From the IMG/VR virus record IMGVR_UViG_3300025684_000012: DNA of 64,000 nucleotides. The stretch is one strand, 5' to 3'. A model generated the notes under the pieces. It did no database searches, was not told the DNA's origin, and worked only from the letters and a program-made list of their open reading frames with translations. This DNA is from a virus. A program made the translations under genes and the position numbers. Shown piece after piece: positions 1 through 64,000 of the stretch (positions are counted from its first letter, which is position 1; every line of letters starts with the position of its first letter).

Positions 1-2336
1 CCACCAACAGCTTGCAATATAGCATCAGAATCAATACCGTCGCTTAACGCCGCTTCTAGAGAAGTAACTCTTGTAGCTACAGTAGATAACGATTCGCTAT
101 CCTGATCTACGCGAGTTGTTAGAGAATCTATGGCCGAAGCGTTTGCTGCAATGCCGGATAGATCCAAAGATCCTAGATCGGCAGACAGCTGGGTAACCTC
201 TGACGAGACTACACTGAGGGTATCACTATCAGCATCTACCCGAGCAACGAGTGATGAAATAGCGTCAGCATTTGCTGTAATGCCCGACAGGTCGATCCCT
301 TGAAGATCGGCAGATAGCTGGGTAACCTCTGAGGCTATAATAGACACGTCGCTATCTGTAGCCGTGATCTGAGTTTGTAAATTATTTATTGCTGCAGCAG
401 TAGCATTGACCGCTTCACCAGCAACGTCGATATTGTTTAATTGGGTCTGAAGTGACGTTATGTCAGCAGCATTAGATACGATACTAGATTCTGTTGAGGT
501 CACTCGCGTTGTTAAAGAGTTAACAGCCGTTACGCTTGCTGCGCGACCATCCAGGTCATTTAAATCAATAGCTAGCTGGGTAACATCTTGCGATAATGCT
601 GTTAATCCATCGCTAGTTTGGACTACAGACGCCTCCAATAGATTGATAGCATTAGCATTCAATGCAATTCCGGATACGTCTATGTCGGCTAGACTGGCTT
701 CTAGAGAAGTGATATCCGATGCTAGCGATATAACACTAGAATCGTTTGCGTCAATACGGGCAGACAGCGATTGTTCCGCAGTTGCGATTAAGTCTGTTAC
801 ATATCCTGAATCCAATCCCGCATTTGCTAGTGCTGCTTCAAGCGTGGTGATATCCTGAGCTAGTATAGCAATCGCGCTATCACCCTGCTCTATCAGTGTG
901 CGTAGTTCGTCACGAGCAGTAGCAGTACCGGATATCAAAAAGTCTGAATCAATAGCATTGACTACAGTCTCAAGTTGTGTTAAGCGAGAAGCTTCTGACG
1001 TGAGACGATCGCTGTCTAGGTTGACGCGTGCTTGCAGTGACTGCAAAGCATCAGCTGTGGATGTTAGCGTGCTGTCTGCATTAGCTAATCCTACCGTCAG
1101 CTCACTCAGGTCAATTGCCAATACTTCAACGTTACTATCGGTAGCAGTTATCTGTGTTTGTAGGTTATTGATTGCTGATGATGTAGCGGCGATAGCTTGG
1201 CCAGAAATATCTAATGAAGATAAGTCCGTTTGAAGCTCAGTTACTTGTTGCGATAACGCTTGCAGGGCTGCGCTATCGTCATCGATACGCGTCGTAAGCT
1301 CTTGTGTAGCGGTAGCTACAGCTGAGGTAATATCTCCAGCTAAACTAACTTCAAGATCCGTGATTTCTTGCGCTAGTACTTGTACGGCACTATCAGTAAG
1401 TGTTATTTGACTAGTTAATGTGTTCTCCACATTGGAAGTCGCACTAACGATATCATTGCTAACCTGCGTCTGTAGCAGAGTAACTTGTTCAGCTAATGCT
1501 TGCAACGAATCGCTATCTAGATCAACACGAGCCTCCAGACCAGCGTATAATTGTGAGCTGGCTTGTAGTACATCACTGTCTATGTTAAGCGATTGAAGAT
1601 CAGCTGATAGCTGCGTCACTTGAGAGGCTAGACTAGCCAACGAGTCACTGTCGAGATTAATGCGCGAAGTTAATGCAGTAATTGCTGTATTACTAGCTGA
1701 TAGGATATAATCCGAATCTATTAGATCTAATGCTGCGCCAAGAGCCACTATATCTTGCGATAAAGTGTTTACAGCGGAGTCTGATGCAACAACCTGAGAT
1801 GATAGAATACTGAAATTGTTAGTAAGCGCTTGGAGTAAATCGCTGTCGGCTGATAAACGAGCGTTGAGCTCAATAACCGCAAGAGCCACTGCCGCTTGAA
1901 CGTCCGAGTCACTGACGCTCGTTTCAGCATTCTCTAAAGTCGTAACGGCAGCTGCTATGGCGTCCAGTTCTTGTTGGTTCAATTGTAGAGTAGACGCTAA
2001 CTGAGCTACTTGAAGAGCAGTGACCGCGATATCGCTATCAGTGCTGCTAGCAGCTCCCTGTAGTTGCACTAGAATAGAGTCGTGTTGGGTTATTCGATCA
2101 CCCAATTGAACAACGCTGGGATCCCCAGCTATATTGACTGTCCCCGGAGTGGCCAGTTGATTATTAACTGTGCTGAGTATTAGAGAAGATAGCGCTTCAG
2201 GGGTCAGACCATCGCCCAGCGAGACTAAACTATATAATTCAGCAAAATTATCGTTGATTTTAACAGTAGCCTGACGTAGAGTATCACCACTTCCGTCGTT
2301 AGCTCCTTGCCCGGCATTTAGAATGAGTCTAGCCAT
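1..2336 (-). CDS. Long coiled-coil tail fibre/baseplate protein with gp9/gp10-type N-terminus (partial, runs off window start; absent from ORF track)
   Basis: Manual translation from ATG 2336 (RBS-like AGAGA upstream): MARLILNAGQGANDGSGDTLRQATVKINDNFAELY, the GDTLR..KINDNF.ELY motif of T4-like gp9/gp10 N-termini. It is followed by about 740 aa of A/S/T/L/D/Q-rich heptad repeats, with no stop seen before position 1. Confidence 0.8.
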   Translation of the reverse strand, partial: MARLILNAGQGANDGSGDTLRQATVKINDNFAELYSLVSLGDGLTPEALSSLILSTVNNQLATPGTVNIAGDPSVVQLGDRITQHDSILVQLQGAASSTDSDIAVTALQVAQLASTLQLNQQELDAIAAAVTTLENAETSVSDSDVQAAVALAVIELNARLSADSDLLQALTNNFSILSSQVVASDSAVNTLSQDIVALGAALDLIDSDYILSASNTAITALTSRINLDSDSLASLASQVTQLSADLQSLNIDSDVLQASSQLYAGLEARVDLDSDSLQALAEQVTLLQTQVSNDIVSATSNVENTLTSQITLTDSAVQVLAQEITDLEVSLAGDITSAVATATQELTTRIDDDSAALQALSQQVTELQTDLSSLDISGQAIAATSSAINNLQTQITATDSNVEVLAIDLSELTVGLANADSTLTSTADALQSLQARVNLDSDRLTSEASRLTQLETVVNAIDSDFLISGTATARDELRTLIEQGDSAIAILAQDITTLEAALANAGLDSGYVTDLIATAEQSLSARIDANDSSVISLASDITSLEASLADIDVSGIALNANAINLLEASVVQTSDGLTALSQDVTQLAIDLNDLDGRAASVTAVNSLTTRVTSTESSIVSNAADITSLQTQLNNIDVAGEAVNATAAAINNLQTQITATDSDVSIIASEVTQLSADLQGIDLSGITANADAISSLVARVDADSDTLSVVSSEVTQLSADLGSLDLSGIAANASAIDSLTTRVDQDSESLSTVATRVTSLEAALSDGIDSDAILQAVG

Positions 2337-2359
2337 TTTAATTCTCTTTCTCTTTATCT

Positions 2360-3280
2360 TTAGTTGTGAGTATCTTCGTCGAGGGTAGTTAAATCATGAG
2401 ACGCGTTTAAAAACGCATCAAGTGTAGCTGGGGTAGTCAAGTCAACCAAATCCCCTAGTGTATTGAACCCCTGATCCTGTAAGGACTGGAACGATTCTTG
2501 CTGATACGTTGACATCAAAGGTACTGAGCTAATAATAATATCAGCATCATTAACGTCTGTTTCTCTCATAGTAAGTAAAGCATATTCTGGGTCAACGTCA
2601 ATTTCAACCACGTTACCCATAACAATTGGATAATTTGGTATCTCCAATGGATCGACGGGAGCTCCGGGAACAATGGTTACATTTGCCGTTGATTGAGTTA
2701 CCACCTCTGCCGACAAATACCATCCAGCTGGGTGTATGAACTTCTTATATAACGCCTCATAGTCAGACAGAGACAATCCTGTTTTGATAAGAATAGAAAA
2801 TATTTGATATTTCTTATCATCCTGAATAAAATCTAGATGCTGTGGGCCAATCAGACTGGGGCTGTTAAGTATGAAAATGTTTCTCTTTGGATATTCAATC
2901 CCCACATTTTCTTTGTAGAATGACTTAAAAAACTGTTCGGCAGATATCTGAGTTCCTTTCGCTCTATATAAGGCAGATATCAATTTTGTCATTAACCGAG
3001 GGTTAGCTCCAAACTGAGTGTTATCTAACCCATCACCGATCTCGAATAATATATAATCCAAATACTCTAAAGAAGTGGATGATATATCACGAATATCAAA
3101 CAATCCACGAATGGTATCATCGAATGATACTGATTCCTCACCGGTATACCGATAATAAGTCTCGAGGAATGAAATTAGAGCTGGATACTCCTGAGCATAA
3201 AATTCCGGCAATATGTGAGAAACGATACTACGATGAAACTTAGTCGAAAGTCGTCTAGTATTATTTCTGAACACAGACAT
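2360..3280 (-). CDS. Baseplate wedge subunit (short gp7-like)
   Basis: Directly after gp6; LPEF..EYP.LI.FL..YY, LY.AKGT and HPAG motifs typical of wedge gp7/P2 gpI-like proteins. Confidence 0.65.
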   Translation of the reverse strand: MSVFRNNTRRLSTKFHRSIVSHILPEFYAQEYPALISFLETYYRYTGEESVSFDDTIRGLFDIRDISSTSLEYLDYILFEIGDGLDNTQFGANPRLMTKLISALYRAKGTQISAEQFFKSFYKENVGIEYPKRNIFILNSPSLIGPQHLDFIQDDKKYQIFSILIKTGLSLSDYEALYKKFIHPAGWYLSAEVVTQSTANVTIVPGAPVDPLEIPNYPIVMGNVVEIDVDPEYALLTMRETDVNDADIIISSVPLMSTYQQESFQSLQDQGFNTLGDLVDLTTPATLDAFLNASHDLTTLDEDTHN

Positions 3281-5049
3281 TATATATCCTCTCTTCTACC
3301 AGTAACGCTAAGAGCGGCCGTGTCTAACGAAAGAATGAAATTCCTTGGTGGCGAAATGGTACTCGGGTTTGCTGGTACAGCGCTGACCTTTATTGTAGAG
3401 TTTTGATCTATAGTTAGAGCGTTAATATTCACCGTACCTGTTGCACTATTGTAATACCCTACGTTTAACAGTATAGGGACATTCGACGTATTGAACAATT
3501 GCAATCTGTTGGAGCCAAGCTCGTTCTTAATTAAGACAGATTGACCATTACTTGTGAATACAGATGATGTAATAACGTGAGTGTCCTTATCTGGAGACGC
3601 TAGCACTACTGGGTATGTTAGCGTATAGTCATGTGGTATGCCAGCGACTGTATTTGAAATACGCTGCTGCATCTTAACATCAACTCTAGAATTGAGGATA
3701 GCCTGAGAGAAGTCATCGATACGGGACAGTAATCTGGACCGTCTAAATGATGTGTTGAATGTCTCTAAATTCTCGGAGAAATAATCTTGGACCAATTGGC
3801 TGACTTTTACTTCTAGCGATTGAGCTGTAGTGCTAGTCTTTGACGCGTCAATATTAAATTGTACGGTCAACTCAAGAAAGGCTATGTTAGGATCCACGAA
3901 TTCTGTATCTATGGACATTATCGATATATTAGATGTTAATTGATCCTTAATAATCTGCTTGACTTCTTGCTGGGCCAGATTGCTCAAACCATCTTTGAAT
4001 TTCAAAGAGGCAAAAACTGCTCCATATTTTGGTGGGTCGTTATCCTCACCGCCCCAAGCAACAACGTCTGATATATATTGAGAGAACGTCGATTTGATGA
4101 GAGTTTGATAGTCCTGTGCGGTAACCAATCTCTTTTGGGTAGTGTGAAGTGCTGGGGCATTTTTCTTGATTGACGCGGTAGATTCCTTGCTGGATCCACC
4201 AGCCGCTTCTACTGCAGAGTTGACAATAATGGGATATTCAACGCCATTAACCAACAACAAGCTGCCCTCAAACTGTGAAGCTGTGTTAGCAGCAGCCCCT
4301 TTAGTCGATATATACTCGACCCTGATTTTATTTCCCGCTACAGGAGCTCTACCTAACACGTTACCGTCACCGAAGAATAACTCATAGTGACCATTAGCAA
4401 CTTCTCGCAGCATATATACCGTCGATTCCTCATTAACGGTTAGCGCGCGATCGATATTAACGTATGGTGTATAGTTTACAGTATTAAAATTGTCAAATAC
4501 CTTAACCACTACAGTCGAGCTGTCTAGATTCTCATCTGGGATAACAAATACCTGATCGTCATCTTCAGCACCAACCACAAAGGTTCTTGCTTTCGGCTCG
4601 CCTTGCTTAACTTCAACGTCGAACGTATACGTACCCTCAACCTTCGGGGCTGATACATTATTAACGGTTCGAAATATATACGACACCTCATCAACGTCCG
4701 CTCGGAATTGGGTATATTCGGGCATTACAATTCTGCTCGGTCCACTTGGAGCTTCCACTGTGACGTTTAGGTATGCTGTCGCTGCCGTAGACGACTTCGG
4801 ATAATACCCAAGCGCTTCAGCGTGTTGTAGTACAGAAGAACGCAGCTGTGCAGTTGACAGGAAAGACTCGTTGATTGCCATGTTGGCAGTCAATCCATTG
4901 ATGTGTGTATTATATGCCAGCACATCTAGAATATTGGATAAGCCACTTGCCTCAAAATCATAGTCAGCAAACTCGTCGCTTTGTTTAAAGTAAGTCTTTA
5001 GTTTAGTTTTGATCTTCTCAAAATCTAAGTCGGATGTTGATATCGACAT
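3280..5049 (-). CDS. gp6: Baseplate wedge subunit gp6
   Basis: DLDFEKIK..LK..F..DYDFEASGLS.ILDVLAYNTH, ESFL.TAQLRSSV, Q.RLVT..DY motifs. Confidence 0.95.
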   Translation of the reverse strand: MSISTSDLDFEKIKTKLKTYFKQSDEFADYDFEASGLSNILDVLAYNTHINGLTANMAINESFLSTAQLRSSVLQHAEALGYYPKSSTAATAYLNVTVEAPSGPSRIVMPEYTQFRADVDEVSYIFRTVNNVSAPKVEGTYTFDVEVKQGEPKARTFVVGAEDDDQVFVIPDENLDSSTVVVKVFDNFNTVNYTPYVNIDRALTVNEESTVYMLREVANGHYELFFGDGNVLGRAPVAGNKIRVEYISTKGAAANTASQFEGSLLLVNGVEYPIIVNSAVEAAGGSSKESTASIKKNAPALHTTQKRLVTAQDYQTLIKSTFSQYISDVVAWGGEDNDPPKYGAVFASLKFKDGLSNLAQQEVKQIIKDQLTSNISIMSIDTEFVDPNIAFLELTVQFNIDASKTSTTAQSLEVKVSQLVQDYFSENLETFNTSFRRSRLLSRIDDFSQAILNSRVDVKMQQRISNTVAGIPHDYTLTYPVVLASPDKDTHVITSSVFTSNGQSVLIKNELGSNRLQLFNTSNVPILLNVGYYNSATGTVNINALTIDQNSTIKVSAVPANPSTISPPRNFILSLDTAALSVTGRREDI

Positions 5050-5490
5050 TTATCGTAGCCTCGCAACAGTTACTGTCACTGTAACATCTTGGAGCGTATT
5101 AACGACTCTAAACTCGACAGTAACATTAGCAGAATTATAATCTGGTGAAAATTTAGCACTTACTTTTGACACTCTTGCCCTCGGCTCATAGTTATCGATT
5201 GCTTCTCGTATTACTTGCTCAACATCACTCTCATCGGTTTCGGTGTCCAGAGAGAATATCAGTCGCTGCAGCCGAGAACCAAAGTATGGCTGAAACGGCT
5301 TTTCTCCTCTATTGGTAAGCAACAGGTTACGCACAGACTGTTTAACAGCAGCTGCGTCAGTCTTTTTGTAAACGTCACCCGAAGGTCTTTTCTCGAATGA
5401 GCAATCGACGTCTTTGTAGGTTCTAGATCTACTAGCGACGATCGGCTTATTCAACAAGTTACCATCTTCGATAGAAAATGCTTTTGCCAT
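5050..5490 (-). CDS. gp25: Baseplate wedge subunit gp25
   Basis: AVKQSVRNLLLTNRGEKPFQPYFGS and NYEPRA motifs; position before gp6. Confidence 0.93.
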   Translation of the reverse strand: MAKAFSIEDGNLLNKPIVASRSRTYKDVDCSFEKRPSGDVYKKTDAAAVKQSVRNLLLTNRGEKPFQPYFGSRLQRLIFSLDTETDESDVEQVIREAIDNYEPRARVSKVSAKFSPDYNSANVTVEFRVVNTLQDVTVTVTVARLR

Positions 5491-5514
5491 AATCGTGTTA
5501 AACTCTTTTTTCTT

Positions 5515-5522
5515 TATTTATA
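5515..5522 (-). promoter_or_regulatory. T4-type late promoter TATAAATA (gp25-gp6 operon)
   Basis: Exact TATAAATA on minus strand about 25 nt upstream of gp25. Confidence 0.8.
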
Positions 5523-6834
5523 CCGTTAAAGTGAAGGTGGTTGGTATACCAATCAGTTTTAATACGTCGCAAAAGTTGAGATCTAACAACGCAAGCAGCT
5601 TATCCAAACCTATAGCTTCCAAAAACTCCTTAACCTTCCTGATCCACTGAGCTATCAACTCTTTTTGCCATTGAGCGAACCATTCTTTAGCCTGTCTCAT
5701 GAGATCTGCAATAAGCTCTTCTCCAGACTTGACATTCTCGTTAATAGGTCCACCTATAATGTCTATAAGTTTCTTGCCGAAGATCTCTACCTGCTCAAGC
5801 TCACTGATAATATACCCAGTTACGCTGAAGTTTTTCAGGTCTTCCTCCAGCTGCTTTAATTTGTCCGTTACTTTGTCTTCAATATCCTGGGCAGCATTTT
5901 CTACTTTGTTTTCAATATTCTGCACAGCATTTTCTACGTCCGCTGCAGCATTTTCTATGTCACCTACCACTGCTTCAATTTGGTCTTCGATCTCCTTGAG
6001 CTTCTCAAGCGCTTTCTGCTCGAGTAATTCTATCTGCTCCTGAATGAAGGTTTCGAGGTCAAAGTCTAGCAACGCTGGTAGATCGGGTAAGCCTAATTCG
6101 TCCCATATTTCTTTAAACTCTTTAATCAGCTCTGCGAACGCTTTCCATAGAGCATTATTGAGCCAATCCATTATCTCACTCTTGATATACTGCCAAGTAT
6201 ACTTGGCTCTCCACTCATCGCATTTCGTTTGCCATCTTCCGTTAAACAAATCAGTAAAGGGCTCAGGTAGCTCTGGGATCTTTTCAAGAATCTGTGCTTT
6301 GATTCGGTCTTGTTCTTCCTGCGTAAATATTTTAAGTAAATCTATTTCAATACCAAGTATGTTGATATTGAAGTCTATAGGAATAAGCTCACTAATTAAC
6401 TCCAGTATTTTTACTGGGATATAAATGTGGTACTCTTGTATCAACTCATCCCAACAGTCTTTAGCTTCTTTCTGCCAATTGCGGATCTTACCTTTTTCCC
6501 AATAGGGAGATAACACGTCGGCAAACATATCCATCAACTCTTCGATATCTTTTATCAGAGCGTTTATTTGTTCGACGACTTCTGCTTGAAGCTCAGCTGC
6601 CCGCTCTATCAGTTGCTGTTTAAGTTTTGCAGGTATCTGTGCTATCTGGTTGAACGCATTGGTTAGATCAGCTTTAGTTGGTAAACTATCACAGGGCACT
6701 TGGATTTCAATCGTAAGCGCCGCAGTATCGAATCCCAGCTCGCCAAGCGTAGCTAAACCTTCAGGTGTAGTGAACTTAAACTCCGTTTGGGGGGGTTCGG
6801 GTACGATCTTCTCCACCAGATTATCACTATCCAC
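5518..6834 (-). CDS. Hypothetical acidic helical protein in the baseplate module
   Basis: 438 aa ORF between gp5 and gp25; amphipathic repeats (IENAAADVENAVQNIENKVENAAQDIEDKV). Confidence 0.7.
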   Translation of the reverse strand: MDSDNLVEKIVPEPPQTEFKFTTPEGLATLGELGFDTAALTIEIQVPCDSLPTKADLTNAFNQIAQIPAKLKQQLIERAAELQAEVVEQINALIKDIEELMDMFADVLSPYWEKGKIRNWQKEAKDCWDELIQEYHIYIPVKILELISELIPIDFNINILGIEIDLLKIFTQEEQDRIKAQILEKIPELPEPFTDLFNGRWQTKCDEWRAKYTWQYIKSEIMDWLNNALWKAFAELIKEFKEIWDELGLPDLPALLDFDLETFIQEQIELLEQKALEKLKEIEDQIEAVVGDIENAAADVENAVQNIENKVENAAQDIEDKVTDKLKQLEEDLKNFSVTGYIISELEQVEIFGKKLIDIIGGPINENVKSGEELIADLMRQAKEWFAQWQKELIAQWIRKVKEFLEAIGLDKLLALLDLNFCDVLKLIGIPTTFTLTV

Positions 6835-6841
6835 AATTCAC

Positions 6842-7462
6842 CTATGAGTTTAATTTTATATTTTCGCTAGCGTTGATATCAACATTCTTAGCGGTTAGTG
6901 TCACATCATTAACGCAACTGATAGATGCGTTACCTTGTACTATTATAGTAACATCTCCACTAACTAATAGAATATCATCTTTTTTTACCACCGTCACGCG
7001 TGAGCCATCAGCTCGTAATTCGTAGTAGGTTCCACTTTTATGTTGCTCACGTATACGCTCTTTATCCTTAGTATCATCATATTCCTTATAATGTCCAGAT
7101 TCAGTTTCGTATACTTTATTGAGTGGATAATTATCCAACGCCTTAGAATTAGTGTCTTCCTTTTTAGGAATACAACCGAGCACAAGAGGTAACTGTGAGT
7201 TTTGACCATCTAGGAATATTCCAAATACCTGTGTACCTTTTACTATACCTAGATTCTGTCCTACGCCTTTGTGTATACCAGCCGTCACAGGAACTGTTAT
7301 TTGGGCCCACGGTAAGTGTTCATCGTCAATATTATCGTATACGCCGAGCGCTTTAACCTTAACGCGACCAATTTTCAGCGGATCCTTTTCAACATCTACA
7401 ACATGACCCACAAACCAACGTACAGAGTCACCATAAAAATCAACATAAGTCTTGGGTATCAT
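6842..7462 (-). CDS. gp5: Baseplate hub/spike gp5 (OB-fold plus short beta-helix, no lysozyme domain)
   Basis: WFVG.VVD..DPLKIGRVKV, LPWA, VFGIFLDG...Q.P.VLG, YP.NKVYETESGH..EYDDT motifs. Confidence 0.88.
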   Translation of the reverse strand: MIPKTYVDFYGDSVRWFVGHVVDVEKDPLKIGRVKVKALGVYDNIDDEHLPWAQITVPVTAGIHKGVGQNLGIVKGTQVFGIFLDGQNSQLPLVLGCIPKKEDTNSKALDNYPLNKVYETESGHYKEYDDTKDKERIREQHKSGTYYELRADGSRVTVVKKDDILLVSGDVTIIVQGNASISCVNDVTLTAKNVDINASENIKLNS

Positions 7463-8775
7463 ACATCACCATTTGATATTTTAACGCACGTCAAAGCTAT
7501 AGTATATGCATCTCTAGAAATAGAATGCTTAGCTGAGTATATTAAGTAGTTCCCTGATTTCTTTTTGTCAAAGCGGTCAGAGCTCTTACCTTCATCATTT
7601 AAATTGGCTGGAAACATAACTTCCAGCTTATTACCTATAGTACTGTTACCCTCTATCTGTAAAAAATCGATACCGTTAACAATAATACTAAGTGGTTGTT
7701 TTCTGATTAATCCAACCATTGCTTGTTGAGTAGAATTCAATTTATATTGACCTACAGTTTCACTCTGGTTATATGAATCAAATCCCTCGAATGCTTGAGT
7801 GCTCGCTATTTGAGATATATGCCGACTCTGAATCTCGCCATACGGCGTACCGTTATCCTCGAAGTATAAACTAAACAGCGGATTCTTTTTGATTAAATCA
7901 TCCTCAACCAATGTATCGGTAACATCGATCATGTTGTGTTTATGGTTAACAACTTCGTTATTGGTTACGTCAATGAATTGATGGGTAGCACCAATAAGAC
8001 CGCGGTCTATCAAACTATACAGGTTGTCGGTGTCTTTAACTTGGTAATCCATGATTATCCGTCTACGAGAAGTGTCATCGAAATTCTCGTCAGGGGAAGG
8101 TATAGCGGATTCGGTAAAGGTATACGGAGCGCCCTCGTTGATTGCTGGCTTTTCCAGCATTGTTTTAAGATCTACTAGGAATAGCTCTTCACCACCCAAA
8201 TACGAATACAAGTAGAACGGGTAACCCTTCTCAGTGCTTATCTTGTTCTTAATCCAAGACATAGCGTTAAGTGGAGTAAGATTAGGAACAATCAGCTTCA
8301 TTTTCTGAGGAGGTTCTGTACTAGCCTTTATAGTAGTATCTAGGAACTCAGACGCTATCTTAGCCATAATCGTTGTTGGCTTACCGCTGTATGCCTTGTT
8401 GACGTTTTGTAGGTTAGAGCGGTAATTAACGGTCTGAGTCAAGTGCAGTGCTACTAGCTCATTAGTCTCGTTACCTTTAGCTGCCGTGATCACCTTATCG
8501 ATATAGAATTGAATTTCTACAGGAACCGCTACAACAGTATTAGCCTTCAATACGATGTCTACTGTTTCAGCTCCACTGATATTGAGAGCCGATACTATAT
8601 TGTCACCATCAGTGAACGAAAGAACTGCTGAGACATACGGCTTATCAATATGCTCGAAAATGTCTATATCCGAAACAACGTTCTTTATATCTACCTGAAT
8701 TGGGTTAGATGGACTCTGCAGTACTACACTCTCTATCAATATAGCGGTAGCTTTCTCAATAGCAAAATTACCCAT
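7459..8775 (-). CDS. Baseplate hub protein (gp27-like)
   Basis: Between gp53 and gp5; C-terminal D.KKSGNYLI....H motif typical of T4-like hub proteins. Confidence 0.6.
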   Translation of the reverse strand: MGNFAIEKATAILIESVVLQSPSNPIQVDIKNVVSDIDIFEHIDKPYVSAVLSFTDGDNIVSALNISGAETVDIVLKANTVVAVPVEIQFYIDKVITAAKGNETNELVALHLTQTVNYRSNLQNVNKAYSGKPTTIMAKIASEFLDTTIKASTEPPQKMKLIVPNLTPLNAMSWIKNKISTEKGYPFYLYSYLGGEELFLVDLKTMLEKPAINEGAPYTFTESAIPSPDENFDDTSRRRIIMDYQVKDTDNLYSLIDRGLIGATHQFIDVTNNEVVNHKHNMIDVTDTLVEDDLIKKNPLFSLYFEDNGTPYGEIQSRHISQIASTQAFEGFDSYNQSETVGQYKLNSTQQAMVGLIRKQPLSIIVNGIDFLQIEGNSTIGNKLEVMFPANLNDEGKSSDRFDKKKSGNYLIYSAKHSISRDAYTIALTCVKISNGDV

Positions 8776-9530
8776 TATGAACTCACAGCTTGGTTAAACA
8801 TGGATACCACTCTATTAACCACAGCGGGTTTCAAGACGTTTATCTCCTTGAGTTTATCGTTTTCTTGTACGTAGTATTCTAGGTTGGTTACTCTAACCTG
8901 GTTTTGACCTTCTCCGGTAAACGGTAGATAGTCAATTAACTCTCCATCTATACTATGGTAGCGTGCAGCTAGATGTTCCGGCGTAAAGTATTCCGCAGTG
9001 ATAGATTCGTTTGTTTCAACGGAGGTAATTAGGTCTCCGTCTACTATATCATTCGGAGAAAAGGCAACAGGAACATATTGCCCGTCCTGCAGCTTTCTGA
9101 GATTAGTCACCGTGATATCCCCTAACTTGAGGTTACGGTAAATTATATCCGCGCGAAGACCTGATCTATTGCAGTGGATAGTCTCTCCTACAAGTAGCTT
9201 ATCGTGAATTACATCATGAGTGTGGATAGTGTAGTCGGGAAAGTCTTTCTTTGCCTTCTGGAGAACCTCCTGTTGATTCAATGGCCATCCCTTTTCCCGC
9301 AAATTATCGTTGATCATAAACAAAACCCAATATAGGTGTGGGTCTTTATATAACTTAAAAGCCACCTGGTCTGGGCGCTCGCCCGTTATGATGTGGTACT
9401 GCTGATAAAACGCTCCATTGTTCTTAATGTCATCCATAATCTGAGCATAAGCAGCAAGATTTTGAGCGCGAGCAACCTTACCATCGCCAAATGAGTATAG
9501 AGTCTTCGGAAAGAAGCTGAAGTATGGCAT
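8775..9530 (-). CDS. gp53: Baseplate wedge subunit gp53
   Basis: Likely start MPYFSFFP at 9530; GERPDQVAFKLY.DP.LYWV....N...WPL LysM-like motif. Confidence 0.88.
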   Translation of the reverse strand: MPYFSFFPKTLYSFGDGKVARAQNLAAYAQIMDDIKNNGAFYQQYHIITGERPDQVAFKLYKDPHLYWVLFMINDNLREKGWPLNQQEVLQKAKKDFPDYTIHTHDVIHDKLLVGETIHCNRSGLRADIIYRNLKLGDITVTNLRKLQDGQYVPVAFSPNDIVDGDLITSVETNESITAEYFTPEHLAARYHSIDGELIDYLPFTGEGQNQVRVTNLEYYVQENDKLKEINVLKPAVVNRVVSMFNQAVSS

Positions 9531-9531
9531 A

Positions 9532-10722
9532 TTAGTATCCTTGTGAAATAGAACGACGGTCCAGCGTTTTCTCTTCAATGAAGTTTAACGTTAGATCGAT
9601 TTCTACCGGCTTACCATCTTTATGGAACGCCATCGAACCCGGGTTGTAGTTGGTAGCAATGTTTTTCAAGAAGCATTTGAGGAATTTGTGCCCCACCTGA
9701 ACTTCCCCCGTTTTAGTTTTATACTTAATTTGGATATCAAACAGATCTGGGAACTTGTATCCTAGTGCAACAGAAGCGCCTACGGATTCGCCACCAACGT
9801 CCACAGAGCCACTAGCATCCAGAGTCTCGGGATATGCAGCAAAGCGAAATCTCCGTATGATATCTTCTACCACCTTGGACTCTTCTTTAGACTTAGGGAT
9901 GAACTTAAACTGGAAACTAAACTCTCGTAAATTTACGCCTTTGAACGAAGAACGTTGGTTTGGATTGATAGTTACTCCGGCAGCAATAGAAGCCCCTTCT
10001 TGGACATTACCAGCTCCAGGGACCTTACTTAGCCCTCTTATCAATGCTAGTCTCGCCAAATCTCCAGTCTTAGCGCTACCAGAGAAAGTGTCTGACACCG
10101 ATTTAAACCCTTGCGTTACAGCTGTGTCAAGTGCGCTCAATAGACCTCCACCTTGACTAACCATGGTTTCACCCATAGCTGCTCCTACCACTCCCAAGCT
10201 AGGGTTGTCATACTGCAAGTTATCGTTGAACGTTAACGCTACTGGGGTATACAGAGTAATGGGATCCCCCTTGCCTATCATGCGCCGTGACGTAATAGCC
10301 TGATCTTGGCTGGGATCTTGTCCACTGATGTTAGTGTCAACATTATCGTCATCTTTCCCAGTGAACACGTCAACTAGAGCTTCAAAGGCGTCGCCTATAG
10401 CGTCGAAGAAACCACCAGAGCTTTCCTCAGCTGCGGATGATGCCGCTGAAACGGCTTCAGTCGACGAACTTACCCCATCTTTTAACGCCTGCGCGGTAGC
10501 CTCACCAAATGTAGGTGCCTCAATTTCATATTGACTAAACTTAATAAACCCCTGATACCTATCAACGTTTTCGATAGGGTATCTCAGTGGACCACTTAGG
10601 ATATCGTCGTCACTAAGAGATCCCGTCGCCGTTTTATCCAGAATTTCTTGTTCTTGTGCAGCTGTTTCATCAGCAACTTCTGTTGGCGGCGTGCTTGTGT
10701 TAGTTTCAGCTTCTAATGCCAT
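9532..10722 (-). CDS. gp48: Baseplate tail-tube cap gp48
   Basis: NPNQ...FKGV.LREFSFQFKFIPKS..ES, NYNPG, EIDLTLNF.E motifs. Confidence 0.88.
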   Translation of the reverse strand: MALEAETNTSTPPTEVADETAAQEQEILDKTATGSLSDDDILSGPLRYPIENVDRYQGFIKFSQYEIEAPTFGEATAQALKDGVSSSTEAVSAASSAAEESSGGFFDAIGDAFEALVDVFTGKDDDNVDTNISGQDPSQDQAITSRRMIGKGDPITLYTPVALTFNDNLQYDNPSLGVVGAAMGETMVSQGGGLLSALDTAVTQGFKSVSDTFSGSAKTGDLARLALIRGLSKVPGAGNVQEGASIAAGVTINPNQRSSFKGVNLREFSFQFKFIPKSKEESKVVEDIIRRFRFAAYPETLDASGSVDVGGESVGASVALGYKFPDLFDIQIKYKTKTGEVQVGHKFLKCFLKNIATNYNPGSMAFHKDGKPVEIDLTLNFIEEKTLDRRSISQGY

Positions 10723-10734
10723 GATAGACCTCGC

Positions 10735-10759
10735 TATAAATACTTGTTAACTATTTATA
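10735..10759. promoter_or_regulatory. Pair of oppositely oriented late promoters (TATAAATA + at 10735-10742; - at 10752-10759)
   Basis: Exact T4 late consensus on both strands between divergent gp48 and gp4. Confidence 0.8.
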
Positions 10760-10773
10760 ATCAAAAATAAACA

Positions 10774-11292
10774 ATGAAGACATATAAAGGTAGGTACAAG
10801 CCTAAGAACCCAGCCAAGTATGCTGGGGATGCTGATAACGTTATATATCGTTCAATGTGGGAAAGGCATGTGTGTAAGTGGTGCGATGATAACTCCAACG
10901 TAGTCGCTTGGGCTTCCGAGGAAGTTGTTATCCCATACATTTGCCAGACAGACAAGAGACCTCATCGATACTTTATGGACTTTGCTATAGAGTTCAGTGA
11001 TGGCAAGAAGATTCTGGTAGAAGTTAAGCCATTCAAAGAAACCGTCAAGCCAGAGAATAAACAGGGCAAACGTCGCCAAACGTTACTGAGCGAGGGGTTG
11101 ACTTATATTAAGAACCAGTCGAAATGGCACGCAGCGAAAGAGTATGCTCTCAATCGAGGATGGCATTTTGAGATATGGACCGAGAAAGAATTGACGGCTT
11201 TTGGTATTATGCCAAAATCCACTCAGAAGCCTAAAGGCAGAGTTGCGTTGAAGCCGATGAGAAAGTTCTCGAGAAAGAAACCTAAAAAATAG
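10774..11292 (+). CDS. gp4: Head completion nuclease gp4
   Basis: YKGRYKPKNPAKYAGD...IYRSMWE, HRYFMDF, EVKP (TnsA-like endonuclease). Confidence 0.93.
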   Translation: MKTYKGRYKPKNPAKYAGDADNVIYRSMWERHVCKWCDDNSNVVAWASEEVVIPYICQTDKRPHRYFMDFAIEFSDGKKILVEVKPFKETVKPENKQGKRRQTLLSEGLTYIKNQSKWHAAKEYALNRGWHFEIWTEKELTAFGIMPKSTQKPKGRVALKPMRKFSRKKPKK

Positions 11293-11293
11293 T

Positions 11294-11301
11294 TATAAAT
11301 A
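11294..11301 (+). promoter_or_regulatory. Late promoter TATAAATA upstream of gp2
   Basis: Exact consensus. Confidence 0.75.
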
Positions 11302-11330
11302 CAATTACAATTTTCAACGCGGAGACACTA

Positions 11331-11921
11331 GTGTCTAATCTTTTTAACAAGCTGGAGATAGAAGCATTCCGTGCTGGTATTACGCCGCGAACACAAGAGT
11401 CGCGTAAGTGGTTCATGAATAAAATCAAGAACATGCGTAGTATCAATCGCGAGCAGCTGATGAAGACCGATCCACTACAGCCTAAGGGCAGTGAAGTGAT
11501 CGGCTCGATGTATATGTTCTTTTATGATCCTAAGCACAAAGACACTTTGCCTTATTATGATGCGTTTCCACTAGTGGTGGTTATTGGTCCAGCTGAGGGT
11601 GGGTTCCTGGGACTGAATTTGCATTATCTTCCCCCAGCGCTGAGAGCTAAGCTACTTGACGGATTAATGGATATTACAACAGATAAGAAGTTTACTAACT
11701 CAACAAGATTCAAAGCATCTTATAAGTTGCTAGCAGCATCAGCGAAGTTAAAGTATTTCAAGCCGTGTGTTAAACATTATTTAAACACTCATGTACGAGG
11801 TCAATTTGCGCTAGTTCCTGCTCCTGAGTGGGAGATTGCTACTTTTCTGCCAACAGCAGATTTCCGCAAAGCAAATAACTTTAAAGTATACAGCGACAGC
11901 AAGAGAATGATCAATGGCTAG
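11331..11921 (+). CDS. gp2: DNA end protector protein gp2
   Basis: FFYDPKHKDTLPYYD.FPL, GLNLHYLPP..R, KPCVKHYL motifs. Confidence 0.93.
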   Translation: MSNLFNKLEIEAFRAGITPRTQESRKWFMNKIKNMRSINREQLMKTDPLQPKGSEVIGSMYMFFYDPKHKDTLPYYDAFPLVVVIGPAEGGFLGLNLHYLPPALRAKLLDGLMDITTDKKFTNSTRFKASYKLLAASAKLKYFKPCVKHYLNTHVRGQFALVPAPEWEIATFLPTADFRKANNFKVYSDSKRMING

Positions 11922-12546
11922 TATAGAACAACTAAAAACGCAGGTCAGTAGAGCAAACGGCCTAGCGATGACTAATCAGTTTGCTGTTGAGCTACCCAAC
12001 ATCGGTAGATTCACTGGGCGGACACTCAACCTAATGTGTAAGAGTGTAACGCTACCAGGTAAACAGATTACTACCAAAGATCTAACGATTGGCCTGTTCA
12101 ACGAGAAGGTCGTTGATGGGTTCTTGGTAGAAGACGTCACAATGACGTTCTACGTCTTGAATGATTATAATACCAAGTTATACTTTGATGAGTGGCGTAA
12201 GTTGATGGTGGATGAAAAGCGTGGCGAGGTTGGATACAAGAAAGATTACGCTAAAAGAGTTACCATCCACCAGTTACGTAAGCCCGACGGGTCGGGTATC
12301 CTCGGTCAAGAGTACAGTAAGGAAATAAGCATTGGTGGTATTTTTAACATTGGATTCGACTTCTTCGCCAATGCTATATACACGGTTCAGTTGAATCAAG
12401 CGTTTCCAACATCTTTATCTTCAATTCAACTATCGAACGAACCTGATGGATTGGTTGAAATGTCAGTGCAGTTCTCATATACAAACTGGACTGTCAAGAA
12501 AGATTTATTATCAACGTTGAACCGTGGTTTGAAATTCGACATTTAA
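11914..12546 (+). CDS. Tail tube initiator / gp19-like tube protein (gp54-like)
   Basis: C.SV.LPG, TMTFY, AFP.SLS.IQL, VQFSY..W tube-fold motifs; position before gp26. Confidence 0.75.
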   Translation: MASIEQLKTQVSRANGLAMTNQFAVELPNIGRFTGRTLNLMCKSVTLPGKQITTKDLTIGLFNEKVVDGFLVEDVTMTFYVLNDYNTKLYFDEWRKLMVDEKRGEVGYKKDYAKRVTIHQLRKPDGSGILGQEYSKEISIGGIFNIGFDFFANAIYTVQLNQAFPTSLSSIQLSNEPDGLVEMSVQFSYTNWTVKKDLLSTLNRGLKFDI

Positions 12547-12561
12547 CAATAGGGTTATACA

Positions 12562-13269
12562 ATGGCATTACCGATATTAAACTCGACACCGAGTTATGAA
12601 GTGACTATCCCTTCAACTGGACAGGCGGTAACATACCGTCCGTTTTTAGTGAAGGAACAAAAGAACTTATTAATTGCGCTCGAGACGCAGGATCGTAAAG
12701 ACTTGCTTAGAGCAATCACGCGGACTATTAGAGCGTGCGTTGAAGTTGATCTAGACGCTCACCTAACTACATTTGACGTGGATTACTTGTTTACTATGAT
12801 ACGTTCCAAGTCTGTGGGCGAGACAATTGAGATTCAGTTACCGTGCTCTGAATGCAACGCGGACAACGTAACAAAGGTAGATCTTGAGGGAATAACTATT
12901 GCTAACCCAGTAGTAGATCCTACTGTACAACTGAGTCCAAGTATTACTATTAAAATGCGTTACCCAACATATGAAGAATTTTTGGATAATGATGCGTTGT
13001 CACAAGCAAAAACTCAAGCGGAAATTATTTTTGAGTTGATCTTGATCTGTATGGATTCTGTGCTTACTGACGAAGAGCGGATTGATTTGAAGGTTGAACC
13101 GAGAGAGGATGTTGTAGCGTTCATCGAGTCGATGACTACATCTCAATACGAGAAGATAGCATCATTCATTAACGGTATACCATTTGTATACAAAGATATT
13201 GAATATACTTGTAGTAGCTGTGGCCATGAGAATGTGAGAACTTTAAAGGGGATGGATGATTTTTTTTAA
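12562..13269 (+). CDS. gp26: Baseplate hub assembly chaperone gp26
   Basis: MALP....P.YE.TIPSTG..V.YRPFLVKEQK.LL, IRSKSVGE, two CxxC pairs, ends in FF. Confidence 0.92.
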   Translation: MALPILNSTPSYEVTIPSTGQAVTYRPFLVKEQKNLLIALETQDRKDLLRAITRTIRACVEVDLDAHLTTFDVDYLFTMIRSKSVGETIEIQLPCSECNADNVTKVDLEGITIANPVVDPTVQLSPSITIKMRYPTYEEFLDNDALSQAKTQAEIIFELILICMDSVLTDEERIDLKVEPREDVVAFIESMTTSQYEKIASFINGIPFVYKDIEYTCSSCGHENVRTLKGMDDFF

Positions 13270-13451
13270 TCAACCTCTCCCATGATAACTTGGCCAATTA
13301 TTATCAAGTTAATTTCCAGCTTATGAATAATTACAATTATTCGCTCGAGGAAGTTGAAATGATGATGCCTTGGGAGAGGGAGATCTATCTCACAATGTTG
13401 ATAGAAGATATAAAAGAGCGAACCGAAAGGTCTAAACGAAAGGGTCAATGA
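13260..13451 (+). CDS. gp51: Baseplate hub assembly catalyst gp51-like frame (not in ORF track; -1 frame relative to gp26)
   Basis: Manual translation FFLINLSHDNLANYYQVNFQLMNNYNYSLEEVEMMMPWEREIYLTMLIEDIKERTERSKRKGQ*; NYY..NF.LM....YSL.E.E.M.PWEREIY is the gp51 signature. Confidence 0.85.
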   Translation, partial: FFLINLSHDNLANYYQVNFQLMNNYNYSLEEVEMMMPWEREIYLTMLIEDIKERTERSKRKGQ

Positions 13452-13454
13452 TAA

Positions 13455-15005
13455 ATGACAATCGCAACACTAGTCGAGGAGATGAGGGAGTCTAATTATA
13501 TTGCTGCTGAGAATAATCACATTATCGGCAATATACACGAACACCTTCAAAGTGAGTCCTTAAAGCAGGAGCAAAACAGACTCGACGACTTAGAAGCACG
13601 GCGCGACAGCACGGAGGGCTCCGCTTACGGAGGTAGTGCTGGCTCTGCGCCTGTAGCAGGTGCTAAGCCAGAAGGAAGTATGAAGAAAGCTCTGGCTGCT
13701 GGGGTTGCGGTTGGCGCCAAAGGCGTTGGAATGGGCGTTGGACTCGCTGCGCTCGGCTTTGGCATAGGTGGTTTCTTCACCGGTCTTGCAATGGGCGATA
13801 AGCTGCAGGCAATGATCGGTACCGACATGACAGCTACTAAACAAAATATGATCACCTTAGGGGAAGCGTTTGCTGAAACCCCAGATAAAGGTCTTTTGAT
13901 CATGGCCGGTATTATGACTGGCGGTGGTGCTTTAGGTGCTCTGTTTGGTGTTAAAAGCGCGGCCAAAGCAGCAATCGGCATGACTGCAATGGGTGCTGGT
14001 CTAGGAGGTTTCTTCGCTGGTCTCGCTCTTGGCGATAAAGGTATGGGTCTCCTGAAGGTAGACGGGGAACAAATCAAGAATATGATGATCGCGATGGGCA
14101 CTGGCCTAAACGCGTTTGACGATAGCGCTCTGATAGCTCTGGGTGGCTTAGCTGCTATAGGTGCTGTACTACCCCCCTCATCAGCTGTTAAGCTACCAGC
14201 ATTCGGTATTGGCCTTGCTGGATTCTTCACCGCACTTGCTGGTATAGGGGACGCTGCAGCGTTGGTGGGTATCGACGGTGAGGGTATGACTACCATGATG
14301 GTCAACCTCGCCAAAGGATTAAACCCATTATCTGCTTTAGATGGTACCAATCTACTGAAAGTCGGTGGGTCGTTGATAGCTATCGGTGCTGGTATGGCGG
14401 CGGTGTTTGGAGTAGATTGGATCAAAGGTATCGGCGATTGGGTTGGGTCATTTTTTGGCAGAAGCGACGATGATGATATCTTCAGTAAAACCGCACGTTC
14501 CCTGGCAAAGCTCAATGGAATTGATCTAGACTACAAAAACGTTGATGCTATGAATGTAGCTGGTGACGCGTTTAATAATCTAGCTACAGGAGTAATGAAT
14601 TTAAACTCCGTTAACTTCGATGACTATGAAGATCAAATGCTTAGCTTTGCTAAGAGTACAGCAAAGACCATATATCTAATGAATGCTATGTGGGAAGGGT
14701 CTAAGATAGGGTCGGGTTGGTTTGATGGGTTACCTGAGATGGACTTTGCTCCAGGGTTAAAGGTCGGCCATATAGAAGACGTTACATCTCAGCTTAAAGG
14801 TATTAGCCAGATTGCTGGAGTTCCTCAGAACACTGTTGGACAAACTATCACTAATCAAACAAGCCAACTCAATAACATTTCTAGCATGGTGTCCCCCATA
14901 GTAATTAGCTCACCCAGCACAACAAACGTTAGTAACGGAACGATGGCAGTGTCTTGGGGTGGTGGCATTTCAACTATGGACTCGTTCGATCAGGGTACTA
15001 GGTAA
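13455..15005 (+). CDS. Putative tape-measure / gp29-like membrane-interacting tail protein
   Basis: Follows gp26/gp51; Gly/Ala-rich hydrophobic repeats (GxGGFFxGLAxGD three times). Confidence 0.55.
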   Translation: MTIATLVEEMRESNYIAAENNHIIGNIHEHLQSESLKQEQNRLDDLEARRDSTEGSAYGGSAGSAPVAGAKPEGSMKKALAAGVAVGAKGVGMGVGLAALGFGIGGFFTGLAMGDKLQAMIGTDMTATKQNMITLGEAFAETPDKGLLIMAGIMTGGGALGALFGVKSAAKAAIGMTAMGAGLGGFFAGLALGDKGMGLLKVDGEQIKNMMIAMGTGLNAFDDSALIALGGLAAIGAVLPPSSAVKLPAFGIGLAGFFTALAGIGDAAALVGIDGEGMTTMMVNLAKGLNPLSALDGTNLLKVGGSLIAIGAGMAAVFGVDWIKGIGDWVGSFFGRSDDDDIFSKTARSLAKLNGIDLDYKNVDAMNVAGDAFNNLATGVMNLNSVNFDDYEDQMLSFAKSTAKTIYLMNAMWEGSKIGSGWFDGLPEMDFAPGLKVGHIEDVTSQLKGISQIAGVPQNTVGQTITNQTSQLNNISSMVSPIVISSPSTTNVSNGTMAVSWGGGISTMDSFDQGTR

Positions 15006-15028
15006 AAAAAAGCCACCCGAAGGTGGCT
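15004..15028 (-). terminator. Intrinsic terminator between convergent tape-measure-like gene and gp32
   Basis: AGCCACC-CGAA-GGTGGCT hairpin; the A-run at 15004-15011 is the U-tail on the minus strand. Confidence 0.85.
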
Positions 15029-15055
15029 AAGGACATCTGTGGTGGACAGATCTGT

Positions 15056-16003
15056 TTAGTCTTGCTGGGCCATCTGAGCAAAGTATGACAGGGTGTCATC
15101 TTCATCAGCGACTGCCGCTACTGAAGCGGGTTCAGCAGATACGATGGTTGGTTCACTAGCTTCTTTAATACTAGCTGTTCCGGCCGATTGAGCAAGTGCT
15201 TCATTTCTCAACGTAGCTCCAGTACCAGTAGCCATACCTAGAACAGTTTCTAGTCGCGACTTCAGCTCATCATAGCTCTTAAACCATTTAGGATCATGTG
15301 CTCCTGGGAAATCTGGGGTAACGAATTCGTTTAGATCGTACATCGAATTGTAGGTAGATTCCAACCGCGCATCGTCACCATCGAACAATGCAGCTGGCGC
15401 TTTGAACCCTGACTTATCGTAATTGCGATAACCTTCAACCTTACGGATCTTCAATTCAAAGTCAGCGCCTTTCCAGAAGTCGAAAGGATTGACAGGAGTC
15501 TCTCCAGGGAATTCAGGCTGCATCATATCCATGATTTTATCAAAGATCTTCTTACCAAACTCATACAACATAACTTTGCCGTTATTTGATGGGTTAGCTG
15601 GATCATTGACAACCAGAACGTTAGCGATATAGTGTAGTCTACGCTTCTGTCGACGTACCGTCTCTTTATCTTCTTCGTTACCACTGTTCCACAACCGCGA
15701 GTTCATTTCGCCCAATGGGTCAGCTTGACCGATGGTGGTGAGTGAACGCTCAATGTACCATTGACCGGTTGGACCTTTGAAAGCGTGATCCCAGTAACGT
15801 ACCCATGGTAGGTCTTGACCTTCACCTGCAGGCAAGAAACGTAACACAGCATAACCATTACCACTATCATCGACAGTAGGCTTCCACTTTCGGTCATCTT
15901 GGTATTTGTTAGTATTTGTTTGAACGGCGCCTGACGCTTCCTGAGCAGCTGACACTAAAGAGTTGATGTCCATAGACTTGGACTTCAGATTTGCAAAAGA
16001 CAT
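15056..16003 (-). CDS. gp32: Single-stranded DNA-binding protein gp32
   Basis: GNGYAVLRFLPA, HAFKGPTGQWYIE, FGKKIFDKI, NPFDFWKGADF.LKIRKVEGYRNYDKS, acidic tail. Confidence 0.96.
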   Translation of the reverse strand: MSFANLKSKSMDINSLVSAAQEASGAVQTNTNKYQDDRKWKPTVDDSGNGYAVLRFLPAGEGQDLPWVRYWDHAFKGPTGQWYIERSLTTIGQADPLGEMNSRLWNSGNEEDKETVRRQKRRLHYIANVLVVNDPANPSNNGKVMLYEFGKKIFDKIMDMMQPEFPGETPVNPFDFWKGADFELKIRKVEGYRNYDKSGFKAPAALFDGDDARLESTYNSMYDLNEFVTPDFPGAHDPKWFKSYDELKSRLETVLGMATGTGATLRNEALAQSAGTASIKEASEPTIVSAEPASVAAVADEDDTLSYFAQMAQQD

Positions 16004-16077
16004 ATTGTAATAACCTCGTATTGTATGTACTTAAATATTTTTTGTATAACAGTTTTATTATAACGTATATTGACTTA

Positions 16078-16602
16078 TTAGTCAACTATATTTATATCAT
16101 TGAACTTATGGAGTCCTAGCCAAGCAACCAAGACTTTTCTGGTGCCACATATAACCTGCTGTGCCTCATGAACCAAGTCAGATTTAAATATGACCGTCTC
16201 ACCTATATCTAGATTAATTGGATCACATCCATCAATGTGTAACGCACCACCTTCAAGATCATCCGATTTATCCAGCATAGTGACTGTAGACCAGATTCGA
16301 TAGTCCTCTAAACGAGACTCGCGGAAAGTATCCTTATGAGGCTTAAAGTAGTCACCGGGCTGGTAGATCAGGAAGTCAAACTGATTCACCGACGTACCGT
16401 CGTTTATATGGGTCTCAATAATATCCACAACCTCTGGGAACAGCCTAGGATCAATACGTACAGCCATAGTTTTACGCATTGAAGGATCATATAAGTCTTT
16501 ACCCTTAGCCGTTACCCCAGTGCGATACAGTCGGGCCGTATCGCCATATTCAACAACCTCTTGAATAAGGTCTGGGGGTATTATTTTGACTACATCATAC
16601 AT
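16078..16602 (-). CDS. 2OG-Fe(II) oxygenase
   Basis: Y..GD.F.PH.D, EGG.L, H....V..G.R..LV.W motifs. Confidence 0.88.
   Translation of the reverse strand: MYDVVKIIPPDLIQEVVEYGDTARLYRTGVTAKGKDLYDPSMRKTMAVRIDPRLFPEVVDIIETHINDGTSVNQFDFLIYQPGDYFKPHKDTFRESRLEDYRIWSTVTMLDKSDDLEGGALHIDGCDPINLDIGETVIFKSDLVHEAQQVICGTRKVLVAWLGLHKFNDINIVD
16089..16096 (-). promoter_or_regulatory. Late promoter TATAAATA upstream of gp32 (a GTTGAC..TATAAT early-type promoter follows at about 16058-16086)
   Basis: Exact consensus about 85 nt upstream of gp32. Confidence 0.6.
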
Positions 16603-16834
16603 CCAACGTATTCACTCTCGGTAGATAGTTTAAATGCCTTGCCTCTGCTTCTAGTTGACCGACTATTGAAGGAGTAAGAAACTTCTTAACATCCTCAATC
16701 TCCATACCATTTTTATCACATATGTGTACTATGGCATCCATATACGAAACGTGACGACTTTCTCTAACTAAATTTTCAACCATTTTTGAAAAGGTTTTTT
16801 TAGTGAGAAAAACTTCTGCCTCATCCACAGCCAT
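16595..16834 (-). CDS. gp33: Late promoter transcription co-activator gp33
   Basis: FS..VE.LV.....SYMDAIVH.C....EIE.V...L...I...LEAEA..LNYL; near gp32. Confidence 0.85.
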   Translation of the reverse strand: MAVDEAEVFLTKKTFSKMVENLVRESRHVSYMDAIVHICDKNGMEIEDVKKFLTPSIVGQLEAEARHLNYLPRVNTLDV

Positions 16835-17097
16835 CAGTCTACCAGACTCATCGAAATTACATTGTCCACTCTGAACGAACGCCATGCCTGCTTATCGATA
16901 GCAAATGCTCTGACTACAGCCTGATTAACCTTGACTTCACCATCAGTGCGAGCTCGTGCCACTTCAGATTCTGGCAAGTACTCTGGTGACAGCGTACAAG
17001 GCATCACACGCGTTTCTCCGTCAACCTTGGTGAAGGTTACTTCATACACAGCAGACTTCAATTGTTCAACTAGGGCATCAAAGGTGTATTTACTCAT
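16834..17097 (-). CDS. WYL_2 / SH3-like beta-barrel protein
   Basis: VTFTKVDGE.RVM.CTL and D...WRSFR motifs. Confidence 0.75.
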   Translation of the reverse strand: MSKYTFDALVEQLKSAVYEVTFTKVDGETRVMPCTLSPEYLPESEVARARTDGEVKVNQAVVRAFAIDKQAWRSFRVDNVISMSLVD

Positions 17098-17112
17098 AGC
17101 ATAATCTCCTAT

Positions 17113-17406
17113 TTAGAAACGGTCGAATTCGTCGTCGGTGGACGGGGAAGTATCAGCGTCGGCATGCACATACTCTAAGAAAGAAGGACCGCCATCTAGA
17201 ACGATGATAGTGGTTTCTAGCCCCTTGAGAATATCTTCCATATTACCGATAACTGTTGTATCTTTAGTCTCTTTCTGCTGCTCTTGAACGAACGCGTCTA
17301 GAGTTTCTAAATACACGATTCGAAGGAATTCGCGCGCAATCAATTCTACATCATTGCGTGGATATTTACCCAAGTCAATCAGGTTTTCCATTTGTTGTTC
17401 AGCCAT
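17113..17406 (-). CDS. Hypothetical protein
   Basis: ORF with GAGGA RBS before MAEQQ. Confidence 0.6.
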   Translation of the reverse strand: MAEQQMENLIDLGKYPRNDVELIAREFLRIVYLETLDAFVQEQQKETKDTTVIGNMEDILKGLETTIIVLDGGPSFLEYVHADADTSPSTDDEFDRF

Positions 17407-17629
17407 TATAAGTTTCCTCTTGATTGTTGGCATTAATTACTTCAGAAAAGTAAGCGTTGATATAAGCATCATTAGTCTCGTAGCTAACGGTGTTATTTCT
17501 AGTGTCTCTGTCCAGCTGTTCAACCTGCTTGGCGAGACGTTTGTTGGACTTCAGAACCTTACTGCGCTTTTGAATCTTGAGCGCAGCACGTCGAATCATA
17601 GCATACCGTTCAGCTTTACTAACATTCAT
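17399..17629 (-). CDS. Hypothetical basic protein
   Basis: ORF overlapping next gene start. Confidence 0.55.
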   Translation of the reverse strand: MNVSKAERYAMIRRAALKIQKRSKVLKSNKRLAKQVEQLDRDTRNNTVSYETNDAYINAYFSEVINANNQEETYNG

Positions 17630-17663
17630 ATATTATACTCCAAGGATTAGTTAAGGTAAAGAG

Positions 17664-17906
17664 TTATTTGATAAAATCGATGATCAAATCTAAAACGAAT
17701 ATGAAACCGGCAAATGCAACCGTACCAACCAAACTGACCATATGAGTTCTACGGAATATGTTGAAGTACGACATACGACTAGTATCTTCTAAGTGGTTGT
17801 GCAAATACTCAGCTCTTGTTTTGTAGGATACAAACAAATCAATAGCAAGAAATGTAACATAGCAACTGAGAAGCAACACTACCACATTAAACATAGTACT
17901 CTCCAT
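17664..17906 (-). CDS. Hypothetical membrane protein (2 TM)
   Basis: Two hydrophobic segments. Confidence 0.55.
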   Translation of the reverse strand: MESTMFNVVVLLLSCYVTFLAIDLFVSYKTRAEYLHNHLEDTSRMSYFNIFRRTHMVSLVGTVAFAGFIFVLDLIIDFIK

Positions 17907-18036
17907 TCTTCTTCGCCTCTTTTTTTCTATCTATGTGGGTCGCTGGACGGGTGAGCTTATCCATATTCTTCTTAACTGGATCGGTCGCCCCAACACGGTT
18001 AACACGGCGCAGGTACTTCAAATTCCTTATTCGCAT
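17887..18036 (-). CDS. Small basic phage protein (49 aa; not in ORF track)
   Basis: MRIRNLKYLRRVNRVGATDPVKKNMDKLTRPATHIDRKKEAKKNGEYYV; AAGGAG RBS; downstream of early promoter 18067-18096. Confidence 0.6.
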   Translation of the reverse strand: MRIRNLKYLRRVNRVGATDPVKKNMDKLTRPATHIDRKKEAKKNGEYYV

Positions 18037-18099
18037 GTGATAACATCTCCTTCACAATTAACGACCATTATACTACACTCTGCAACACAAGACAACAGA

Positions 18100-18360
18100 T
18101 CAACCCAATATATCTGAAAAAACCTTGAGCTTCTCGCGCTTCTGCTGACCGTACTCCTCAATGTCAGTGAACGATATTAGGTCATACTCTTGACAAATAT
18201 CTATCATGCATTGCAAATCACCGATCTCTTCCGCTAGTCGTCTCATGAGACGTGGTTCGTGACCAAAACGCTTTATCTTCGACGCCTGTACTATTACTTC
18301 CGCGCATTCTTCTTGTAAAATAGTTAGTACTTCTGTGGTGCTGTAGTTGTGCTTCAACAT
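18100..18360 (-). CDS. MazG-like NTP pyrophosphohydrolase
   Basis: LQEECAEVI...SK..RFG ... LAEEIGDL (EExxE / EExxD motifs). Confidence 0.75.
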   Translation of the reverse strand: MLKHNYSTTEVLTILQEECAEVIVQASKIKRFGHEPRLMRRLAEEIGDLQCMIDICQEYDLISFTDIEEYGQQKREKLKVFSDILG

Positions 18361-18381
18361 TGTGTATAGTCTCCGTCAATG

Positions 18382-18690
18382 TTATCTACGCATGGTAGCG
18401 TGTTCTTTGGCTTCTTCGTTGCTAAGGATGGGAACAGCATTACTCTTGTGCATAGTGCTAATACCCTTAATTAAGGTACCGGTATACTCATGCCTAGCTG
18501 GTCGGCTACAGTTATGACCTTCTGATACAAGAGAGGGTATATGACTGGTGTCTCCCCGTCTGTACACTTCGGCCGACTTGTACTCGACAAATGGTCTATC
18601 TTTGTACCTAGCTTCGTCGCTTTTCTTACTCCAAGCATTATACTTCTTTTTACGTCCGCTAGCATAGGTTCGCATATTACCGTGAATCAT
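18382..18690 (-). CDS. Conserved T4-like hypothetical protein
   Basis: YTG..IKGI.TMHKSNAVPI motif. Confidence 0.7.
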   Translation of the reverse strand: MIHGNMRTYASGRKKKYNAWSKKSDEARYKDRPFVEYKSAEVYRRGDTSHIPSLVSEGHNCSRPARHEYTGTLIKGISTMHKSNAVPILSNEEAKEHATMRR

Positions 18691-18737
18691 AGTACTGTTC
18701 TCCTAATCAATACACTATATTACTACTGCTAGACTAA

Positions 18738-18953
18738 TTAGTCAACGTCTTTTTCTACGCCAAAAGGAATATAGCTATACCAAGCACGTTCGTGTAGATA
18801 ATACAGAACAGTCTTAGTGATAACCTCTAAGCCTCCAATAGCTGCACCTATTGCAAATGACCCAGTGAGTAGCCAGCTAATCATTATGGTATCCATTGTC
18901 CCAACAACGCGCCACGTGATTGCTTTAGCAATGTGTCTGCGGTGAGTTATCAT
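18738..18953 (-). CDS. DUF2061-family membrane protein
   Basis: RHIAKAITWRVVGT.DT ... E..TK..LYY.HERAW. Confidence 0.85.
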   Translation of the reverse strand: MITHRRHIAKAITWRVVGTMDTIMISWLLTGSFAIGAAIGGLEVITKTVLYYLHERAWYSYIPFGVEKDVD

Positions 18954-19109
18954 TATAGCTTTCCCTCTTTTCTCATTTGCGCACTATATGTTATTATAAA
19001 TACACCCATTAGCCAACGCTCGACGAGTACGTAATAATCATAGTATACCCGGATTGGCTACAGGTATACCATACTACATGACTCCTGTTTAGTCAACAAA
19101 TTAATTTGA

Positions 19110-19117
19110 TATAAATA
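19110..19117 (+). promoter_or_regulatory. Late promoter TATAAATA (second copy at 18995-19002)
   Basis: Exact consensus just upstream of ORF 19123. Confidence 0.7.
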
Positions 19118-19122
19118 AAAGC

Positions 19123-19377
19123 ATGACAAATGAACTATTCGATTTCGGCTTCACGTTAGTCGATGAGCACGATCTTGAGTCTGTCCAACAGATGGGAGAG
19201 CTGCAGTCGACGGCTGATGACGTACAGAATCGGCTTGATAGTCTCTATGACGCTATACAGCCATTGCTAGCAAACTTAAAGGATGCTCCTGAAAAGGATT
19301 ACATCTTATGGCCAAACCGTTTAGAGAAGATCGAACAGTTTGAAGAATATATTCTTAAAATCTACCAAGGGAAATAA
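19123..19377 (+). CDS. Conserved hypothetical protein
   Basis: FDFGFT.VDE..L, I.PLL.NL...PEK.YI.WPNR. Confidence 0.7.
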   Translation: MTNELFDFGFTLVDEHDLESVQQMGELQSTADDVQNRLDSLYDAIQPLLANLKDAPEKDYILWPNRLEKIEQFEEYILKIYQGK

Positions 19378-19382
19378 CACTA

Positions 19383-20249
19383 ATGTTTTTCAACCTACTA
19401 AATGAAAAAATTCTGCGGGATACTTCTGATGGTCACGTATATCAGTACGTACAATCTCAAGAGAAAGAACAGATCGCCCGCCGGTTAAATGGACAATTGA
19501 AAGCTGAGCTGAATGAGCACAGTATTCGTCTTATTCACACAACACCAGATGTTAACGTTATAGAGGAAGCTCTCAACCGAGCTCCTATGTATCTGAATGC
19601 CATTAAAAATAGAGGCTATCAAAGCATATTGTTTGTCGGTCACTTTAATGCCGACGTACCTTCGTGGGTATTGCCAATCGGTCATGACCGCATCCCTGAT
19701 GCAGTGACCCCTGAGCGCGCTCAACTAGCTAATGCTGCTGACACGAATGTTGTATTCCAATTCTTACCAATTGTCGCTAAGATGTATGGGTACAAGGGCG
19801 AGTTTTGTTACACATCACCAGACCCTGTCAGACACCGCGGTGTAATGCACACTCTGTATAATAACAACGGTTTGCGTGAAGGTTTGATTAAGTGTACAAA
19901 CCAATACCGACATGGTATGCCTGCTGCTGAGCTTGAATTGAACATGGCGCCAGGTCCAAGGTTCGATGCTGTAGTATTCCTTGGTGTACCTAAAAATCAG
20001 GGTGAGGACTTCAGTGCTGACGAAGTTCGTCAGGTATTTGCTCCATACTGTGTAGAAGGATTTGATATGGTCGATCTGTACTACGGTGCACCTGACCTAG
20101 GCAGATTTATCGGTGGTGAGTTAAAGGATACTAACGCCGATGTAGGTGTTGCTTGGACGACTCGGGCTCAGTGGGAAGAAAACTTCCAGGCTGACGGTGG
20201 TCGACCTGAAGAGCATGATATCTTCAAACGCACATTCAAAGTATACTAG
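19383..20249 (+). CDS. Hypothetical protein (288 aa)
   Basis: Long ORF followed by terminator. Confidence 0.7.
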   Translation: MFFNLLNEKILRDTSDGHVYQYVQSQEKEQIARRLNGQLKAELNEHSIRLIHTTPDVNVIEEALNRAPMYLNAIKNRGYQSILFVGHFNADVPSWVLPIGHDRIPDAVTPERAQLANAADTNVVFQFLPIVAKMYGYKGEFCYTSPDPVRHRGVMHTLYNNNGLREGLIKCTNQYRHGMPAAELELNMAPGPRFDAVVFLGVPKNQGEDFSADEVRQVFAPYCVEGFDMVDLYYGAPDLGRFIGGELKDTNADVGVAWTTRAQWEENFQADGGRPEEHDIFKRTFKVY

Positions 20250-20256
20250 TAATAAG

Positions 20257-20281
20257 AAGGGGACATAAAGTCCCCTTTTTT
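20257..20281 (+). terminator. Intrinsic terminator
   Basis: AAGGGGAC-ATAAA-GTCCCCTT followed by a T-run. Confidence 0.85.
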
Positions 20282-20419
20282 ATATTAAGAATAAAATTAT
20301 TCCTATCACCCCAGACCAAACCAGCACGTTTGGGTATATGCTCCAGACCATTGTAAAGTCTTTGTACGTATCGGATACGAATTTTTTTGTGTTATACATA
20401 ATTGAATTCAAATCAAACT

Positions 20420-21055
20420 TCATTGCTCGCTCTCCATCACAATAACCTTAACATTATCAGCAGCTTTAAATTTTAAGCCGTTATGACTATGATACACGAA
20501 AAACTGTACTTTGTCAAACTCTCTGAAGAACTTATTCCAAATTGGTCTCCAGTTACTTGCCATACGATGTGTGTTTAACGGACTACGATCGCTCTCTAGA
20601 AAGGTATCTGTGTGACTCTTGAGATTCATGTCAAACATAGAGTCAAAGCCGTATAAATGCACCTCAGTCGCCTTCATGGACCGGCATGCATAATCAACAG
20701 CCATGTGGCCGCAACTGTAGTTAGTACCTGCCTGAGCCAATGTATGGCCGGGTAGTTGAGCGTATGTGGGGATGTGGGTATGAAACCCCTTAATGTTCTG
20801 TGAATACTTTAAGTAAAATGTTGGCTGCATCTCCATCCACTTTCGTGGGCGAGTACCCAGTACCCAGTCGTACTGACCCAGGTTGCTCTTTCCTTCTTGC
20901 AGAGCCTTCATCATTTTGAAGTCTACCATACAGGTGGCATATACTTCTTCGGAAGTAAAATCGATGGGCGGCATATTGCACACTAGCAATTTTCCTTCGG
21001 TCCCACGTTCGAACAGCTTCCAGTGATCACCGTTGCCTAAAATATTTACTCTCAT
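20420..21055 (-). CDS. Putative GT29/Maf(MptE)-like glycosyltransferase-fold protein
   Basis: ILGNG N-terminal motif; SCG..AV..A.......VHLYGFD motif seen in sialyltransferase/Maf-like folds. Confidence 0.5.
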   Translation of the reverse strand: MRVNILGNGDHWKLFERGTEGKLLVCNMPPIDFTSEEVYATCMVDFKMMKALQEGKSNLGQYDWVLGTRPRKWMEMQPTFYLKYSQNIKGFHTHIPTYAQLPGHTLAQAGTNYSCGHMAVDYACRSMKATEVHLYGFDSMFDMNLKSHTDTFLESDRSPLNTHRMASNWRPIWNKFFREFDKVQFFVYHSHNGLKFKAADNVKVIVMESEQ

Positions 21056-21435
21056 TATCTAATCCCATCTTTGTGGAAGGACCCATATACACAATGCACT
21101 AATTCGTGTCCCCACGTAGTCAATTCTTTATAGTCTTTGGCACCGTTCGGTTCTACTACATATATAGTGCAGTGGTTCATCACCGATTGGTCGTTTTTAT
21201 TTAGTGACCACAACGCTAGCCCTTGTACTTGCTCATCTCTGGTGAGTAATTTTTGGCTGTGGATGTAGTTATTCAGTGCGCGCTCACTATCAAACACCAT
21301 TACAGTAATTGGGAATTGTTTGCCGCTATAGTCGTGAGTCTTGACTAATTCGGGACCGCGCGCGTTATTATCACACGACAATAGGGTAACCGCGAGCAGC
21401 AGTACCGCTGCTAGTTTAATAATACTTGACTGCAT
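21055..21435 (-). CDS. Lipoprotein with HExxH zinc-binding motif
   Basis: Signal peptide with LLSC lipobox; WGHELVHC. Confidence 0.65.
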   Translation of the reverse strand: MQSSIIKLAAVLLLAVTLLSCDNNARGPELVKTHDYSGKQFPITVMVFDSERALNNYIHSQKLLTRDEQVQGLALWSLNKNDQSVMNHCTIYVVEPNGAKDYKELTTWGHELVHCVYGSFHKDGIR

Positions 21436-21748
21436 ATCCTTCCTCTACCAGCAGATCGTTAATATTCATACCCCCGTACATTATTTCGCCTAGGATTCTT
21501 CCGTACTTCCCTTGCTTGTGAGTTTTGATCTGGATAGTTGATCCTACCGCTACAATTTTTTCACAGTACTCCTTCGCTTCCAAGCCTCTGCGTTTCTCTT
21601 CAAGGTCCCTAGTGCGAGACTCAGGAGCATCAATACCGAATAGACGGACGCGCTTGTTATGAAGAACAATATCAAAGCCAAGATCAATATCAACGTCAAC
21701 AGTATCCCCGTCAACCCAACGGTTAACCTTTGCAGTATACACATACAT
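21416..21748 (-). CDS. Thermonuclease (SNase-like)
   Basis: VDGDTVD, RVRLFGIDAPE, GKYGRIL. Confidence 0.9.
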   Translation of the reverse strand: MYVYTAKVNRWVDGDTVDVDIDLGFDIVLHNKRVRLFGIDAPESRTRDLEEKRRGLEAKEYCEKIVAVGSTIQIKTHKQGKYGRILGEIMYGGMNINDLLVEEGYAVKYY

Positions 21749-21753
21749 ATCTA

Positions 21754-21954
21754 CTAACCCAAATATTTTGAGATAATCTCAAGCTGGTCTTCATATTCTG
21801 AAATTGCCTTTAGCTCGATCTCAATAGCCCCAATAATATCCGGATGCTCTCCAATACCAACAGGATTGTTTAGATAAACCTCAATATTAGCCAGATGTTT
21901 ATCGATGTGTCCTTTCGCATGAGACTGTACAGCTTTAATTATACGCTCTCTCAT
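21754..21954 (-). CDS. Conserved hypothetical protein
   Basis: N.EVYL.NPVGIGEHPDI motif. Confidence 0.7.
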   Translation of the reverse strand: MRERIIKAVQSHAKGHIDKHLANIEVYLNNPVGIGEHPDIIGAIEIELKAISEYEDQLEIISKYLG

Positions 21955-22439
21955 TTTTTACCATCCACTGTCATGACCTGTACTGTGCGTGCCTTTTCTA
22001 CTGCTCTAGATCCAAACCAGAACGATATAATGGCAGCAAATATTGCTTGGGTATTATCGTCCCACACGATCTGTATAGCTCTACCCAATTCCATCCCACC
22101 GTCAATAGCGCTCATTAGAATGGTATATTCAACCATTGCAAATACAATAAAAAACGCGTATGTAATAACTGGTCTAACTGATCGCTGTAGCCCCGAGATG
22201 AAGCCTGTGTGTTGAGATATGGTCGTATCATGTAACAGCAGAGCCTTCTGCTCCTCATGTAGCCCCATCTCTTGAAATTTTCTGATCTCGTGGTCGTATC
22301 CAGATTTTTGTAACTGGAACATCCTCTCCATCTTTTCGAGCTCAAACTTCTGGTTTTGTTTACTTTTAAAGTGGTCAGTAATAGCAGGTACTACAGACGA
22401 CCCAAACCCAAGCAGAGATCCTATTAAACTACTAAGCAT
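21951..22439 (-). CDS. Putative holin (3TM / GTA-type)
   Basis: SVRPVITY and IISFWFGSR motifs with TM segments. Confidence 0.65.
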   Translation of the reverse strand: MLSSLIGSLLGFGSSVVPAITDHFKSKQNQKFELEKMERMFQLQKSGYDHEIRKFQEMGLHEEQKALLLHDTTISQHTGFISGLQRSVRPVITYAFFIVFAMVEYTILMSAIDGGMELGRAIQIVWDDNTQAIFAAIISFWFGSRAVEKARTVQVMTVDGKK

Positions 22440-22447
22440 AATAACTC

Positions 22448-23122
22448 CTATCTCCAGTGATTTCGTATCCACGATTGTGGCATGTATTTATCTCTGGCGG
22501 TTGCAACAATTTCTGATATAGATTGGACTATACTAGGTCTACCATGAAAGCAGATTATAGAAGCCCCATCAATATTATCAGGGTATACTTGATACTTATA
22601 AGATTTTATCTCGGACGGATATAATGATTGTAGAAGGTCGCGCTTGGTTACCGTAGCGTTTAAATATTCACCATCCCCTCTGTAGGTTTTGGTGATCGTC
22701 TCGCGCGCGAGAAAGAATGTAGTCCATATCCAACTAGCGGACTGAGCATCAAAGCAAAGAATTCCGCTTTGCAGCCTACCTTTCAAATGAGCTTGATGTG
22801 GGTTTACACAACCCAAGTCCTCTATACCAGCAAACGATCCTTTATACGAAAGAAGCCAGTCTATGTTATCCACAATCAACGTGTCCAGATCTAGGTAGAC
22901 AACCTGTCCATCTAATCTACCATCAAACAGCTGCAGTTTATTCCACCAACCAGCTAAGCCCTGATTAAGTACCACAGTATCTATACCTGGCAATAACCTA
23001 TCCGAGAAGCACACAAACTTATGGTCAACCGTACTATTACGCTGTACAGAAGACTTGAGATTGTACACATAATCTGGGGAGAATTTATCTCCCCATAACA
23101 CGCAGGCAACCGTAACCATCAC
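22448..23122 (-). CDS. Glycosyltransferase (GT-A, DxD)
   Basis: CVLWGDKF..DYV, GWWNKLQLF, YLDLDT, GD..YL, ICFHGRP. Confidence 0.8.
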   Translation of the reverse strand: MMVTVACVLWGDKFSPDYVYNLKSSVQRNSTVDHKFVCFSDRLLPGIDTVVLNQGLAGWWNKLQLFDGRLDGQVVYLDLDTLIVDNIDWLLSYKGSFAGIEDLGCVNPHQAHLKGRLQSGILCFDAQSASWIWTTFFLARETITKTYRGDGEYLNATVTKRDLLQSLYPSEIKSYKYQVYPDNIDGASIICFHGRPSIVQSISEIVATARDKYMPQSWIRNHWR

Positions 23123-23769
23123 TGCTCCAAATATTCAAAGTCGGAACTGAAGTTGTGCTTAGCTAAGCATCCCTGGATTTTCTGAACCGTGCTGTATGAG
23201 TCATCAGCATACGCACACCACGGATAATATTCTTGCAGCCACTCAAATCGTCGCTTACTTAAAAATACATCCGGTGTACAAGCATCCGCTTTTGCTGATT
23301 CACACAGTACGCGTGCTCCAGCAGGGGTCACTATGTATGCATGTGCTCCTGGGAAGTGAGCTTTTGAGGTCAACTCTCCCCAACCCAATTGGCTTGGATT
23401 GGTGTACTTACCATAAGAAGGCTTGCCAATTGAACCAACGAACATCGGTAGCGTTTGAGGTAGAGGGGCGTTGATTACCGCATCATGCTCAAATATTGCA
23501 TATGGCTCGTTGTGGTTCATACACGACATCCACAGTGTGTAGTGTGATAGGAAGCATGCTAGAACATTATCCCACTTCGAATAATAGTTAGAGAAGTTGC
23601 TCGTTGTAATCCCTTCGCGTTTATAGATAGATTCCACAGCGTGTGTGTCAGGTGTGATAGCATCAAACTTTTGTATATCGACGCCATATACCACACCCGA
23701 CTCGATACAGCGATCCGCACTACGCTGAGATTTAGCGTGGCCGGGTATAGCAATTACGAAACATTTCAT
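23119..23769 (-). CDS. Glycosyltransferase family 25
   Basis: ACFLSHY.LW..C......AIFEHDA, GAHAYIVTP.GA..L. Confidence 0.85.
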   Translation of the reverse strand: MKCFVIAIPGHAKSQRSADRCIESGVVYGVDIQKFDAITPDTHAVESIYKREGITTSNFSNYYSKWDNVLACFLSHYTLWMSCMNHNEPYAIFEHDAVINAPLPQTLPMFVGSIGKPSYGKYTNPSQLGWGELTSKAHFPGAHAYIVTPAGARVLCESAKADACTPDVFLSKRRFEWLQEYYPWCAYADDSYSTVQKIQGCLAKHNFSSDFEYLEQ

Positions 23770-23771
23770 CT

Positions 23772-24038
23772 TTAATCAAATATCAACTTAATGTCATCGT
23801 AGTCAACGACCGCGCATTGCACCCCATCGAGCTCAACAGCGATCGCTTTACCCCAATCAAACATAATTACATCACCAGCCTTTAGAGTATTTTTTTGAGC
23901 AATTTCAATACTCATTCCGATCACTTGAGCTGGTTTATGACCAGATGGCTTAACAGCGGACAATATAAGACCACTGGCTGTGGTGGTTTCCTGTTCCTTT
24001 TGTTGAGTTACCAAAACATTATTATGTAAAACTCTCAT
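23772..24038 (-). CDS. groES: GroES-like co-chaperonin
   Basis: L.NNVLV, TTASGLIL, LKAGD, DI..I. Confidence 0.8.
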   Translation of the reverse strand: MRVLHNNVLVTQQKEQETTTASGLILSAVKPSGHKPAQVIGMSIEIAQKNTLKAGDVIMFDWGKAIAVELDGVQCAVVDYDDIKLIFD

Positions 24039-24092
24039 TCATTAGATTCCTGCAAAGTAGATAAAGTCTGCTTTTATATATTCAGACTGTAA

Positions 24093-25079
24093 CTATCGGT
24101 AGTCTTCTAACGAGAAATCTGTTCCATGCATTTTGTGTAAATCGCGGTCATGGTTGCTGTATACCAATGTCTCTGGATCGTCTATCAGGAAGTCGCACGT
24201 CTTACAGTAGTCGGGATAATCTCCGGTACGGTGTCCTTCTCTCAGGGCTTCATACTCTTCACCAAAGAAGATATCTATTACACTCTCTTCAGAGGCATGA
24301 CCTAACACGGCGTTTTCATCTTGACCTAATACCTGGCAGCATGGATGTACGGCACCAGTCTTACCCTTTTCCATACCACCAGCACGAATAACTAAGTCTG
24401 GTGAGAATGGGCGACCACAGGTTTTAATTCCACCAGCTCGAGCATTGTCTCCGATGTCATATACTCCAGACCAGTTGTGCATCTTCCAGATCTCAGTCTT
24501 AACGCCCAGTTCATCAACAAGCGCTTTGTACCGACTGAGTTCCTGGTCAATGTTACTATTATCTGTAATAAGGTGATACGTAGCTACGACACAGCTAGAT
24601 CCGGTTTCCTCAACATACGCCACCATTTCTTTAATATTCTGTTTAATTTTTTCGTACGCACCACCGATGCTGTTATACATCCACTTAGAATAATCTTCCC
24701 CAGTAGAGCCGATGAACGAAAATCGATAGAAATCTAATCCAGCATCAACACAATCTCTCATGTACTGCCCTTCCATCTTAAACCCATTAGAGAATATAAA
24801 TGCTTGAGCGTCATACTTCTTAACAACTTTAATGTACTCAGGTAAGTTCTTCGCCATCGTAGCTTCACCCGATCCATCCAAGTTTACTACACGCAATCCG
24901 TATTGAGCACAATCCGCCACATACCTTTCGAATTCGTCTAGCTTCATGATGCGGCGGAAACGCTTATCACGTCCGCCCTCTCGCAAATCTTGAGGGCACA
25001 TTGAGCATGAGTAGTTACATCCCCCAGCAACCTCAATAACGGCTCGATCGATGTGAAAGTTCTCTCTATTCATTTCCAT
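24093..25079 (-). CDS. Radical SAM / SPASM-twitch domain protein
   Basis: CNYSCSMC; C-terminal CGRPF..PCC..CKTC. Confidence 0.9.
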   Translation of the reverse strand: MEMNRENFHIDRAVIEVAGGCNYSCSMCPQDLREGGRDKRFRRIMKLDEFERYVADCAQYGLRVVNLDGSGEATMAKNLPEYIKVVKKYDAQAFIFSNGFKMEGQYMRDCVDAGLDFYRFSFIGSTGEDYSKWMYNSIGGAYEKIKQNIKEMVAYVEETGSSCVVATYHLITDNSNIDQELSRYKALVDELGVKTEIWKMHNWSGVYDIGDNARAGGIKTCGRPFSPDLVIRAGGMEKGKTGAVHPCCQVLGQDENAVLGHASEESVIDIFFGEEYEALREGHRTGDYPDYCKTCDFLIDDPETLVYSNHDRDLHKMHGTDFSLEDYR

Positions 25080-25938
25080 AACGAATCCTCATATCCTGTT
25101 CATAGTTTATTGCTTTGGTTTTAGTGTGACCCAGAAAGTCTGAAAAATTGTCCATCCACCACCATATGTTCATGTGTTCCGTATCTATCGGGTGGACACG
25201 AACGGCATTAGGTGTATGGTATAGGGTGACGCCTTCTGGGCTAATAACTGCTGTGGGTCTTGCAAAGTTTTTTGCTACGTAGTGCCACATACCATCATAA
25301 CATATACACAAGCGCGCTGTTGATATTAGATACATAGCTTCTCGTATAGGTGTGCGGTATGTTATCTCCTGGACATCAAATCCATTCTCTCTCAACTCAG
25401 TCATCAGCATACCCCAATCTCTAGCCGTAAATAAGCGTTTCCAGGTTCTTGGAGCTTCAGCGTTGAATACTGGTGTCCACACCACTATACGCTTGGTATT
25501 TGTAGGCTGAAAGGAACTCTTCCGGAAAATATAATTGTTGTCTGGTACGGGAGTACCGTCATTATCATCATAAGCACCAGACTCAAACCAGAATCTATTC
25601 TTAGGGGAGTTCCCCGATCTAGCGGTAACTCGTGAGCGGCCGTCCTCTATAACAACATCATCAGCATACTTCCAATCAGTATACCGGCCGGTTGAATTGA
25701 ATACGTGGACAACTGTCACCCTTTCCTTGTCTACATAGAAATTGTGAAGATAGTTCATGCGCTCGATAATGGTTTCCGGGTCTTCATAGTGATGGTAGTA
25801 ATCCTCACCATGTTCCCAGTGCATCTCGAGCTCTATTTTTACACCCTCGCGTTGGGCATATGCGTGACAGGAGTTAAGCGCCCACATAACGTCGCCAACA
25901 CCTGGTGTGCCACGCCAACTCACCTTTTCAATTTTCAT
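25066..25938 (-). CDS. Putative GT-B glycosyltransferase (GT9-like)
   Basis: GVGD N-terminal motif; ICYDGMWHYVA resembles GT9 DSG..H.A. Confidence 0.55.
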   Translation of the reverse strand: MKIEKVSWRGTPGVGDVMWALNSCHAYAQREGVKIELEMHWEHGEDYYHHYEDPETIIERMNYLHNFYVDKERVTVVHVFNSTGRYTDWKYADDVVIEDGRSRVTARSGNSPKNRFWFESGAYDDNDGTPVPDNNYIFRKSSFQPTNTKRIVVWTPVFNAEAPRTWKRLFTARDWGMLMTELRENGFDVQEITYRTPIREAMYLISTARLCICYDGMWHYVAKNFARPTAVISPEGVTLYHTPNAVRVHPIDTEHMNIWWWMDNFSDFLGHTKTKAINYEQDMRIRYGNE

Positions 25939-25939
25939 A

Positions 25940-26290
25940 CTAACCCTGTGTGAGTTTCTTTATTTGTCTACCGGAACCTGTGTTAGCATATAACCCAAAC
26001 CAAGCAGCACCAGCACCAACTACTACCGAGATCAAACCTGCTTGAGCTGTGTTTGGATCTGGTAGTGTCATAAACCAGTTAACGGTTTGATATAATATAA
26101 CGATGTATGTGGTGATAAATGCTCTTGGGAAGATTCGCCAAGCATCTACAGCTTCAGCCAGGTCAAGTAGCGCTTGGTATCTATTTCCTAGTATTTGTTT
26201 TTGCGTGGTGTCGAATTCAACTTCCAGCGCGATTTTCTTTTTAATCGTTGCCGTTGGCTGTATTGGTTGTTGTAGTACTTCTTCAGTCAT
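25940..26290 (-). CDS. Membrane protein (2 TM)
   Basis: DAWRIFPR, WFM.L.DP...QAG..SVVVGAGAAWFGLY. Confidence 0.7.
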   Translation of the reverse strand: MTEEVLQQPIQPTATIKKKIALEVEFDTTQKQILGNRYQALLDLAEAVDAWRIFPRAFITTYIVILYQTVNWFMTLPDPNTAQAGLISVVVGAGAAWFGLYANTGSGRQIKKLTQG

Positions 26291-26291
26291 A

Positions 26292-27815
26292 TCAAAACAC
26301 CTTTACTTCATATTTTTGTTCCCACAACTCCGCGTCGTGCTCATCGTTAACCATAGGGCGGCCACGAATATTTAGTGAGGTATTAAGTAGCATAGGAACG
26401 CCTGTTCGTTCGTAGTATTCTTCGATCACCTTGCGAAAGACTGATTCACAGTCCTTCTTAACGATTTGAACACGAGCGGTACCATCTACATGAGTCACTG
26501 GTGCATAGTCGTGTTTAGCGACAGAAGTGAACTGCATATACTCGTTCATCGGGCCATCGAAGTATTCGCTAGCGAACTCTTCTAACACTGCAGGAGCGAA
26601 CGGACGATACTTCTGTCGACGTTTGATGGTATTAACCGTGTCTTGCACATCATACCTAACATCAGCAATCAGGGATCGATTGCCAAGAGCGCGAGGACCA
26701 AACTCAGCGCGACCATTAGCGATTCCGCAATATTTGTGTTGGAGAAGATGATCGACAACTTCTCGAGGATTAATTTCTCTATCAATGTTGTATCCACAGT
26801 ACGGACTCCATATAAGTTTATCATTGCCAGTTGCCTTTGCCCATGTCATAGCAGCAGTTCCTAGACCAGAGCCTGCATCAGTCGGGGATACTGCAATATG
26901 AACTTCGTCAAACAACTCGAATAAGCGAGAGTTGATAACAACGTTCTGAGCACAACCACCCGAATAGCATAGCTTCTTACCGTATTTAGCTGCTTCAGTC
27001 ATGATCTGCATAATTGCATAATCAGCGAAGTCCTGTGTTGCTCGAGCAGCAACTTTGTCTTCTACAGCATTAACCTTTGCCCGCAACTCCTCACGGAATA
27101 CTACGCGATCCTTTTCTCGTTGAGATTTCTCGATGTCCCCTACAGCAATCCCATACGCTACTTCAGGGGCTAGAGTAGATAGATCTTCCCACCAGTCAAT
27201 CAACCAATCGGTGATAGCCTTTGATTCTGGGCATGTTTCTTGGTAGGCAGATAACCCCATAACAACATATTCATCTTCGAGTGGACGTAAGCCCAAGAAT
27301 TTAGTTACGGTAGTATAAACGAGACCAACGGATTTAGGATAGTGCCACTCTTTGATTAGGTTGAAGTTGGAGTCCATAATCGTAGCACATTGGAGCTCTC
27401 CAACACCATCAATAGACACTAGCACAGTGTCGTGTTTGTCGTCCCATGGACGCGTATAGAACGCAGCTGCGCAATGAGATTCGTGGTGCTTGTGCTTAGC
27501 GTCGTATACAAGTGACTCTGGCACTACAACGCGGGAAAACCCTTCCTCCGCATCCCGAGGTTTGTTATTAACAACCTTACTGATGTCGCCTTTGACCCCA
27601 GCGCCCCCACGCATATCAAACTTCACTGTATGATCTTCGTAGAATGAAACGTGGTCTTTGTCCGAAACCATATCCCATAGCTCATCGGGAATAAGGGGGT
27701 CGTTTTTCTTCTTAGAGTACCGTTCGCCGTGAGTAGCAAACTCAACCTGACCGCTCTGATTTATTATCGCGAAGCCTGAGTCATGATAATGTTCACTGAA
27801 ACCTACATATTTCAT
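26292..27815 (-). CDS. O-carbamoyltransferase (NodU/CmcH family)
   Basis: HDS, ERYS..K.D, HH.SH, DGVGE, VMGLSAY, GG.A.N...NS, EFGPRALGNRSL, RPFAP, HVDGTARVQ, LNTSLN. Confidence 0.93.
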   Translation of the reverse strand: MKYVGFSEHYHDSGFAIINQSGQVEFATHGERYSKKKNDPLIPDELWDMVSDKDHVSFYEDHTVKFDMRGGAGVKGDISKVVNNKPRDAEEGFSRVVVPESLVYDAKHKHHESHCAAAFYTRPWDDKHDTVLVSIDGVGELQCATIMDSNFNLIKEWHYPKSVGLVYTTVTKFLGLRPLEDEYVVMGLSAYQETCPESKAITDWLIDWWEDLSTLAPEVAYGIAVGDIEKSQREKDRVVFREELRAKVNAVEDKVAARATQDFADYAIMQIMTEAAKYGKKLCYSGGCAQNVVINSRLFELFDEVHIAVSPTDAGSGLGTAAMTWAKATGNDKLIWSPYCGYNIDREINPREVVDHLLQHKYCGIANGRAEFGPRALGNRSLIADVRYDVQDTVNTIKRRQKYRPFAPAVLEEFASEYFDGPMNEYMQFTSVAKHDYAPVTHVDGTARVQIVKKDCESVFRKVIEEYYERTGVPMLLNTSLNIRGRPMVNDEHDAELWEQKYEVKVF

Positions 27816-27859
27816 TGTTCACCATATTTTATAGAATTAATATTGATTTAGGTGAACAA

Positions 27860-27867
27860 TATTTATA
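27860..27867 (-). promoter_or_regulatory. Late promoter TATAAATA heading the carbamoyltransferase/glycosyltransferase operon
   Basis: Exact consensus 45 nt upstream of the carbamoyltransferase ATG. Confidence 0.75.
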
Positions 27868-27873
27868 CCCGAT

Positions 27874-28449
27874 TTAACTTCCTGTGATATATTCGTACAC
27901 AGCTTTCCAGTTGCTACAACGGGGGATGGTGTCGTGTTTATTGTAAACGTGTTCCATCAACAAAGGCTCGAGACCGAATTTAGCACCCGTCTCAGCGTTA
28001 GCAACAACGTCTTCGATCCAGATACATCCAGTGTCCTTATACTTGATTAGCTCTTCATCTTTATCAGCTCCAGTATCCAAGTATATGAACTTCTCGAATG
28101 CTGTACGGCCAAACAATTCAAGCAAGTTCTTGTTACGTAGATACTGAGCGTACGTATCAGTACTTAGGGAGGTGATGGCGTGAAACACATACCCATGCTC
28201 CTCATGCAGTTTACGTACATACTTGATGGCGTCCTTGTGAGGGGGCAGCTTTCGGATCTGAGCGGATTCGTTGAACATACGAACAAACATCCGGCCGGTT
28301 TTCTTATCCAGGTTGTATCGTTCGCCAACGTTATACACATCCGGATTCTTTAACTCAAACCCATGACGGGCCATCCATTGTTCAAAAGCATATCCCCAAT
28401 CTAATAGGACGCCATCACAATCTACTAAAATTACTTTATCTCTATTCAT
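27874..28449 (-). CDS. HAD-family 5'(3')-deoxyribonucleotidase
   Basis: LVDCDGVLLDW, ITS, WIED. Confidence 0.8.
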   Translation of the reverse strand: MNRDKVILVDCDGVLLDWGYAFEQWMARHGFELKNPDVYNVGERYNLDKKTGRMFVRMFNESAQIRKLPPHKDAIKYVRKLHEEHGYVFHAITSLSTDTYAQYLRNKNLLELFGRTAFEKFIYLDTGADKDEELIKYKDTGCIWIEDVVANAETGAKFGLEPLLMEHVYNKHDTIPRCSNWKAVYEYITGS

Positions 28450-28472
28450 TCAATACTCTCTTTCATACTATA

Positions 28473-28664
28473 TTAATAATCGCCTTCGCGAACTCCCAAC
28501 ATTATACAATAAACTTCACTGGAAGTATACCCTAAATTTTCCAATTCAGTTTTCAACCCAGACCAGTCAGGGTTTTCGCTCTCGTATATGTAATACCGGA
28601 CCGCGGCTTGCATGTATTGCTCTTTTCTATCCAACCCTTTCACCGAACTCTCACTCATATTCAT
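28473..28664 (-). CDS. Hypothetical protein
   Basis: Abutting ORF in early cluster. Confidence 0.55.
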   Translation of the reverse strand: MNMSESSVKGLDRKEQYMQAAVRYYIYESENPDWSGLKTELENLGYTSSEVYCIMLGVREGDY

Positions 28665-29092
28665 TACGCTGCCTCTTCCGTTTCCACATAGCTGATATTG
28701 CTCTTGCCATCAGCATCCTGCAACCAAGTGCGAAAACCAATAACACGGTTGCTCATATCGTAACTCTTTTGATCTCGAACGCACTCTAGAACACCATTCT
28801 CTAGAGTGGCGTAGATAGCAGTGTCCCACTCCTCAACTACCCGATCAGGATCAAAGCAGACATCATCCACCAAATTCTCGCCAATGATATACTCCTCAGA
28901 ATAATCAGAGCGGTGTGCAATGCAACGACCCACAGCGGCATAGAAGCCAGCGTCCATCGCCTGTTGCAGAGTACACTCGACAACGTAGGTGTCACCACCT
29001 TTGTTCTTCCAGTACTGCGGGCACAAACCCTTGCCGTCCCAATCGTGGGCACCGTAGTTCTCGCGGAATTGTGTGTGGATAACTAATTTCAT
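28664..29092 (-). CDS. Conserved hypothetical early protein
   Basis: TQ..ENYGAHDWDG.G.CPQYWK.KGG motif; GGAG RBS. Confidence 0.7.
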   Translation of the reverse strand: MKLVIHTQFRENYGAHDWDGKGLCPQYWKNKGGDTYVVECTLQQAMDAGFYAAVGRCIAHRSDYSEEYIIGENLVDDVCFDPDRVVEEWDTAIYATLENGVLECVRDQKSYDMSNRVIGFRTWLQDADGKSNISYVETEEAA

Positions 29093-29124
29093 AATTTTTA
29101 CTCCAGTCTCTTTGAGTTTGATTG

Positions 29125-29373
29125 TTACGCCGCGTTTCCAAACAGCTGTGACATGCCTTCGTATACAACGTTGTAAGCGCTTAGCTCGTACGACCAGTTG
29201 TAGTAGAACTCATCGTCGTCTTGCTCTTCACCGGGCAGGTTAATGTATTCAGCCCAGAGACGGTCCATAGACTTCATACCTTCAAGACAGTCACCGTTTC
29301 CACGGCGAGCCATCATTTTCCACGCGTCGTCAAAAGACATCTCAACTTCGTAAAACTCAGGCAATCTAAACAT
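29125..29373 (-). CDS. Hypothetical early protein
   Basis: Start reassigned to MFRLP after GAGAGAG RBS. Confidence 0.6.
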   Translation of the reverse strand: MFRLPEFYEVEMSFDDAWKMMARRGNGDCLEGMKSMDRLWAEYINLPGEEQDDDEFYYNWSYELSAYNVVYEGMSQLFGNAA

Positions 29374-29380
29374 ATCAATC

Positions 29381-29490
29381 TCTCTCTCAGTTCTCATTCA
29401 ATATAGCTATTATACTTGTTTGAGTGACAAAGACAACAGGCAAAACACTTTTTTTTCAGTTTTTTTTCAATTATTTCGTGTTTTTTTGAT
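29381..29490 (-). repeat. Early-promoter repeat, copy 1 (A-tract UP element, TTGTCT -35, TATAAT -10, leader, RBS)
   Basis: 29381-29437 matches 33784-33840 at 55/57 nt; a further shared T-rich block at 29461-29490 and 33843-33873. Confidence 0.85.
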
Positions 29491-29576
29491 GGTGTTCACG
29501 CGCAGTATTAGTGGGGCGCGTTTTAGGGGAGCCCTACTCCGAGCGAAGTAGGGGGGGGATTCTGTAGATTATTGCA

Positions 29577-30395
29577 TTATTGCTGGGTTTTATACCGTCT
29601 ATCATTCCAGTGCTGGACCATATCAATCTTCCAGTCACCGCCCGTATAATGACAAAACTTAGCCTTATCCAAGAATTCTTGTTCTGTGCTGTAGTGGGGA
29701 GAGTCGTTCCATGTCTGGTCGATTGTTTCGATGTCAAACTCATGCTTAGCAAACATCGCTGAGATGTATGGTTGATCATTCATAATAGACATATGGAAGT
29801 CGCCAGTGTAACACCATTCTTCCCAAGGGGTGAATAGCTCACGAGCTCGTAGTCGCGCTTCGCGGGACCAGATCACTACACCAGTGTTCATGATAGTCAT
29901 CTTGCTAGGGCGATTTGGTGGTAACGTTGGTAGTACCGGGCACCCATGCATTTCAAACTTCTTACGGAAGTTGTTGAAGGTATCACTGCTACTATCCCAC
30001 GAGTTGTACCCCCCACCCGAAGCCGTTACGAAGTCAGACTCTAGCACACCATACACGTCAGCACCTGATTGAGCTAAGTCGAAGATATTCTCGTCAGTGT
30101 TTACTACAATATCAGTATCGACAAATAGCACGTTATCGTATTGATCAAACATAGGGTCTAACCAGGTGCGCGCGCATTCGTGTAGTAGCGACGTATTACA
30201 ACCATGACCTTTAGTGGTGATCCGCTCATCCCAGTACAGATGGTCTGCACCGATCTTATCAGCATACTGCTTGAACGATTCTCTAGATATCCGCGCACAC
30301 TCTTGATACAAATCAGAGCGCTTCCAACCTTGTATATCGCCTCGCTTATCTACTTCGGGTGAAGTGATCATATACTGTATAATAATATTTTTCAT
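29577..30395 (-). CDS. Glycosyltransferase (GT-A, GT8/GT34-like)
   Basis: YDNVLFVDTDI, NTGV, DQPY, WN, HYTG. Confidence 0.8.
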   Translation of the reverse strand: MKNIIIQYMITSPEVDKRGDIQGWKRSDLYQECARISRESFKQYADKIGADHLYWDERITTKGHGCNTSLLHECARTWLDPMFDQYDNVLFVDTDIVVNTDENIFDLAQSGADVYGVLESDFVTASGGGYNSWDSSSDTFNNFRKKFEMHGCPVLPTLPPNRPSKMTIMNTGVVIWSREARLRARELFTPWEEWCYTGDFHMSIMNDQPYISAMFAKHEFDIETIDQTWNDSPHYSTEQEFLDKAKFCHYTGGDWKIDMVQHWNDRRYKTQQ

Positions 30396-30745
30396 TAATA
30401 TTCCCAGGCGACCGCAGTGTCTTCGCGCCAATCCAAATGTACAAATGTTTTATTAACACCAATGCCGGTTGCTCCCAGCAATAGACCACACTTGATTATT
30501 TCATATCGCTCAGCTCCGCCGTTAACCTTAATGTCAACAGCCAGCCCTTGAGCGTGTGTTCCTGGTGTGAGCTTTCTAGCCTCAATTGGGTGTAGTGGAC
30601 TACGGTATGCTGATGTTATGGTTAGAGGTCGTCCTACCATATCACGTAATTCCTGTATCTTATCGACTACGTGTTTCTGTATGCCGTGTTCGCCGGTATG
30701 CTGACATTTAAATTCATCAGCAGTAAAATTTTTAGTCGAATACAT
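30395..30745 (-). CDS. Peptidase M15 (putative endolysin)
   Basis: EFKC, ITSAYR, H..G.AVDI, FVHLD. Confidence 0.88.
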   Translation of the reverse strand: MYSTKNFTADEFKCQHTGEHGIQKHVVDKIQELRDMVGRPLTITSAYRSPLHPIEARKLTPGTHAQGLAVDIKVNGGAERYEIIKCGLLLGATGIGVNKTFVHLDWREDTAVAWEY

Positions 30746-30746
30746 A

Positions 30747-31418
30747 CTAAAGCCCTAGTTCATTCTTAGCGATTATGTAGTCTTTCACTAGATCGCTTCT
30801 CACGATATCTTCAATCTGGAAGTCTATCATATCAAACTGATCCATTGATTTAAGTATCTTAAAAAAGTCATTTAAGCCCGACTGCTCGCGTTTGCCAGCG
30901 AAGTCGTCTTGCCTGAAATCCCCACAGAAGATAATTCTACAGTTAGTGCCTACGCGCGTCATAATACTGTCCAACTCGTGGAAGGTCATGTTCTGACATT
31001 CATCTACAAGTATCACAGCGTTATCTATTGTAATACCTCGAATAAATGAGGTTGTCATAAACTCCACAACAAACTTCTGTTTGAGAATCTCATAGGCATC
31101 TCCACGCTCAAACATCTCGGCAGCGATATCTTTATAAGGTTCTTCGTATACAGCAGACTTCTCTTTGTCTGTTCCTGGTAGGAACCCGATATCCCTAGTC
31201 GGTACCGCTGAGCGAATGATAACCATTCGGGTTTGCTGCTTTTGTGCCAGGGCTCTGTAACCTAGATAGCACGCGACATAGGTTTTACCTGTGCCAGCTA
31301 CACCGTGCATGATTAGGTGTTTTTCGCTATTGAATGCAATAGCTTGGTTACTTGTTAGTGGTTCTCTTAGTTGTACATTTAGCTGGTTACCAGCTAGCGT
31401 GGCAGCTTTTTTAGCCAT
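30747..31418 (-). CDS. phoH: PhoH-like ATPase
   Basis: G.AGTGKT, IGFLPG, FIRG.T, VDECQN, GD..Q.D, DIVRS. Confidence 0.95.
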   Translation of the reverse strand: MAKKAATLAGNQLNVQLREPLTSNQAIAFNSEKHLIMHGVAGTGKTYVACYLGYRALAQKQQTRMVIIRSAVPTRDIGFLPGTDKEKSAVYEEPYKDIAAEMFERGDAYEILKQKFVVEFMTTSFIRGITIDNAVILVDECQNMTFHELDSIMTRVGTNCRIIFCGDFRQDDFAGKREQSGLNDFFKILKSMDQFDMIDFQIEDIVRSDLVKDYIIAKNELGL

Positions 31419-31427
31419 TGTAAACCT

Positions 31428-31664
31428 TTAAGTATTGATGGTGTTTTTCTTGCCTGCACCTTTTTTAATATTATTCAGGTGAGATTCCCAGTCCTTACCA
31501 GCCATACTCAATGTAGATTTTGATTGAGATACCAGCCCAGGAGCGCTCGTATAGAAGCGCTCCCAGCCTGGGTTATCAATCAACCAATTATCATAATTAG
31601 ATATGGACAAGAACTGTTCGCAGACCTCTCCCGTCTCTTTGTTTCTAAATTCATAGCTAGGCAT
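31428..31664 (-). CDS. Conserved small protein (FmdB-like N-terminus)
   Basis: MPSYEFRNKETGE. Confidence 0.65.
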   Translation of the reverse strand: MPSYEFRNKETGEVCEQFLSISNYDNWLIDNPGWERFYTSAPGLVSQSKSTLSMAGKDWESHLNNIKKGAGKKNTINT

Positions 31665-32010
31665 TGTTTATATCACTCTTTCGAATAACCCATTTATTAC
31701 GAAGTTCACTACGACAAGACATTCACCCAGTCTTGAAGAGATTGGGATCACCTCCTTATCTCGAAATTTCCTGAATAGTTTGGGTTAAAAAACTACAGTG
31801 TGTTGCTAAATCTACCGTTCGTCTATTTTTGTTGACTACTTGGGCGAATCGCTTCAATTCGTTTCGTTGTTTTTCTAACTCTTCTTGGATTTCCGACATA
31901 AAGTCTCCTTTAGTTTTTATTAGTGAAATTTACCGTTTAAACGTTAGGCTCTGTATTCGAATGATGCTCCTGTTAGGTGGTTGATGGGAAGGGTTATATA
32001 CTAATACTTA

Positions 32011-32436
32011 TCACTGACGGATAAGTTCTGGGAAAGCCTCTTGTACTAATTTTTTAGTAAGATACTTTACCTTCAGATCTTTGTCTTTCATATTGCAAAC
32101 AAGCTGAGCGTCGGTGGGGTGAATGGCTTCCAACAGCTGAATAAACTTCTGTTCGCGACGGACTGCAGGGAGGGCATCTCCGGTACCACCTACGATAAAC
32201 AATCCTAGTTCCTTGTGCTTCTTCAATAGGGTAGACGGTACGGATTCCGGTTTATTCGGCTCGTACGGAGGTGCGCCTTCTGGTAGGTTGAACTGTAGGG
32301 TGTCATCAAAAGATGCGCGCAGAACGTCTTTCAGCGCCCAGACATCGCTGTATTGTTGAAGCACCGATATACGGTCCTTTTTGCTTTTGGCTTGGCTAAA
32401 CTTTTCAATTATTTCGTAAACTTCAATACGTCTCAT
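32011..32436 (-). CDS. Conserved T4-like hypothetical protein
   Basis: LPEG.PPY, RE..FIQLLE..HP.DA, LV..AFP.L. Confidence 0.75.
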   Translation of the reverse strand: MRRIEVYEIIEKFSQAKSKKDRISVLQQYSDVWALKDVLRASFDDTLQFNLPEGAPPYEPNKPESVPSTLLKKHKELGLFIVGGTGDALPAVRREQKFIQLLEAIHPTDAQLVCNMKDKDLKVKYLTKKLVQEAFPELIRQ

Positions 32437-32484
32437 TTTAAGCTCCTCATTATCAAATGGTGATATATCTATAAGTTAGTTATC

Positions 32485-32754
32485 TTACAAATTGTATATT
32501 TGGTAGCAGCGATACTGTATATTTCGTATTGTTATATTCTCGCTATTAACACAATCAGTAATCAATTCACGAGCAATACTTTTATACAGTTCTCTGTCCG
32601 CTGCAGTATCCCTATTATATTTGTTGAGCTCAATCAACTGGGCTTTCATCATTTGATTCTGCTTGAATGTATCCACCACATGCAGGGTAAATGCACTAAA
32701 CAATGCAATTGATAATATGAGTACTGCACGTCGGATAGTAGTTGTAGATCTCAT
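32485..32754 (-). CDS. Hypothetical membrane-anchored protein
   Basis: N-terminal TM followed by coiled coil. Confidence 0.55.
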   Translation of the reverse strand: MRSTTTIRRAVLILSIALFSAFTLHVVDTFKQNQMMKAQLIELNKYNRDTAADRELYKSIARELITDCVNSENITIRNIQYRCYQIYNL

Positions 32755-32798
32755 GATAGGAACTCCCGCTATATTACTATATAGGGGAGTCTGGAGTT

Positions 32799-33017
32799 CT
32801 ATACAGGCAGTTGTGAGACTCTTTGTTTCTTGAATGTACGGCCCTTCGTTGAGAAGATGTTAGACTTGAAAGGAAAGAACTCGCCACCCTCTTCTCTCTG
32901 ATACCCGTGTAGACGAGTGTTTCGATCAGAGACATAATAAATGTAGTTATTCACTTTGAAGCCGCAGCCTTCCCACTTTGTGGTTTCTGTCAACTTATAA
33001 TAATGCATATCACTCAT
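32799..33017 (-). CDS. Hypothetical protein
   Basis: ORF in early cluster. Confidence 0.55.
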   Translation of the reverse strand: MSDMHYYKLTETTKWEGCGFKVNNYIYYVSDRNTRLHGYQREEGGEFFPFKSNIFSTKGRTFKKQRVSQLPV

Positions 33018-33149
33018 ATCTCTGACCCTTCGTTGGTTTGTTTATCTGCATAAAAAGTACACACTGAGACATCGTTCCGCGGAACATCGGCCGATTGTAC
33101 CGATGTCGTCTAACTTCGTAAAGTCCATCCCCTATCTTTATGATATGCA

Positions 33150-33392
33150 TCATTTCACCTGTATTACTTTACCGACTTCTAAATCAGGAGCATTCTCTTT
33201 CTTGTAGAAGAACACTGAGACATCATCACGTCCCTTCACGCGAGCAAAGTACCAATCGATCTCATCGCGCAGCTCACAAGCCTTACTACGTCCAAGAACT
33301 TCAACGCGATTGAGTAATTCCTGGAAGTCCTTGCGTCCTTCGTTACTTTCTAGAACTGCATCAATCACATACTTCTGTACTGTATCTACCAT
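33150..33392 (-). CDS. Hypothetical early protein
   Basis: GAGGA RBS; promoter-like GTTGAC..GATAAT upstream. Confidence 0.6.
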   Translation of the reverse strand: MVDTVQKYVIDAVLESNEGRKDFQELLNRVEVLGRSKACELRDEIDWYFARVKGRDDVSVFFYKKENAPDLEVGKVIQVK

Positions 33393-33473
33393 AATTATAT
33401 CCTCATCGACTCAAATTTACAGGAGCATTATCTAACGTATTACAACGTAAGTCAACGCTATTATACAAAATAA

Positions 33474-33776
33474 TTAACCAGCCAAAGTGACCCGTTCATC
33501 AAACTCAGTCATGCCCATTTCAAAAGGAACAATCATTTCAGTGCCAACTCGGCTGATATCAAACTCGGTAGATCCTGTTACAGAGTCTGTTACATACACT
33601 GTGTAACCATCGCACAGGTAAACCTCTTTATCCATGTCAGGATACGGTTTTCCGTAGATAGGACCTTTAGACAATACACGACCAACCAGGTAGGAATCAT
33701 TCCGATCAGACATTGGACGGAAGTCCATCGCTTTGATCAGATCACCAACATTAGCAGTATTTTCGAATTTTAACAT
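33474..33776 (-). CDS. Hypothetical early protein
   Basis: Start reassigned to MLKFEN after GAGAGAG RBS. Confidence 0.6.
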   Translation of the reverse strand: MLKFENTANVGDLIKAMDFRPMSDRNDSYLVGRVLSKGPIYGKPYPDMDKEVYLCDGYTVYVTDSVTGSTEFDISRVGTEMIVPFEMGMTEFDERVTLAG

Positions 33777-33783
33777 AATATAG

Positions 33784-33873
33784 TCTCTCTCAGTTCTCAT
33801 TCAATATAGGTATTATACATGTTTGAGTGACAAAGACAACGCTTTTTTTCAATTATTTTGTGTTTTTTTCGAT
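33784..33873 (-). repeat. Early-promoter repeat, copy 2
   Basis: Near-identical to 29381-29490. Confidence 0.85.
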
Positions 33874-34496
33874 TATTTTTGGCTGATCATGTAGTCAAAT
33901 TCTCTACATTTTATGCAGGATCCGCAATGATCGAGGGATGGGTGCACGCAGGTATGCACTAATTGCTGGATGTGCTCAGGTAAAGTATTCCACTGCTCGA
34001 GCTTGGACATATGGGCAAGAGGCGCAGACATTGTGGTGTGTATCCCAAGCCTACCTAATACGCGCTCTATACTACGAAAATGGTCATCCACCCAATCGGT
34101 ATGCTTATCCCCAAGTTCATCCCCCGCAGTGATTATGCCGCCATTGTACCCATAGTAAATGTTTCGTATCTGTGGGTTATTCAGGTTAACCAGTTGCGCT
34201 ATATTAGTCCAGATGAAGAACATGGGAGGAGCAGACTGCCCCCACAATTTGTTCCAGTGGTCGACGGTCTGTTGTCTGTCGCAACAGGGGTCCGGATTGA
34301 AGTATTCTATAATGCGTAGGTCAACATCCAGTGCTTCCGCTATATTCTGTGCGGCCTGTAGTTGCTGTTGCCAGTGTGCACCCAACTCAACGTGAAAGCA
34401 AAGAGGTTTAAAACCTTGCTGTATGCAGTGATACAGAGCTGCTGTTGATTCAGTGCCCCCGGATAACGGTATGATACAATCGTAACTAGTCTTCAT
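33873..34496 (-). CDS. queC: QueC-like PP-loop ATPase (7-cyano-7-deazaguanine synthase family)
   Basis: PLSGGTEST PP-loop, APL..MSK, C-terminal C...CGSCIKC zinc site; divergent. Confidence 0.65.
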   Translation of the reverse strand: MKTSYDCIIPLSGGTESTAALYHCIQQGFKPLCFHVELGAHWQQQLQAAQNIAEALDVDLRIIEYFNPDPCCDRQQTVDHWNKLWGQSAPPMFFIWTNIAQLVNLNNPQIRNIYYGYNGGIITAGDELGDKHTDWVDDHFRSIERVLGRLGIHTTMSAPLAHMSKLEQWNTLPEHIQQLVHTCVHPSLDHCGSCIKCREFDYMISQK

Positions 34497-34923
34497 TCCA
34501 CGATTCCTTCAATTCATTAGAGAGGTGCTTAGAATTAATTTTCACTCCAATGAACTCATTATAAAAATCTTCTCTTAGTAGGACGTCATACTGAAACTGT
34601 AGCTTAGCTTCGTAATACGAGCATTCGCCCTTAGTTTTACATAGGTGCAGGATCTCTCTTTTGTATCCATCGCCCCCCTGTTCTTTAACTAACAGCTTCA
34701 ACTCCTGGTTTGACCCGTAGTACGTCATCCAGTCAGATTGAACACGAGTTTTTACTTTGCGCTTCCTAGTCTTAGTGACTGGCAGCGTCTTAGGCTTCCA
34801 GAAGAATTTCTTTCCGATGTATTTCTTACCAGTGCTAAACTCGGTAATCAGATAAACGAAACCCTGATAGTCCTCGAGGAAGGACTGATCAGGGTTAAAT
34901 TGTTCATTGTTGTATAACCACAC
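34486..34923 (-). CDS. GIY-YIG endonuclease
   Basis: GFVYLI.....GKKYIGKK, W..YYGS, REIL, YN. Confidence 0.85.
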   Translation of the reverse strand: MWLYNNEQFNPDQSFLEDYQGFVYLITEFSTGKKYIGKKFFWKPKTLPVTKTRKRKVKTRVQSDWMTYYGSNQELKLLVKEQGGDGYKREILHLCKTKGECSYYEAKLQFQYDVLLREDFYNEFIGVKINSKHLSNELKESWNED

Positions 34924-34976
34924 TATTTGTACACTCTACACTAACCATCGAATGTAATATATAGTGTGTCTGTAAC

Positions 34977-35117
34977 TTAGTCGTCCATATCAGTGGGTTC
35001 TGGCTCTACATCCTCTCCGCACATAGGACAGTGAGCTGGACGTTCTTCATCATACCTCACTTCTACTACGGTGAGGATATCGCACACTGGACAGTTTATT
35101 TCAAACTGATTTCCCAT
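34977..35117 (-). CDS. Small zinc-ribbon protein (46 aa; not in ORF track)
   Basis: MGNQFEINCPVCDILTVVEVRYDEERPAHCPMCGEDVEPEPTDMDD; start overlaps nrdB stop. Confidence 0.65.
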   Translation of the reverse strand: MGNQFEINCPVCDILTVVEVRYDEERPAHCPMCGEDVEPEPTDMDD

Positions 35118-36109
35118 TAAGCTACCTCTCGTTCAATATAATCCCATCCATAGTCGTCCCCTTCCATTCCGACTACAGAATATTCCGTCACACGCTTCTC
35201 GAAAAAGTTATCATGTGACGCCCCATTAAGTACCCAATCCAACCAAGGAAGAGGGTTGTGTTTCGCAGAGAACAACGCTTTCATACCAAGCTGAAGTAGT
35301 CGTCTATCTGCAATATGACGTATGTATTGTTTTACTTCTTCCTTATCAAGCCCCTGTACCTGTGTACCGTCTCCACCTGCATAAGCTAGGTCGATAAACT
35401 TATCTTCCAGCTTAACAGCGTTGCGAGCCATCTGATAGATCTTAGACTTGAGCTCGTCATTAACAATGCGCGGATGTTCATCACAGAACTCGCGGAACAA
35501 CTTAGCATTACCTTGTACGTGCAGAGACTCGTCACGGATTGACCACTCAACGATTGTCCCCATACCCTTCATCTTACCGAAACGTTGGAAGTTGAGCAGC
35601 ATAACAAAAGAAGCAAATACGGACATACCTTCGTTGAATACAGACTGAGCTAACGCTAACGCTAACCCTGTATGAGAGTTGATGTCTCCTTCTTTCATGA
35701 AGTTAATCTTATCTGCCATCTCCTTGTATTCTAGGAATTTATGGAAGTCTTCGTCGGGTAACCCAAGAGTGTCATTCAACAAGGCGTATGCCCGTTGGTG
35801 TACAGCCTCACGAGCAGCAAATGATGAGAGCATATTACGCACCTCATTATTCTTAAACTTAGGAATCAGCAACTCGTGGTAGTTTTCTCCTACTTGAACA
35901 TCTGATTGTGTGAACAGACGAAGGATGTGAGTAATGAATTCCTTCTCCTGCTCAGTTAACTTGGTCTTCCAATCTTGCACATCCTCTGAAAGCTCGGCCT
36001 CATCTTCAATCCAATGAACCTCTTCGTGCTTCTTAGATAGTTCGACGGCCCACGGATAATGAAACGGTTTGTATGACTCTGAAAAATTTAGTAGTTTTGA
36101 TTTTGACAT
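35117..36109 (-). CDS. nrdB: Class Ia ribonucleotide reductase beta subunit
   Basis: HW...E, E.VH..AY, EG, DESLH, NFFE.RV.EY. Confidence 0.96.
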   Translation of the reverse strand: MSKSKLLNFSESYKPFHYPWAVELSKKHEEVHWIEDEAELSEDVQDWKTKLTEQEKEFITHILRLFTQSDVQVGENYHELLIPKFKNNEVRNMLSSFAAREAVHQRAYALLNDTLGLPDEDFHKFLEYKEMADKINFMKEGDINSHTGLALALAQSVFNEGMSVFASFVMLLNFQRFGKMKGMGTIVEWSIRDESLHVQGNAKLFREFCDEHPRIVNDELKSKIYQMARNAVKLEDKFIDLAYAGGDGTQVQGLDKEEVKQYIRHIADRRLLQLGMKALFSAKHNPLPWLDWVLNGASHDNFFEKRVTEYSVVGMEGDDYGWDYIEREVA

Positions 36110-36134
36110 ATGTAATTTGTATTCCTATTAGGAT

Positions 36135-38147
36135 CTAGCCTTCGCATGCGCGGCAAGAATTATCTTCTTCTGGTGCGTCTATTGAGCACGCTTCTTTGCT
36201 CGAGAATTCGCTCATCAGTTCATCGTACCCGCCTACGTAGCGACCCTCGATATAGATTTGAGGAACTGTTTTAACTTTGCGACCTGTAACTTCAGCAGCA
36301 GTCTTGCCCATCTGATCCAGGTCTATGTAGTCGTATGGTATGCCGCGTAAAGATAGTTCATCTCTCGCCAGCTGACAGTATGGACATTTAGCCTTACCGT
36401 ATATGATTGATCTAACATCTCCTTGTAGAGCAACCCGTTCAACTTTCTCACTGACGTTCTCTGCGCGACTCTTAGCTTCTGTGCGCAGATAATACAACCC
36501 TTTTAGACCGTCCTTCCATGCCTTGATGTGGACAGCATTGACTACAGACTTATGTGTTCCTGACGGGAAGAACAGATTAACGGACTGACCTTGACAAATA
36601 TACTTCTGGCGATCTGCAGCGTGTTGAACTACCCAGGATTGGTCTAACTCTTGAGCAGTCTTATATATAGACTTTTCGCCCTCAGTTAGGAACGGTAAAT
36701 GTTGAACTGAGCCTCTATTTGTGATGATGGATGTCCAGATAGAATCGTTGTTCATACCTCTTTCTTCCAACAAAACCTCAAGGTGTTTGTTTTTAACCAA
36801 GAAAGACCCCGCACGAGTACGGTGGGTGTACGCACACGCTTTACTTGGTTCTATCGATGGGGAAGTGGACAGTATAACACCGGAGGATGCGTTCGGTGCA
36901 ATTGCCAATAAATGTGAGTTTCGTCGACCTGTTCCGATACCATCGGGATACTCTCCCCTTTGTTCAGCGAGAAGTTTAGTTTCCGCAATGGCTTCTTCGT
37001 TGATACGTTGAAAGACAACCTGATTGATTCCTTTCGCAGCTTCACTTTCCCACGCCACTCCGTGTTTTTGTAGTAGTGAGTGAAATCCCATCGCACCAAG
37101 CCCGATGGAACGTTCTCGTTCTGCACTGTACTTTGCTCTTGAAATTGAATCGGAGGCATGCTCGATAAAGTGCTGCAAGACGTTGTCAAGCATACGAATA
37201 AGATCGCGCACAATATTTGTATCTTTCCACTCATCATAGTATTCTAGGTTAAGTGAGGATAGGCAGCAAACAGCAGTGCGCTCAGCAGAAGTTGGCAAAT
37301 GAATTTCGTTACAGAGATTGGAACCATTAATACGAAGACCAAGATCTTTAAGATTCTGTGGCAGATGTCGGTTCGCTGTGTCGATAAAGTTAAGATATGG
37401 CTCTCCAGTTCGGAAACGTATTTCAAGCATACGCTCCCACAGCTTGCGAGCATTAACAGTTTCTTTGACAGCGCCATCTTTAGGATCTCTTAGATCGAAT
37501 TTCTTATTATTTATAACAGCGTCCATAAATTCATCGGTGATGTTGACCGCGTTGTGCAGATTTAATGCTTTACGTTGCACATCGCCCGTAGGTATACGCA
37601 TATTCAGAAACTCTACGATCTCGGGGTGACTGACATCCATGTACGCCGCATAAGAACCTTTACGGGTCTTGCCTTGACGGTATGCAATCATATCAGCATC
37701 TACGGTGTGGAGGAAAGGCATCGGTCCTGGAGCAATATCACTGACAGTGCGAACGTCTGACCAGTGACCACCTACGCCACCGCCCATGATAGACAACCAA
37801 CGCAATTCTGCTGTGTGGCTAATCAGACCTTCGAGCGTGTCGGGTACATAGGTCAAGAAACAAGAAATAGGTAGGCCGCGAGTCTTTTTACCCTCTTGAG
37901 GGGCGTTGGACAAAACAGGCGAAGCAAACATAAACCATTTGCGGCTCACATAGTCATATAGACGTTCCGAGAGACCTTCGTCCAAATCTCCTTTATACGT
38001 TGACCACGCTGCAGCTGCTCTTGCGTACGCTTGCTGGGGTGACGTTTCACCTTCTATCATGTAGAAATCTTTCAACATTCCCACTGCATAATCTGTTAAC
38101 AACTCGTCCCGAGTTAGATCAATTTTTATTGTCATTGTGTAATCCAA
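36135..38147 (-). CDS. nrdA: Class Ia ribonucleotide reductase alpha subunit with fused glutaredoxin
   Basis: PISCF, SNLCNEI, AIAPNAS, QGQSVNLF, LKGLYYLR; CPYC..TVPQI..GG glutaredoxin; terminal CRACEG. Confidence 0.96.
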   Translation of the reverse strand: MDYTMTIKIDLTRDELLTDYAVGMLKDFYMIEGETSPQQAYARAAAAWSTYKGDLDEGLSERLYDYVSRKWFMFASPVLSNAPQEGKKTRGLPISCFLTYVPDTLEGLISHTAELRWLSIMGGGVGGHWSDVRTVSDIAPGPMPFLHTVDADMIAYRQGKTRKGSYAAYMDVSHPEIVEFLNMRIPTGDVQRKALNLHNAVNITDEFMDAVINNKKFDLRDPKDGAVKETVNARKLWERMLEIRFRTGEPYLNFIDTANRHLPQNLKDLGLRINGSNLCNEIHLPTSAERTAVCCLSSLNLEYYDEWKDTNIVRDLIRMLDNVLQHFIEHASDSISRAKYSAERERSIGLGAMGFHSLLQKHGVAWESEAAKGINQVVFQRINEEAIAETKLLAEQRGEYPDGIGTGRRNSHLLAIAPNASSGVILSTSPSIEPSKACAYTHRTRAGSFLVKNKHLEVLLEERGMNNDSIWTSIITNRGSVQHLPFLTEGEKSIYKTAQELDQSWVVQHAADRQKYICQGQSVNLFFPSGTHKSVVNAVHIKAWKDGLKGLYYLRTEAKSRAENVSEKVERVALQGDVRSIIYGKAKCPYCQLARDELSLRGIPYDYIDLDQMGKTAAEVTGRKVKTVPQIYIEGRYVGGYDELMSEFSSKEACSIDAPEEDNSCRACEG

Positions 38148-38150
38148 ATT

Positions 38151-38492
38151 CTATGTTGAATAATCGTAAAAAGGTTCGTCTTCTTGGAAGTCGTAATCCT
38201 CAATCACCATTTGCTTACCGGATGCATAAAACTTCTCGGCACATTTCTTAATGTATTCTACTTGCTCATCATCGTCAAGTAGTCCTTCCCACATCATGTG
38301 ATTGAGGAATGACGCATTTATATTCTTGACTAGGGAGCAATCATGTGGTACGTATTTAGTATTCGCACCATGGAGGAATACGTATATACGTTCACAGTCT
38401 TTGTAAAGTTCTTCAGTCTGTTGTAATGATTCAGCGCCGACCGGCGCATCAAAGATAACTATCTTGTAGTTGGTACAATCGATCACTTGCAT
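38151..38492 (-). CDS. Hypothetical protein
   Basis: AAGGAG RBS; upstream of nrdA. Confidence 0.65.
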   Translation of the reverse strand: MQVIDCTNYKIVIFDAPVGAESLQQTEELYKDCERIYVFLHGANTKYVPHDCSLVKNINASFLNHMMWEGLLDDDEQVEYIKKCAEKFYASGKQMVIEDYDFQEDEPFYDYST

Positions 38493-38546
38493 AATATACT
38501 CCTTAATAGGGTTAATTATATAGGAGATTGGCTGATAAAGCTAGCT

Positions 38547-38726
38547 TTATTTGTTGCGACTGGTCATTCTTTTTAGTAGTTCTACCTGATGCTTACGTTT
38601 GTTGCGGCGGTCATACTTCTTACGTACGACTACAGTGGTGTTATCGTCACCTGCACCTGGAACAGCTGTTGTGGTCATCGACAGCTCTTCGTCAAACTTC
38701 TGGATAAATTGTTGTAACGTATACAT
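38547..38726 (-). CDS. Small hypothetical (possible internal head protein)
   Basis: Start reassigned to MYTLQQFIQKFDEE. Confidence 0.5.
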   Translation of the reverse strand: MYTLQQFIQKFDEELSMTTTAVPGAGDDNTTVVVRKKYDRRNKRKHQVELLKRMTSRNK

Positions 38727-38727
38727 G

Positions 38728-39294
38728 CTAAACCCTTTTAAGTAATATGGCTGTGTTATTACCGCTTCGACTATCATAGTCAAATGTGTACATTTTCTCA
38801 TATGGAAAATCATCTTTCTTCAAAAAGTGATTCACTAAATCAGTAACGGATCGAAACCATTTCTCGTGATAGTCATCTACTATAATATACTTAACATTGG
38901 CCCTGGAACATAATACCAGATCACTTGTAAGGCCTGCAACGGAATGATCCCCATCCACGAAGCATGTATCGAACCCTTCCACTTGGGCAGGAGTCAAGTT
39001 TATACTATTACATTCATAGAAGTCGAATCGATCCCCGTATCTTTGCTTAATCTTAGCAGCATTGGGTATTGTATACTTATGTTGGCAAATGTCAACGGAA
39101 TTGAGGTATAGATCTGGATTTAACTCGAGCCACATACAAGCACTGTGTCCTGCATTGAACCCTATTTCGAAAATGCGGCTAGCCTGAGTGTCCTGTAATA
39201 CTTTAGTCAGTGCCGCAACCGTTCTATCAGTGGCGACCATATGTCCTTCGAGCGTGCTCTTAACATCGTCGGTTAGAAATGAGGTGTCTATCAT
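38728..39294 (-). CDS. Class I SAM-dependent methyltransferase (Methyltransf_24-like)
   Basis: FEIGFNAGHSA, FVDGDH, IIVDD. Confidence 0.85.
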   Translation of the reverse strand: MIDTSFLTDDVKSTLEGHMVATDRTVAALTKVLQDTQASRIFEIGFNAGHSACMWLELNPDLYLNSVDICQHKYTIPNAAKIKQRYGDRFDFYECNSINLTPAQVEGFDTCFVDGDHSVAGLTSDLVLCSRANVKYIIVDDYHEKWFRSVTDLVNHFLKKDDFPYEKMYTFDYDSRSGNNTAILLKRV

Positions 39295-39890
39295 TTAGTT
39301 AGCTCAGCGGATGAGATTAATATACGTTGATTGGATTTCATATGTATCCCTTCGTAAATGCAGATGCCCAGCACGGAGTGTACCGGAAGCGTTTTGCCTT
39401 CCTTAATTCTAATCTGGTCGCCCTTGCGAACAACATCAGCTAAAGAGGTCGTCATACTATCATTCTGAATACGATACACACCTGGGCTAAGCGATTGATC
39501 TTTGAGTACGTACCATTGAGATTGCTCAGCTAATATATCAACCATATCAATGTTGGTACTATTATGAATCTTCTCTACATTAGCATCGGATAGCTGACCA
39601 TGTTCTTTGATTAAGGCTAGTGCAGCTCCATATCGAGCGAGCACTGAGTTACCCCCAGGAGCTTTAGCTAGAATCTTCTTGAGGTTATAGACTAGGCGGT
39701 GAAACGTAGTGTAATGCTCATCGTACGCGTTTCTATTCGCTAAAATTTCTTTATCAAAGCTCTTTATACGCTGAGCCTTATCGTCGATTATACCCGCTTT
39801 GAACGCCTCAGTTTCTTCGATAGGCGTAGCTAGTAGTTTCAAAAAGCGAATTGTGTATACTAGATCCGCTGCAGATTTTAATAATCCCAT
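39291..39890 (-). CDS. Conserved T4-like hypothetical protein
   Basis: D..YT.RFLKLL.TP.E...A.K.GIID, YT.FHRLV.N.K. Confidence 0.75.
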   Translation of the reverse strand: MGLLKSAADLVYTIRFLKLLATPIEETEAFKAGIIDDKAQRIKSFDKEILANRNAYDEHYTTFHRLVYNLKKILAKAPGGNSVLARYGAALALIKEHGQLSDANVEKIHNSTNIDMVDILAEQSQWYVLKDQSLSPGVYRIQNDSMTTSLADVVRKGDQIRIKEGKTLPVHSVLGICIYEGIHMKSNQRILISSAELTK

Positions 39891-40258
39891 TTTATTTGTC
39901 TCAGTTTGGTTACAACATGGGCATCCATATCGATACCAGTAATTTCATCGTTCTTGATAATTCGGAGAAAGATCAGAAATGGCTTGAGCGCAGGCCAGGA
40001 TTCCAGCTCCACTTTGACTGCCAGCATTTCAACTGTTGCCTCTGCCCCAAATACATTATAAAGCACTATTAAATGGTTGAGTATTAGACGTTCAGACATT
40101 TCACCAGTTGTACGGTATTTATTAAGTAACCGTTTTACATATTTAATACGCTTTAAATCACTAAAAAACTCATCGCCATCAATGCATGATGGATTATAGT
40201 AATGTTTAGCTGCGTACACGATGAGATTAGTCTTTGTTAACTTCATGATATGGGTCAA
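39878..40258 (-). CDS. Conserved T4-like hypothetical protein
   Basis: YA.KHY.NP.C....EF..DL.R.KY.KRL, ERLILNH.I...NVF. Confidence 0.75.
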   Translation of the reverse strand: MTHIMKLTKTNLIVYAAKHYYNPSCIDGDEFFSDLKRIKYVKRLLNKYRTTGEMSERLILNHLIVLYNVFGAEATVEMLAVKVELESWPALKPFLIFLRIIKNDEITGIDMDAHVVTKLRQIKWDY

Positions 40259-40369
40259 CTATTTCCTTGAGTATAGTGCGTTGGTTCTTATGGTATTTAG
40301 TAGTGATACTAACTCATACACGCTCAACGACTAAACGGTAGGATGACTTTTTTTAGGACTAAAGGTATT

Positions 40370-40392
40370 GGACTGCCCTAAGGAGGCAGTCC
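40370..40392. terminator. GC-rich hairpin, probable terminator
   Basis: GGACTGCC-N7-GGCAGTCC. Confidence 0.6.
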
Positions 40393-40434
40393 ATACTATT
40401 GTTCACTAGTACATAATATTAGATTATATTACCA

Positions 40435-40662
40435 CTACTTGTAGTAAATATTATTCTCGTTCAGCTGCTTGATCAACGCATCCTTTCTTTTACGGCGATC
40501 GAGCTTGATACCATTCTCGGCACCGAGAGCATCAAGCTCTTCCTTCGTCATTTCTTCCAAACTGACGTGGTTACATGGGGCTTCCTTTAAAACGGATGGC
40601 TCCTGTTGATCATCTTCATTTCGCTTAAATATAGAATTAATGAAACTCCATAGTAGTTCCAT
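40435..40662 (-). CDS. Small protein with Rho-N/SAP-like helical motif
   Basis: MTK.EL...G...GI.LDRR..K..LI.QL. Confidence 0.6.
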   Translation of the reverse strand: MELLWSFINSIFKRNEDDQQEPSVLKEAPCNHVSLEEMTKEELDALGAENGIKLDRRKRKDALIKQLNENNIYYK

Positions 40663-40665
40663 ATC

Positions 40666-40887
40666 TTACTCCTCAACTAAGTCGTCTTGCTCAAATTCAA
40701 TTTCGTCGGGTTCTGCGGCCAAAACAGCTACATCATGTTTATCACCAACCCCATTACGGGCATCGTGCCACTCAGAAACTTGCTTCTTACTGAATTTTTG
40801 AGACTTCAATAATTCGCCAGTCTTAGGGTTGACCCAACCTTTTACTGTCGGCTCTGCACCAACACACCAATTTGGAGATTTAATCAT
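40666..40887 (-). CDS. Hypothetical protein
   Basis: P.WC..A.PT..GW..P.TGELL motif. Confidence 0.6.
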   Translation of the reverse strand: MIKSPNWCVGAEPTVKGWVNPKTGELLKSQKFSKKQVSEWHDARNGVGDKHDVAVLAAEPDEIEFEQDDLVEE

Positions 40888-40888
40888 C

Positions 40889-41824
40889 TTAGTTTCCTTT
40901 TACAGGTTTTTTGTCGCCATTAGACAGGTTATCATTGCCACGGTTTGGTGCCTGCTTAGTAACTTGACCAGCTTTAGTCGCCATATCGTGACCTTTTTCT
41001 TCGCCATCCTCAATCTTCTTATCAGATTGCTTATGCTTGGCGATGAATTCTTTTGACTTAGGGGATTCTTTAGAATCAATCTCTTCCGGAGCTAATGCGT
41101 CCTTTGTGTGACTAGCCGCCTCTTCAATTTGTGACCACAAGGCGATGAATGCTTCGCGAGTATCAACCGATTCAATCTTAGATATTTCTGCTTTCTTATC
41201 TGATTGGTGGTCGCTATCCTTGAAGTCTTTAGTTGATGAAGACTTGGGAGCGCCTTTAGATTTCTTGGGGGCTACAACAGGTTCTTCTTCAGAGTCACCA
41301 TCTTCCACAGCTTCGTTCTTAGCAATAGCTTTGCGACGCTTTTTAAGATACTCGTCGGACTTGTCTGTGTCGCCGTCATTATCGACGTCGTCGTCTTCTT
41401 GTCCAACAGGATCCATAGCTTCTTTCTTGTTGTAAAGGCCTTTTGCCATCTTTTCTTTAGATGACATCTTTTCCTCTACTTCCGCCTGCTCTTTGTTTGA
41501 CTTCATCCGTGAACATGCTTCCATGTATGATTGTAATGACTCACCAAGATCCACAGACTCGTCGAATTCGTATGACTCTTTAACATGCATACGCTCGCCT
41601 TCTTTAGTACCGTGCATCAAGGCGCGCGCAACAACTTTATGGCCGCCCCTCTTGAGTTGCTTTTCGTGACGGTGAGCATCGTTTGCAGTGAATACAATTG
41701 TGCTATGCTCATTGCCGGTCTTCTTATCCTTATGGTAGATCTTGATACCAGTTGGATTGCCTGACTGCTCGGAGACTTTCATTGACTTGTACGCCTCCAT
41801 AATTTTCGAAATATTGTTTGACAT
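40889..41824 (-). CDS. Highly charged putative internal head/core protein
   Basis: E/K-rich; MDPVG.ED.D.DNDGD.D.SD.YL..RR.AI motif; many hydrophobic-x-E sites. Confidence 0.65.
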   Translation of the reverse strand: MSNNISKIMEAYKSMKVSEQSGNPTGIKIYHKDKKTGNEHSTIVFTANDAHRHEKQLKRGGHKVVARALMHGTKEGERMHVKESYEFDESVDLGESLQSYMEACSRMKSNKEQAEVEEKMSSKEKMAKGLYNKKEAMDPVGQEDDDVDNDGDTDKSDEYLKKRRKAIAKNEAVEDGDSEEEPVVAPKKSKGAPKSSSTKDFKDSDHQSDKKAEISKIESVDTREAFIALWSQIEEAASHTKDALAPEEIDSKESPKSKEFIAKHKQSDKKIEDGEEKGHDMATKAGQVTKQAPNRGNDNLSNGDKKPVKGN

Positions 41825-41847
41825 TAAGTGTCTCCGTTAAACGTTTA

Positions 41848-42159
41848 TTAGCTACCAAAAAAGAGTTTTAGAGCAGCACCAACAACCACTGTAGTAGCTA
41901 TACTTAGAACAAACTGCATTACTTTAACAGTCTTACCCTGTTCGGTAACTTCATCTTCCAACTCATCCATGCGAGCAGAGAAACGGTTCATTCGTTCAAA
42001 ATGCTGATTATTTTGCTTTTCAATGTTAATCAATTTCTCCTCAGCCCTGGCCAAGTCGATCATAGCGTCAGATAGTTTGTCAATTTTCTGTTCGATCCGC
42101 TCCAGGCGGGATTCTTCGCGTTTTACATGATCAACTAAGTCAAAGTGCTGTTGAGACAT
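41848..42159 (-). CDS. Coiled-coil protein with C-terminal TM
   Basis: RLERIE.KIDKL..A...LARAEEK followed by TM. Confidence 0.65.
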   Translation of the reverse strand: MSQQHFDLVDHVKREESRLERIEQKIDKLSDAMIDLARAEEKLINIEKQNNQHFERMNRFSARMDELEDEVTEQGKTVKVMQFVLSIATTVVVGAALKLFFGS

Positions 42160-42206
42160 CAGTTAAACCTTTTTGTTGTTTTGGGTTAAAATTTTTACTT
42201 ACACTG

Positions 42207-42214
42207 TATTTATA
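42207..42214 (-). promoter_or_regulatory. Late promoter TATAAATA
   Basis: Exact consensus. Confidence 0.7.
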
Positions 42215-42219
42215 CAGTA

Positions 42220-42546
42220 TCAACTATCTACTTTTGCTCCGGCGCGCCATTGGTAACATGACCAGTATCGAGCCTTCCACTTAGGTCCGGGGTTATCGCA
42301 TTTATGTCTTGCTCTAAAACTTTTACGTCGCTCTGGATCATCCCTCTTTATAGAGAGGTTTGGATCACCAAAGTTAACCTTTACCACGTTACCCTTGTCG
42401 TTCTTTACGTACACAGAAAACTTCTTAGGACCATCAGGAGTACGGAACGGGTTATTAAGCTCAACCTTTCTCCCCTGATACTCAGCTGCTTCTGAGACTA
42501 ACTCCTCGCAAGTACATTCTGCTATATAAGACTTAAATGTTAACAT
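42220..42546 (-). CDS. Conserved small virion-associated protein
   Basis: KKF.VYVK...GNV.KV.FGD, RRKSFRARHKC, A.YWSC..W; N-terminus MLTFKSYIAE. Confidence 0.75.
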   Translation of the reverse strand: MLTFKSYIAECTCEELVSEAAEYQGRKVELNNPFRTPDGPKKFSVYVKNDKGNVVKVNFGDPNLSIKRDDPERRKSFRARHKCDNPGPKWKARYWSCYQWRAGAKVDS

Positions 42547-42552
42547 TACTGT

Positions 42553-42768
42553 TTAACCTTCCTTGAAACCAGCAAGTTTAGCCTTAGGTGTTTCAACGGT
42601 CTCGGCTTCTTTTTTCTTATCAGAAGTGCCAGCCTTTTTACGTTTCTTCGCCATCATAGCAGCATAGTTCTTCGGTACTTTGTAAGAGGCTTCCTCAACA
42701 GAGGATTGTTTTGATTGTATCTCAGTTGATTCGCTGAGAGATTCTCTTAGCTCAAAGAAATCTTTCAT
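42553..42768 (-). CDS. Small charged protein (possible internal protein)
   Basis: MKDFFELRE start. Confidence 0.55.
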   Translation of the reverse strand: MKDFFELRESLSESTEIQSKQSSVEEASYKVPKNYAAMMAKKRKKAGTSDKKKEAETVETPKAKLAGFKEG

Positions 42769-44045
42769 TTTTTTGTCATGCTCCGTATAATATCAGCCAG
42801 CGCTTTTGCTGAGATGTTTTTGGCGTTATATCGGCGAATGGTTTCAGCCGCCCAGTATTCTACACTATGCCTTTTTGGGTTGTCGCTTTTGGTCATAGAT
42901 TTGATTGCATCATTAGCAAGATGATTGTAATGTTTTTTCAGAAGTGTTTTTGATGCCACACGACCAATGTCATGGGACCATGCACGTTCGTCTATATCCA
43001 TGTGGGGGGTATCTTTAACGTACTTCTTTTTCAGTTTATCAGTACCTTCGTCGCCGGCACCGTTTTCTTCAGGGACGCAATTGGGGACGTCTTTGCCACC
43101 TTTCTTCTTCATACCAACTTGCTTGTATCCATCCCAACAATCTTCGCTGTAGATATCTATGAACGACTTATTTACTCGTACGCCATCAGTATTCGTTGGT
43201 TTAGGTTCTTCAGTTTGTTCACGTTCTTCGATCAGCTCAACTGCATCTAACCATCTGCGAGTTTTAACGCCATTGGTTTCTGTGATTACATAGTTCGCGC
43301 CAAGGTGAGTTACTTCTGTGAGATTGCCAGATTCTTTGACAACGACAATGTCTCCCACTTTGTATAGATCCCCTTGAACAAACTTCTCGCGGGTTTCGGA
43401 TACAGACTCCAATGAGATGTGATGCTTGAATTGTTTTTCTTCTTTGAGACCCATTCCTGCCCGCACGTCATTGAATAACTTGCGCGCATCAGCATTAGAC
43501 ACAGCTTTCGGTACGCCTTGAGAAAATGCTACGAAGTCGTTGTCGACGGCGTTCTGACGTTGTTTAGAAGCAGACATTCCCTCAATACCATCAGAATCAG
43601 GATCGCGTTGACCAGCAGAGATAACTTTGATTGATTGGAAGTTATAGAAGCCGTGACGCGCTTCCTTTCCGTTATATTGGTTGAATAGAACGTCGAATTG
43701 TGTGACGCGATCGTCTCCAACAACCATAGTGACGTTCTTATATCCTTGGTCATACAGGGCTACCAATACATCGATTGGGGTTTTGATTTTCTTATCGATT
43801 ATGATGTGTCGCGCATGCTTCGGAAACATTTTACGCGTATACTTGACTTTATCAGTGTATGATAGTGGATTCTTTTTCTTATCTTGGGTTTGTGACACAT
43901 ACACTTTATAGTCAGCCTTACCAGACTTGCTCGCTAACACGTCCATCACTTTGCCGTGACCAATCGTCGGGGGGTTCATTCGGCCGAACGTGAAGAATAC
44001 CTCACGCTGCTCTTCAACTAAGTACTGACTGAAATTCTTAATCAT
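42765..44045 (-). CDS. Cytidylyltransferase-like (HxGH) nucleotidyltransferase
   Basis: FGRMNPPTIGH, KNPL, VVGDDR, SAG.RDPD, MSASK.R; likely start MIKNFSQYLVE. Confidence 0.85.
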   Translation of the reverse strand: MIKNFSQYLVEEQREVFFTFGRMNPPTIGHGKVMDVLASKSGKADYKVYVSQTQDKKKNPLSYTDKVKYTRKMFPKHARHIIIDKKIKTPIDVLVALYDQGYKNVTMVVGDDRVTQFDVLFNQYNGKEARHGFYNFQSIKVISAGQRDPDSDGIEGMSASKQRQNAVDNDFVAFSQGVPKAVSNADARKLFNDVRAGMGLKEEKQFKHHISLESVSETREKFVQGDLYKVGDIVVVKESGNLTEVTHLGANYVITETNGVKTRRWLDAVELIEEREQTEEPKPTNTDGVRVNKSFIDIYSEDCWDGYKQVGMKKKGGKDVPNCVPEENGAGDEGTDKLKKKYVKDTPHMDIDERAWSHDIGRVASKTLLKKHYNHLANDAIKSMTKSDNPKRHSVEYWAAETIRRYNAKNISAKALADIIRSMTKK

Positions 44046-44478
44046 CTTTCTTACCACCACCACGTTTTTTAAGTAGCTCAGCTTTACGAACTTTAGGCAT
44101 CAGTTTGCGAGCAGACCGAGTTATCTTCATCTGCATTGCTGGCTTTTCCAAGCGTTTCTCTATTTCTTTTTTACGGGCGTTGGACAGCTCGGATTTTGGA
44201 ATATTTTTGGTGAATTTTTTAGCAAGGAGATTACGTGCTTGCTTGCGGGCGCGCTTTTGTAGCTTATCTAACGTAGCTACCTTACGCTCCGCTCGACGAC
44301 GACCCATAGCAATCTTGGCCTTGTTGCGCTTCATAGAAATAGCTTTCTTTCTACGCTGCTGCATATCAAGAGCTTCGTCTTGTACTTTTCGGTCTTTAGC
44401 TGCTTTAGCTAATTCGTAATCGCCTGTCATAGTGTAATCAACAGCCACGAATTGTTTGAACGACAATGGTTTGTCCAT
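44038..44478 (-). CDS. Very basic protein (possible core/internal protein)
   Basis: K/R-rich. Confidence 0.65.
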   Translation of the reverse strand: MDKPLSFKQFVAVDYTMTGDYELAKAAKDRKVQDEALDMQQRRKKAISMKRNKAKIAMGRRRAERKVATLDKLQKRARKQARNLLAKKFTKNIPKSELSNARKKEIEKRLEKPAMQMKITRSARKLMPKVRKAELLKKRGGGKKDD

Positions 44479-44509
44479 TGCTACTTATTCCTTTTATTTG
44501 GTTAACCCA

Positions 44510-45733
44510 TTAGTTGCGACTCGCTGAGTCCCATCCTTTTAATATGTCTGGAGAAAAGTTGTTGTATGAAAATTCCATACGATCAACCAATTTCACCGCA
44601 TCACCACCAAGTGTATCAATCGCTACATAACCTTCTTCACCGGTCACTTTATACCCAGTAGAAGTTTTTACGAAAGTATCGATCGATTTCAGTTCATTAA
44701 GTTTATTTATAAGTTTTATTTTAGCTAGCACTATGATCTTCTGTAACTCAAACATATTTACTAGCGATTGCTTGTTTGTATCGCTGAAAAACGACATTAC
44801 TTCGTCTTTCTTAGCAATCTTACCCGCCTTTCCACGTTCCGATTTGAGCTTATCAACTTCTGCATTAAACCGCTTGTCTATAAACGAGATTAGCTGGTCT
44901 ACATGCTTACGGGGATCTGCAATAACCTGTTGATTGCGTACCAGCTGGTTATTGAAGATCTCGATCAAACGTGGAAGTTCTGGGTGAGATTCCAAGGCGC
45001 GTAACGTAGTACCCGATATCTTGTTAAACAGTTTACCGGCTTGGGACAATAGTTTATTGACCTCTTCAGTATCTCGCTTAGACATTGTAGCCTTCGATAG
45101 GTCGGTTAGCATAGCATCCTGAGACCATACGTTAGCACTACGCTTGAGTGCCTTGACGTTGACTCCGTAATCTGCCTTCATGCTTTCAAACGTATTGCCC
45201 TTATATGTAGTATGCCATACGATACCAATCTTAGCCTTTAGTATCTCCTGCGCCTGGTCTACTGGTACAGCATATACAATGGTATTCGGATGGAACACTA
45301 CGTAATTCTGACCGTCGATCTTCTTTTTGGTTAAGTCACCAGGACCAAACAAGAAGTCCCCTTGAATAACGCCCTTGATTCCTAACGATGGAAGATACTG
45401 AAGTGCTGCTTTGAGTTTAACAGCCAAGTCACCAGATGTATCATCATCGATATCCTGGTCGGTCTTATACACCTTAGGGTTCTTATTGAAGATACCTTTC
45501 TTCGCTACGAAGAACTTACCGTCGGATGGATCAGTGCCACAGAAGATTGCGGGAGCTCCGTCCCATTTAACAGACACCTTACCGGTGTGCTTTCCTGCTA
45601 GCATGTCACGCAATGAACGTAAAGCGAATATAGCTTGACGAGTCCCATCAACGCCCCCATAGATGACCTTATCTTCGATATGAGTCATATGAGTGTTTTT
45701 TTGTTCGCTTATAAATTGCTTGAAAGAATTCAT
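44510..45733 (-). CDS. Conserved T4-like protein with ATP-dependent ligase-like motifs
   Basis: SVKWDGAP, IQGDFLF, EGYV, VKLVDR. Confidence 0.7.
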   Translation of the reverse strand: MNSFKQFISEQKNTHMTHIEDKVIYGGVDGTRQAIFALRSLRDMLAGKHTGKVSVKWDGAPAIFCGTDPSDGKFFVAKKGIFNKNPKVYKTDQDIDDDTSGDLAVKLKAALQYLPSLGIKGVIQGDFLFGPGDLTKKKIDGQNYVVFHPNTIVYAVPVDQAQEILKAKIGIVWHTTYKGNTFESMKADYGVNVKALKRSANVWSQDAMLTDLSKATMSKRDTEEVNKLLSQAGKLFNKISGTTLRALESHPELPRLIEIFNNQLVRNQQVIADPRKHVDQLISFIDKRFNAEVDKLKSERGKAGKIAKKDEVMSFFSDTNKQSLVNMFELQKIIVLAKIKLINKLNELKSIDTFVKTSTGYKVTGEEGYVAIDTLGGDAVKLVDRMEFSYNNFSPDILKGWDSASRN

Positions 45734-45734
45734 T

Positions 45735-46487
45735 CTATACCCTTACCAATGGCTTAATACTTTTGCTAGTGAAGCGCTCCATCTCTATGTCTTCCTTCTT
45801 CACTTCCTTAATTGTTATGATCTCTCCGTACTGTGTATCCCTAGAGTCGTTGAGAACAAATATAACTTTGTGCCCCTTGAAGTAATGCTTGTACGCTAAC
45901 TCTTTATACCGTTGGCGCAACTGTTCATATGTGTCTGGGCTTTTCTTTTGTAGCTCAGCAAATTTGGATCCAGATATTTCAGGAGCTCCTTTCGAAGGAG
46001 TAATACCAGCTGCATAACATGCTTCCTGTATATCCACTTCCAACTGACTCATCCCAGGGATGTTGCCTCCAAGTTTGAAATCGCTAACATAATCTTTAGT
46101 CGATTTACTCTTCCACCGTACAGCTTTAACCTCAAACTTCTCACTGCCGTTAACCAAGTCGATACCAGCTGATGAACCGCCACCCAAGTGGCCCTTCTGC
46201 GTGAGTAAAAACAATACTGCCTCAGAGGGACCTACACCTTTCAAGGGCAGGTTGTGCAGCTTATCGTACTGGCTAGCACTATCCTTTTTAAGCAGCTTTA
46301 CCAGAGCATTATACTTAGCTTTGTCTATATTGGCAACAGCTTTGTCTGGATCAAATGACCCAAACATATGGGCGGCATACAAGTGTTGAATCTCTTTCTT
46401 GTACTTGTTAGTAGTGAAGTCATTACTCGTTAAGTTAAATGACGTCACCCGAGTCGCCCGTCTGATAAAATCGTTGTCTAGTTCCAT
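45735..46487 (-). CDS. Putative PD-(D/E)XK nuclease-like protein
   Basis: GVGPSE ... GIDL......EVK. Confidence 0.5.
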   Translation of the reverse strand: MELDNDFIRRATRVTSFNLTSNDFTTNKYKKEIQHLYAAHMFGSFDPDKAVANIDKAKYNALVKLLKKDSASQYDKLHNLPLKGVGPSEAVLFLLTQKGHLGGGSSAGIDLVNGSEKFEVKAVRWKSKSTKDYVSDFKLGGNIPGMSQLEVDIQEACYAAGITPSKGAPEISGSKFAELQKKSPDTYEQLRQRYKELAYKHYFKGHKVIFVLNDSRDTQYGEIITIKEVKKEDIEMERFTSKSIKPLVRV

Positions 46488-46518
46488 CGCTTACCGCTGC
46501 CTAATAGGTTGATGGAAG

Positions 46519-46526
46519 TATTTATA
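46519..46526 (-). promoter_or_regulatory. Late promoter TATAAATA
   Basis: Exact consensus upstream of 46487. Confidence 0.75.
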
Positions 46527-46534
46527 CAATTCGA

Positions 46535-47251
46535 CTAAACGTCTAGTAATGGGGCGGGGGCTTGTTCAGCTTTGTGCTGGGCTATTGTTTGTTTGAGTGG
46601 GCGTACCCAGTTGTCGCGGTGCTCGATGAACACCTGAGGAGAGTGGCCGTCGACCGTTATTAACGTAACAAGCTGGGTGATAGGCATGCCAGTGCGTTCT
46701 TCCCACATGATAGCATAGGCCGCTTCCTGCATATAGTAGTTAGTGATCCACTTGGCACTCTTAGGCTTCTTCGATGTTTTGAAGTCGATGATTGATATCT
46801 TACCATCAAATTCAGCTACACAGTCGACTCGCCCAGCAACTCCTAGGTGAGTTGAGTATAGGGGTGCCTCTTGGGCATACACTTTACCAATACGGGTGTC
46901 AAGTATTGGCTGCAGATCGAGAAAGCTGGCTATAATGTCGGGAGTGTATCCGTCAGTATAATTGTCATCATTATCAATGTATTTCTCAATCAGTTCGTGA
47001 ACAGCAGTACCGCGGGTTGATGCGCGATGCATAATCCTATCTGCCTGCTCGTCACCAACCTTTTTACGCCAAGCAGCAATTCCATCTCGCGACAGAATAG
47101 AGAGCACTGTTGTAATGGAAGGTAGTTTTTGCCCATCAGGGGCATTATACAGTCGTCCACTTTCTGTAGTGGTCGCCGTAAGCTCTACCAGTTCAACCGG
47201 CTCATGTTTAAATATCATCGTCATTATCATCCCAAAAACTAATATCATCAA
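46535..47251 (-). CDS. PD-(D/E)XK exonuclease (Cas4/RecB-like)
   Basis: PSITTVL, RGT.VH..IE, AGRVDC, IDFKTS, Y.MQ..AYA. Confidence 0.88.
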   Translation of the reverse strand: MMILVFGMIMTMIFKHEPVELVELTATTTESGRLYNAPDGQKLPSITTVLSILSRDGIAAWRKKVGDEQADRIMHRASTRGTAVHELIEKYIDNDDNYTDGYTPDIIASFLDLQPILDTRIGKVYAQEAPLYSTHLGVAGRVDCVAEFDGKISIIDFKTSKKPKSAKWITNYYMQEAAYAIMWEERTGMPITQLVTLITVDGHSPQVFIEHRDNWVRPLKQTIAQHKAEQAPAPLLDV

Positions 47252-47500
47252 AGTCTAAATCATCTACCCACAGAGTGAATATTTTATACAGCCCATATAT
47301 AACGGGGGCCACCAAGAGCACTACAACTAAAATTATCTCACTCATCCAGCTTGTTTCCATAATAGTCGTGTGTACCCATACGGTAGTTTTTACGTCTTTC
47401 TGAGGTTTCGGCGGCTGCAGCGAATGAAGCTACCACCCAAATCCCCAGAACGGCTAAACCAAAACCCGCAGCCATGATGTTGAGTAAAATATCAATCATG

Positions 47501-47713
47501 TTATGCCACCTCTTCAGTAAGAGGAGCAATAAAGGCATACTTCGGTTCACGGCACCATTGACCGATTTCGTCAAACCCCAACAGAACGAACCCATCAAGT
47601 GGATCAGTGCCGTCTTCAAACTCTACTAGGTCGTAACCAGGACGCATGCTGGTGACTTTGGTGATATCGACGATCTCAACTGAAAATTCCATAATATATC
47701 TCTCTCTGTTCAA
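47501..47713 (-). CDS. Hypothetical early protein
   Basis: Downstream of early promoter at about 47720-47752; true start likely MEFSV. Confidence 0.5.
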   Translation of the reverse strand: MNRERYIMEFSVEIVDITKVTSMRPGYDLVEFEDGTDPLDGFVLLGFDEIGQWCREPKYAFIAPLTEEVA

Positions 47714-47797
47714 TGTAGGGTAATTATCTCATATTCAAGGCAACAGGGCAACAGTTTTTTTCGATATTTTTGAAAATAATTTATACCCTTAATGCCC

Positions 47798-47989
47798 TTA
47801 ATACCCGCCGGTCTTAAACCAGCCCTTACCCTTCAACTGAAATCCACCGGTAGTCGTGATCACCTTAACGTGATCTGTTTCCTGTTCGCACACAGGGCAC
47901 GGCAGTTTCATTTCAGACTTAGTTTCACTCATACTCATACGAAAGTCGCTAACTCCATAACACAGCGAACATCTAAAACTGTACGTCAT
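47798..47989 (-). CDS. FmdB-family zinc-ribbon protein
   Basis: Y.FRCSLC..CPVC..GFQLKG.GW.KT.Y. Confidence 0.8.
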   Translation of the reverse strand: MTYSFRCSLCYGVSDFRMSMSETKSEMKLPCPVCEQETDHVKVITTTGGFQLKGKGWFKTGGY

Positions 47990-48005
47990 CGTTTACTCCA
48001 CATCA

Positions 48006-48227
48006 TTATTTCTTCAATATAGTTTCAGAAATTTGTCCATCATACAGTCCATACTGTATTGTGCTTCTGCCCCTCTTGGTCACTAACTTAGCGCCATCAA
48101 ACGAGGTAACGCGTTCCTTTCCCTTCTTCTCTATATCGTTTTTAAATTGCCCCAGGGAATTATAGGTTTTCATCTTGTATTCCTCGTTAATGTTTAAAAG
48201 GTGAGGGAGACGACCGAGAATCCTCAA
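48006..48227 (-). CDS. Hypothetical protein
   Basis: True start likely MKTYNS after GAGGA. Confidence 0.5.
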   Translation of the reverse strand: MRILGRLPHLLNINEEYKMKTYNSLGQFKNDIEKKGKERVTSFDGAKLVTKRGRSTIQYGLYDGQISETILKK

Positions 48228-48384
48228 TCCTTATCCTCATTATCAACCTACGCGTACGCCATAGGAATTACAATCTCAACTGAATAACCACTATCGTAGT
48301 CTGTCACACTACAATCATTTACCCTACTGCCCGTAGGCGTAGGCGCCACAGTGTGCATCGCTGAGAGGCAGGGCGGGTCACTTG

Positions 48385-48798
48385 TTACTTCCCTTTCTGT
48401 TCTACAAACTCATACAGCTCAGCAGCCTTCTTCTTGATTGCTTCTGACGTTGGCATTTCAGGAAATGCTTTCTCAATTGTACTTGCGAGTTCAGTCAATC
48501 GTTCGAGCGTTAAACGCTCATCGACTCGACCATCAAGCATATTGAGTTTTTCGCAGATTTCGTTGTGCAATGTCCAGAAAGCATTCATCTGTACCTCGTA
48601 CTTCGACATTTCAGCATCTCGTGCCATTTCTAGCACTTTAAAACGTAGTTCATATGGATTAGACATAATTGTCTCCTTGTTGTGTGTGTGTTGTGTGTGT
48701 TTTGGAATTTTTAGAGTCATTCCACGACTTTGGAATTTTATAGTGCACCCTCTTCCGAATATGTCAGAAACCACTTTGGAATACTTCGGTTTGTCCAC
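48385..48798 (-). CDS. Conserved hypothetical protein
   Basis: True start likely MSNPYELR (GGAG RBS); KA.ELY.FV C-terminus. Confidence 0.65.
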   Translation of the reverse strand: MDKPKYSKVVSDIFGRGCTIKFQSRGMTLKIPKHTQHTHNKETIMSNPYELRFKVLEMARDAEMSKYEVQMNAFWTLHNEICEKLNMLDGRVDERLTLERLTELASTIEKAFPEMPTSEAIKKKAAELYEFVEQKGK

Positions 48799-49274
48799 TT
48801 CATATCAAACCTGGATTGTTTAGACTGGTAGAATTTTCGGTAAGAGGCGACAGGATCACCTTCTACGATACACTCAGGTTGTGTCTTAAATGCTAGCTTG
48901 AATGCTGTAAACCCACCTCGAGGAATGTTCACAGGGGCGCGCGAGAGCGCAATACCGAACTTCTCCCACGACTTGTGTACCTTACCGTAACGGTGCGTAT
49001 ACTCCCTACACAACTCCATCCAGTGACGATAGTGCCACAGATAGTTTGAGTCCGACTCCATAGTCCACAGAGTAGAGGGATGTTTGGGGTGAGCGATCTT
49101 ATATAGGTCTTCGTTACCACCATCCAGAATACGGTGGGCGGTACATAGCATCTGAGCAGATTCCAACGGCATTTTAACGATGTGCTTATCACACTGAGAA
49201 CGCGCAGAGTCGATTGCATCAGGGAACCTGAATGCTCTCTTCTCATCATACTCGATACCAAATATATTCATCAC
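48738..49274 (-). CDS. Pyrimidine-dimer glycosylase-like (DenV superfamily) protein
   Basis: CDKH.VKM.LE.AQML.T.H, H..HP...W, LC.EY..RY...H. Confidence 0.75.
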   Translation of the reverse strand: MMNIFGIEYDEKRAFRFPDAIDSARSQCDKHIVKMPLESAQMLCTAHRILDGGNEDLYKIAHPKHPSTLWTMESDSNYLWHYRHWMELCREYTHRYGKVHKSWEKFGIALSRAPVNIPRGGFTAFKLAFKTQPECIVEGDPVASYRKFYQSKQSRFDMKWTNRSIPKWFLTYSEEGAL

Positions 49275-49297
49275 ATGCTCCTCAAACCATTACAAAA

Positions 49298-49317
49298 TGG
49301 GCGCCCTAGGGCGCCCA
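49298..49317 (-). terminator. Perfect 20-bp palindrome, probable terminator
   Basis: TGGGCGCCCTAGGGCGCCCA followed by TTTTG on minus strand. Confidence 0.7.
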
Positions 49318-49325
49318 GCTCCAGC

Positions 49326-50300
49326 TTACGCAGCGGTCGCGAACTCAACCGCCTTCTCGATCGCCTTGATCTTACGGGTTTGGTTAGTGCCAAACCAAGC
49401 TGATTGCATACGCTTATCTGCGCTGGTACCCATGTGGTGATCAGTCAAGTACGTGACTGAGTTGAATGCCTGCCACCACGAACCTTCACCAAACTTAGCT
49501 CCAGGCTGAGTCTCCAACGCTGAGAACGCTGCCTGACCATTCTTAGTTAAGTCTGCGATCGTCTTAACCTGGGTCTGCTTGTTCTTAGGTTGATATGTGC
49601 GTGGGAACACTTCGTTGTAGTACTGGATCAAAGACTCAGCGGTAAAACGCTTAGACGCTAAGAAGCTGGCAACTTCCTTATACTGCTCAAACTTATTGTG
49701 AGCAATACCAAGCTGATCTTTGACCATGTCCGCATTGAACTGTGAGCGGTGACCAACTTTAACACCATTTTTAGCTTGACCAGCAATCGCCATCGATAAC
49801 GTGTTGTTACATACAACGCGGATCGGGGAGAAGCGAACGTCAATTGATTGACCATACTTGTGTGGGTTAGACAGCAGCAAGTATGAATCTACCTGGTCGC
49901 CGCCAAGGATATCAAAAGACTCCTTAACCTTAGCTAGACACCAAACGATACGGCCGTCATCCAACGAACCAGCAGTGTGCATCTCCATGTCACCAGCCAT
50001 AACATACTCGTTGAAGAACTCGAATGCATCAGCATTCTGGAGTGGCTCCCAGTTTGGACCGACGTTAGTCAGGATTCTGTTATCTGAAGTGCGTACAAGA
50101 GACTCTTGACCAGTAGCCACTTTCACTCCACCAAGCTCAACGAAAGAGGGAACTTTCTGAACTTTCCAGTCGCATCCAGCCATCTCCATCATCTGACGGG
50201 GAGAGAGGTCATTCGATACTCTTGTACCGAGGCCGTGCCACGGTGTTTCACCAGCGTATGCCATTTGAGCCTGACCGTTAACCATTTCAATATTGTGCAT
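49326..50300 (-). CDS. DUF932-family protein
   Basis: PWHGLG, TAGSL..G..VW.LA, P.RVVC.NTL, W...N.VT...DH. Confidence 0.88.
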   Translation of the reverse strand: MHNIEMVNGQAQMAYAGETPWHGLGTRVSNDLSPRQMMEMAGCDWKVQKVPSFVELGGVKVATGQESLVRTSDNRILTNVGPNWEPLQNADAFEFFNEYVMAGDMEMHTAGSLDDGRIVWCLAKVKESFDILGGDQVDSYLLLSNPHKYGQSIDVRFSPIRVVCNNTLSMAIAGQAKNGVKVGHRSQFNADMVKDQLGIAHNKFEQYKEVASFLASKRFTAESLIQYYNEVFPRTYQPKNKQTQVKTIADLTKNGQAAFSALETQPGAKFGEGSWWQAFNSVTYLTDHHMGTSADKRMQSAWFGTNQTRKIKAIEKAVEFATAA

Positions 50301-50342
50301 AATGTATTCCTCTTAGGGGTTAATTTCTCAATTGTTGGGGTA

Positions 50343-50372
50343 ATTATAAGGGATTGTTTGTGTAAAGTCAAC
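50343..50372 (-). promoter_or_regulatory. Sigma70-type early promoter (TTGACT-17-TATAAT)
   Basis: Consensus boxes; similar ones at 18067-18096, 54209-54237, 59978-60007, 60946-60975. Confidence 0.75.
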
Positions 50373-50670
50373 CGATTTAGCTATATTTTTTTCGGCAATA
50401 TTACGTATTTTTCATCCTGTAGTAATCGCGGACATTGTCCCAACCACATTCAGTCAATCTAAAGGTGCCAGCTGGTAGGATCCAGGTTTCGCCGTTTTTG
50501 AATCGTAGATACATCATAAAAAAGCCCTCATTCATTCAATATAAGGTATTGTACTATATTGACGAAGTGAGGGCAACAGTATCCATCGTTTTATTTGAGG
50601 ATTAATAAGAAGTGCTAGATTTGCGATCGTAGGCACGACTCCACGATCGATGGCTCTAGCTGGCCGCCTG

Positions 50671-51225
50671 CTACGGTCGTTTTAAACGACCTAAGGTAGC
50701 GCAGGTTCGTTGTAATACTGTAGCAACCCAATCACTATCTACATCTAGATATGTTGTGTATTGTTGTTCCTGGGAGTGTTGATTTAACAAGGCTATAATG
50801 TCGTTATCCACCTGTTGTGACTGTTGTTCGTTATGTAGCCGTCCATTATCACTAAACTGATGACAACGTGGTATAACGAAGTTGACACGGGAGTACATTG
50901 TATGAACTTCCCAGATCAAGTCATCCAACACTGAAGAATATTTATCGTCGTTCCACAGGTGTCTATACACTATACCCAACAAAGATGGTGAATCAGTCAC
51001 TACAACGTCGACCTTGCCTTTGAGACGATTAATTCTATGATGTTGTTGGGCTGCTACCAGGAACTGATCCTGGAGCAACCTTTCACAATCCGACCAAATT
51101 AAATCTTTAGCAAATTCGCTTACATACTCTACAGCGTAACCTTTCTTCGATAGTTCAGCGTACACTTGAGCAGCTAATGTGCTCTTGCCTACACCTGGAC
51201 CTCCGAATAGATTAACTACCAGCAT
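50671..51225 (-). CDS. P-loop nucleoside/nucleotide kinase (AAA_28-like)
   Basis: GGPGVGKST, EFAK, VTDSP. Confidence 0.8.
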   Translation of the reverse strand: MLVVNLFGGPGVGKSTLAAQVYAELSKKGYAVEYVSEFAKDLIWSDCERLLQDQFLVAAQQHHRINRLKGKVDVVVTDSPSLLGIVYRHLWNDDKYSSVLDDLIWEVHTMYSRVNFVIPRCHQFSDNGRLHNEQQSQQVDNDIIALLNQHSQEQQYTTYLDVDSDWVATVLQRTCATLGRLKRP

Positions 51226-51721
51226 ACAGCTTGTCGTCCATCTTGCCAGTGCCATAGTCACCACTATAATTGTGTAGTGCTTCAGCCTCCCAGATTAACA
51301 TCTGACCAACGCGAGTACCCTTCTGGATAATAGCGCGACCCGAGTTGTTGTGAATCACACCAGCCATCACACCCGAATAGCCGGTATCGTATAGCCCTGA
51401 AGTCAGGAACAGCCCATTGCGGTTCAGGGTAGAACGAGTGATGATGAACCCAGCTTCGCCCTCACCAATCATTACAGAGCCCTCAGCCAAGAACTCGTAC
51501 GATGTACCAGGCTCGAGCTCGAAGTTACCAAACTCATCTGGTTTAATCTCTACTGAACCACGATGCTGTTTGATATCCTCGTTGATATGAAACAGCTCGT
51601 CGTGCTTGATCGCAAACAACTTGTCAATCTTAACATCAACTGCATTCGGTTGTACTTGGCTTTGTTCAATAATAGACAAAGCCGAGCGAGTTTGATCACT
51701 CGCAATATTTTTCATACTCAT
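51212..51721 (-). CDS. Trimeric dUTPase / dCTP-deaminase family protein
   Basis: QPNAVD, RSTLNRNG, YDTGYSG, GTRVGQ. Confidence 0.85.
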   Translation of the reverse strand: MSMKNIASDQTRSALSIIEQSQVQPNAVDVKIDKLFAIKHDELFHINEDIKQHRGSVEIKPDEFGNFELEPGTSYEFLAEGSVMIGEGEAGFIITRSTLNRNGLFLTSGLYDTGYSGVMAGVIHNNSGRAIIQKGTRVGQMLIWEAEALHNYSGDYGTGKMDDKLYAGS

Positions 51722-51723
51722 TG

Positions 51724-51933
51724 TTATAGTCCCAATACCCTACTAACATCTTGATTCTCGTTCAGAGAACCTCCACTGCGCAAATGATCGACTAGCTGTT
51801 CAAAGTAAAAGGATGCTTCCTCTTTACCCGACAGCTTCAGCTGATCACTGCAACGGGTAAGAAACCGTACGGTTCCCATACCAGTATTATCATTCATAGC
51901 CGCTGGTTTCATTCTAGCGTTTCTCTGATACAT
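51724..51933 (-). CDS. Hypothetical protein
   Basis: In operon. Confidence 0.55.
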   Translation of the reverse strand: MYQRNARMKPAAMNDNTGMGTVRFLTRCSDQLKLSGKEEASFYFEQLVDHLRSGGSLNENQDVSRVLGL

Positions 51934-51936
51934 AAT

Positions 51937-52248
51937 CTAATCCACATCCACTTCTTCGGTAGACTTGTTCTCCGGATACCCTAACGAGTTGAGTAAGAAC
52001 ACACAGTAGTGCATGATCTTAATTACATCCTTAGGATTATACCCAGCCTTTTTACCGAAGCGCTTATAGTATTTCGAGATGTTGCTCAGAAAAGCCTCTT
52101 TCTCAATACCCATGTCGGTCCAGTCGTCGACTACGTCGCGACCATTCTCGTTGGTGTAGTGAGCGTCATATGTGGAGTTGATGTACTCCATAAATTCGCG
52201 AACAATCTTAGCTTCGTTACGTTTATAGTTTATGCCCATTCTTACCAT
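51937..52248 (-). CDS. DUF3310 / T7 gp1.7-like nucleotide kinase domain protein
   Basis: TY..HY, N..KY..R.GKK......D..K..HY. Confidence 0.7.
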   Translation of the reverse strand: MVRMGINYKRNEAKIVREFMEYINSTYDAHYTNENGRDVVDDWTDMGIEKEAFLSNISKYYKRFGKKAGYNPKDVIKIMHYCVFLLNSLGYPENKSTEEVDVD

Positions 52249-53099
52249 CCCTCACATAGCATGTCTATATAATCGATATTGTTAAATACCGCTTCATCTA
52301 GTACGGGATTATCGCATAAAGGTAGATCGAAGTCAACTTCTTTTTCAAACTTACCATCAACCAATCCTGAAGGACTGTTGTCAAACTCCATGGCGTGGAG
52401 ACCCAACCATACAGCAGCTGACGAATCCCAGGTATCGATGTACCGATGATACTCAGAAACCAGTTCGATTTCATTTGGACCATCTACCATCCCAAGAAAG
52501 TGAATCTTCTGACCGTTGCGCTTGAACAAATCCAGGATACCGTTGTCATCAAGAATCTGCATGATCTTCCAGCGCGCTAGGAACCGTTGCAGCTTGTTAT
52601 CGCGCTCGACTCCAAATGCTAACGGAGCTCCTAGGATAGATACCCCAACATAATCGACGAGCTCAGGATTATCAGCAGCCCATTCGAACGCACTAATATA
52701 GTCATGCAGATCACATTCCTCCGACTGAGGAACGAAGAATGTACCGAACCCAGCTTGCTTGAGTTCTGGTGCCATTCTGATAGCAGCATCAATAGTCTTT
52801 TGTGCTGGCTCGCCTGGATAATCAGACATAACGATATAATCGGCACCGATGTTGTTACCCATCTCGATTAGCTTTTCCGATGGGTACATTTCGCGTCCCT
52901 GCTTATACATCTCGAACGCCGAGTTGTCCATAACTATGCTGCAGTTAGCTCGAGCTTTTTGTTGCACATAAAAATCAGTATATGACTGATCCTGCTCAAT
53001 CAAATGAGCTAGCGTGAGGTGAAATGGACGGTCGGAACAGTACAGGCTTAGATAGGCAGTTGGACTGATGTGAGCAAAGTCAATCATAATATTCTCCAC
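52242..53099 (-). CDS. dpdA: TGT/DpdA-like TIM-barrel (7-deazaguanine insertion enzyme, DpdA3-type candidate)
   Basis: IVMDNSAFE, D..V..D.P, FVPQ, IHFLG, IDTWDSS motifs parallel TGT/DpdA; lies within queE/queD/folE locus. Confidence 0.62.
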   Translation of the reverse strand: MENIMIDFAHISPTAYLSLYCSDRPFHLTLAHLIEQDQSYTDFYVQQKARANCSIVMDNSAFEMYKQGREMYPSEKLIEMGNNIGADYIVMSDYPGEPAQKTIDAAIRMAPELKQAGFGTFFVPQSEECDLHDYISAFEWAADNPELVDYVGVSILGAPLAFGVERDNKLQRFLARWKIMQILDDNGILDLFKRNGQKIHFLGMVDGPNEIELVSEYHRYIDTWDSSAAVWLGLHAMEFDNSPSGLVDGKFEKEVDFDLPLCDNPVLDEAVFNNIDYIDMLCEGW

Positions 53100-53113
53100 A
53101 ATAAATTCATTAT

Positions 53114-53152
53114 ATTATACAATAAAAAAGGGGGTTTGTCAACCCCCCTTTT
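53114..53152 (-). promoter_or_regulatory. Terminator hairpin overlapping a sigma70 promoter for the dpdA-like operon
   Basis: AAAAAAGGGGGTT-TGTC-AACCCCCCTTTT hairpin contains -35 TTGACA (53137-53142); 17 bp spacer; TATAAT at 53114-53119. Confidence 0.75.
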
Positions 53153-53153
53153 C

Positions 53154-53372
53154 TTAGTAACTATCCATGAAGTTAGTTACGTGCATCTCGAAGTTTTTGG
53201 TGTTACCAAATTTCTTCTTATACTTCTTTTTAAGCTCTGTATGGTCAATGTTGGTATCACCCATATGATGGAACACGAACTTACGCTCTTCGTGCTCTTT
53301 ACCTTTACCTTCCAACACAGCCTCAACGGAAGCGATTAGATCTTTTAGATCATCTTTAGCATTCGGAGTCAT
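53154..53372 (-). CDS. Hypothetical protein
   Basis: In operon. Confidence 0.55.
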   Translation of the reverse strand: MTPNAKDDLKDLIASVEAVLEGKGKEHEERKFVFHHMGDTNIDHTELKKKYKKKFGNTKNFEMHVTNFMDSY

Positions 53373-53381
53373 TATTATATC

Positions 53382-53753
53382 CTAGTTGTTGTCGACAGTG
53401 TACACTGCAGTTGCCCCATTCTCATTATCTTCTGATATGGAGATGCGGAGGTTCCTACCAGGGTATTTATCTAAAACATAGTCTGAGAGGTCATCACATA
53501 GCATCTCACACGATTTATAGTCGAGCTGTAAGGTACCCTGGTCGTATAGACCTTCCAACTCTCTCTTGAATAGAATAAATTCTACATCGCGATCGTCATG
53601 GAACACCTGCATCTCCACCTCGAAGTGGAACATATGGCGGTGTGGATGTCCCAAGAACGATACTTCGGCTAACTTAGGATCAGTCAAAGCAGCGGGGTAC
53701 TTATGTATACCCTCTTTCTGAAAACGTACCCATATTGTCTTATCTACTTTCAT
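53382..53753 (-). CDS. dpdL: QueD-paralogue T-fold protein (DpdL-like CDG decarboxylase candidate)
   Basis: EGIH, LGHPHRHMF (LxxxHRHxF), SCE, SED.ENGA; lacks the QueD CxxxHGH motif. Confidence 0.65.
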   Translation of the reverse strand: MKVDKTIWVRFQKEGIHKYPAALTDPKLAEVSFLGHPHRHMFHFEVEMQVFHDDRDVEFILFKRELEGLYDQGTLQLDYKSCEMLCDDLSDYVLDKYPGRNLRISISEDNENGATAVYTVDNN

Positions 53754-53763
53754 AACTACTTCC

Positions 53764-54177
53764 TTACACTGTAACGTTTAACTGGTGAAAACATTCGAAT
53801 GCTAATCCGGTTTCGTGTTTGAATGCTTCCTTCTCCCACGGAGCGTTCTCGTACGAAGTGTTGGAATGATTCTTAGCTTTCCACATAGTCTTACCTTGTC
53901 TCTCACGAAGCTCCTTACGAGCATACTGTTTAACGTGAATCATCTCATGACACACAGTACTAATTAGGTCGAACAACGACAGGTCGCGCTGAATAGACAA
54001 CGTATACTCGCGGTCCGTTTCCTGTAAACAATACCCATAAGCATCGATCTTACCAAGCTGGAGAGTGATGTCTAATGTTCTCATCCGAGGCATCAGTTTA
54101 CGTATACACCAATAAACGGTCTTCTCAGCTATTTCACGCTCTTTAACCCGTCCACCAATAACAGTCACTGTATTCAT
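53764..54177 (-). CDS. HExxH metallopeptidase-like protein
   Basis: CHEMIHVKQ ... PWEKEA. Confidence 0.7.
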   Translation of the reverse strand: MNTVTVIGGRVKEREIAEKTVYWCIRKLMPRMRTLDITLQLGKIDAYGYCLQETDREYTLSIQRDLSLFDLISTVCHEMIHVKQYARKELRERQGKTMWKAKNHSNTSYENAPWEKEAFKHETGLAFECFHQLNVTV

Positions 54178-54304
54178 AATATAAGCTCTCTCAATTGATT
54201 ACAGGTACATTATACGCAAATCTAGAAGAAAGACAACAGGGAGCAACGAAAAACAATTCGTTTGAAATCAACAGGTTACAAATTATTTGCCTTTTTGCTG
54301 ATTT

Positions 54305-54631
54305 TTATACTTGAGTGAATCCCTTCCTATTCATCCGGATCGACGTTTCGTAGGGATACTGGTCGTGGTTGAGAGGGGGGTTGAGCATACGTATGATCAT
54401 CCCTTCTTCAATTTCACCCTGAATGCGTGATATCTCGCGAGGCTCCTGGACCCACCTAAACTGCCACTTGTGACCAACAGAATTCAATTGACCACGGAAC
54501 CGTGTCCATTTTCCGTTAGGGAACTTAGCGTAGTTGCGATGATTCCACTCAAGCTGTTGCAGTGACTTCCCGCTGCTTCCCACATACATCAGAGAATCAT
54601 CTTCCGCGTAACATCCGTAATGACCAATCAT
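54305..54631 (-). CDS. GIY-YIG-like nuclease
   Basis: GHYG........YVGSS, E...I....P.LN. Confidence 0.6.
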   Translation of the reverse strand: MIGHYGCYAEDDSLMYVGSSGKSLQQLEWNHRNYAKFPNGKWTRFRGQLNSVGHKWQFRWVQEPREISRIQGEIEEGMIIRMLNPPLNHDQYPYETSIRMNRKGFTQV

Positions 54632-54840
54632 ACTCTAACCACCGCATCTTTGTCACGCAGTAAGATGTCCTTCGCCAGGTTGTCCAATTTGTAAGCATTA
54701 GCAGAAACTGCTATAGCTAGAAACTTTCTGGCTTGTGACTGGTATTGAAAACTACTGATCATTTGGTTAACCAATTCGCGTTTCTGGTCAACATCTTTGG
54801 TGGACCAAACTTGTTGGGCTAATTTATCAAAATTTCTCAT
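54628..54840 (-). CDS. Hypothetical protein
   Basis: AGGAG RBS. Confidence 0.55.
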   Translation of the reverse strand: MRNFDKLAQQVWSTKDVDQKRELVNQMISSFQYQSQARKFLAIAVSANAYKLDNLAKDILLRDKDAVVRV

Positions 54841-54859
54841 TATGTAACACTCCTATTAA

Positions 54860-55507
54860 TTAGGCTACAAGGGATAGTGTACCTGCTTTTCCGACATGAG
54901 TAAACGCTTCTCTCCAATTATTTTTCGAGAATGTCACGCAGGCATAGTGAGAGCGTAACAACGGCTTCTTGGCGTTGGAAACAGGCTTGATCACTAACAA
55001 GCGCGACACCTTGGGAGAGTCTGCATACTTGTCGAATAACTCAGGATCCGTAAAGTTGGATCCGAGCTTCTTCAGCTCAGTGGTGTGCTGGTCGGTAACA
55101 ATATCATACCCAGCCATATTGTCGATCCCAAACACACTCCCTCTGTCGTAGAAGCAAAAGAAAAACTCACCAGGACCAACTTGCACATTGCCCGGCTTGT
55201 AATTCATTAAAGCATATTCGGTAATAGCGTATAGGGGGTGCGATGTAATGGCGGGACTTAGTAAATCGCTCACTTGATGCAGCTTGCCATCATCTACGAC
55301 ACCAACAATCTCATGTACTTGAGCCACTGTGAGAAACATAGTGATGTCCTCAGTGGTCAATGTATTCTCATGAGCTGCCCCACACAATATACCGGTTAAC
55401 TCACGAACGAAGATCGGATAGTCTTGGGAGTTCTTAGGATTACACAATCCTTCCCGTGATTGTAAAAATTCGTCGACTCGGTTATAAACAACAGAATAAT
55501 TGATCAT
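54860..55507 (-). CDS. Putative PD-(D/E)XK nuclease-like protein
   Basis: VGPGE ... GYDI......ELK; likely start MINYS. Confidence 0.5.
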   Translation of the reverse strand: MINYSVVYNRVDEFLQSREGLCNPKNSQDYPIFVRELTGILCGAAHENTLTTEDITMFLTVAQVHEIVGVVDDGKLHQVSDLLSPAITSHPLYAITEYALMNYKPGNVQVGPGEFFFCFYDRGSVFGIDNMAGYDIVTDQHTTELKKLGSNFTDPELFDKYADSPKVSRLLVIKPVSNAKKPLLRSHYACVTFSKNNWREAFTHVGKAGTLSLVA

Positions 55508-55576
55508 AATATAACTCGCAGCAGTGTGTATAGTAAAGGACCCTAAGGAGACTCGCCCCAATAGGGTCCGACAAAA

Positions 55577-56251
55577 CTATCGGTTGATGTTAGCCATCAC
55601 TTCTTTACGTAAGTCGTTATCAGCTTCACCAAACCTACCGAGACAGCAAGCGGTGACAGTCGACGACTGGGTATCTTTGATCCCACGTTGACTGACGCAT
55701 GTGTGACCAGCTTCAATCACAACCATTACATCATCGCTACCCGTAATAAACGCAATCGCGTGGGCAATCTGCTGGTTCAATCGCTCTTGAACCTGAGGAC
55801 GCTGGGCGAAGTATTGAGTGATACGGTTTAGCTTAGATAGACCCAACACCTTCTCGCCTGGGATGTAAGCAATGTGAGCTTGACCGATGATAGGACGTAG
55901 GTGGTGTTCACAATCGGAGTACAAGGTGACGTTCTTCTCTAGTACGAATTCGTCTCCACTACAGAACTTATTCTCAACAGTGGTGCACTTAGGGAACGTG
56001 TCGTACCGTAAGCCAGAGAAGATCTCATCGACGTACATCTTAGCTACGCGCATTGGCGTCTCTTCTAACGAATCGTCTGTTAGATCAAGTCCTAGGACTT
56101 GCAACATCTCTTCAGTTAGCGATGCGATCTTATGAATCTTGTATTCCCGATCCTCTTTAACGAGGGGGGTGATAGGAGTGTTGATACCGAGGGTATCGAG
56201 GTGCTTGTTAACTAGACGACCTAGTTCAGCATTAGATTTAGACATTAACAT
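55577..56251 (-). CDS. folE: GTP cyclohydrolase I
   Basis: ETP.RVAKM, CEHH, GLSKLNR, RPQVQERL, H.C...RG. Confidence 0.96.
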   Translation of the reverse strand: MLMSKSNAELGRLVNKHLDTLGINTPITPLVKEDREYKIHKIASLTEEMLQVLGLDLTDDSLEETPMRVAKMYVDEIFSGLRYDTFPKCTTVENKFCSGDEFVLEKNVTLYSDCEHHLRPIIGQAHIAYIPGEKVLGLSKLNRITQYFAQRPQVQERLNQQIAHAIAFITGSDDVMVVIEAGHTCVSQRGIKDTQSSTVTACCLGRFGEADNDLRKEVMANINR

Positions 56252-56342
56252 ATTCCTTTCGAGTTAGTTTAACGTCAGCAAAAAGGGCAAGGGCTGACAC
56301 CTTGGCCGGTATACTGTACCGGAAAACCACTATTATATATCA

Positions 56343-56504
56343 TTACAACTCTTCGATTATACCCAGAGTTTCTGCAAAGATCAACAGGGCACCACCAATA
56401 AAAATTGATCCTAAACAAAACGCTACACCAGCTGCAATCCGCACAGCTGATTTGGCTAGGCTGACGTAGAAATGAAATAATCCTGGATCTTTACTAGCTG
56501 TCAT
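56343..56504 (-). CDS. Small membrane protein (53 aa; not in ORF track)
   Basis: MTASKDPGLFHFYVSLAKSAVRIAAGVAFCLGSIFIGGALLIFAETLGIIEEL; overlaps queD stop. Confidence 0.65.
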   Translation of the reverse strand: MTASKDPGLFHFYVSLAKSAVRIAAGVAFCLGSIFIGGALLIFAETLGIIEEL

Positions 56505-57087
56505 TGTTTACTCTCCGTAATGCGTCGAGCGGAGCTTCCCAATCCCACTTAGGTTTCTTGAGAAGTAATTCTGCACCTGCAGACTGCAGTGCATTAGCGC
56601 TACGCAGAGCACTATCACGATCAGCTTCTAGGAATCCTGAATTACGTTCATGCTCGAACACCTTGACCTTCTCCACGAACACACGGTTATCAGTCTTCCA
56701 CATAATATAGTGGTTAACGTGCTCCCATATGAACAACGAAGACATCTCCATCGATACACCACTAGGCAAGATGCGCAGCTCAGCCAGAGGACCACCTGGT
56801 TGAGCAGCACCCTCGATATTAGACAACCGAGGATCATCAGCAGGCAACACCGTAACATGATCGAAGTAATATTCCAAGAACTCCTTAACCGGTTTGAGGT
56901 CTGGGCCGAACGGAAAGATCCATCCGTGTTCATCAACCTGACCGCTAAACGTTAGTTCAACTGATCTATCGTAACCATGAATAGATGCGCAATGTCCTGG
57001 AGTACCATCAGGGTTAGTATCGAACCACTGAGCATGCCCACAGGGCAGGTTCAGGAACTTCTTAACACTTTTAATTTCAATAGCCAT
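56494..57087 (-). CDS. queD: 6-carboxytetrahydropterin synthase
   Basis: H.Q, CASIHGY, FDH..V...DDP, V.EHE.NS. Confidence 0.88.
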   Translation of the reverse strand: MAIEIKSVKKFLNLPCGHAQWFDTNPDGTPGHCASIHGYDRSVELTFSGQVDEHGWIFPFGPDLKPVKEFLEYYFDHVTVLPADDPRLSNIEGAAQPGGPLAELRILPSGVSMEMSSLFIWEHVNHYIMWKTDNRVFVEKVKVFEHERNSGFLEADRDSALRSANALQSAGAELLLKKPKWDWEAPLDALRRVNNDS

Positions 57088-57096
57088 TTTCTTATC

Positions 57097-57648
57097 CTAT
57101 ATACTTTCTTGTTCAGAGTAATCACCAAACGCTTTGTTTGGTTGCTCCCACCAGAAGCACAGGTCCTGTACTTCATTGTCATAATAATCCCCGACGAGAT
57201 CACACTTAAAAATGCTATGCGCGTTTTCAAATAGACTTACTGTCAGAATATTATCGTATTGTACACCAAGAGATACTAATTCGTCAACAAGCCATCCGTA
57301 GTTTCTTCCAGATATTACGCCAGCTTCGCATAGAATAAATTTAGTGTACTTGCTACCATCATAGTTGGCTGATATGTGTTTCCATGTATCACGCAATCGC
57401 TCTTTGTAGAACTCAGGGTCTTCGCCTGGATCAGGTACATGGATACTATCGCTGTACATAGCCACCCCTTGAGTGGATAGACCGTGCGAAATGATGGTTG
57501 AAGCTATCCCCGAGAAGTCAGGAGAAACGGTCAGCATTAATGTGTTTTCAGCATCCATAAACTTAGGGTACTTACGTTTGATCTGGTACACTAGTTTCTG
57601 AGCCATAGCCGTTTCAACTGGCTGACTTATAAAGTGCAGCCGCCTCAT
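57097..57648 (-). CDS. Divergent type I phosphoribosyltransferase
   Basis: VSPDFS, FILCEAGVISGRNY (degenerate PRPP loop), C-terminal FWWE. Confidence 0.6.
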   Translation of the reverse strand: MRRLHFISQPVETAMAQKLVYQIKRKYPKFMDAENTLMLTVSPDFSGIASTIISHGLSTQGVAMYSDSIHVPDPGEDPEFYKERLRDTWKHISANYDGSKYTKFILCEAGVISGRNYGWLVDELVSLGVQYDNILTVSLFENAHSIFKCDLVGDYYDNEVQDLCFWWEQPNKAFGDYSEQESI

Positions 57649-58097
57649 GATACCTTCTCCCACGGCATGACCACCCAACGTGGGTCATCTAGTCGTAAAG
57701 CGGTTACATCAACTCGCGTCCTGCTATCAACCTTCTCTACTAGAGTAGCAAATGTGATATTAGGGTTCTCACAGATATCGTATCCATAAGCGGTCCGTAA
57801 CTGCTCGACCGTAGTGCCCGTATCGTTGATGTCATCAACAAATACAACATGCTTTCCATCGAGTATAGAGTCTTTAATTTCTTGGTTGTGCTCTTGGCAT
57901 TGCCCATCACGAGTCTGCCACGTAATCACTTCCATGGGACGTTCGAGCTCATGTGATAAATGTAATGCCGGAACAATACCACCACGTTTGATTCCGACAA
58001 TCAAATCAACATGGCGCGTCTCTAGATGATAAGCTAGGTGCTTGACCATCGTGAGTATATCGTCATAGTCGAGTGTTATACGGTTCTTTAACTTCAT
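57645..58097 (-). CDS. Purine phosphoribosyltransferase (Gpt/HGPRT-like)
   Basis: GIKRGG..PA, VFVDDINDTGTT, WVVMPWE. Confidence 0.9.
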   Translation of the reverse strand: MKLKNRITLDYDDILTMVKHLAYHLETRHVDLIVGIKRGGIVPALHLSHELERPMEVITWQTRDGQCQEHNQEIKDSILDGKHVVFVDDINDTGTTVEQLRTAYGYDICENPNITFATLVEKVDSRTRVDVTALRLDDPRWVVMPWEKVS

Positions 58098-58098
58098 A

Positions 58099-59001
58099 CT
58101 ATGTTCCTATTGCATTACCAAATAAATACGTGTGTACGCGAGCAGATACGTTATATCCCCGCTCAAACGCCTTGACGGCCACATCACCAGCTGAAGCTAA
58201 CTGCTCCTCTTCTCTGGCACCTGTAGGCATCACCCAAATGGGATAATCTACAAGTTGTTCACGGAATAAGTCGATAACCTCTTCCATATCAACCCACTGC
58301 TCTTCTGGCGCACCAACCACGAACTTTAGCTGGCCCTTATCAGTCAACCTAGCATACTCAGCCACATACTCTGGCTTGATAGCTCTACTCCTCTTCTCAC
58401 CCGCCACTGTCCACAATTTAGGACTAACAGATAAGAATAGCTCGATACCCTGATCCTGGAAGTACTGCCAAGCTTCAATGAATTCACTGGTCAGCTTCTG
58501 AGTACCGTTGGTCTCATACGTTACAGAAGCTGGAGCGTTATCATCCTCTAGAAACAGACGTATGATATCAATCGAGTTCTGCTGAGCATGTTTCATTAAA
58601 GGTTCACCACCCGTAAAACACATATGCATATGTTGCTTCGAGCGAGGATGCATGAATAATCCTTCCGGATTAGACTCTGTGCGCAAACAGTCCTGTAGGC
58701 GCTGCTTAATCTGTTCGGGGGTCCCCTCTTGCATCAGGTGTCGGAACTTCTTCGACCACGTGTAGGACGAGTCGCATCCTTTCTCAAAAACCGGTAGATC
58801 TTCTACACGTGAGATATCGGTGATATCGATACGCTCATATGGTAGGTCGTAGGTTTCAGGTTTAGTTGGCTCATCCTGGCCGAATCCGTCACATTGCAGG
58901 TTACACAAAAAGTATCTCAGCCATAGCGTAGGCACACCTGTGTAATTTCCTTCACCTTGAATGGAGTTAAATATCTCACTATAGCGAGTGGATCTAGACA
59001 T
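58099..59001 (-). CDS. queE: 7-carboxy-7-deazaguanine synthase
   Basis: EIF.SIQGEG, CNLQC..(insert)..CDS, TGGEPL, ETNG, SPKL, R.H..LFGN..GT. Confidence 0.93.
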   Translation of the reverse strand: MSRSTRYSEIFNSIQGEGNYTGVPTLWLRYFLCNLQCDGFGQDEPTKPETYDLPYERIDITDISRVEDLPVFEKGCDSSYTWSKKFRHLMQEGTPEQIKQRLQDCLRTESNPEGLFMHPRSKQHMHMCFTGGEPLMKHAQQNSIDIIRLFLEDDNAPASVTYETNGTQKLTSEFIEAWQYFQDQGIELFLSVSPKLWTVAGEKRSRAIKPEYVAEYARLTDKGQLKFVVGAPEEQWVDMEEVIDLFREQLVDYPIWVMPTGAREEEQLASAGDVAVKAFERGYNVSARVHTYLFGNAIGT

Positions 59002-59449
59002 AATATTTCTCCGTTATGATATCAAAATACGCATCGGTTATCGGTTTCCCACGATACTTGTAGAATTCTCGCTTTTCGTTAATACGATACAAAATACGTT
59101 CCAAATTAATTCCATGGTCCCTACTAACAGGAGACCAATCCTTATATAATACAGCATCGAACACATTCCAGTCAACTACTCTTTCATCTGGCTTGATGTC
59201 ATAACCACGAGCTTTTAGCTCATCGATCAGTTGGTGCCACCGCTGATGCAACCATTTACCTTTATTGTAGAAGAAGGTAACGTGTCCTTTGTTGAGAGTG
59301 TATTTAGCAGGTATGTTATCCAACACCAATCCCTTCTTGCTGGCCTTAGACCGCCTAAGAGAAGCGTGTACCATAGGAAGCTCACGGTACTCGGCCATAA
59401 GATGTTGATCAGTTAATGTTGTGACGTCGATTGTATTGATGCGTGTCAT
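58994..59449 (-). CDS. denV: Endonuclease V, pyrimidine-dimer DNA glycosylase
   Basis: MTRIN......L.DQHLMAEYRELP, L..GHV.FFYNK. Confidence 0.93.
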   Translation of the reverse strand: MTRINTIDVTTLTDQHLMAEYRELPMVHASLRRSKASKKGLVLDNIPAKYTLNKGHVTFFYNKGKWLHQRWHQLIDELKARGYDIKPDERVVDWNVFDAVLYKDWSPVSRDHGINLERILYRINEKREFYKYRGKPITDAYFDIITEKYYV

Positions 59450-59892
59450 TACTTACACGCTCCGTAAACAACCTCTTCGAGTGCGTACGCCTCAATTTCC
59501 CATGGGTGTTCAGCATAGGGTACACCAACGTATGCTTTACCATCGAAGATTTGTTTGGTGGTTAGCTGTTGAGAACCGTCTTGTCCTTTGCGGAATACAA
59601 ATCCCTTATTGACTAAACGGCCTTCAGCTAGCTGACGCGCGTGAACCATTTCGTGAGCAATATTAATCATTAGATCCTTAGTGGGGACTTTACCAGCTCG
59701 ATCATTGCGTGCAATTTCGATGCAAACGTGATCCTCATCGCCATTCGCATAACCACCAGCACCAGCAGCACACTCTTTGACTATTTCAACATCAACGAGA
59801 GCATCGAACGCGTCTAACTGTAAATAGTCATATACGCGCTCAATGTATGCGATCAAGCTCTTGCTTTGTGTTCCAATAATATCTAGATTCAT
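59449..59892 (-). CDS. HExxH metallopeptidase-like protein
   Basis: AHEMVHARQ ... PWEIEAY. Confidence 0.7.
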   Translation of the reverse strand: MNLDIIGTQSKSLIAYIERVYDYLQLDAFDALVDVEIVKECAAGAGGYANGDEDHVCIEIARNDRAGKVPTKDLMINIAHEMVHARQLAEGRLVNKGFVFRKGQDGSQQLTTKQIFDGKAYVGVPYAEHPWEIEAYALEEVVYGACK

Positions 59893-60036
59893 AATATATC
59901 TCCAAACTGATTCAATACAAGCTGGGAAATCACGTAGGAATTATTACCAATTTTCGAAAATTTCCAACTTATAAGGAATTATACCGCAGTATGTTGAAAT
60001 AGTCAACAAAAGGATTGGGGGGAGGGATAGGAAAGG

Positions 60037-60247
60037 TTCCCTACGGAGCATGGAGATTGACATTAAGTTGTTGGCTGACGGTGATGATGTTTGCTTGGAC
60101 TTTGCCTGAGTCCAGACTGCGATAAAAATACTACGCTGGTGGGCTGCAGTTTACAAACATTGCGCTGTTCGCGATTTTTTGAATCGCCGGACATTTTTAA
60201 GCGCTCGTCATATTGGTCTAATGTTTCTCCATGCTCCTCGTAGGGAA
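60037..60247 (+). ncRNA. Candidate structured non-coding RNA (about 210 nt)
   Basis: Terminal 20/22-nt inverted repeat enclosing several nested helices; G-U pairs favour the + strand. Confidence 0.5.
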
Positions 60248-60257
60248 TATCATTGTA

Positions 60258-60333
60258 TGGTGGAGTCAGAGGGAATCAAACCCACGACCTTCTGCGTGCA
60301 AGGCAGACGCTCTCTCAACTGAGCTATGACCCC
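60258..60333 (-). tRNA. tRNA-Ala(UGC)
   Basis: GGGGTCA/TGACTCC acceptor with G3:U70; anticodon arm TCTGC-CTTGCAC-GCAGA; encoded CCA; 76 nt. Confidence 0.95.
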
Positions 60334-60352
60334 GTTAACTATACCTATTTAG

Positions 60353-60613
60353 CTATAGCTTAATTGCTAGTAATATGAAGATCCCGAATAGTATCAAATT
60401 AGTAAAAAATATTAATACAGCGAGTATTGTGTGGTACCATATCCACCGCGTCTTGTATGCGTTTTCTAATGAAAGGTCATCCGGATCTATTTCCGACTCC
60501 ATTGTTGGAAGAGTGTGCATTATTGCTTGATCCACCTGGTTCTTCTCAACTGGAGTGTTAAACAAATTTAAAAATTTCTGCCATAAACTCATAACTTTCT
60601 GCCATAAACTCAT
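60353..60613 (-). CDS. Membrane protein
   Basis: C-terminal TM; ENAYKTRWIWYHTILA. Confidence 0.65.
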   Translation of the reverse strand: MSLWQKVMSLWQKFLNLFNTPVEKNQVDQAIMHTLPTMESEIDPDDLSLENAYKTRWIWYHTILAVLIFFTNLILFGIFILLAIKL

Positions 60614-60617
60614 AACG

Positions 60618-60920
60618 TTACCACTCTCTTAGTATAGTACTAAGAATCATGAATCCCGATACCGTGTTTAACATAATCAGCGCGCGATCTTTCCATATAA
60701 CAGACACCCATGTCCATAGTATGATTCCAACAAACCCTATTGTTAGGTCATACATTCGGAATTCTGGACCAGCAGCTCGCATCGCCAACGATGCCAATAC
60801 AAATATCGACGCGATCCATTTAAGGTACCAATCGAAGTCTTCAGGATACCAGTTACGATCGGGCTTTGTACGGCCGTCAGCTCTTACTGTTGGATCTCCA
60901 CGACCAGCCTTAGGTGCCAT
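60618..60920 (-). CDS. Small membrane protein (3 TM)
   Basis: DWYLKW.AS, W.DRALI.LN; start after AAGGA. Confidence 0.7.
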   Translation of the reverse strand: MAPKAGRGDPTVRADGRTKPDRNWYPEDFDWYLKWIASIFVLASLAMRAAGPEFRMYDLTIGFVGIILWTWVSVIWKDRALIMLNTVSGFMILSTILREW

Positions 60921-60975
60921 ATTTAAATCCTTTCTTAAAGAAGTCATTATACTACCAAATCGCCACTATGTCAAC

Positions 60976-61009
60976 AAATAGGCGGGGGGATTCGAAAATC
61001 CCCCCTATT
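60976..61009. terminator. Hairpin terminator abutting early promoter
   Basis: GGGGGATT-CGAA-AATCCCCC with flanking AAATAG/CTATTT. Confidence 0.75.
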
Positions 61010-61297
61010 TATCACTACTGAGCATAGATGTCAAAATCATCGACAGTATCGCAATGGCTCTCAATCGAAAGCACACTAGGATCCCGTTCTAAATCTTGAA
61101 CAAATACATAAGCTGTGTGGGGGGAAGCAAAACTTCTCACCATAGGCTCTGCAAAGTTATCATCACGAACGTACCGCACAATTATGATCTCCATAATAGT
61201 TTACTCCGTTGATGATTAGAACTCAGTTCAAGTCAGTTAGATTAATGCATTGGTGAGGCAATAAAGAAGAATAGCGACCCTCTTATTTATACGCCTC

Positions 61298-62728
61298 TTA
61301 CTCACACCCCAAGTCTATCCGAGAGCTGTAATCGTCATTAATTCGACACTTACCACTTGGCAAAGTGGCGGGCTCATACCGCTTCAAATCCGGGTCTGTT
61401 AGCGACACTTCAAGGAAAGACGTCAGCCAGTTTATTTCATCCTCTGTCAGATTGAGTGGTACAAAGCGCGGATCTAAGTTATCTATATGCTTTTGTGTTA
61501 CCGCATAGTTCTTGTATGAAACAACCTCGCGCACATTGTTAAATGAATTACCGTGACCGAGGAAGTCTGATTGAACTATATTGTACAGAGGTGGAATCTT
61601 GAACTTATAGTTATCCTGTTCATCCCCTGTAAATCCACCACGGCCCAGCCTATCCGCATCTTTAACCTCACCGACGATCACGTTGTAAGCGTCAAGATCA
61701 GAGAACCCTATAGCCATGAACATCTGGTCTGCCGTAGCATTAACTGGAGACGATAATGCTGGACCACTATGACAACCTGCACATTTACCCTTACCGAAGA
61801 ATACTTTAGCACCAGCTATTTCTTCTTCACTCATAGCTTCCTTATCCCCTTTCAACCACCGTTGGAACGGAGCCTGGTTGGATAAAATTGTTCGCTCGAA
61901 TGCTGCAACAGAAAGCGCTGCAATATCGTGGAGTGTACGTTCTTCGAAGTCGGGACTATCTTCAACAGCTTTGCTGACAAGTTGCTTGTACTGGTCATTG
62001 GTAGTTAGGAGTGAACTTTCGCCCATCCACATTCTGTGAACAATGGTACCAGCAATCGCCTGAGACTCTATACCTGAAAATCCTCGTTCATTAACAGTTT
62101 TCGGTGTACCTGCAGTCAGCAGTTTCTCGGGGTCAACTGTAGCGTTAACAGATCCTTGAGAGTTGCCAAACTGACCATTCCACAGCATAACATCCTGAAA
62201 CGCTACATTTAAGATAGTGGGAGATGAATTCGGCTGATGGTCAACAAGAGTCTGATCTGCGAGATTAAACGCAGGCATTCTCATCTCGCCTCTCCAACCA
62301 TACCCCTCACCGCCGTCACCGATACCCTGGGCGTTGCCAGATTTAAATCCAGCACCAGCTTGGTGACACGATGCACATGACCATGTACCTGGACGTCCAG
62401 TCAGACCAGGCATAGTCAATCCGGTGTCATGATATAACATCTTTCCCAATTCAACTTTGCTAGCGTTGATCGGGTTGAGAGGATCCTGTGGAATCTTATC
62501 GTATTGATCACTGTCTGGAATGATAAACGCTGACAAGGTACCATCAGGAGATGCTAGCTTAATCAGCTCTTCAAGCTGAGGTTGTGGGGGGCTGACAGTG
62601 GTATTATTAGTACCAGACGATGCAATCGCCGCTATATCTGCGACGTTATTTTCTGCCCCACCACCACATGCGGTGACAGTTAGAGCAGCCAGCATAGCTG
62701 TTAACGGTTTTATCTTCATTGTATACAC
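61298..62728 (-). CDS. Di-haem cytochrome c peroxidase / MauG-family lipoprotein
   Basis: Lipobox VTAC; haem motifs CASCH and CAGCH; LG..L..D, P.ILN, FK.P.L.N. Confidence 0.88.
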   Translation of the reverse strand: MYTMKIKPLTAMLAALTVTACGGGAENNVADIAAIASSGTNNTTVSPPQPQLEELIKLASPDGTLSAFIIPDSDQYDKIPQDPLNPINASKVELGKMLYHDTGLTMPGLTGRPGTWSCASCHQAGAGFKSGNAQGIGDGGEGYGWRGEMRMPAFNLADQTLVDHQPNSSPTILNVAFQDVMLWNGQFGNSQGSVNATVDPEKLLTAGTPKTVNERGFSGIESQAIAGTIVHRMWMGESSLLTTNDQYKQLVSKAVEDSPDFEERTLHDIAALSVAAFERTILSNQAPFQRWLKGDKEAMSEEEIAGAKVFFGKGKCAGCHSGPALSSPVNATADQMFMAIGFSDLDAYNVIVGEVKDADRLGRGGFTGDEQDNYKFKIPPLYNIVQSDFLGHGNSFNNVREVVSYKNYAVTQKHIDNLDPRFVPLNLTEDEINWLTSFLEVSLTDPDLKRYEPATLPSGKCRINDDYSSRIDLGCE

Positions 62729-62813
62729 TCACTTTATTCATCATATATTATACTTTAACACTGGGCCATTATACCATACCGCACACCATAAGTAAACGTT
62801 TGATCAAAAATAA

Positions 62814-62981
62814 TTACTTACCGCGAGCAGCTCCGCGGTCAATACGCTTCCCACCGCGTGAGCGTGTAGCTTTAACGTTACCTGGGACGGGTGCTTGGCC
62901 GTTGTATACGTTACCTGCAATCTTCTCTTGACTGTTTCGCTTGTTCTCGAGTGACGCTTTCATTAATTCCTTTAACTTCAT
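62814..62981 (-). CDS. Small basic protein (55 aa; not in ORF track)
   Basis: MKLKELMKASLENK...RGAARGK; AAGGA RBS. Confidence 0.5.
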   Translation of the reverse strand: MKLKELMKASLENKRNSQEKIAGNVYNGQAPVPGNVKATRSRGGKRIDRGAARGK

Positions 62982-63002
62982 AGCAATTTCCTTAGTTTAT
63001 GA

Positions 63003-63242
63003 TTATTGCAACTCTTCGACTAATATACACACATATCCTCTGTCACCGGTAACATATATTGTGTATTCGTAATTTTCTATATGAGTATACATAGGATCAC
63101 TGCTGACATCTTTAGCTGCCCACGCAATCGCATCCACATAGTCTGCATATACGTTGACTACAGCTCCATCATGATCCACGATGACATACACGACAGGGTT
63201 GTCTAGATTCCTACCGGAGTCTACCGACCGTAATTCTCCCAT
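63003..63242 (-). CDS. Hypothetical protein
   Basis: AAGGA RBS. Confidence 0.55.
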   Translation of the reverse strand: MGELRSVDSGRNLDNPVVYVIVDHDGAVVNVYADYVDAIAWAAKDVSSDPMYTHIENYEYTIYVTGDRGYVCILVEELQ

Positions 63243-63459
63243 TCCTTATTTCCCGCATACTAAGGGTATATGATACACCATTAGTTTATTATTGACAAGG
63301 TTTATTTGGTCTTCGTTTGTGCTTGGTATTCTCTCTTGAGCCACCACTTGTATGTATTGAAATACTCTGTAGACGTTTTGAATGACCTTTCTCTTATAAT
63401 GTCAGACTCGTCTAAGTACTCATACCATTTCTGCATACACCAGTATCTAAATTGCATGG

Positions 63460-63933
63460 TTATTTGTCCTCTTTGTAGAAAATATGATCGCCGATTGTTC
63501 CTATCAATCTCATATTACGATTCCATCTAGGGTCTACGTATTGGGTGTGATAGTGGTTGGCCCCTTCAGTAATCCCGCGGAACCGTCCATCATGTATAAT
63601 ACTCTTAGACACTTCCACTGCACGGAACCAAGCATCTCTTTCGGTAGGCACATCAGACTTTCCGTCACAGTACCAACTAAAATGACATTTATTCCTAACC
63701 GGATGGCCGTCCCACATTTGCGCTTGGTATATGACCCCGCAAATAGTCGAAGGGAAGCGTTTAGATTCGACCCTGTTTAATACTACATCTGCGACAGCAT
63801 ACTGCCCTGCTAGGCTTTCTGAGCGCGCTTCATGGTATACGTTGAGCGCTAGGCAGTACTCTTGATTATTTATAATATCAGCCTGGCTGGTGTGGGGTAA
63901 TAGAAATAAAGCGGCAGCTAGAAAACTCTTCAT
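63460..63933 (-). CDS. Cell wall hydrolase (SleB / Hydrolase_2)
   Basis: CLALNVYHEARSE, VA.VVLNRV....FP..IC.V..Q, C.FSWYCDGK, IG.HIFY. Confidence 0.92.
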   Translation of the reverse strand: MKSFLAAALFLLPHTSQADIINNQEYCLALNVYHEARSESLAGQYAVADVVLNRVESKRFPSTICGVIYQAQMWDGHPVRNKCHFSWYCDGKSDVPTERDAWFRAVEVSKSIIHDGRFRGITEGANHYHTQYVDPRWNRNMRLIGTIGDHIFYKEDK

Positions 63934-64000
63934 AACGATATCCTCTCTCAGTTCGTTAATACGAGTATACCATAGTCTTAGAGCGAAGTAAACAAAAAAA

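What the first reader, a model, noticed from the sequence alone, without database searches (positions are those of the whole stretch)
42765..45733. Ligase-motif protein paired with an HxGH nucleotidyltransferase, both apparently capsid-targeted
Seen: the 407-aa hypothetical has, in order, KWDG (motif I KxDG), QGD (III), EGYV (IV) and VKLV (V) of covalent nucleotidyltransferases (RNA/DNA ligases, capping enzymes). Two genes downstream is a TIGH/MSAS NMNAT-cytidylyltransferase-fold enzyme with a charged tail. Inference: an injected two-enzyme module acting immediately on entry, for example tRNA/RNA repair, NAD or signalling-nucleotide manipulation, or protein nucleotidylation as anti-defence.
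Basis: partly seen in the sequence, partly recalled or inferred. Interest (0 to 1): 0.74.

Follow-up and report, generated by a model that had tools for sequence, protein, structure and literature searches.

The report
Capsid-tagged ligase-like and NMNAT-like pair
A marine T4-like phage encodes an uncharacterised ligase-fold enzyme (DUF6267) and an NAD-synthesis-type adenylyltransferase that are always neighbours or fused, and both start with the short tag that phage T4 uses to load proteins into its head, so they are probably injected with the DNA; what they act on is still unknown.

Summary

The two genes were syntenic in 63 of 63 related viral contigs with enough sequence downstream, and elsewhere they are fused in both orders.

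Both proteins begin with a leader in the same register as the T4 capsid-targeting sequence (aromatic at 4 and 7, I/L at 8, E at 10). In relatives this leader heads about 30 unrelated protein families. The operon has a T4-type late promoter. Three published cyanophage virion proteomes contain the adenylyltransferase homologue, each with the leader. The leaderless DUF6267 of S-SZBM1 and S-CREM2 is not listed in their proteomes.

Packaging and injection are therefore likely but not shown for this phage, and the chemistry is unresolved. Strand sealing is most likely, possibly NAD-linked.

Four related complete genomes have no other recognisable ligase.

This scan has already reported the same family and leader on other phage DNA.

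The parts
46519..46526 (-). T4-type late promoter TATAAATA, about 32 nt upstream of the first gene of the operon
   Evidence: The window has 14 exact copies against 4.8 expected. This copy lies in the 47-nt gap between the exonuclease gene and 46487.
45735..46487 (-). 250-aa protein with no family and a D...E-x-K nuclease-like motif. It is a leaderless homologue of leader-bearing cargo proteins in related phages.
   Evidence: 37% identity to proteins that carry an extra 17-residue leader.
44510..45733 (-). DUF6267 protein, 407 aa: a ligase-like covalent nucleotidyltransferase fold with a helical insert (about residues 212-346) between motifs IIIa and IV.
   Evidence: Pfam E 2e-104; AF2 pLDDT 92.9; structural matches to RNA and DNA ligases.
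45704..45733 (-). Leader MNSFKQFISE of DUF6267 (F4, F7, I8, E10), the predicted propeptide, cut after E10.
   Evidence: Residues 1-11 are disordered in the model.
45557..45568 (-). Motif I KWDG. K56 is the predicted nucleotidyl-accepting lysine.
   Evidence: invariant K56, D58 and G59.
44579..44635 (-). Motifs IV (EGYV) and V (VKLVDR).
   Evidence: invariant E367, G368 and K381.
44038..44478 (-). 146-aa very basic protein (pI 10.8, 32% K+R) with a leader-like start whose processing position is D instead of E.
   Evidence: A homologue is present in 55 of 80 related loci. The C48C1 homologue has a canonical leader.
42765..44045 (-). 426-aa HIGH-motif nucleotidyltransferase (NMNAT/PPAT fold, residues 11-200), followed by a small beta domain, a C-x19-C hairpin motif and a C-terminal helical domain.
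   Evidence: phrog_395 at E 3e-68; Foldseek NadD/NadM/PPAT at E 2e-4; profile against archaeal NMNAT at E 2e-5.
44013..44045 (-). Leader MIKNFSQYLVE of the nucleotidyltransferase. Its ATG overlaps the end of the upstream gene by 8 nt.
   Evidence: (conserved in all 120 close homologues).
42220..42768 (-). Two small basic proteins (71 aa; 108 aa, DUF5754-like) that complete the operon. The 108-aa protein has a perfect leader, MLTFKSYIAE.
   Evidence: The 108-aa protein is fused to DUF6267 in P0127.

Best explanation
The stretch 46526-42220 is a late operon of head cargo. DUF6267 and the HIGH nucleotidyltransferase form one conserved two-enzyme unit. Each is made with a T4-type capsid-targeting propeptide of about 10 residues. 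The propeptide is predicted to dock the protein on the prohead core, to be removed by the gp21-type prohead protease after I/L-x-E, and to leave the mature enzyme among the packaged DNA, from where it enters the cell with the genome. These steps are inferred by analogy with T4 IPIII and Alt. Chemistry, also inferred: DUF6267 takes a nucleotide on Lys56 and passes it to a 5'-phosphate end to seal a break. Its structural neighbours are RNA-ligase-like, so the substrate could be RNA, DNA or a hybrid. The partner is an NMN-adenylyltransferase-like enzyme that makes or regenerates the adenylate donor or another NAD-type dinucleotide beside it. Shown here: the folds, the motifs, the synteny and fusions, the leader register, and the portability of the leader. 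Not shown: packaging in this phage, lysine adenylylation, and the substrate.
For: Fold and motifs:
- Pfam DUF6267, E 2e-104; motifs invariant in 52 relatives; model pLDDT 92.9 with every motif on a beta strand.
- The first annotated viral outgroup is an RNA ligase, probability 0.97.

Partner enzyme:
- Fold of NadD, NadM and PPAT. The profile matches archaeal NMNAT best, at E 2.3e-5, including GRxxPxxxGH and NP(F/L).

Coupling:
- 63 of 63 loci have the partner downstream on the same strand.
- The two are fused in both orders, and in phage S-PM2.

Targeting:
- The T4 leader was read from the T4 record. T4 determinants are residues 4 and 7 for targeting and 8 and 10 for cutting (PMC9026906).
- 192 of 933 forward ORFs in 80 related loci start with the leader, against 1.6% of internal Met, and they fall in 34 unrelated clusters. 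Codons at the leader positions vary, so the selection is on the peptide.
- The gene upstream of DUF6267 is hypervariable and mostly leader-bearing.
- A late promoter heads the operon. A gp21-type protease is present in four related complete genomes.
- The adenylyltransferase was detected in virions of S-SM1, S-SZBM1 and S-CREM2 (PMC3037559, PMC9146016, PMC10665884). All three proteins carry the leader.
Against: - No sequence-level link to any ligase family: Pfam, a profile against PDB, and hhalign against T4 Rnl2 all gave nothing.
- Motif III has D where ligases have E. Motif I lacks the R of DNA ligases. No OB domain follows motif V.
- DUF6267 is not listed in the virion proteomes of S-SZBM1 or S-CREM2. 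Their copies lack the leader, which fits the model but leaves DUF6267 packaging undemonstrated.
- The HIGH enzyme scores below Pfam's own cut-off here (18.8 against 21 bits), and the fold does not separate NMNAT from PPAT.
- In cyanophages the pair sits in the replication module, which suggests an intracellular role.
Confidence: 0.6

Rival explanations
1. An intracellular replication role. DUF6267 would be the missing nick-sealing ligase of marine T4-like phages, standing in for gp30, and the NMNAT-like enzyme would support it or the host's NAD-dependent ligase. Packaging would be secondary or absent.
For: C48C1, Syn1, S-SZBM1 and a complete 146-kb relative all have DUF6267 but no PF01068, PF01653 or PF09414 ligase. 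T4 shows the reverse pattern. gp30 is listed among the non-cyanophage core genes (PMC5349666). In cyanophages the pair lies between gp41/mazG and gp61/nrdA. About a third of family members have no leader.
Against: Here the operon has a late promoter and both enzymes carry the leader. A replication ligase would be expected early or in the middle of infection. The fold neighbours are RNA ligases rather than DNA ligases. This reading is not exclusive of packaging.
Confidence: 0.17
2. An NAD-centred effector or counter-defence. The pair would manipulate NAD or a related dinucleotide on entry, and DUF6267 would nucleotidylate a small molecule or a protein rather than seal nucleic acid.
For: The partner resembles NMNAT most. 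One relative fuses DUF6267 to an ADP-ribosyltransferase domain, an NAD user like T4 Alt (PF03496, E 7e-25). A common form, with 344 member sequences, fuses a P-loop kinase to DUF6267. Published speculation on virion NMNAT is in PMC10665884.
Against: No Nampt, Nudix or PRPP-synthetase partner lies in the operon. The lysine nucleotidyltransferase fold is known almost only from polynucleotide ligases and capping enzymes. Fusion within a cargo polyprotein may reflect co-delivery rather than a shared pathway.
Confidence: 0.15
3. The leader is not a capsid signal in these phages. It would be a shared N-terminal element with another role, such as translation, folding, or docking to a non-capsid assembly.
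For: No experiment exists for any marine phage. The CsCl-purified proteomes could contain abundant late proteins as contaminants, as the S-CREM2 authors themselves note.
Against: The register is identical to the mapped T4 determinants, including the I/L-x-E cleavage site. The leader is portable across about 30 unrelated families. It is disordered in both models. In three phages the detected protein has the leader, and in two of these phages the leaderless neighbour is not listed. Leader-like cleavage motifs lie at domain junctions in the fusions.
Confidence: 0.08

Closest known systems
ATP-dependent RNA ligases without an OB domain: Naegleria NgrRnl (Rnl5), T. brucei REL1 and T4 Rnl2, fungal Trl1 ligase domain, T4 Rnl1
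   Different: There is no detectable sequence homology. A helical insert of about 135 residues lies between IIIa and IV. Motif III has Asp, not Glu. Extra invariant elements are an N-terminal H-x-x-H-x-E-D and W-H-T-T-Y. The protein is obligately paired with a HIGH nucleotidyltransferase and carries a capsid leader.
Archaeal / NadM-type NMN adenylyltransferase (MJ0541, M. thermautotrophicus NMNAT) and the NadD/PPAT fold
   Same: GRxxPxxxGH and the following NP(F/L) segment align (E 2e-5). The Rossmann-like fold matches, and a second S-x-S-x-x-R motif is present.
   Different: The first His of HxGH is Thr here, as in PPAT (recalled). The protein has 220 extra C-terminal residues in three further modules. 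It is a virion protein in cyanophages. The acceptor is untested.
T4 internal proteins IPI-III and Alt, loaded through the capsid-targeting sequence and trimmed by the gp21 protease
   Same: The leader has the same length and register (aromatic at 4 and 7, I/L at 8, E at 10). It sits on diverse cargo in a hypervariable locus. Small basic companion proteins are present, genes are expressed late, and related genomes carry a gp21-type protease.
   Different: The cargo here is a pair of nucleotidyltransferases instead of a restriction inhibitor or ADP-ribosyltransferase. No experimental proof exists outside T-even phages.
T4 Pnkp plus Rnl1 tRNA repair against anticodon nucleases
   Same: It is a phage-encoded kinase plus ligase logic. 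Kinase-DUF6267 fusions are common.
   Different: T4 Pnkp and Rnl1 are not packaged (recalled). No phosphatase or cyclic phosphodiesterase is evident here. The kinase domain matches only generic P-loop kinases.

Membership tests
Covalent (lysine) nucleotidyltransferase superfamily: polynucleotide ligases and capping enzymes | Motif I KxDG with a conserved lysine | tested here: met
   KWDG at residues 56-59. K56, D58 and G59 are invariant in 52 sequences.
Covalent (lysine) nucleotidyltransferase superfamily: polynucleotide ligases and capping enzymes | Motifs III, IIIa, IV and V in order on the strands of the nucleotide-binding sheet | tested here: met
   G125 and D126, N150/T151/Y154, E367/G368 and K381 are invariant and lie on predicted strands. 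Motif III has D in place of the usual E.
Covalent (lysine) nucleotidyltransferase superfamily: polynucleotide ligases and capping enzymes | Nucleotidyltransferase domain fold | tested here: met
Covalent (lysine) nucleotidyltransferase superfamily: polynucleotide ligases and capping enzymes | Sequence-profile membership in a curated ligase family | tested here: not met
   Pfam reports only DUF6267. A profile against PDB found no ligase. hhalign against T4 Rnl2 gave probability 0.05.
Covalent (lysine) nucleotidyltransferase superfamily: polynucleotide ligases and capping enzymes | Formation of a covalent Lys-NMP intermediate | not testable with these tools
   Needs labelling with alpha-32P ATP, NAD or GTP and a K56 mutant.
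DNA ligase / mRNA capping enzyme branch | C-terminal OB domain with motif VI | tested here: not met
   Only 26 residues follow K381, and the model shows one short helix there.
HIGH-motif nucleotidyltransferases (CTP_transf_like; NMNAT, PPAT, GCT) | (H/T)xGH motif after the first strand, and a second ISxT-like motif | tested here: met
   TIGH within GRMNPPTIGH, and GMSASKQR. G21, R22, G29 and H30 are invariant.
HIGH-motif nucleotidyltransferases (CTP_transf_like; NMNAT, PPAT, GCT) | Rossmann-like fold of the family | tested here: met
   Foldseek gave 29 hits at E <= 1e-3, all NadD, NadM or PPAT, with target TM 0.55-0.69.
HIGH-motif nucleotidyltransferases (CTP_transf_like; NMNAT, PPAT, GCT) | Score above Pfam's gathering threshold | tested here: not met
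   18.8 bits against 21 for this protein. The S-SZBM1 homologue passes with 35.6 bits.
NMN adenylyltransferase (NadM / archaeal type) | Specific acceptor (NMN or NaMN) recognition and activity | tested here: inconclusive
   The best profile hits are MJ0541 (E 2.3e-5) and Mth NMNAT (E 2.8e-4), ahead of PPAT (E 7e-3), over 53 residues only. The fold does not discriminate.
T4-type capsid-targeted head cargo | N-terminal propeptide of about 10 residues with the mapped determinants (4, 7, 8, 10) | tested here: met
   DUF6267 has F4, F7, I8 and E10. The nucleotidyltransferase has the same spacing shifted by one.
T4-type capsid-targeted head cargo | The leader is portable between unrelated proteins | tested here: met
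   192 leader-bearing ORFs fall in 34 clusters in 80 loci, against a 1.6% background.
T4-type capsid-targeted head cargo | gp21-type prohead protease and late transcription | tested here: met
   Peptidase_S77 is present in four related complete genomes. TATAAATA lies upstream of the operon. The window itself was not searched for the protease.
T4-type capsid-targeted head cargo | Physical presence in the virion and N-terminal processing | not testable with these tools
   Published proteomes detect only the adenylyltransferase homologues. Cleavage has not been examined.

The most novel reading that the evidence does not exclude
DUF6267 and its NMNAT-like partner would form a self-contained strand-sealing system that regenerates its own NAD-type adenylate donor. 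In this reading it is the only ligase of marine T4-like phages, and in many lineages it is pre-loaded in the capsid. Breaks in the incoming genome, or host-inflicted RNA or DNA cuts, could then be sealed before any phage gene is expressed and regardless of host NAD depletion.
Probability: 0.2. Interest if true: 0.85.

Novelty: new variant of a known kind. Interest (0 to 1): 0.66.

Why it matters
DUF6267 is very abundant. The representative library holds 2576 clusters at 50% identity, more than 8000 close hits were found in metagenomes, and the family occurs in hundreds of sequenced cyanomyovirus genomes. No paper in the searched library mentions it.

Recognising it as a ligase-superfamily enzyme, tied to an NMNAT-like partner, gives a testable function to two core genes of ocean myoviruses that otherwise show no ligase.

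The leader shows that the T4 capsid-targeting system extends to marine phages and marks a large, hypervariable set of probable injected proteins. That set is a ready catalogue of candidate counter-defence and take-over factors.

Tried and rejected
- Complex prediction for DUF6267 with the nucleotidyltransferase domain could not be run.
- Sequence routes to a ligase assignment all failed: phmmer and a profile against PDB, hhalign against T4 Rnl2, NCBIfam, and the protein atlas, which gave only unnamed viral clusters.
- Foldseek against PDB with the whole model gave no hit below E 0.1, although ligases led the list.
- The kinase domain of the kinase-DUF6267 fusion matched only generic adenylate, shikimate and zeta kinases at E > 0.05. 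A polynucleotide-kinase assignment is therefore not supported.
- Most N-terminal extensions of about 120 residues on fused forms have no Pfam family and are unrelated to one another.
- No whole genome is held for the window.
- The Syn9 transcriptome paper is not in the library, so expression timing in cyanophages was not checked.
- I considered whether H-x-T in the N-terminal motif and in W-H-T-T-Y could mark a 2H phosphoesterase site. I dropped the idea, because both lie within the ligase-like fold and I had no model coordinates to check proximity.
Full report
**Context.** The window comes from an uncultured marine T4-like myovirus. The closest sequenced relative is phage C48C1 (Kyanoviridae), with 70% protein identity for the 407-aa protein and the same local gene order. 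Genes in the region run on the minus strand:
- a PD-(D/E)XK exonuclease (46535-47251);
- a 47-nt gap holding an exact T4 late-promoter box, TATAAATA, at 46519-46526;
- a 250-aa protein with no family (45735-46487);
- the 407-aa protein (44510-45733);
- a 146-aa very basic protein (44038-44478);
- the nucleotidyltransferase (42765-44045);
- two small basic proteins (42553-42768 and 42220-42546);
- a second TATAAATA at 42207-42214.

Starts and stops overlap or abut, which indicates one operon.

**The observation.** The protein is Pfam DUF6267 (E 2e-104) and phrog_455. A full HMMER search of 1.84 billion representatives found 2576 clusters (collected). In an alignment of 52 full-length representatives at 35-61% identity, the following are invariant or nearly so:
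- K56, D58, G59;
- G125, D126;
- N150, T151, Y154;
- G170, H174, T175;
- K338;
- E367, G368;
- K381;
- the N-terminal H15, H18, E20, D21.

The motifs are therefore family-defining and not chance.

**Fold of DUF6267.** AlphaFold2 with this alignment gave pLDDT 92.9 and pTM 0.89. Residues 1-11 are disordered, every motif lies on a beta strand, and a helical domain (about 212-346) sits between motifs IIIa and IV.
- Foldseek against PDB was weak, though DNA and RNA ligases led the list.
- In the second look, 44 of 50 rows were ligases, with RNA ligases above DNA ligases.
- Against viral models, the family's own members came first, including a 591-aa S-PM2 protein that fuses DUF6267 to the cytidylyltransferase (TM 0.91). 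The first annotated outsider was an RNA ligase (E 2.7e-3, probability 0.97).
- No sequence method connects the family to ligases.

I take the ligase-superfamily fold as about 85-90% secure. The protein ends 26 residues after motif V, so it has no OB domain. Motif I lacks the arginine of DNA ligases and capping enzymes. Together these place it nearer the RNA-ligase branch.

**The partner.** The correct start is the ATG at 44045, which gives 426 aa, identical to a database protein. PHROGs call it cytidyltransferase (E 3e-68). Pfam CTP_transf_like is just below threshold. The model (pLDDT 76) has five parts:
- a disordered leader;
- a confident Rossmann-like domain (residues 11-200);
- a small beta domain;
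- a hairpin with a C-x19-C motif that is shared with many phage families;
- a helical C-terminal domain.

Foldseek matched NadD, NadM and PPAT (29 hits at E <= 1e-3). A profile of the family hit archaeal NMN adenylyltransferases best (MJ0541 at E 2.3e-5, Mth NMNAT at 2.8e-4, PPAT at 7e-3), aligning GRxxPxxxGH and the following NP(F/L) segment. NMNAT-like is the best guess, and the acceptor is untested.

**Coupling of the two enzymes.**
- Of 80 related viral contigs, 63 had at least 1.8 kb downstream of DUF6267. All 63 carried the partner on the same strand, usually 300-500 nt away, which leaves room for the small basic gene found in 55 loci.
- Cyanophages Syn1, S-SZBM1 and S-SM1 keep the same order.
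- Fusions occur in both orders, and phrog_455 itself spans both domains.
- Other fusion partners are a P-loop kinase (AAA_33/zeta type; one cluster has 344 members), the 108-aa DUF5754-like protein of this same operon, DUF5824, and an ADP-ribosyltransferase domain (PF03496, E 7e-25).

That test fails: they co-occur almost without exception.

**Capsid targeting.** I read the T4 leaders from the T4 record: ipII and ipIII start MKTYQEFIAE, and ipI starts MKTFKEF. A review of Mullaney and Black's work states that residues 4 and 7 carry targeting and residues 8 and 10 carry processing. It also states that Asp at position 10 blocks cutting but not targeting (PMC9026906).
- DUF6267 has F4, F7, I8 and E10.
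- The 108-aa protein has F4, Y7, I8 and E10.
- The nucleotidyltransferase has the same spacing shifted by one residue.
- The basic 146-aa protein has the same spacing but ends in D, which predicts a protein that is targeted but not processed.

In the window, only three real genes fit the pattern, and all three lie in this operon. In the 80 related loci, 192 of 933 forward ORFs begin with the leader. The controls were 8 of 439 reverse-strand ORFs and 1.6% of internal methionines. The leader-bearing proteins fall into 34 unrelated clusters. Codons at the conserved positions vary, so selection acts on the peptide. The gene just upstream of DUF6267 is hypervariable between relatives and usually leader-bearing, like the T-even internal-protein locus. 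Within DUF6267 itself, 56 of 125 assessable representatives (45%) fit the strict leader pattern. Counting about 20 further degenerate leaders judged by eye brings it to about 60%. The rest start directly at the H-x-x-H-x-E-D motif, as expected of an optional address tag. Fused forms keep leader-like F-x-x-L-L-T-E or F-L-T-E sites at domain junctions, which suggests polyprotein cargo cut by the head protease. Related complete genomes encode a gp21-type protease.

**Published virion data.** The cytidylyltransferase homologue was detected in purified virions of three cyanophages:
- S-SM1 (PMC3037559);
- S-SZBM1 (PMC9146016);
- S-CREM2 (PMC10665884).

I checked the three sequences. They begin MKKFSAFLNE, MRFRQFIIE and MKNFSSFLTE, all in the T4 register. 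The DUF6267 proteins of these phages lack the leader. Those of S-SZBM1 and S-CREM2 are absent from the published lists. The S-SM1 table was not inspected for DUF6267. This fits the view that the leader decides packaging. It also means DUF6267 packaging has never been observed. The S-CREM2 authors warn that abundant late proteins could co-purify.

**Function.** What is shown is a ligase-fold enzyme and an NMNAT-like enzyme that evolution keeps together. The chemistry is inferred.

Strand sealing is the default for this fold. The kinase fusions fit end healing, but the kinase is not specifically polynucleotide-kinase-like. The partner's NMNAT character and the ADP-ribosyltransferase fusion point to NAD.

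One economical model is that the partner makes NAD from NMN and ATP, and that DUF6267 takes AMP from NAD and releases NMN. I could not test this.

C48C1, Syn1, S-SZBM1 and a complete 146-kb relative have DUF6267 but no PF01068, PF01653 or PF09414 ligase. T4 shows the reverse. Published comparisons list gp30 as absent from cyanophage cores. DUF6267 may therefore also be the only ligase of these phages.

**Earlier notes of this scan.** Other readers and follow-up agents reported the same leader-tagged operon on this genome. They also reported the DUF6267 ligase-like family with leaders on several other phage genomes, including kinase, nuclease and Pol X-like neighbours or fusions. My results agree with those on the fold and on the leader. 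I did not test the Pol X fusion.

**Verdict.** This is a new, very abundant branch of the ligase superfamily in an obligate pair with an NMNAT-like enzyme, carried on the T4-type head-cargo system in a marine phage. The substrate and actual injection remain open.

Noticed in passing
window 45735-46487 (-): The 250-aa protein upstream of DUF6267 is 37% identical to proteins in related phages that carry an extra 17-residue capsid-type leader. Here the leader is missing and the late promoter sits where it would be. The protein has a D...E-x-K motif that suggests a restriction-endonuclease-like fold.
   Followed up: partly
window 42220-42546 (-): The 108-aa Cys-containing basic protein (weak DUF5754, phrog_7595) has a perfect T4-register leader. 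In another phage (P0127) it is fused in front of DUF6267, so it may be a third member of the unit.
   Followed up: partly
window 43071-43139 (-), residues 303-325 of the nucleotidyltransferase: A short C-W-D-G-Y ... P-N-C-V-P hairpin motif is shared with about ten otherwise unrelated PHROG families. The neighbouring 311-aa acidic protein (40889-41824) matches some of the same PHROG families but lacks the motif itself. Its function is unknown. It may be a portable module of head cargo.
   Followed up: no
window 44038-44478 (-): The very basic 146-aa protein between the two enzymes has the leader spacing but Asp at the processing position. In T4 that change blocks cutting but not packaging. The C48C1 homologue has Glu.
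   Followed up: partly
P0417 (metagenomic protein, 726 aa): DUF6267 is fused to an ADP-ribosyltransferase exoenzyme domain, with a leader at the N-terminus and an F-L-T-E site at the junction. It would be an Alt-like effector on the same polypeptide.
   Followed up: partly
window 38547-38726 (-) and 42553-42768 (-): Two further small basic ORFs start with weaker leader-like sequences (M-Y-T-L-Q-Q-F-I and M-K-D-F-F-E-L-R-E). The cargo cluster may extend down to about 38.5 kb.
   Followed up: no
window 44704-44711 (-): A third exact TATAAATA lies inside the DUF6267 coding sequence, upstream of the basic protein and the nucleotidyltransferase. It could be an internal late promoter or chance.
   Followed up: no
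L091 (G001:C1:38619-39776): In the complete 146-kb relative, the DUF6267 match contains one in-frame TAG. This could be a sequencing error, a pseudogene or recoding.
   Followed up: no
L093 1456-2364 (S-CREM2): S-CREM2 has a short (302-aa) leaderless DUF6267 with a reduced helical insert. It lies beside the tail-fibre genes, far from its cytidylyltransferase, so the pair is not always adjacent.
   Followed up: partly

Follow-up and report, generated by a model that had tools for sequence, protein, structure and literature searches.

The window analysed here, the whole 64,000-nucleotide stretch of IMGVR_UViG_3300025684_000012, carries between positions 50,671 and 59,001 every gene that the original prediction had placed there: queE, two phosphoribosyltransferases (PRTases; PRT1 and PRT2), queD, folE and the DpdA-like, DUF3310, dUTPase-family and P-loop kinase genes, all on the minus strand (Table 1). 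The predicted translational coupling of queE to the PRTases is borne out by the junctions, read directly: one base separates the QueE TAG from the PRT1 ATG, PRT1 and PRT2 share an ATGA overlap, and the gap between PRT2 and QueD is 9 bases. A promoter-like site lies just upstream of DpdA3.

Table 1 Features of the locus and of its context in the window.
Feature	Position	Strand	Evidence
P-loop AAA_28 nucleoside/nucleotide-kinase-like protein	50671..51264	-	PF13521 3.6e-11; phrog_2107
dUTPase/DCD-fold dNTP pyrophosphatase-like enzyme	51212..51721	-	PF22769 2.5e-12
DUF3310 protein, possible small nucleotide kinase	51937..52248	-	PF11753 25.8 bits, cut-off 24
DpdA3-family TGT-fold transglycosylase, 285 aa	52242..53099	-	AF2, Foldseek, hhalign, family HMM
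sigma-70 consensus promoter-like site	53114..53142	-	TTGACA-17-TATAAT, 12/12; pattern match only
DpdL, QueD paralogue, proposed CDG decarboxylase	53382..53753	-	motif LxxxHRHxF, tblastn
FolE, GTP cyclohydrolase I	55577..56251	-	PF01227 4e-58
QueD-like CPH4 synthase, CxxxHGY variant	56494..57087	-	PF01242 (PTPS) 2.9e-13; phrog_2389 1.1e-28; motif survey
PRT2, virus-specific PRTase-fold protein, altered PRPP loop	57097..57648	-	AF2, Foldseek
PRT1, Gpt/XGPRT-like type I purine PRTase, accessory	57645..58097	-	PF00156 2.8e-14, 53 bits, above cut-off
QueE-like radical SAM CDG synthase	58099..59001	-	phrog_2076 2.5e-51; SIQGEG; CNLQC...GC
Divergent QueC-family protein	33873..34496	-	PF06508 4.4e-10, N-terminal part only; SGGTES, Cx7CxxCxxC
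NrdB (35117-36109) and NrdA (36135-38147) ribonucleotide reductase, context	35117..38147	-	phrog_86 and phrog_84

FolE, QueD and QueE would together convert GTP to 7-carboxy-7-deazaguanine (CDG). QueE carries the SIQGEG motif and the three cluster cysteines, and matches the NCBIfam QueE models only below cut-off. DpdL, a proposed decarboxylase, would then turn CDG into 7-deazaguanine; its LGHPHRHMF fits the DpdL signature, the motif is conserved in our survey, and tblastn matches the gene to the DpdL genes of phages phiST and ACP17. A divergent QueC-family gene elsewhere in the window, which adjoins SegE and NrdB and is syntenic with NrdAB in loci L102 and L103, makes it less certain which base is produced.

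The DpdA-like protein has no match in Pfam or PHROG. Its AF2 model (pLDDT 92) retrieves tRNA-guanine transglycosylases in Foldseek (E 8e-9, prob 1.0), and hhalign aligns it with phiST DpdA3 (97.4%, 1.6e-11) and immuto DpdA (98.1%, 9.4e-14). An HMM of the family detects CP220 gp056 and not 9g DpdA1, with which the protein shares D58 and D225. By these comparisons the 285-residue TGT-fold protein is assigned to DpdA3, the family found in phages with complete replacement of G. Over 1,800 proteins belong to this family, all from metagenome assemblies among the matches listed, and 435 stretches in IMG/VR viral contigs encode it.

In the DNA of Cellulophaga phage phiST, dDG amounts to 302,000 per million nucleotides and dG is absent (Cui, Hutinet et al., NAR 2023, PMC10516641). 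Because of homology with phiST, we identify the locus as a DpdA3/DpdL-type 7-deazaguanine genome-replacement module of the phiST type in an uncultured marine T4-like phage, in which DpdA3 would place 7-deazaguanine on deoxyribose in exchange for guanine. The two phages share FolE, QueD with the CxxxHGY variant, QueE, DpdL with LxxxHRHxF and a DpdA3 whose relatedness, in profile comparison, extends along the whole protein, and neither cluster includes QueC; both also encode a Gpt-like PRTase, a P-loop kinase and a dNTP pyrophosphatase. However, phiST is a siphovirus, whereas the present phage is a T4-like myovirus, and the two DpdA3 proteins are only ~27% identical. The roles of MazG and AAA_18 in phiST would be filled here by the dUTPase-fold dNTPase and DUF3310; the phiST PRTase lies ~17 kb from the DpdA3 cluster, whereas PRT1 is coupled to QueE, and PRT2 is an additional PRTase-fold gene. 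Enterobacteria phage 9g (DpdA1; dG+ at ~25% of G) likewise has FolE, QueD and QueE, and its DpdA shares the TGT fold and the two aspartates, but it also has QueC/ArcS-type genes, a canonical CxxxHGH QueD and no DpdL.

The view that a 7-deazaguanine DNA system is interwoven here with nucleotide-handling genes is supported. The dUTPase-fold gene is found in all 67 related loci, DUF3310 lies downstream of DpdA3 in 65 and DpdL upstream of it in 65; the 80 metagenomic loci come from related phages, and common descent accounts for part of the gene order that they share. The best named match of the dUTPase-fold protein is NCBIfam dUTPase PRK02253 (3e-21, below cut-off), and with dUTPase motifs 1-4 retained it may be a plain dUTPase. 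Among cultured phages, strong homologues occur only in four, all with this type of DpdA3. None of the ORFs scanned gave a MazG match. The DUF3310 protein barely exceeds the Pfam cut-off (25.8 versus 24 bits) and has no counterpart of the N-terminal half of T7 gp1.7, a protein which also contains this domain. DpdA3::DUF3310 fusions exist in RHph_I1_18 and P0058, and DUF3310 is also common (460 records) in cyanophages without que genes nearby.

In other lineages the positions of DUF3310 and the dUTPase-fold enzyme are filled by unrelated kinases (DNMK, AAA_18, AAA_28) and dNTP hydrolases (MazG, PRA-PH, HD). The order is DpdL, DpdA3, DNMK, DCD-like in D479 and Ahp1, whose kinase is of the T4 gp1 type; the RHph_I1_18 fusion is followed by a DCD-like gene; phiST has MazG, DpdL, AAA_18, DpdA3; and CP220 has an HD+AAA_33 protein, DpdA3 and an AAA_28 kinase. 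In immuto, a PRA-PH/MazG-like gene is two genes away on the upstream side of DpdA3, and an AAA_28 kinase is three genes away on the downstream side. Phage 9g, in which about a quarter of G is replaced, has neither a kinase nor a dNTPase nor a PRTase next to its DpdA.

The best solved relatives of PRT1 are an archaeal purine PRTase (1vdm) and XGPRT. In an alignment with E. coli Gpt, the RGG, DDxxDTG, K and W...PW[ED] elements line up, and the Gpt residues for PPi, PRPP and the 6-oxopurine are retained, as is the Asp that in Gpt lies close to purine N7. PRT1 is present in 12 of 20 related loci spanning QueE to DpdA3, in 11 of these 12 directly after QueE. The complete genomes of Vibrio phages D479 and Bakedbeans, Aeromonas phage Ahp1 and Rhizobium phage RHph_I1_18 have DpdA3, DpdL and the dUTPase-fold gene and no PF00156 gene. 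PRT1 is an accessory, dispensable gene rather than a core one. Only 30 of 50,697 phage records matched it in tblastn: Cellulophaga phiST-like, Flavobacterium immuto, Campylobacter CP220-like, Synechococcus BUCT-ZZ01 and Brevundimonas phages and three short fragments. The phiST-like, immuto and CP220-like groups are all reported to be fully G-substituted. In BUCT-ZZ01 and immuto the family member lies among que genes, in CP220 its neighbour is a radical SAM/SPASM gene, and in Brevundimonas MaInes it adjoins FolE, DNMK and RNR; FolE adjoins the PRTase in both the BUCT-ZZ01 and Brevundimonas phages. The anticipated tie between a PRTase and 7-deazaguanine systems thus holds for PRT1, whose homologues among cultured phages come almost exclusively from those with FolE/que genes.

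PRT2 has no Pfam match. Its AF2 model (pLDDT 91) resembles 6-oxopurine PRTases (top Foldseek matches, E 8.5e-7) and, in the Atlas, PF00156 clusters (TM 0.71). The PRPP loop FILCEAGVISGRN, invariant in the 23 homologues aligned, has EA in place of DD/ED and lacks the second acidic residue. PRT2 occurs in one of the 20 loci and also in phages that have no que genes close by; none of the 67 loci has the P-loop kinase, which is widespread among unrelated phages. A member of its Pfam family, AAA_28, adjoins DpdA3 in CP220, and another lies a short way off in immuto. Neither PRT2 nor the P-loop kinase is a specific part of the module, contrary to what had been proposed.

The constant neighbours of DpdA3 suggest that the swap occurs on free nucleotides before replication, as originally predicted, but not through the PRTases then proposed. 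Our best reading of the whole, which we hold tentatively, is a nucleotide-pool swap in which DpdA3 is the central enzyme and PRT1 recycles the guanine set free. The dUTPase-fold enzyme would convert dGTP to dGMP, DpdA3 would swap the base of the deoxynucleotide, a small kinase (DUF3310 here; DNMK, AAA_18 or AAA_28 elsewhere) would re-phosphorylate the product, and host NDK and the phage polymerase would carry out the last steps. PRT1 would most likely convert the freed guanine to GMP and on to GTP, the FolE substrate. The dGTP and dNMP substrates of these hydrolases and kinases are putative, and the scheme is modelled on T4 hydroxymethyl-dCTP synthesis.

This route is unproven, and a strong rival is the published model, post-replicative insertion, proposed for all DpdA families (Cui et al. 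2023, PMC10516641). DpdA3 would then be a very efficient DNA transglycosylase replacing G by 7-deazaguanine in finished or nascent DNA, with the dUTPase-fold enzyme, DUF3310 and the P-loop kinases as everyday phage genes of nucleotide metabolism that lie there by chance, and PRT1 salvaging the guanine released in quantity. We regard this as quite possible: DpdA3 is homologous to the polymer-acting TGT/DpdA enzymes and has the catalytic aspartates of the DNA-acting DpdA1, the dUTPase-fold protein resembles an ordinary dUTPase, and DUF3310 and AAA_28 kinases are common outside these systems. To our knowledge no member of the TGT superfamily acts on a mononucleotide, which also counts against a pool swap, as does the frequency of kinases and dNTPases in the early regions of large phages. 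PRT1 would be enriched in fully substituted phages yet dispensable because it salvages the released guanine. However, activity of DpdA3 on DNA is putative, and its expression in E. coli gave no modification (Cui et al. 2023, PMC10516641). The published model also leaves unexplained the unrelated kinases and hydrolases beside DpdA3 in Cellulophaga, Flavobacterium, Campylobacter, Vibrio, Aeromonas and Rhizobium phages, the DpdA3::DUF3310 fusions, and the dUTPase-fold clade found only with DpdA3. These observations, together with the constancy of the dUTPase-fold, DUF3310 and DpdL genes, the contrast with 9g and the ADG nucleoside in the cytoplasm of CP220-infected cells (cited by Cui et al. 2023, PMC10516641), argue for the pool swap.

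The route first proposed, in which PRT1 and/or PRT2 would join CDG or 7-deazaguanine to PRPP, kinases would form the diphosphate, NrdAB would reduce it for the polymerase and the dUTPase-like enzyme would remove dGTP, appears unlikely. NrdAB is present, PRT1 is coupled to QueE and associated with 7-deazaguanine genes elsewhere, and there is a precedent: TubE of the tubercidin pathway is a CDG-specific CDG:PRPP phosphoribosyltransferase, which rejects 7-deazaguanine itself (Liu et al. 2018, PMC6112128). That pathway likewise combines a QueC-less FolE/QueD/QueE set with a purine-type PF00156 PRTase; however, the tubercidin cluster includes a UbiD decarboxylase, GMP reductase and a Nudix hydrolase and lacks a TGT-fold enzyme. 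A phage PRTase as the key step is at odds with the absence of PRT1 from 8 of the 20 loci and from four complete DpdA3/DpdL genomes, with the altered loop of PRT2, and with the Asp near N7 kept in PRT1. Such a route would also leave DpdA3, the one universal enzyme, and DpdL, for which the free base is the proposed substrate, without a clear job. The substrates of T4 gp1-type DNMK and T7 gp1.7 are deoxynucleoside monophosphates, and we therefore prefer a deoxy-level intermediate to a ribonucleotide passing through NrdAB. That the genes leave DNA unmodified, altering tRNA (queuosine-type) or yielding a free 7-deazapurine nucleoside, is very improbable: nucleoside antibiotics, too, are made with FolE, QueD, QueE and a PRTase, but homologues of DpdA3 and DpdL occur in phages for which measurements on virion DNA showed full substitution, and the size of the DpdA3 family and its presence in viral contigs also speak against it.

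The pool swap centred on DpdA3 would share its logic with the T4 hydroxymethylcytosine pathway, in which a dNTP hydrolase (gp56 dCTPase), a base-changing enzyme acting on the dNMP (gp42 dCMP hydroxymethylase) and a dNMP kinase (gp1) are encoded together; the likeness is in logic only, with no homology in the base-changing step. The parallel drawn originally was with Z-genome logic, as in the system of cyanophage S-2L (PurZ, DatZ, MazZ), in which one base is also fully replaced and dedicated hydrolases clear the canonical nucleotide. Its components are not homologous, and Z is built at the nucleotide level by a PurA-like synthetase, as established by experiment, whereas the route here is putative.

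The window covers part of the genome of a T4-like myovirus and encodes baseplate wedge and tail proteins, NrdA, NrdB, a gp32-type SSB, PhoH and a DenV glycosylase. It has no close cultured phage at the DNA level: a megablast search with the locus matched none of them. Every gene of its 7-deazaguanine locus lies on the minus strand. The original prediction that QueE is coupled to two phosphoribosyltransferase (PRTase) genes, PRT1 and PRT2, with QueD and FolE following, holds at the junctions, which we read directly: the tight coupling of QueE, PRT1, PRT2 and QueD is real, since a single base separates the QueE TAG from the PRT1 ATG, PRT1 and PRT2 overlap in an ATGA, and PRT2 and QueD are 9 bases apart. 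The set predicted behind the DpdA-like gene (DpdA3) is likewise present, in the order DUF3310 protein, 69-aa ORF, DCD/dUTPase-fold protein and P-loop AAA_28 kinase. Just 5′ of the DpdA3 gene, a pattern match identified a perfect TTGACA-17-TATAAT site. Scanned against Rfam at E ≤ 1, the stretch 47000-64000 showed no riboswitch in the folE leader (56262-56337, minus strand); its sole matches were a tRNA (60261-60333, minus strand) and a chance-level PrrB/RsmZ match (53122-53249).

Genes of the 7-deazaguanine locus and of the set downstream of DpdA3.
Gene	Position	Strand	Basis or feature
QueE	58099-59001	-	
PRT1	57645-58097	-	PF00156
PRT2	57097-57648	-	predicted structure
QueD	56494-57087	-	
FolE	55577-56251	-	
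DpdL	53382-53753	-	123 aa, LGHPHRHMF motif
DpdA3	52242-53099	-	AF2 model and Foldseek
DUF3310 protein	51937-52248	-	PF11753
dUTPase-fold protein	51212-51721	-	PF22769
P-loop kinase	50671-51264	-	AAA_28

Beside QueE lies a gene for a DenV-type pyrimidine-dimer glycosylase-like protein (58994-59449, minus strand; clear match, 5.3e-16), and a second DenV-type gene (48738-49274, minus strand) matches weakly, below the cut-off (2.4e-4). Small HExxH/SprT-like putative metalloproteins are encoded on both flanks of the module, at 53764-54177 (weak Pfam matches) and 59449-59892 (HEMVH, matching phrog_16532; minus strand), and 61298-62728 (minus strand) encodes a 476-aa di-haem cytochrome c peroxidase/MauG-family protein (PF03150, 4.7e-21).

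The QueD paralogue DpdL carries LGHPHRHMF at residues 34-42, an instance of the motif LxxxHRHxF in place of CxxxHGH, and this motif is kept in related loci. LxxxHRHxF defines DpdL, a candidate decarboxylase of 7-carboxy-7-deazaguanine (CDG) (Cui, Hutinet et al., NAR 2023, PMC10516641). By tblastn the window protein is 56% identical to the DpdL of ACP17 and 33% identical to that of phiST, with the matches lying at the DpdL position.

DpdA3, a 285-aa protein, has no match in Pfam, PHROG or NCBIfam. With sequence alone, neither DpdA3 nor PRT2 gave a meaningful match to any PDB chain, and both were placed solely by their predicted structures. The AF2 model of DpdA3 (pLDDT 92) shows a TIM barrel like that of tRNA-guanine transglycosylases (TGTs), and its top Foldseek matches in the PDB are all TGTs (E 8e-9, TM about 0.5). 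Compared by hhalign, the family profile aligns at full length with two proteins, phiST DpdA3 (CGPG_00065; 97.4%, E 1.6e-11) and the DpdA that Flavobacterium phage immuto_2-6A encodes (98.1%, E 9.4e-14). The family HMM matches the immuto (3.4e-16), phiST (7e-10) and CP220 gp056 (1.2e-6) proteins, with no match to DpdA1 of phage 9g. Two aspartates, D58 (in DNSAFE) and D225 (in WDSS), are invariant in 35 homologues, align with DSGAF and CDSSS of 9g DpdA1, and are also common to the phiST, immuto and CP220 relatives; we take them to correspond to the catalytic Asp102 and Asp280 of TGTs, in the DxS/G and DSS-type motifs. From the DpdL motif, the profile kinship of DpdA3 and the shared aspartates, we therefore assign the locus, on sequence grounds, as a DpdA3/DpdL module, another member of the known phiST-type kind. 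In phiST, a module of this type accompanies complete replacement of dG by 2′-deoxy-7-deazaguanosine (dDG) (Cui et al. 2023, PMC10516641). The DpdA3 family comprises more than 1,800 metagenome proteins and occurs on 435 stretches in IMG/VR, which makes the phiST type abundant in marine viromes. A 283-aa gene that follows PRT2 in locus L007 and had been suspected of encoding DpdA3 does not do so. We also dropped the acidity of DpdA3 (pI 4.3, net charge -28; the DenV of the same phage has a pI of 9.4) as a sign that it does not bind DNA, because the DNA-acting 9g DpdA1 is acidic too (pI 5.6).

The original prediction described PRT1 as canonical and Gpt-like and PRT2 as having a degenerate loop, and both motifs and folds agree with this. 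PRT1 clearly belongs to the type I purine PRTases, scoring 53 bits with PF00156 (cut-off 26), and the P. horikoshii purine PRTase and XGPRT are its nearest solved relatives. Aligned with E. coli Gpt, it keeps the RGG PPi loop, the PRPP loop DDxxDTG, the Lys and W...PW[ED]; a TWQTRDG loop is peculiar to the phage PRT1 clade. Its score against the XGPRT equivalog NF006613 (66 bits) is far under the cut-off of 138. As judged from these features PRT1 is Gpt-like and is not classed as an XGPRT equivalog; its candidate substrates are guanine, xanthine and hypoxanthine or, alternatively, CDG and 7-deazaguanine. PRT2 matches nothing in Pfam, PF00156 included, or NCBIfam. Its AF2 model (pLDDT 91) has a PRTase fold that Foldseek relates to the 6-oxopurine PRTases HGXPRT and XGPRT (E 8.5e-7), and its Atlas structure match is to PF00156 clusters (TM 0.71). 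The PRPP loop, EAGVISGRN, is invariant in 23 homologues and holds one acidic residue, where the PRPP motif of type I PRTases has two plus a TG-type phosphate loop, so that PRT2 departs from this motif; SPDFSG stands where RGG is expected. PRT2 relatives are also encoded by cyanophages S-SSM7 and S-RSM4 and by metagenomic phages, where no que genes lie close by. The phiST genes that flank its PRTase (CGPG_00044 and CGPG_00046) were considered as PRT2 relatives and ruled out.

PRT1 has a narrow distribution: of 50,697 phage records, tblastn matched only 30. These are Cellulophaga phages phiST, phi13:1 and phi19:2, Flavobacterium immuto phages, Campylobacter CP220-type phages, Synechococcus phage BUCT-ZZ01, two Brevundimonas phages and three short fragments. 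According to Cui et al. 2023 (PMC10516641), on whose text the statements about Campylobacter phages rest, the Cellulophaga, immuto and Campylobacter groups are exactly those reported as completely substituted. The PRT1 family is almost confined to such 7-deazaguanine phages, and the searchable literature on these systems makes no mention of their PRTase. The PRTase gene lies between QueE and FolE in immuto and adjoins a radical SAM/SPASM gene in CP220, and the BUCT-ZZ01 order (QueE, PRTase, one further gene, QueD, FolE) is the same as in the window. BUCT-ZZ01 has QueE, PRT1, QueD, FolE and DpdL, the last flanked by two glycosyltransferase-like genes and an Rv2179c-like exonuclease; its genome has no match to the DpdA3 profile. 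In Brevundimonas phage vB_BpoS-MaInes the order is RNR, DNMK, FolE, PRTase. Its segment ON529866.1 43884-56339 encodes a DNA polymerase, NrdB, NrdA, a dNMP kinase, FolE and a xanthine PRTase, followed by unannotated small genes, and may be another 7-deazapurine-type cluster, in which the PRTase is joined to FolE next to RNR.

We tabulated the window proteins against 81 related loci, limiting counts to loci with enough flank; the metagenomic loci do not count as independent samples. Downstream of DpdA3, the dUTPase-fold gene was found in 67 of 67 loci, DUF3310 in 65 and the P-loop kinase in none, and DpdL was found in 65 of the 67 loci with enough flank upstream. Across the 20 loci that span QueE to DpdA3, PRT1 was present in 12 (directly after QueE in 11 of these) and PRT2 in one. 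Vibrio phages D479 and Bakedbeans, Aeromonas phage Ahp1_CNU-2021 and Rhizobium phage RHph_I1_18 all have DpdA3, DpdL and the dUTPase-fold gene, and QueE is clear in three of them; their complete genomes contain no PF00156 gene anywhere. Measured against phages without que genes, the specificity expected by the original prediction stood for PRT1 and the dUTPase-fold gene and failed for DUF3310, the P-loop kinase and PRT2.

The DUF3310 protein scores 25.8 bits against PF11753 (cut-off 24), compared with 81.5 bits for T7 gp1.7 at residues 122-184. With 103 aa against 196 aa, it has no BLASTP similarity to gp1.7 and leaves the N-terminal half of the T7 protein unmatched, and it may have kinase activity. 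Homologues of DUF3310 were found in 460 records, the majority from cyanophages, and protein P0058 is, besides that of RHph_I1_18, a second DpdA3::DUF3310 fusion. The dUTPase-fold protein (PF22769, 47.6 bits) has dUTPase motifs 1-4 (QPNAVD, ITRSTLNRNG, GLYDTGY and GTRxGQ, with the motif-3 Asp), which are conserved in 73 family members, and is without the deaminase-type glutamate. Its C-terminus reads YxGxYGxGK, not RGxxGFGSTG, the glycine-rich motif 5 being absent, and its score against the equivalog PRK02253 (75.5 bits) is under the cut-off of 130. Strong homologues in cultured phages were found in only four phages, which have the window-type DpdA3. The P-loop kinase belongs to a family widespread in jumbo phages and shares a Pfam family with the immuto AAA_28 kinase, with no BLAST similarity between the two.

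dNTP-hydrolase-type and kinase-type neighbors of DpdA genes.
Phage or locus	Hydrolase	Kinase or kinase-type protein
Window and related loci	dUTPase-fold	DUF3310
D479 and Ahp1	DCD-like	T4 gp1-type DNMK
RHph_I1_18	DCD-like	DUF3310 fused to DpdA3
phiST	MazG	AAA_18 P-loop
immuto_2-6A	PRA-PH/MazG-like	AAA_28
CP220	HD domain (fused to AAA_33)	AAA_28
9g (DpdA1, partial substitution)	none	none

The recurrence of unrelated kinases and dNTP hydrolases beside DpdA3 in unrelated phage lineages suggests the signature of a nucleotide-pool pathway. From this gene context we tentatively propose a nucleotide-pool route centered on DpdA3, to which we give somewhat short of an even chance. The hydrolase would convert dGTP to dGMP, DpdA3 would exchange the base on the deoxynucleotide, using 7-deazaguanine supplied by FolE, QueD, QueE and DpdL, the kinase would re-phosphorylate the exchanged nucleotide, and the modified nucleotide would then be polymerized, which is the simplest scheme that gives each conserved gene a job. 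It mirrors the dCTPase, dCMP hydroxymethylase and dNMP kinase of T4. Each exchange would free one guanine, which PRT1 would return via GMP to GTP, the FolE substrate; such recycling, for which host Gpt or Hpt could substitute, would explain why PRT1 is enriched in fully substituted phages yet dispensable. The scheme is consistent with three reports in Cui et al. 2023 (PMC10516641): complete substitution occurs in DpdA3 phages only, DpdA3 and DpdL together produce no DNA modification in E. coli and, as cited there, the ADG nucleoside is present in infected cells.

In the literature DpdA3 is assigned to finished DNA, with no reconstituted activity reported (Cui et al. 2023, PMC10516641). This published model, by which the base is swapped in the polymer, is a serious rival, a little less probable than the nucleotide-pool route. 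The homology of DpdA3 to polymer-acting enzymes speaks for it, the dUTPase-fold protein may be a plain dUTPase, DUF3310 is generic, and the mutual dependence of the metagenomic loci favors it as well. What opens the alternative to a direct test is that kinase-type and dNTPase-type genes, differing in fold, consistently accompany DpdA3, and that the PRTase family occurs almost exclusively in phages of this sort. The value of the locus lies in a sharper, testable challenge to the post-replicative model. The route first put forward for this locus, in which a PRTase, kinases and NrdAB would build the modified nucleotide, has a true precedent in TubE. However, it leaves no role for DpdA3 and DpdL, and as a general mechanism it is contradicted by the four complete DpdA3/DpdL genomes without a PF00156 gene, so that we consider it improbable. 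The gene arrangement first described for the locus was thus confirmed, and the interpretation placed on it is supported in part only.

The specific form of the nucleotide-pool route, in which DpdA3 is no DNA transglycosylase and would be the first TGT-fold enzyme to swap a base on free dGMP, working with a dedicated dGTP pyrophosphatase and a dNMP kinase, is in our view rather unlikely. If true, it would do for guanine what the T4 hydroxymethylcytosine pathway does for cytosine; dDG, dADG and fdPreQ1 would fully replace G before replication, in contrast to what has been published, and the Gpt-like PRTase would complete a recycling loop from guanine through GTP to CDG. A swap at the nucleotide level would extend the TGT superfamily by a new reaction type, and DNA fully substituted with 7-deazaguanine could then be made with a compact set of genes; should the swap take place on DNA, the locus is one more ordinary member of the phiST type.

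The QueD motif is CxxxHGY in all DpdA3-type phages examined and the canonical CxxxHGH in 9g, which has DpdA1. The survey comprised the window, the phages phiST, immuto, BUCT-ZZ01 and RHph_I1_18, and metagenomic loci; it drew on loci L088, L091, L093 and L094 (the last from BUCT-ZZ01) and on about 35 IMG/VR loci. In all of these the second His is Tyr. Cui et al. 2023 (PMC10516641) describe that His as a zinc ligand.

The likeliest product of the window phage is dDG, with some uncertainty because the window also holds a divergent QueC-family gene. The 7-deazaguanine cluster itself has no QueC; this gene (33873-34496, minus strand) lies about 19 kb away and adjoins the SegE homing endonuclease and NrdB genes. 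Its protein has SGGTES and Cx7CxxCxxC motifs, with a PF06508 match limited to N-terminal residues 7-64, and if it works as a QueC, ADG or preQ0 could be further products of the phage. A search of 50,697 cultured phage records returned no match to the gene, nor is it present in a DpdA3-carrying relative whose 283-kb genome is complete; the order NrdA, NrdB, SegE, QueC-like recurs in the related contigs L102 and L103. Auxiliary genes at 23119-31418 (minus strand) encode GT25 and GT8 glycosyltransferases, a radical SAM/SPASM protein (24093-25079), a Nol-like carbamoyltransferase (26292-27815) and PhoH, and the place of a 191-aa gene (27874-28449) is taken in the syntenic L102 and L103 by an NT5C 5′-deoxynucleotidase.
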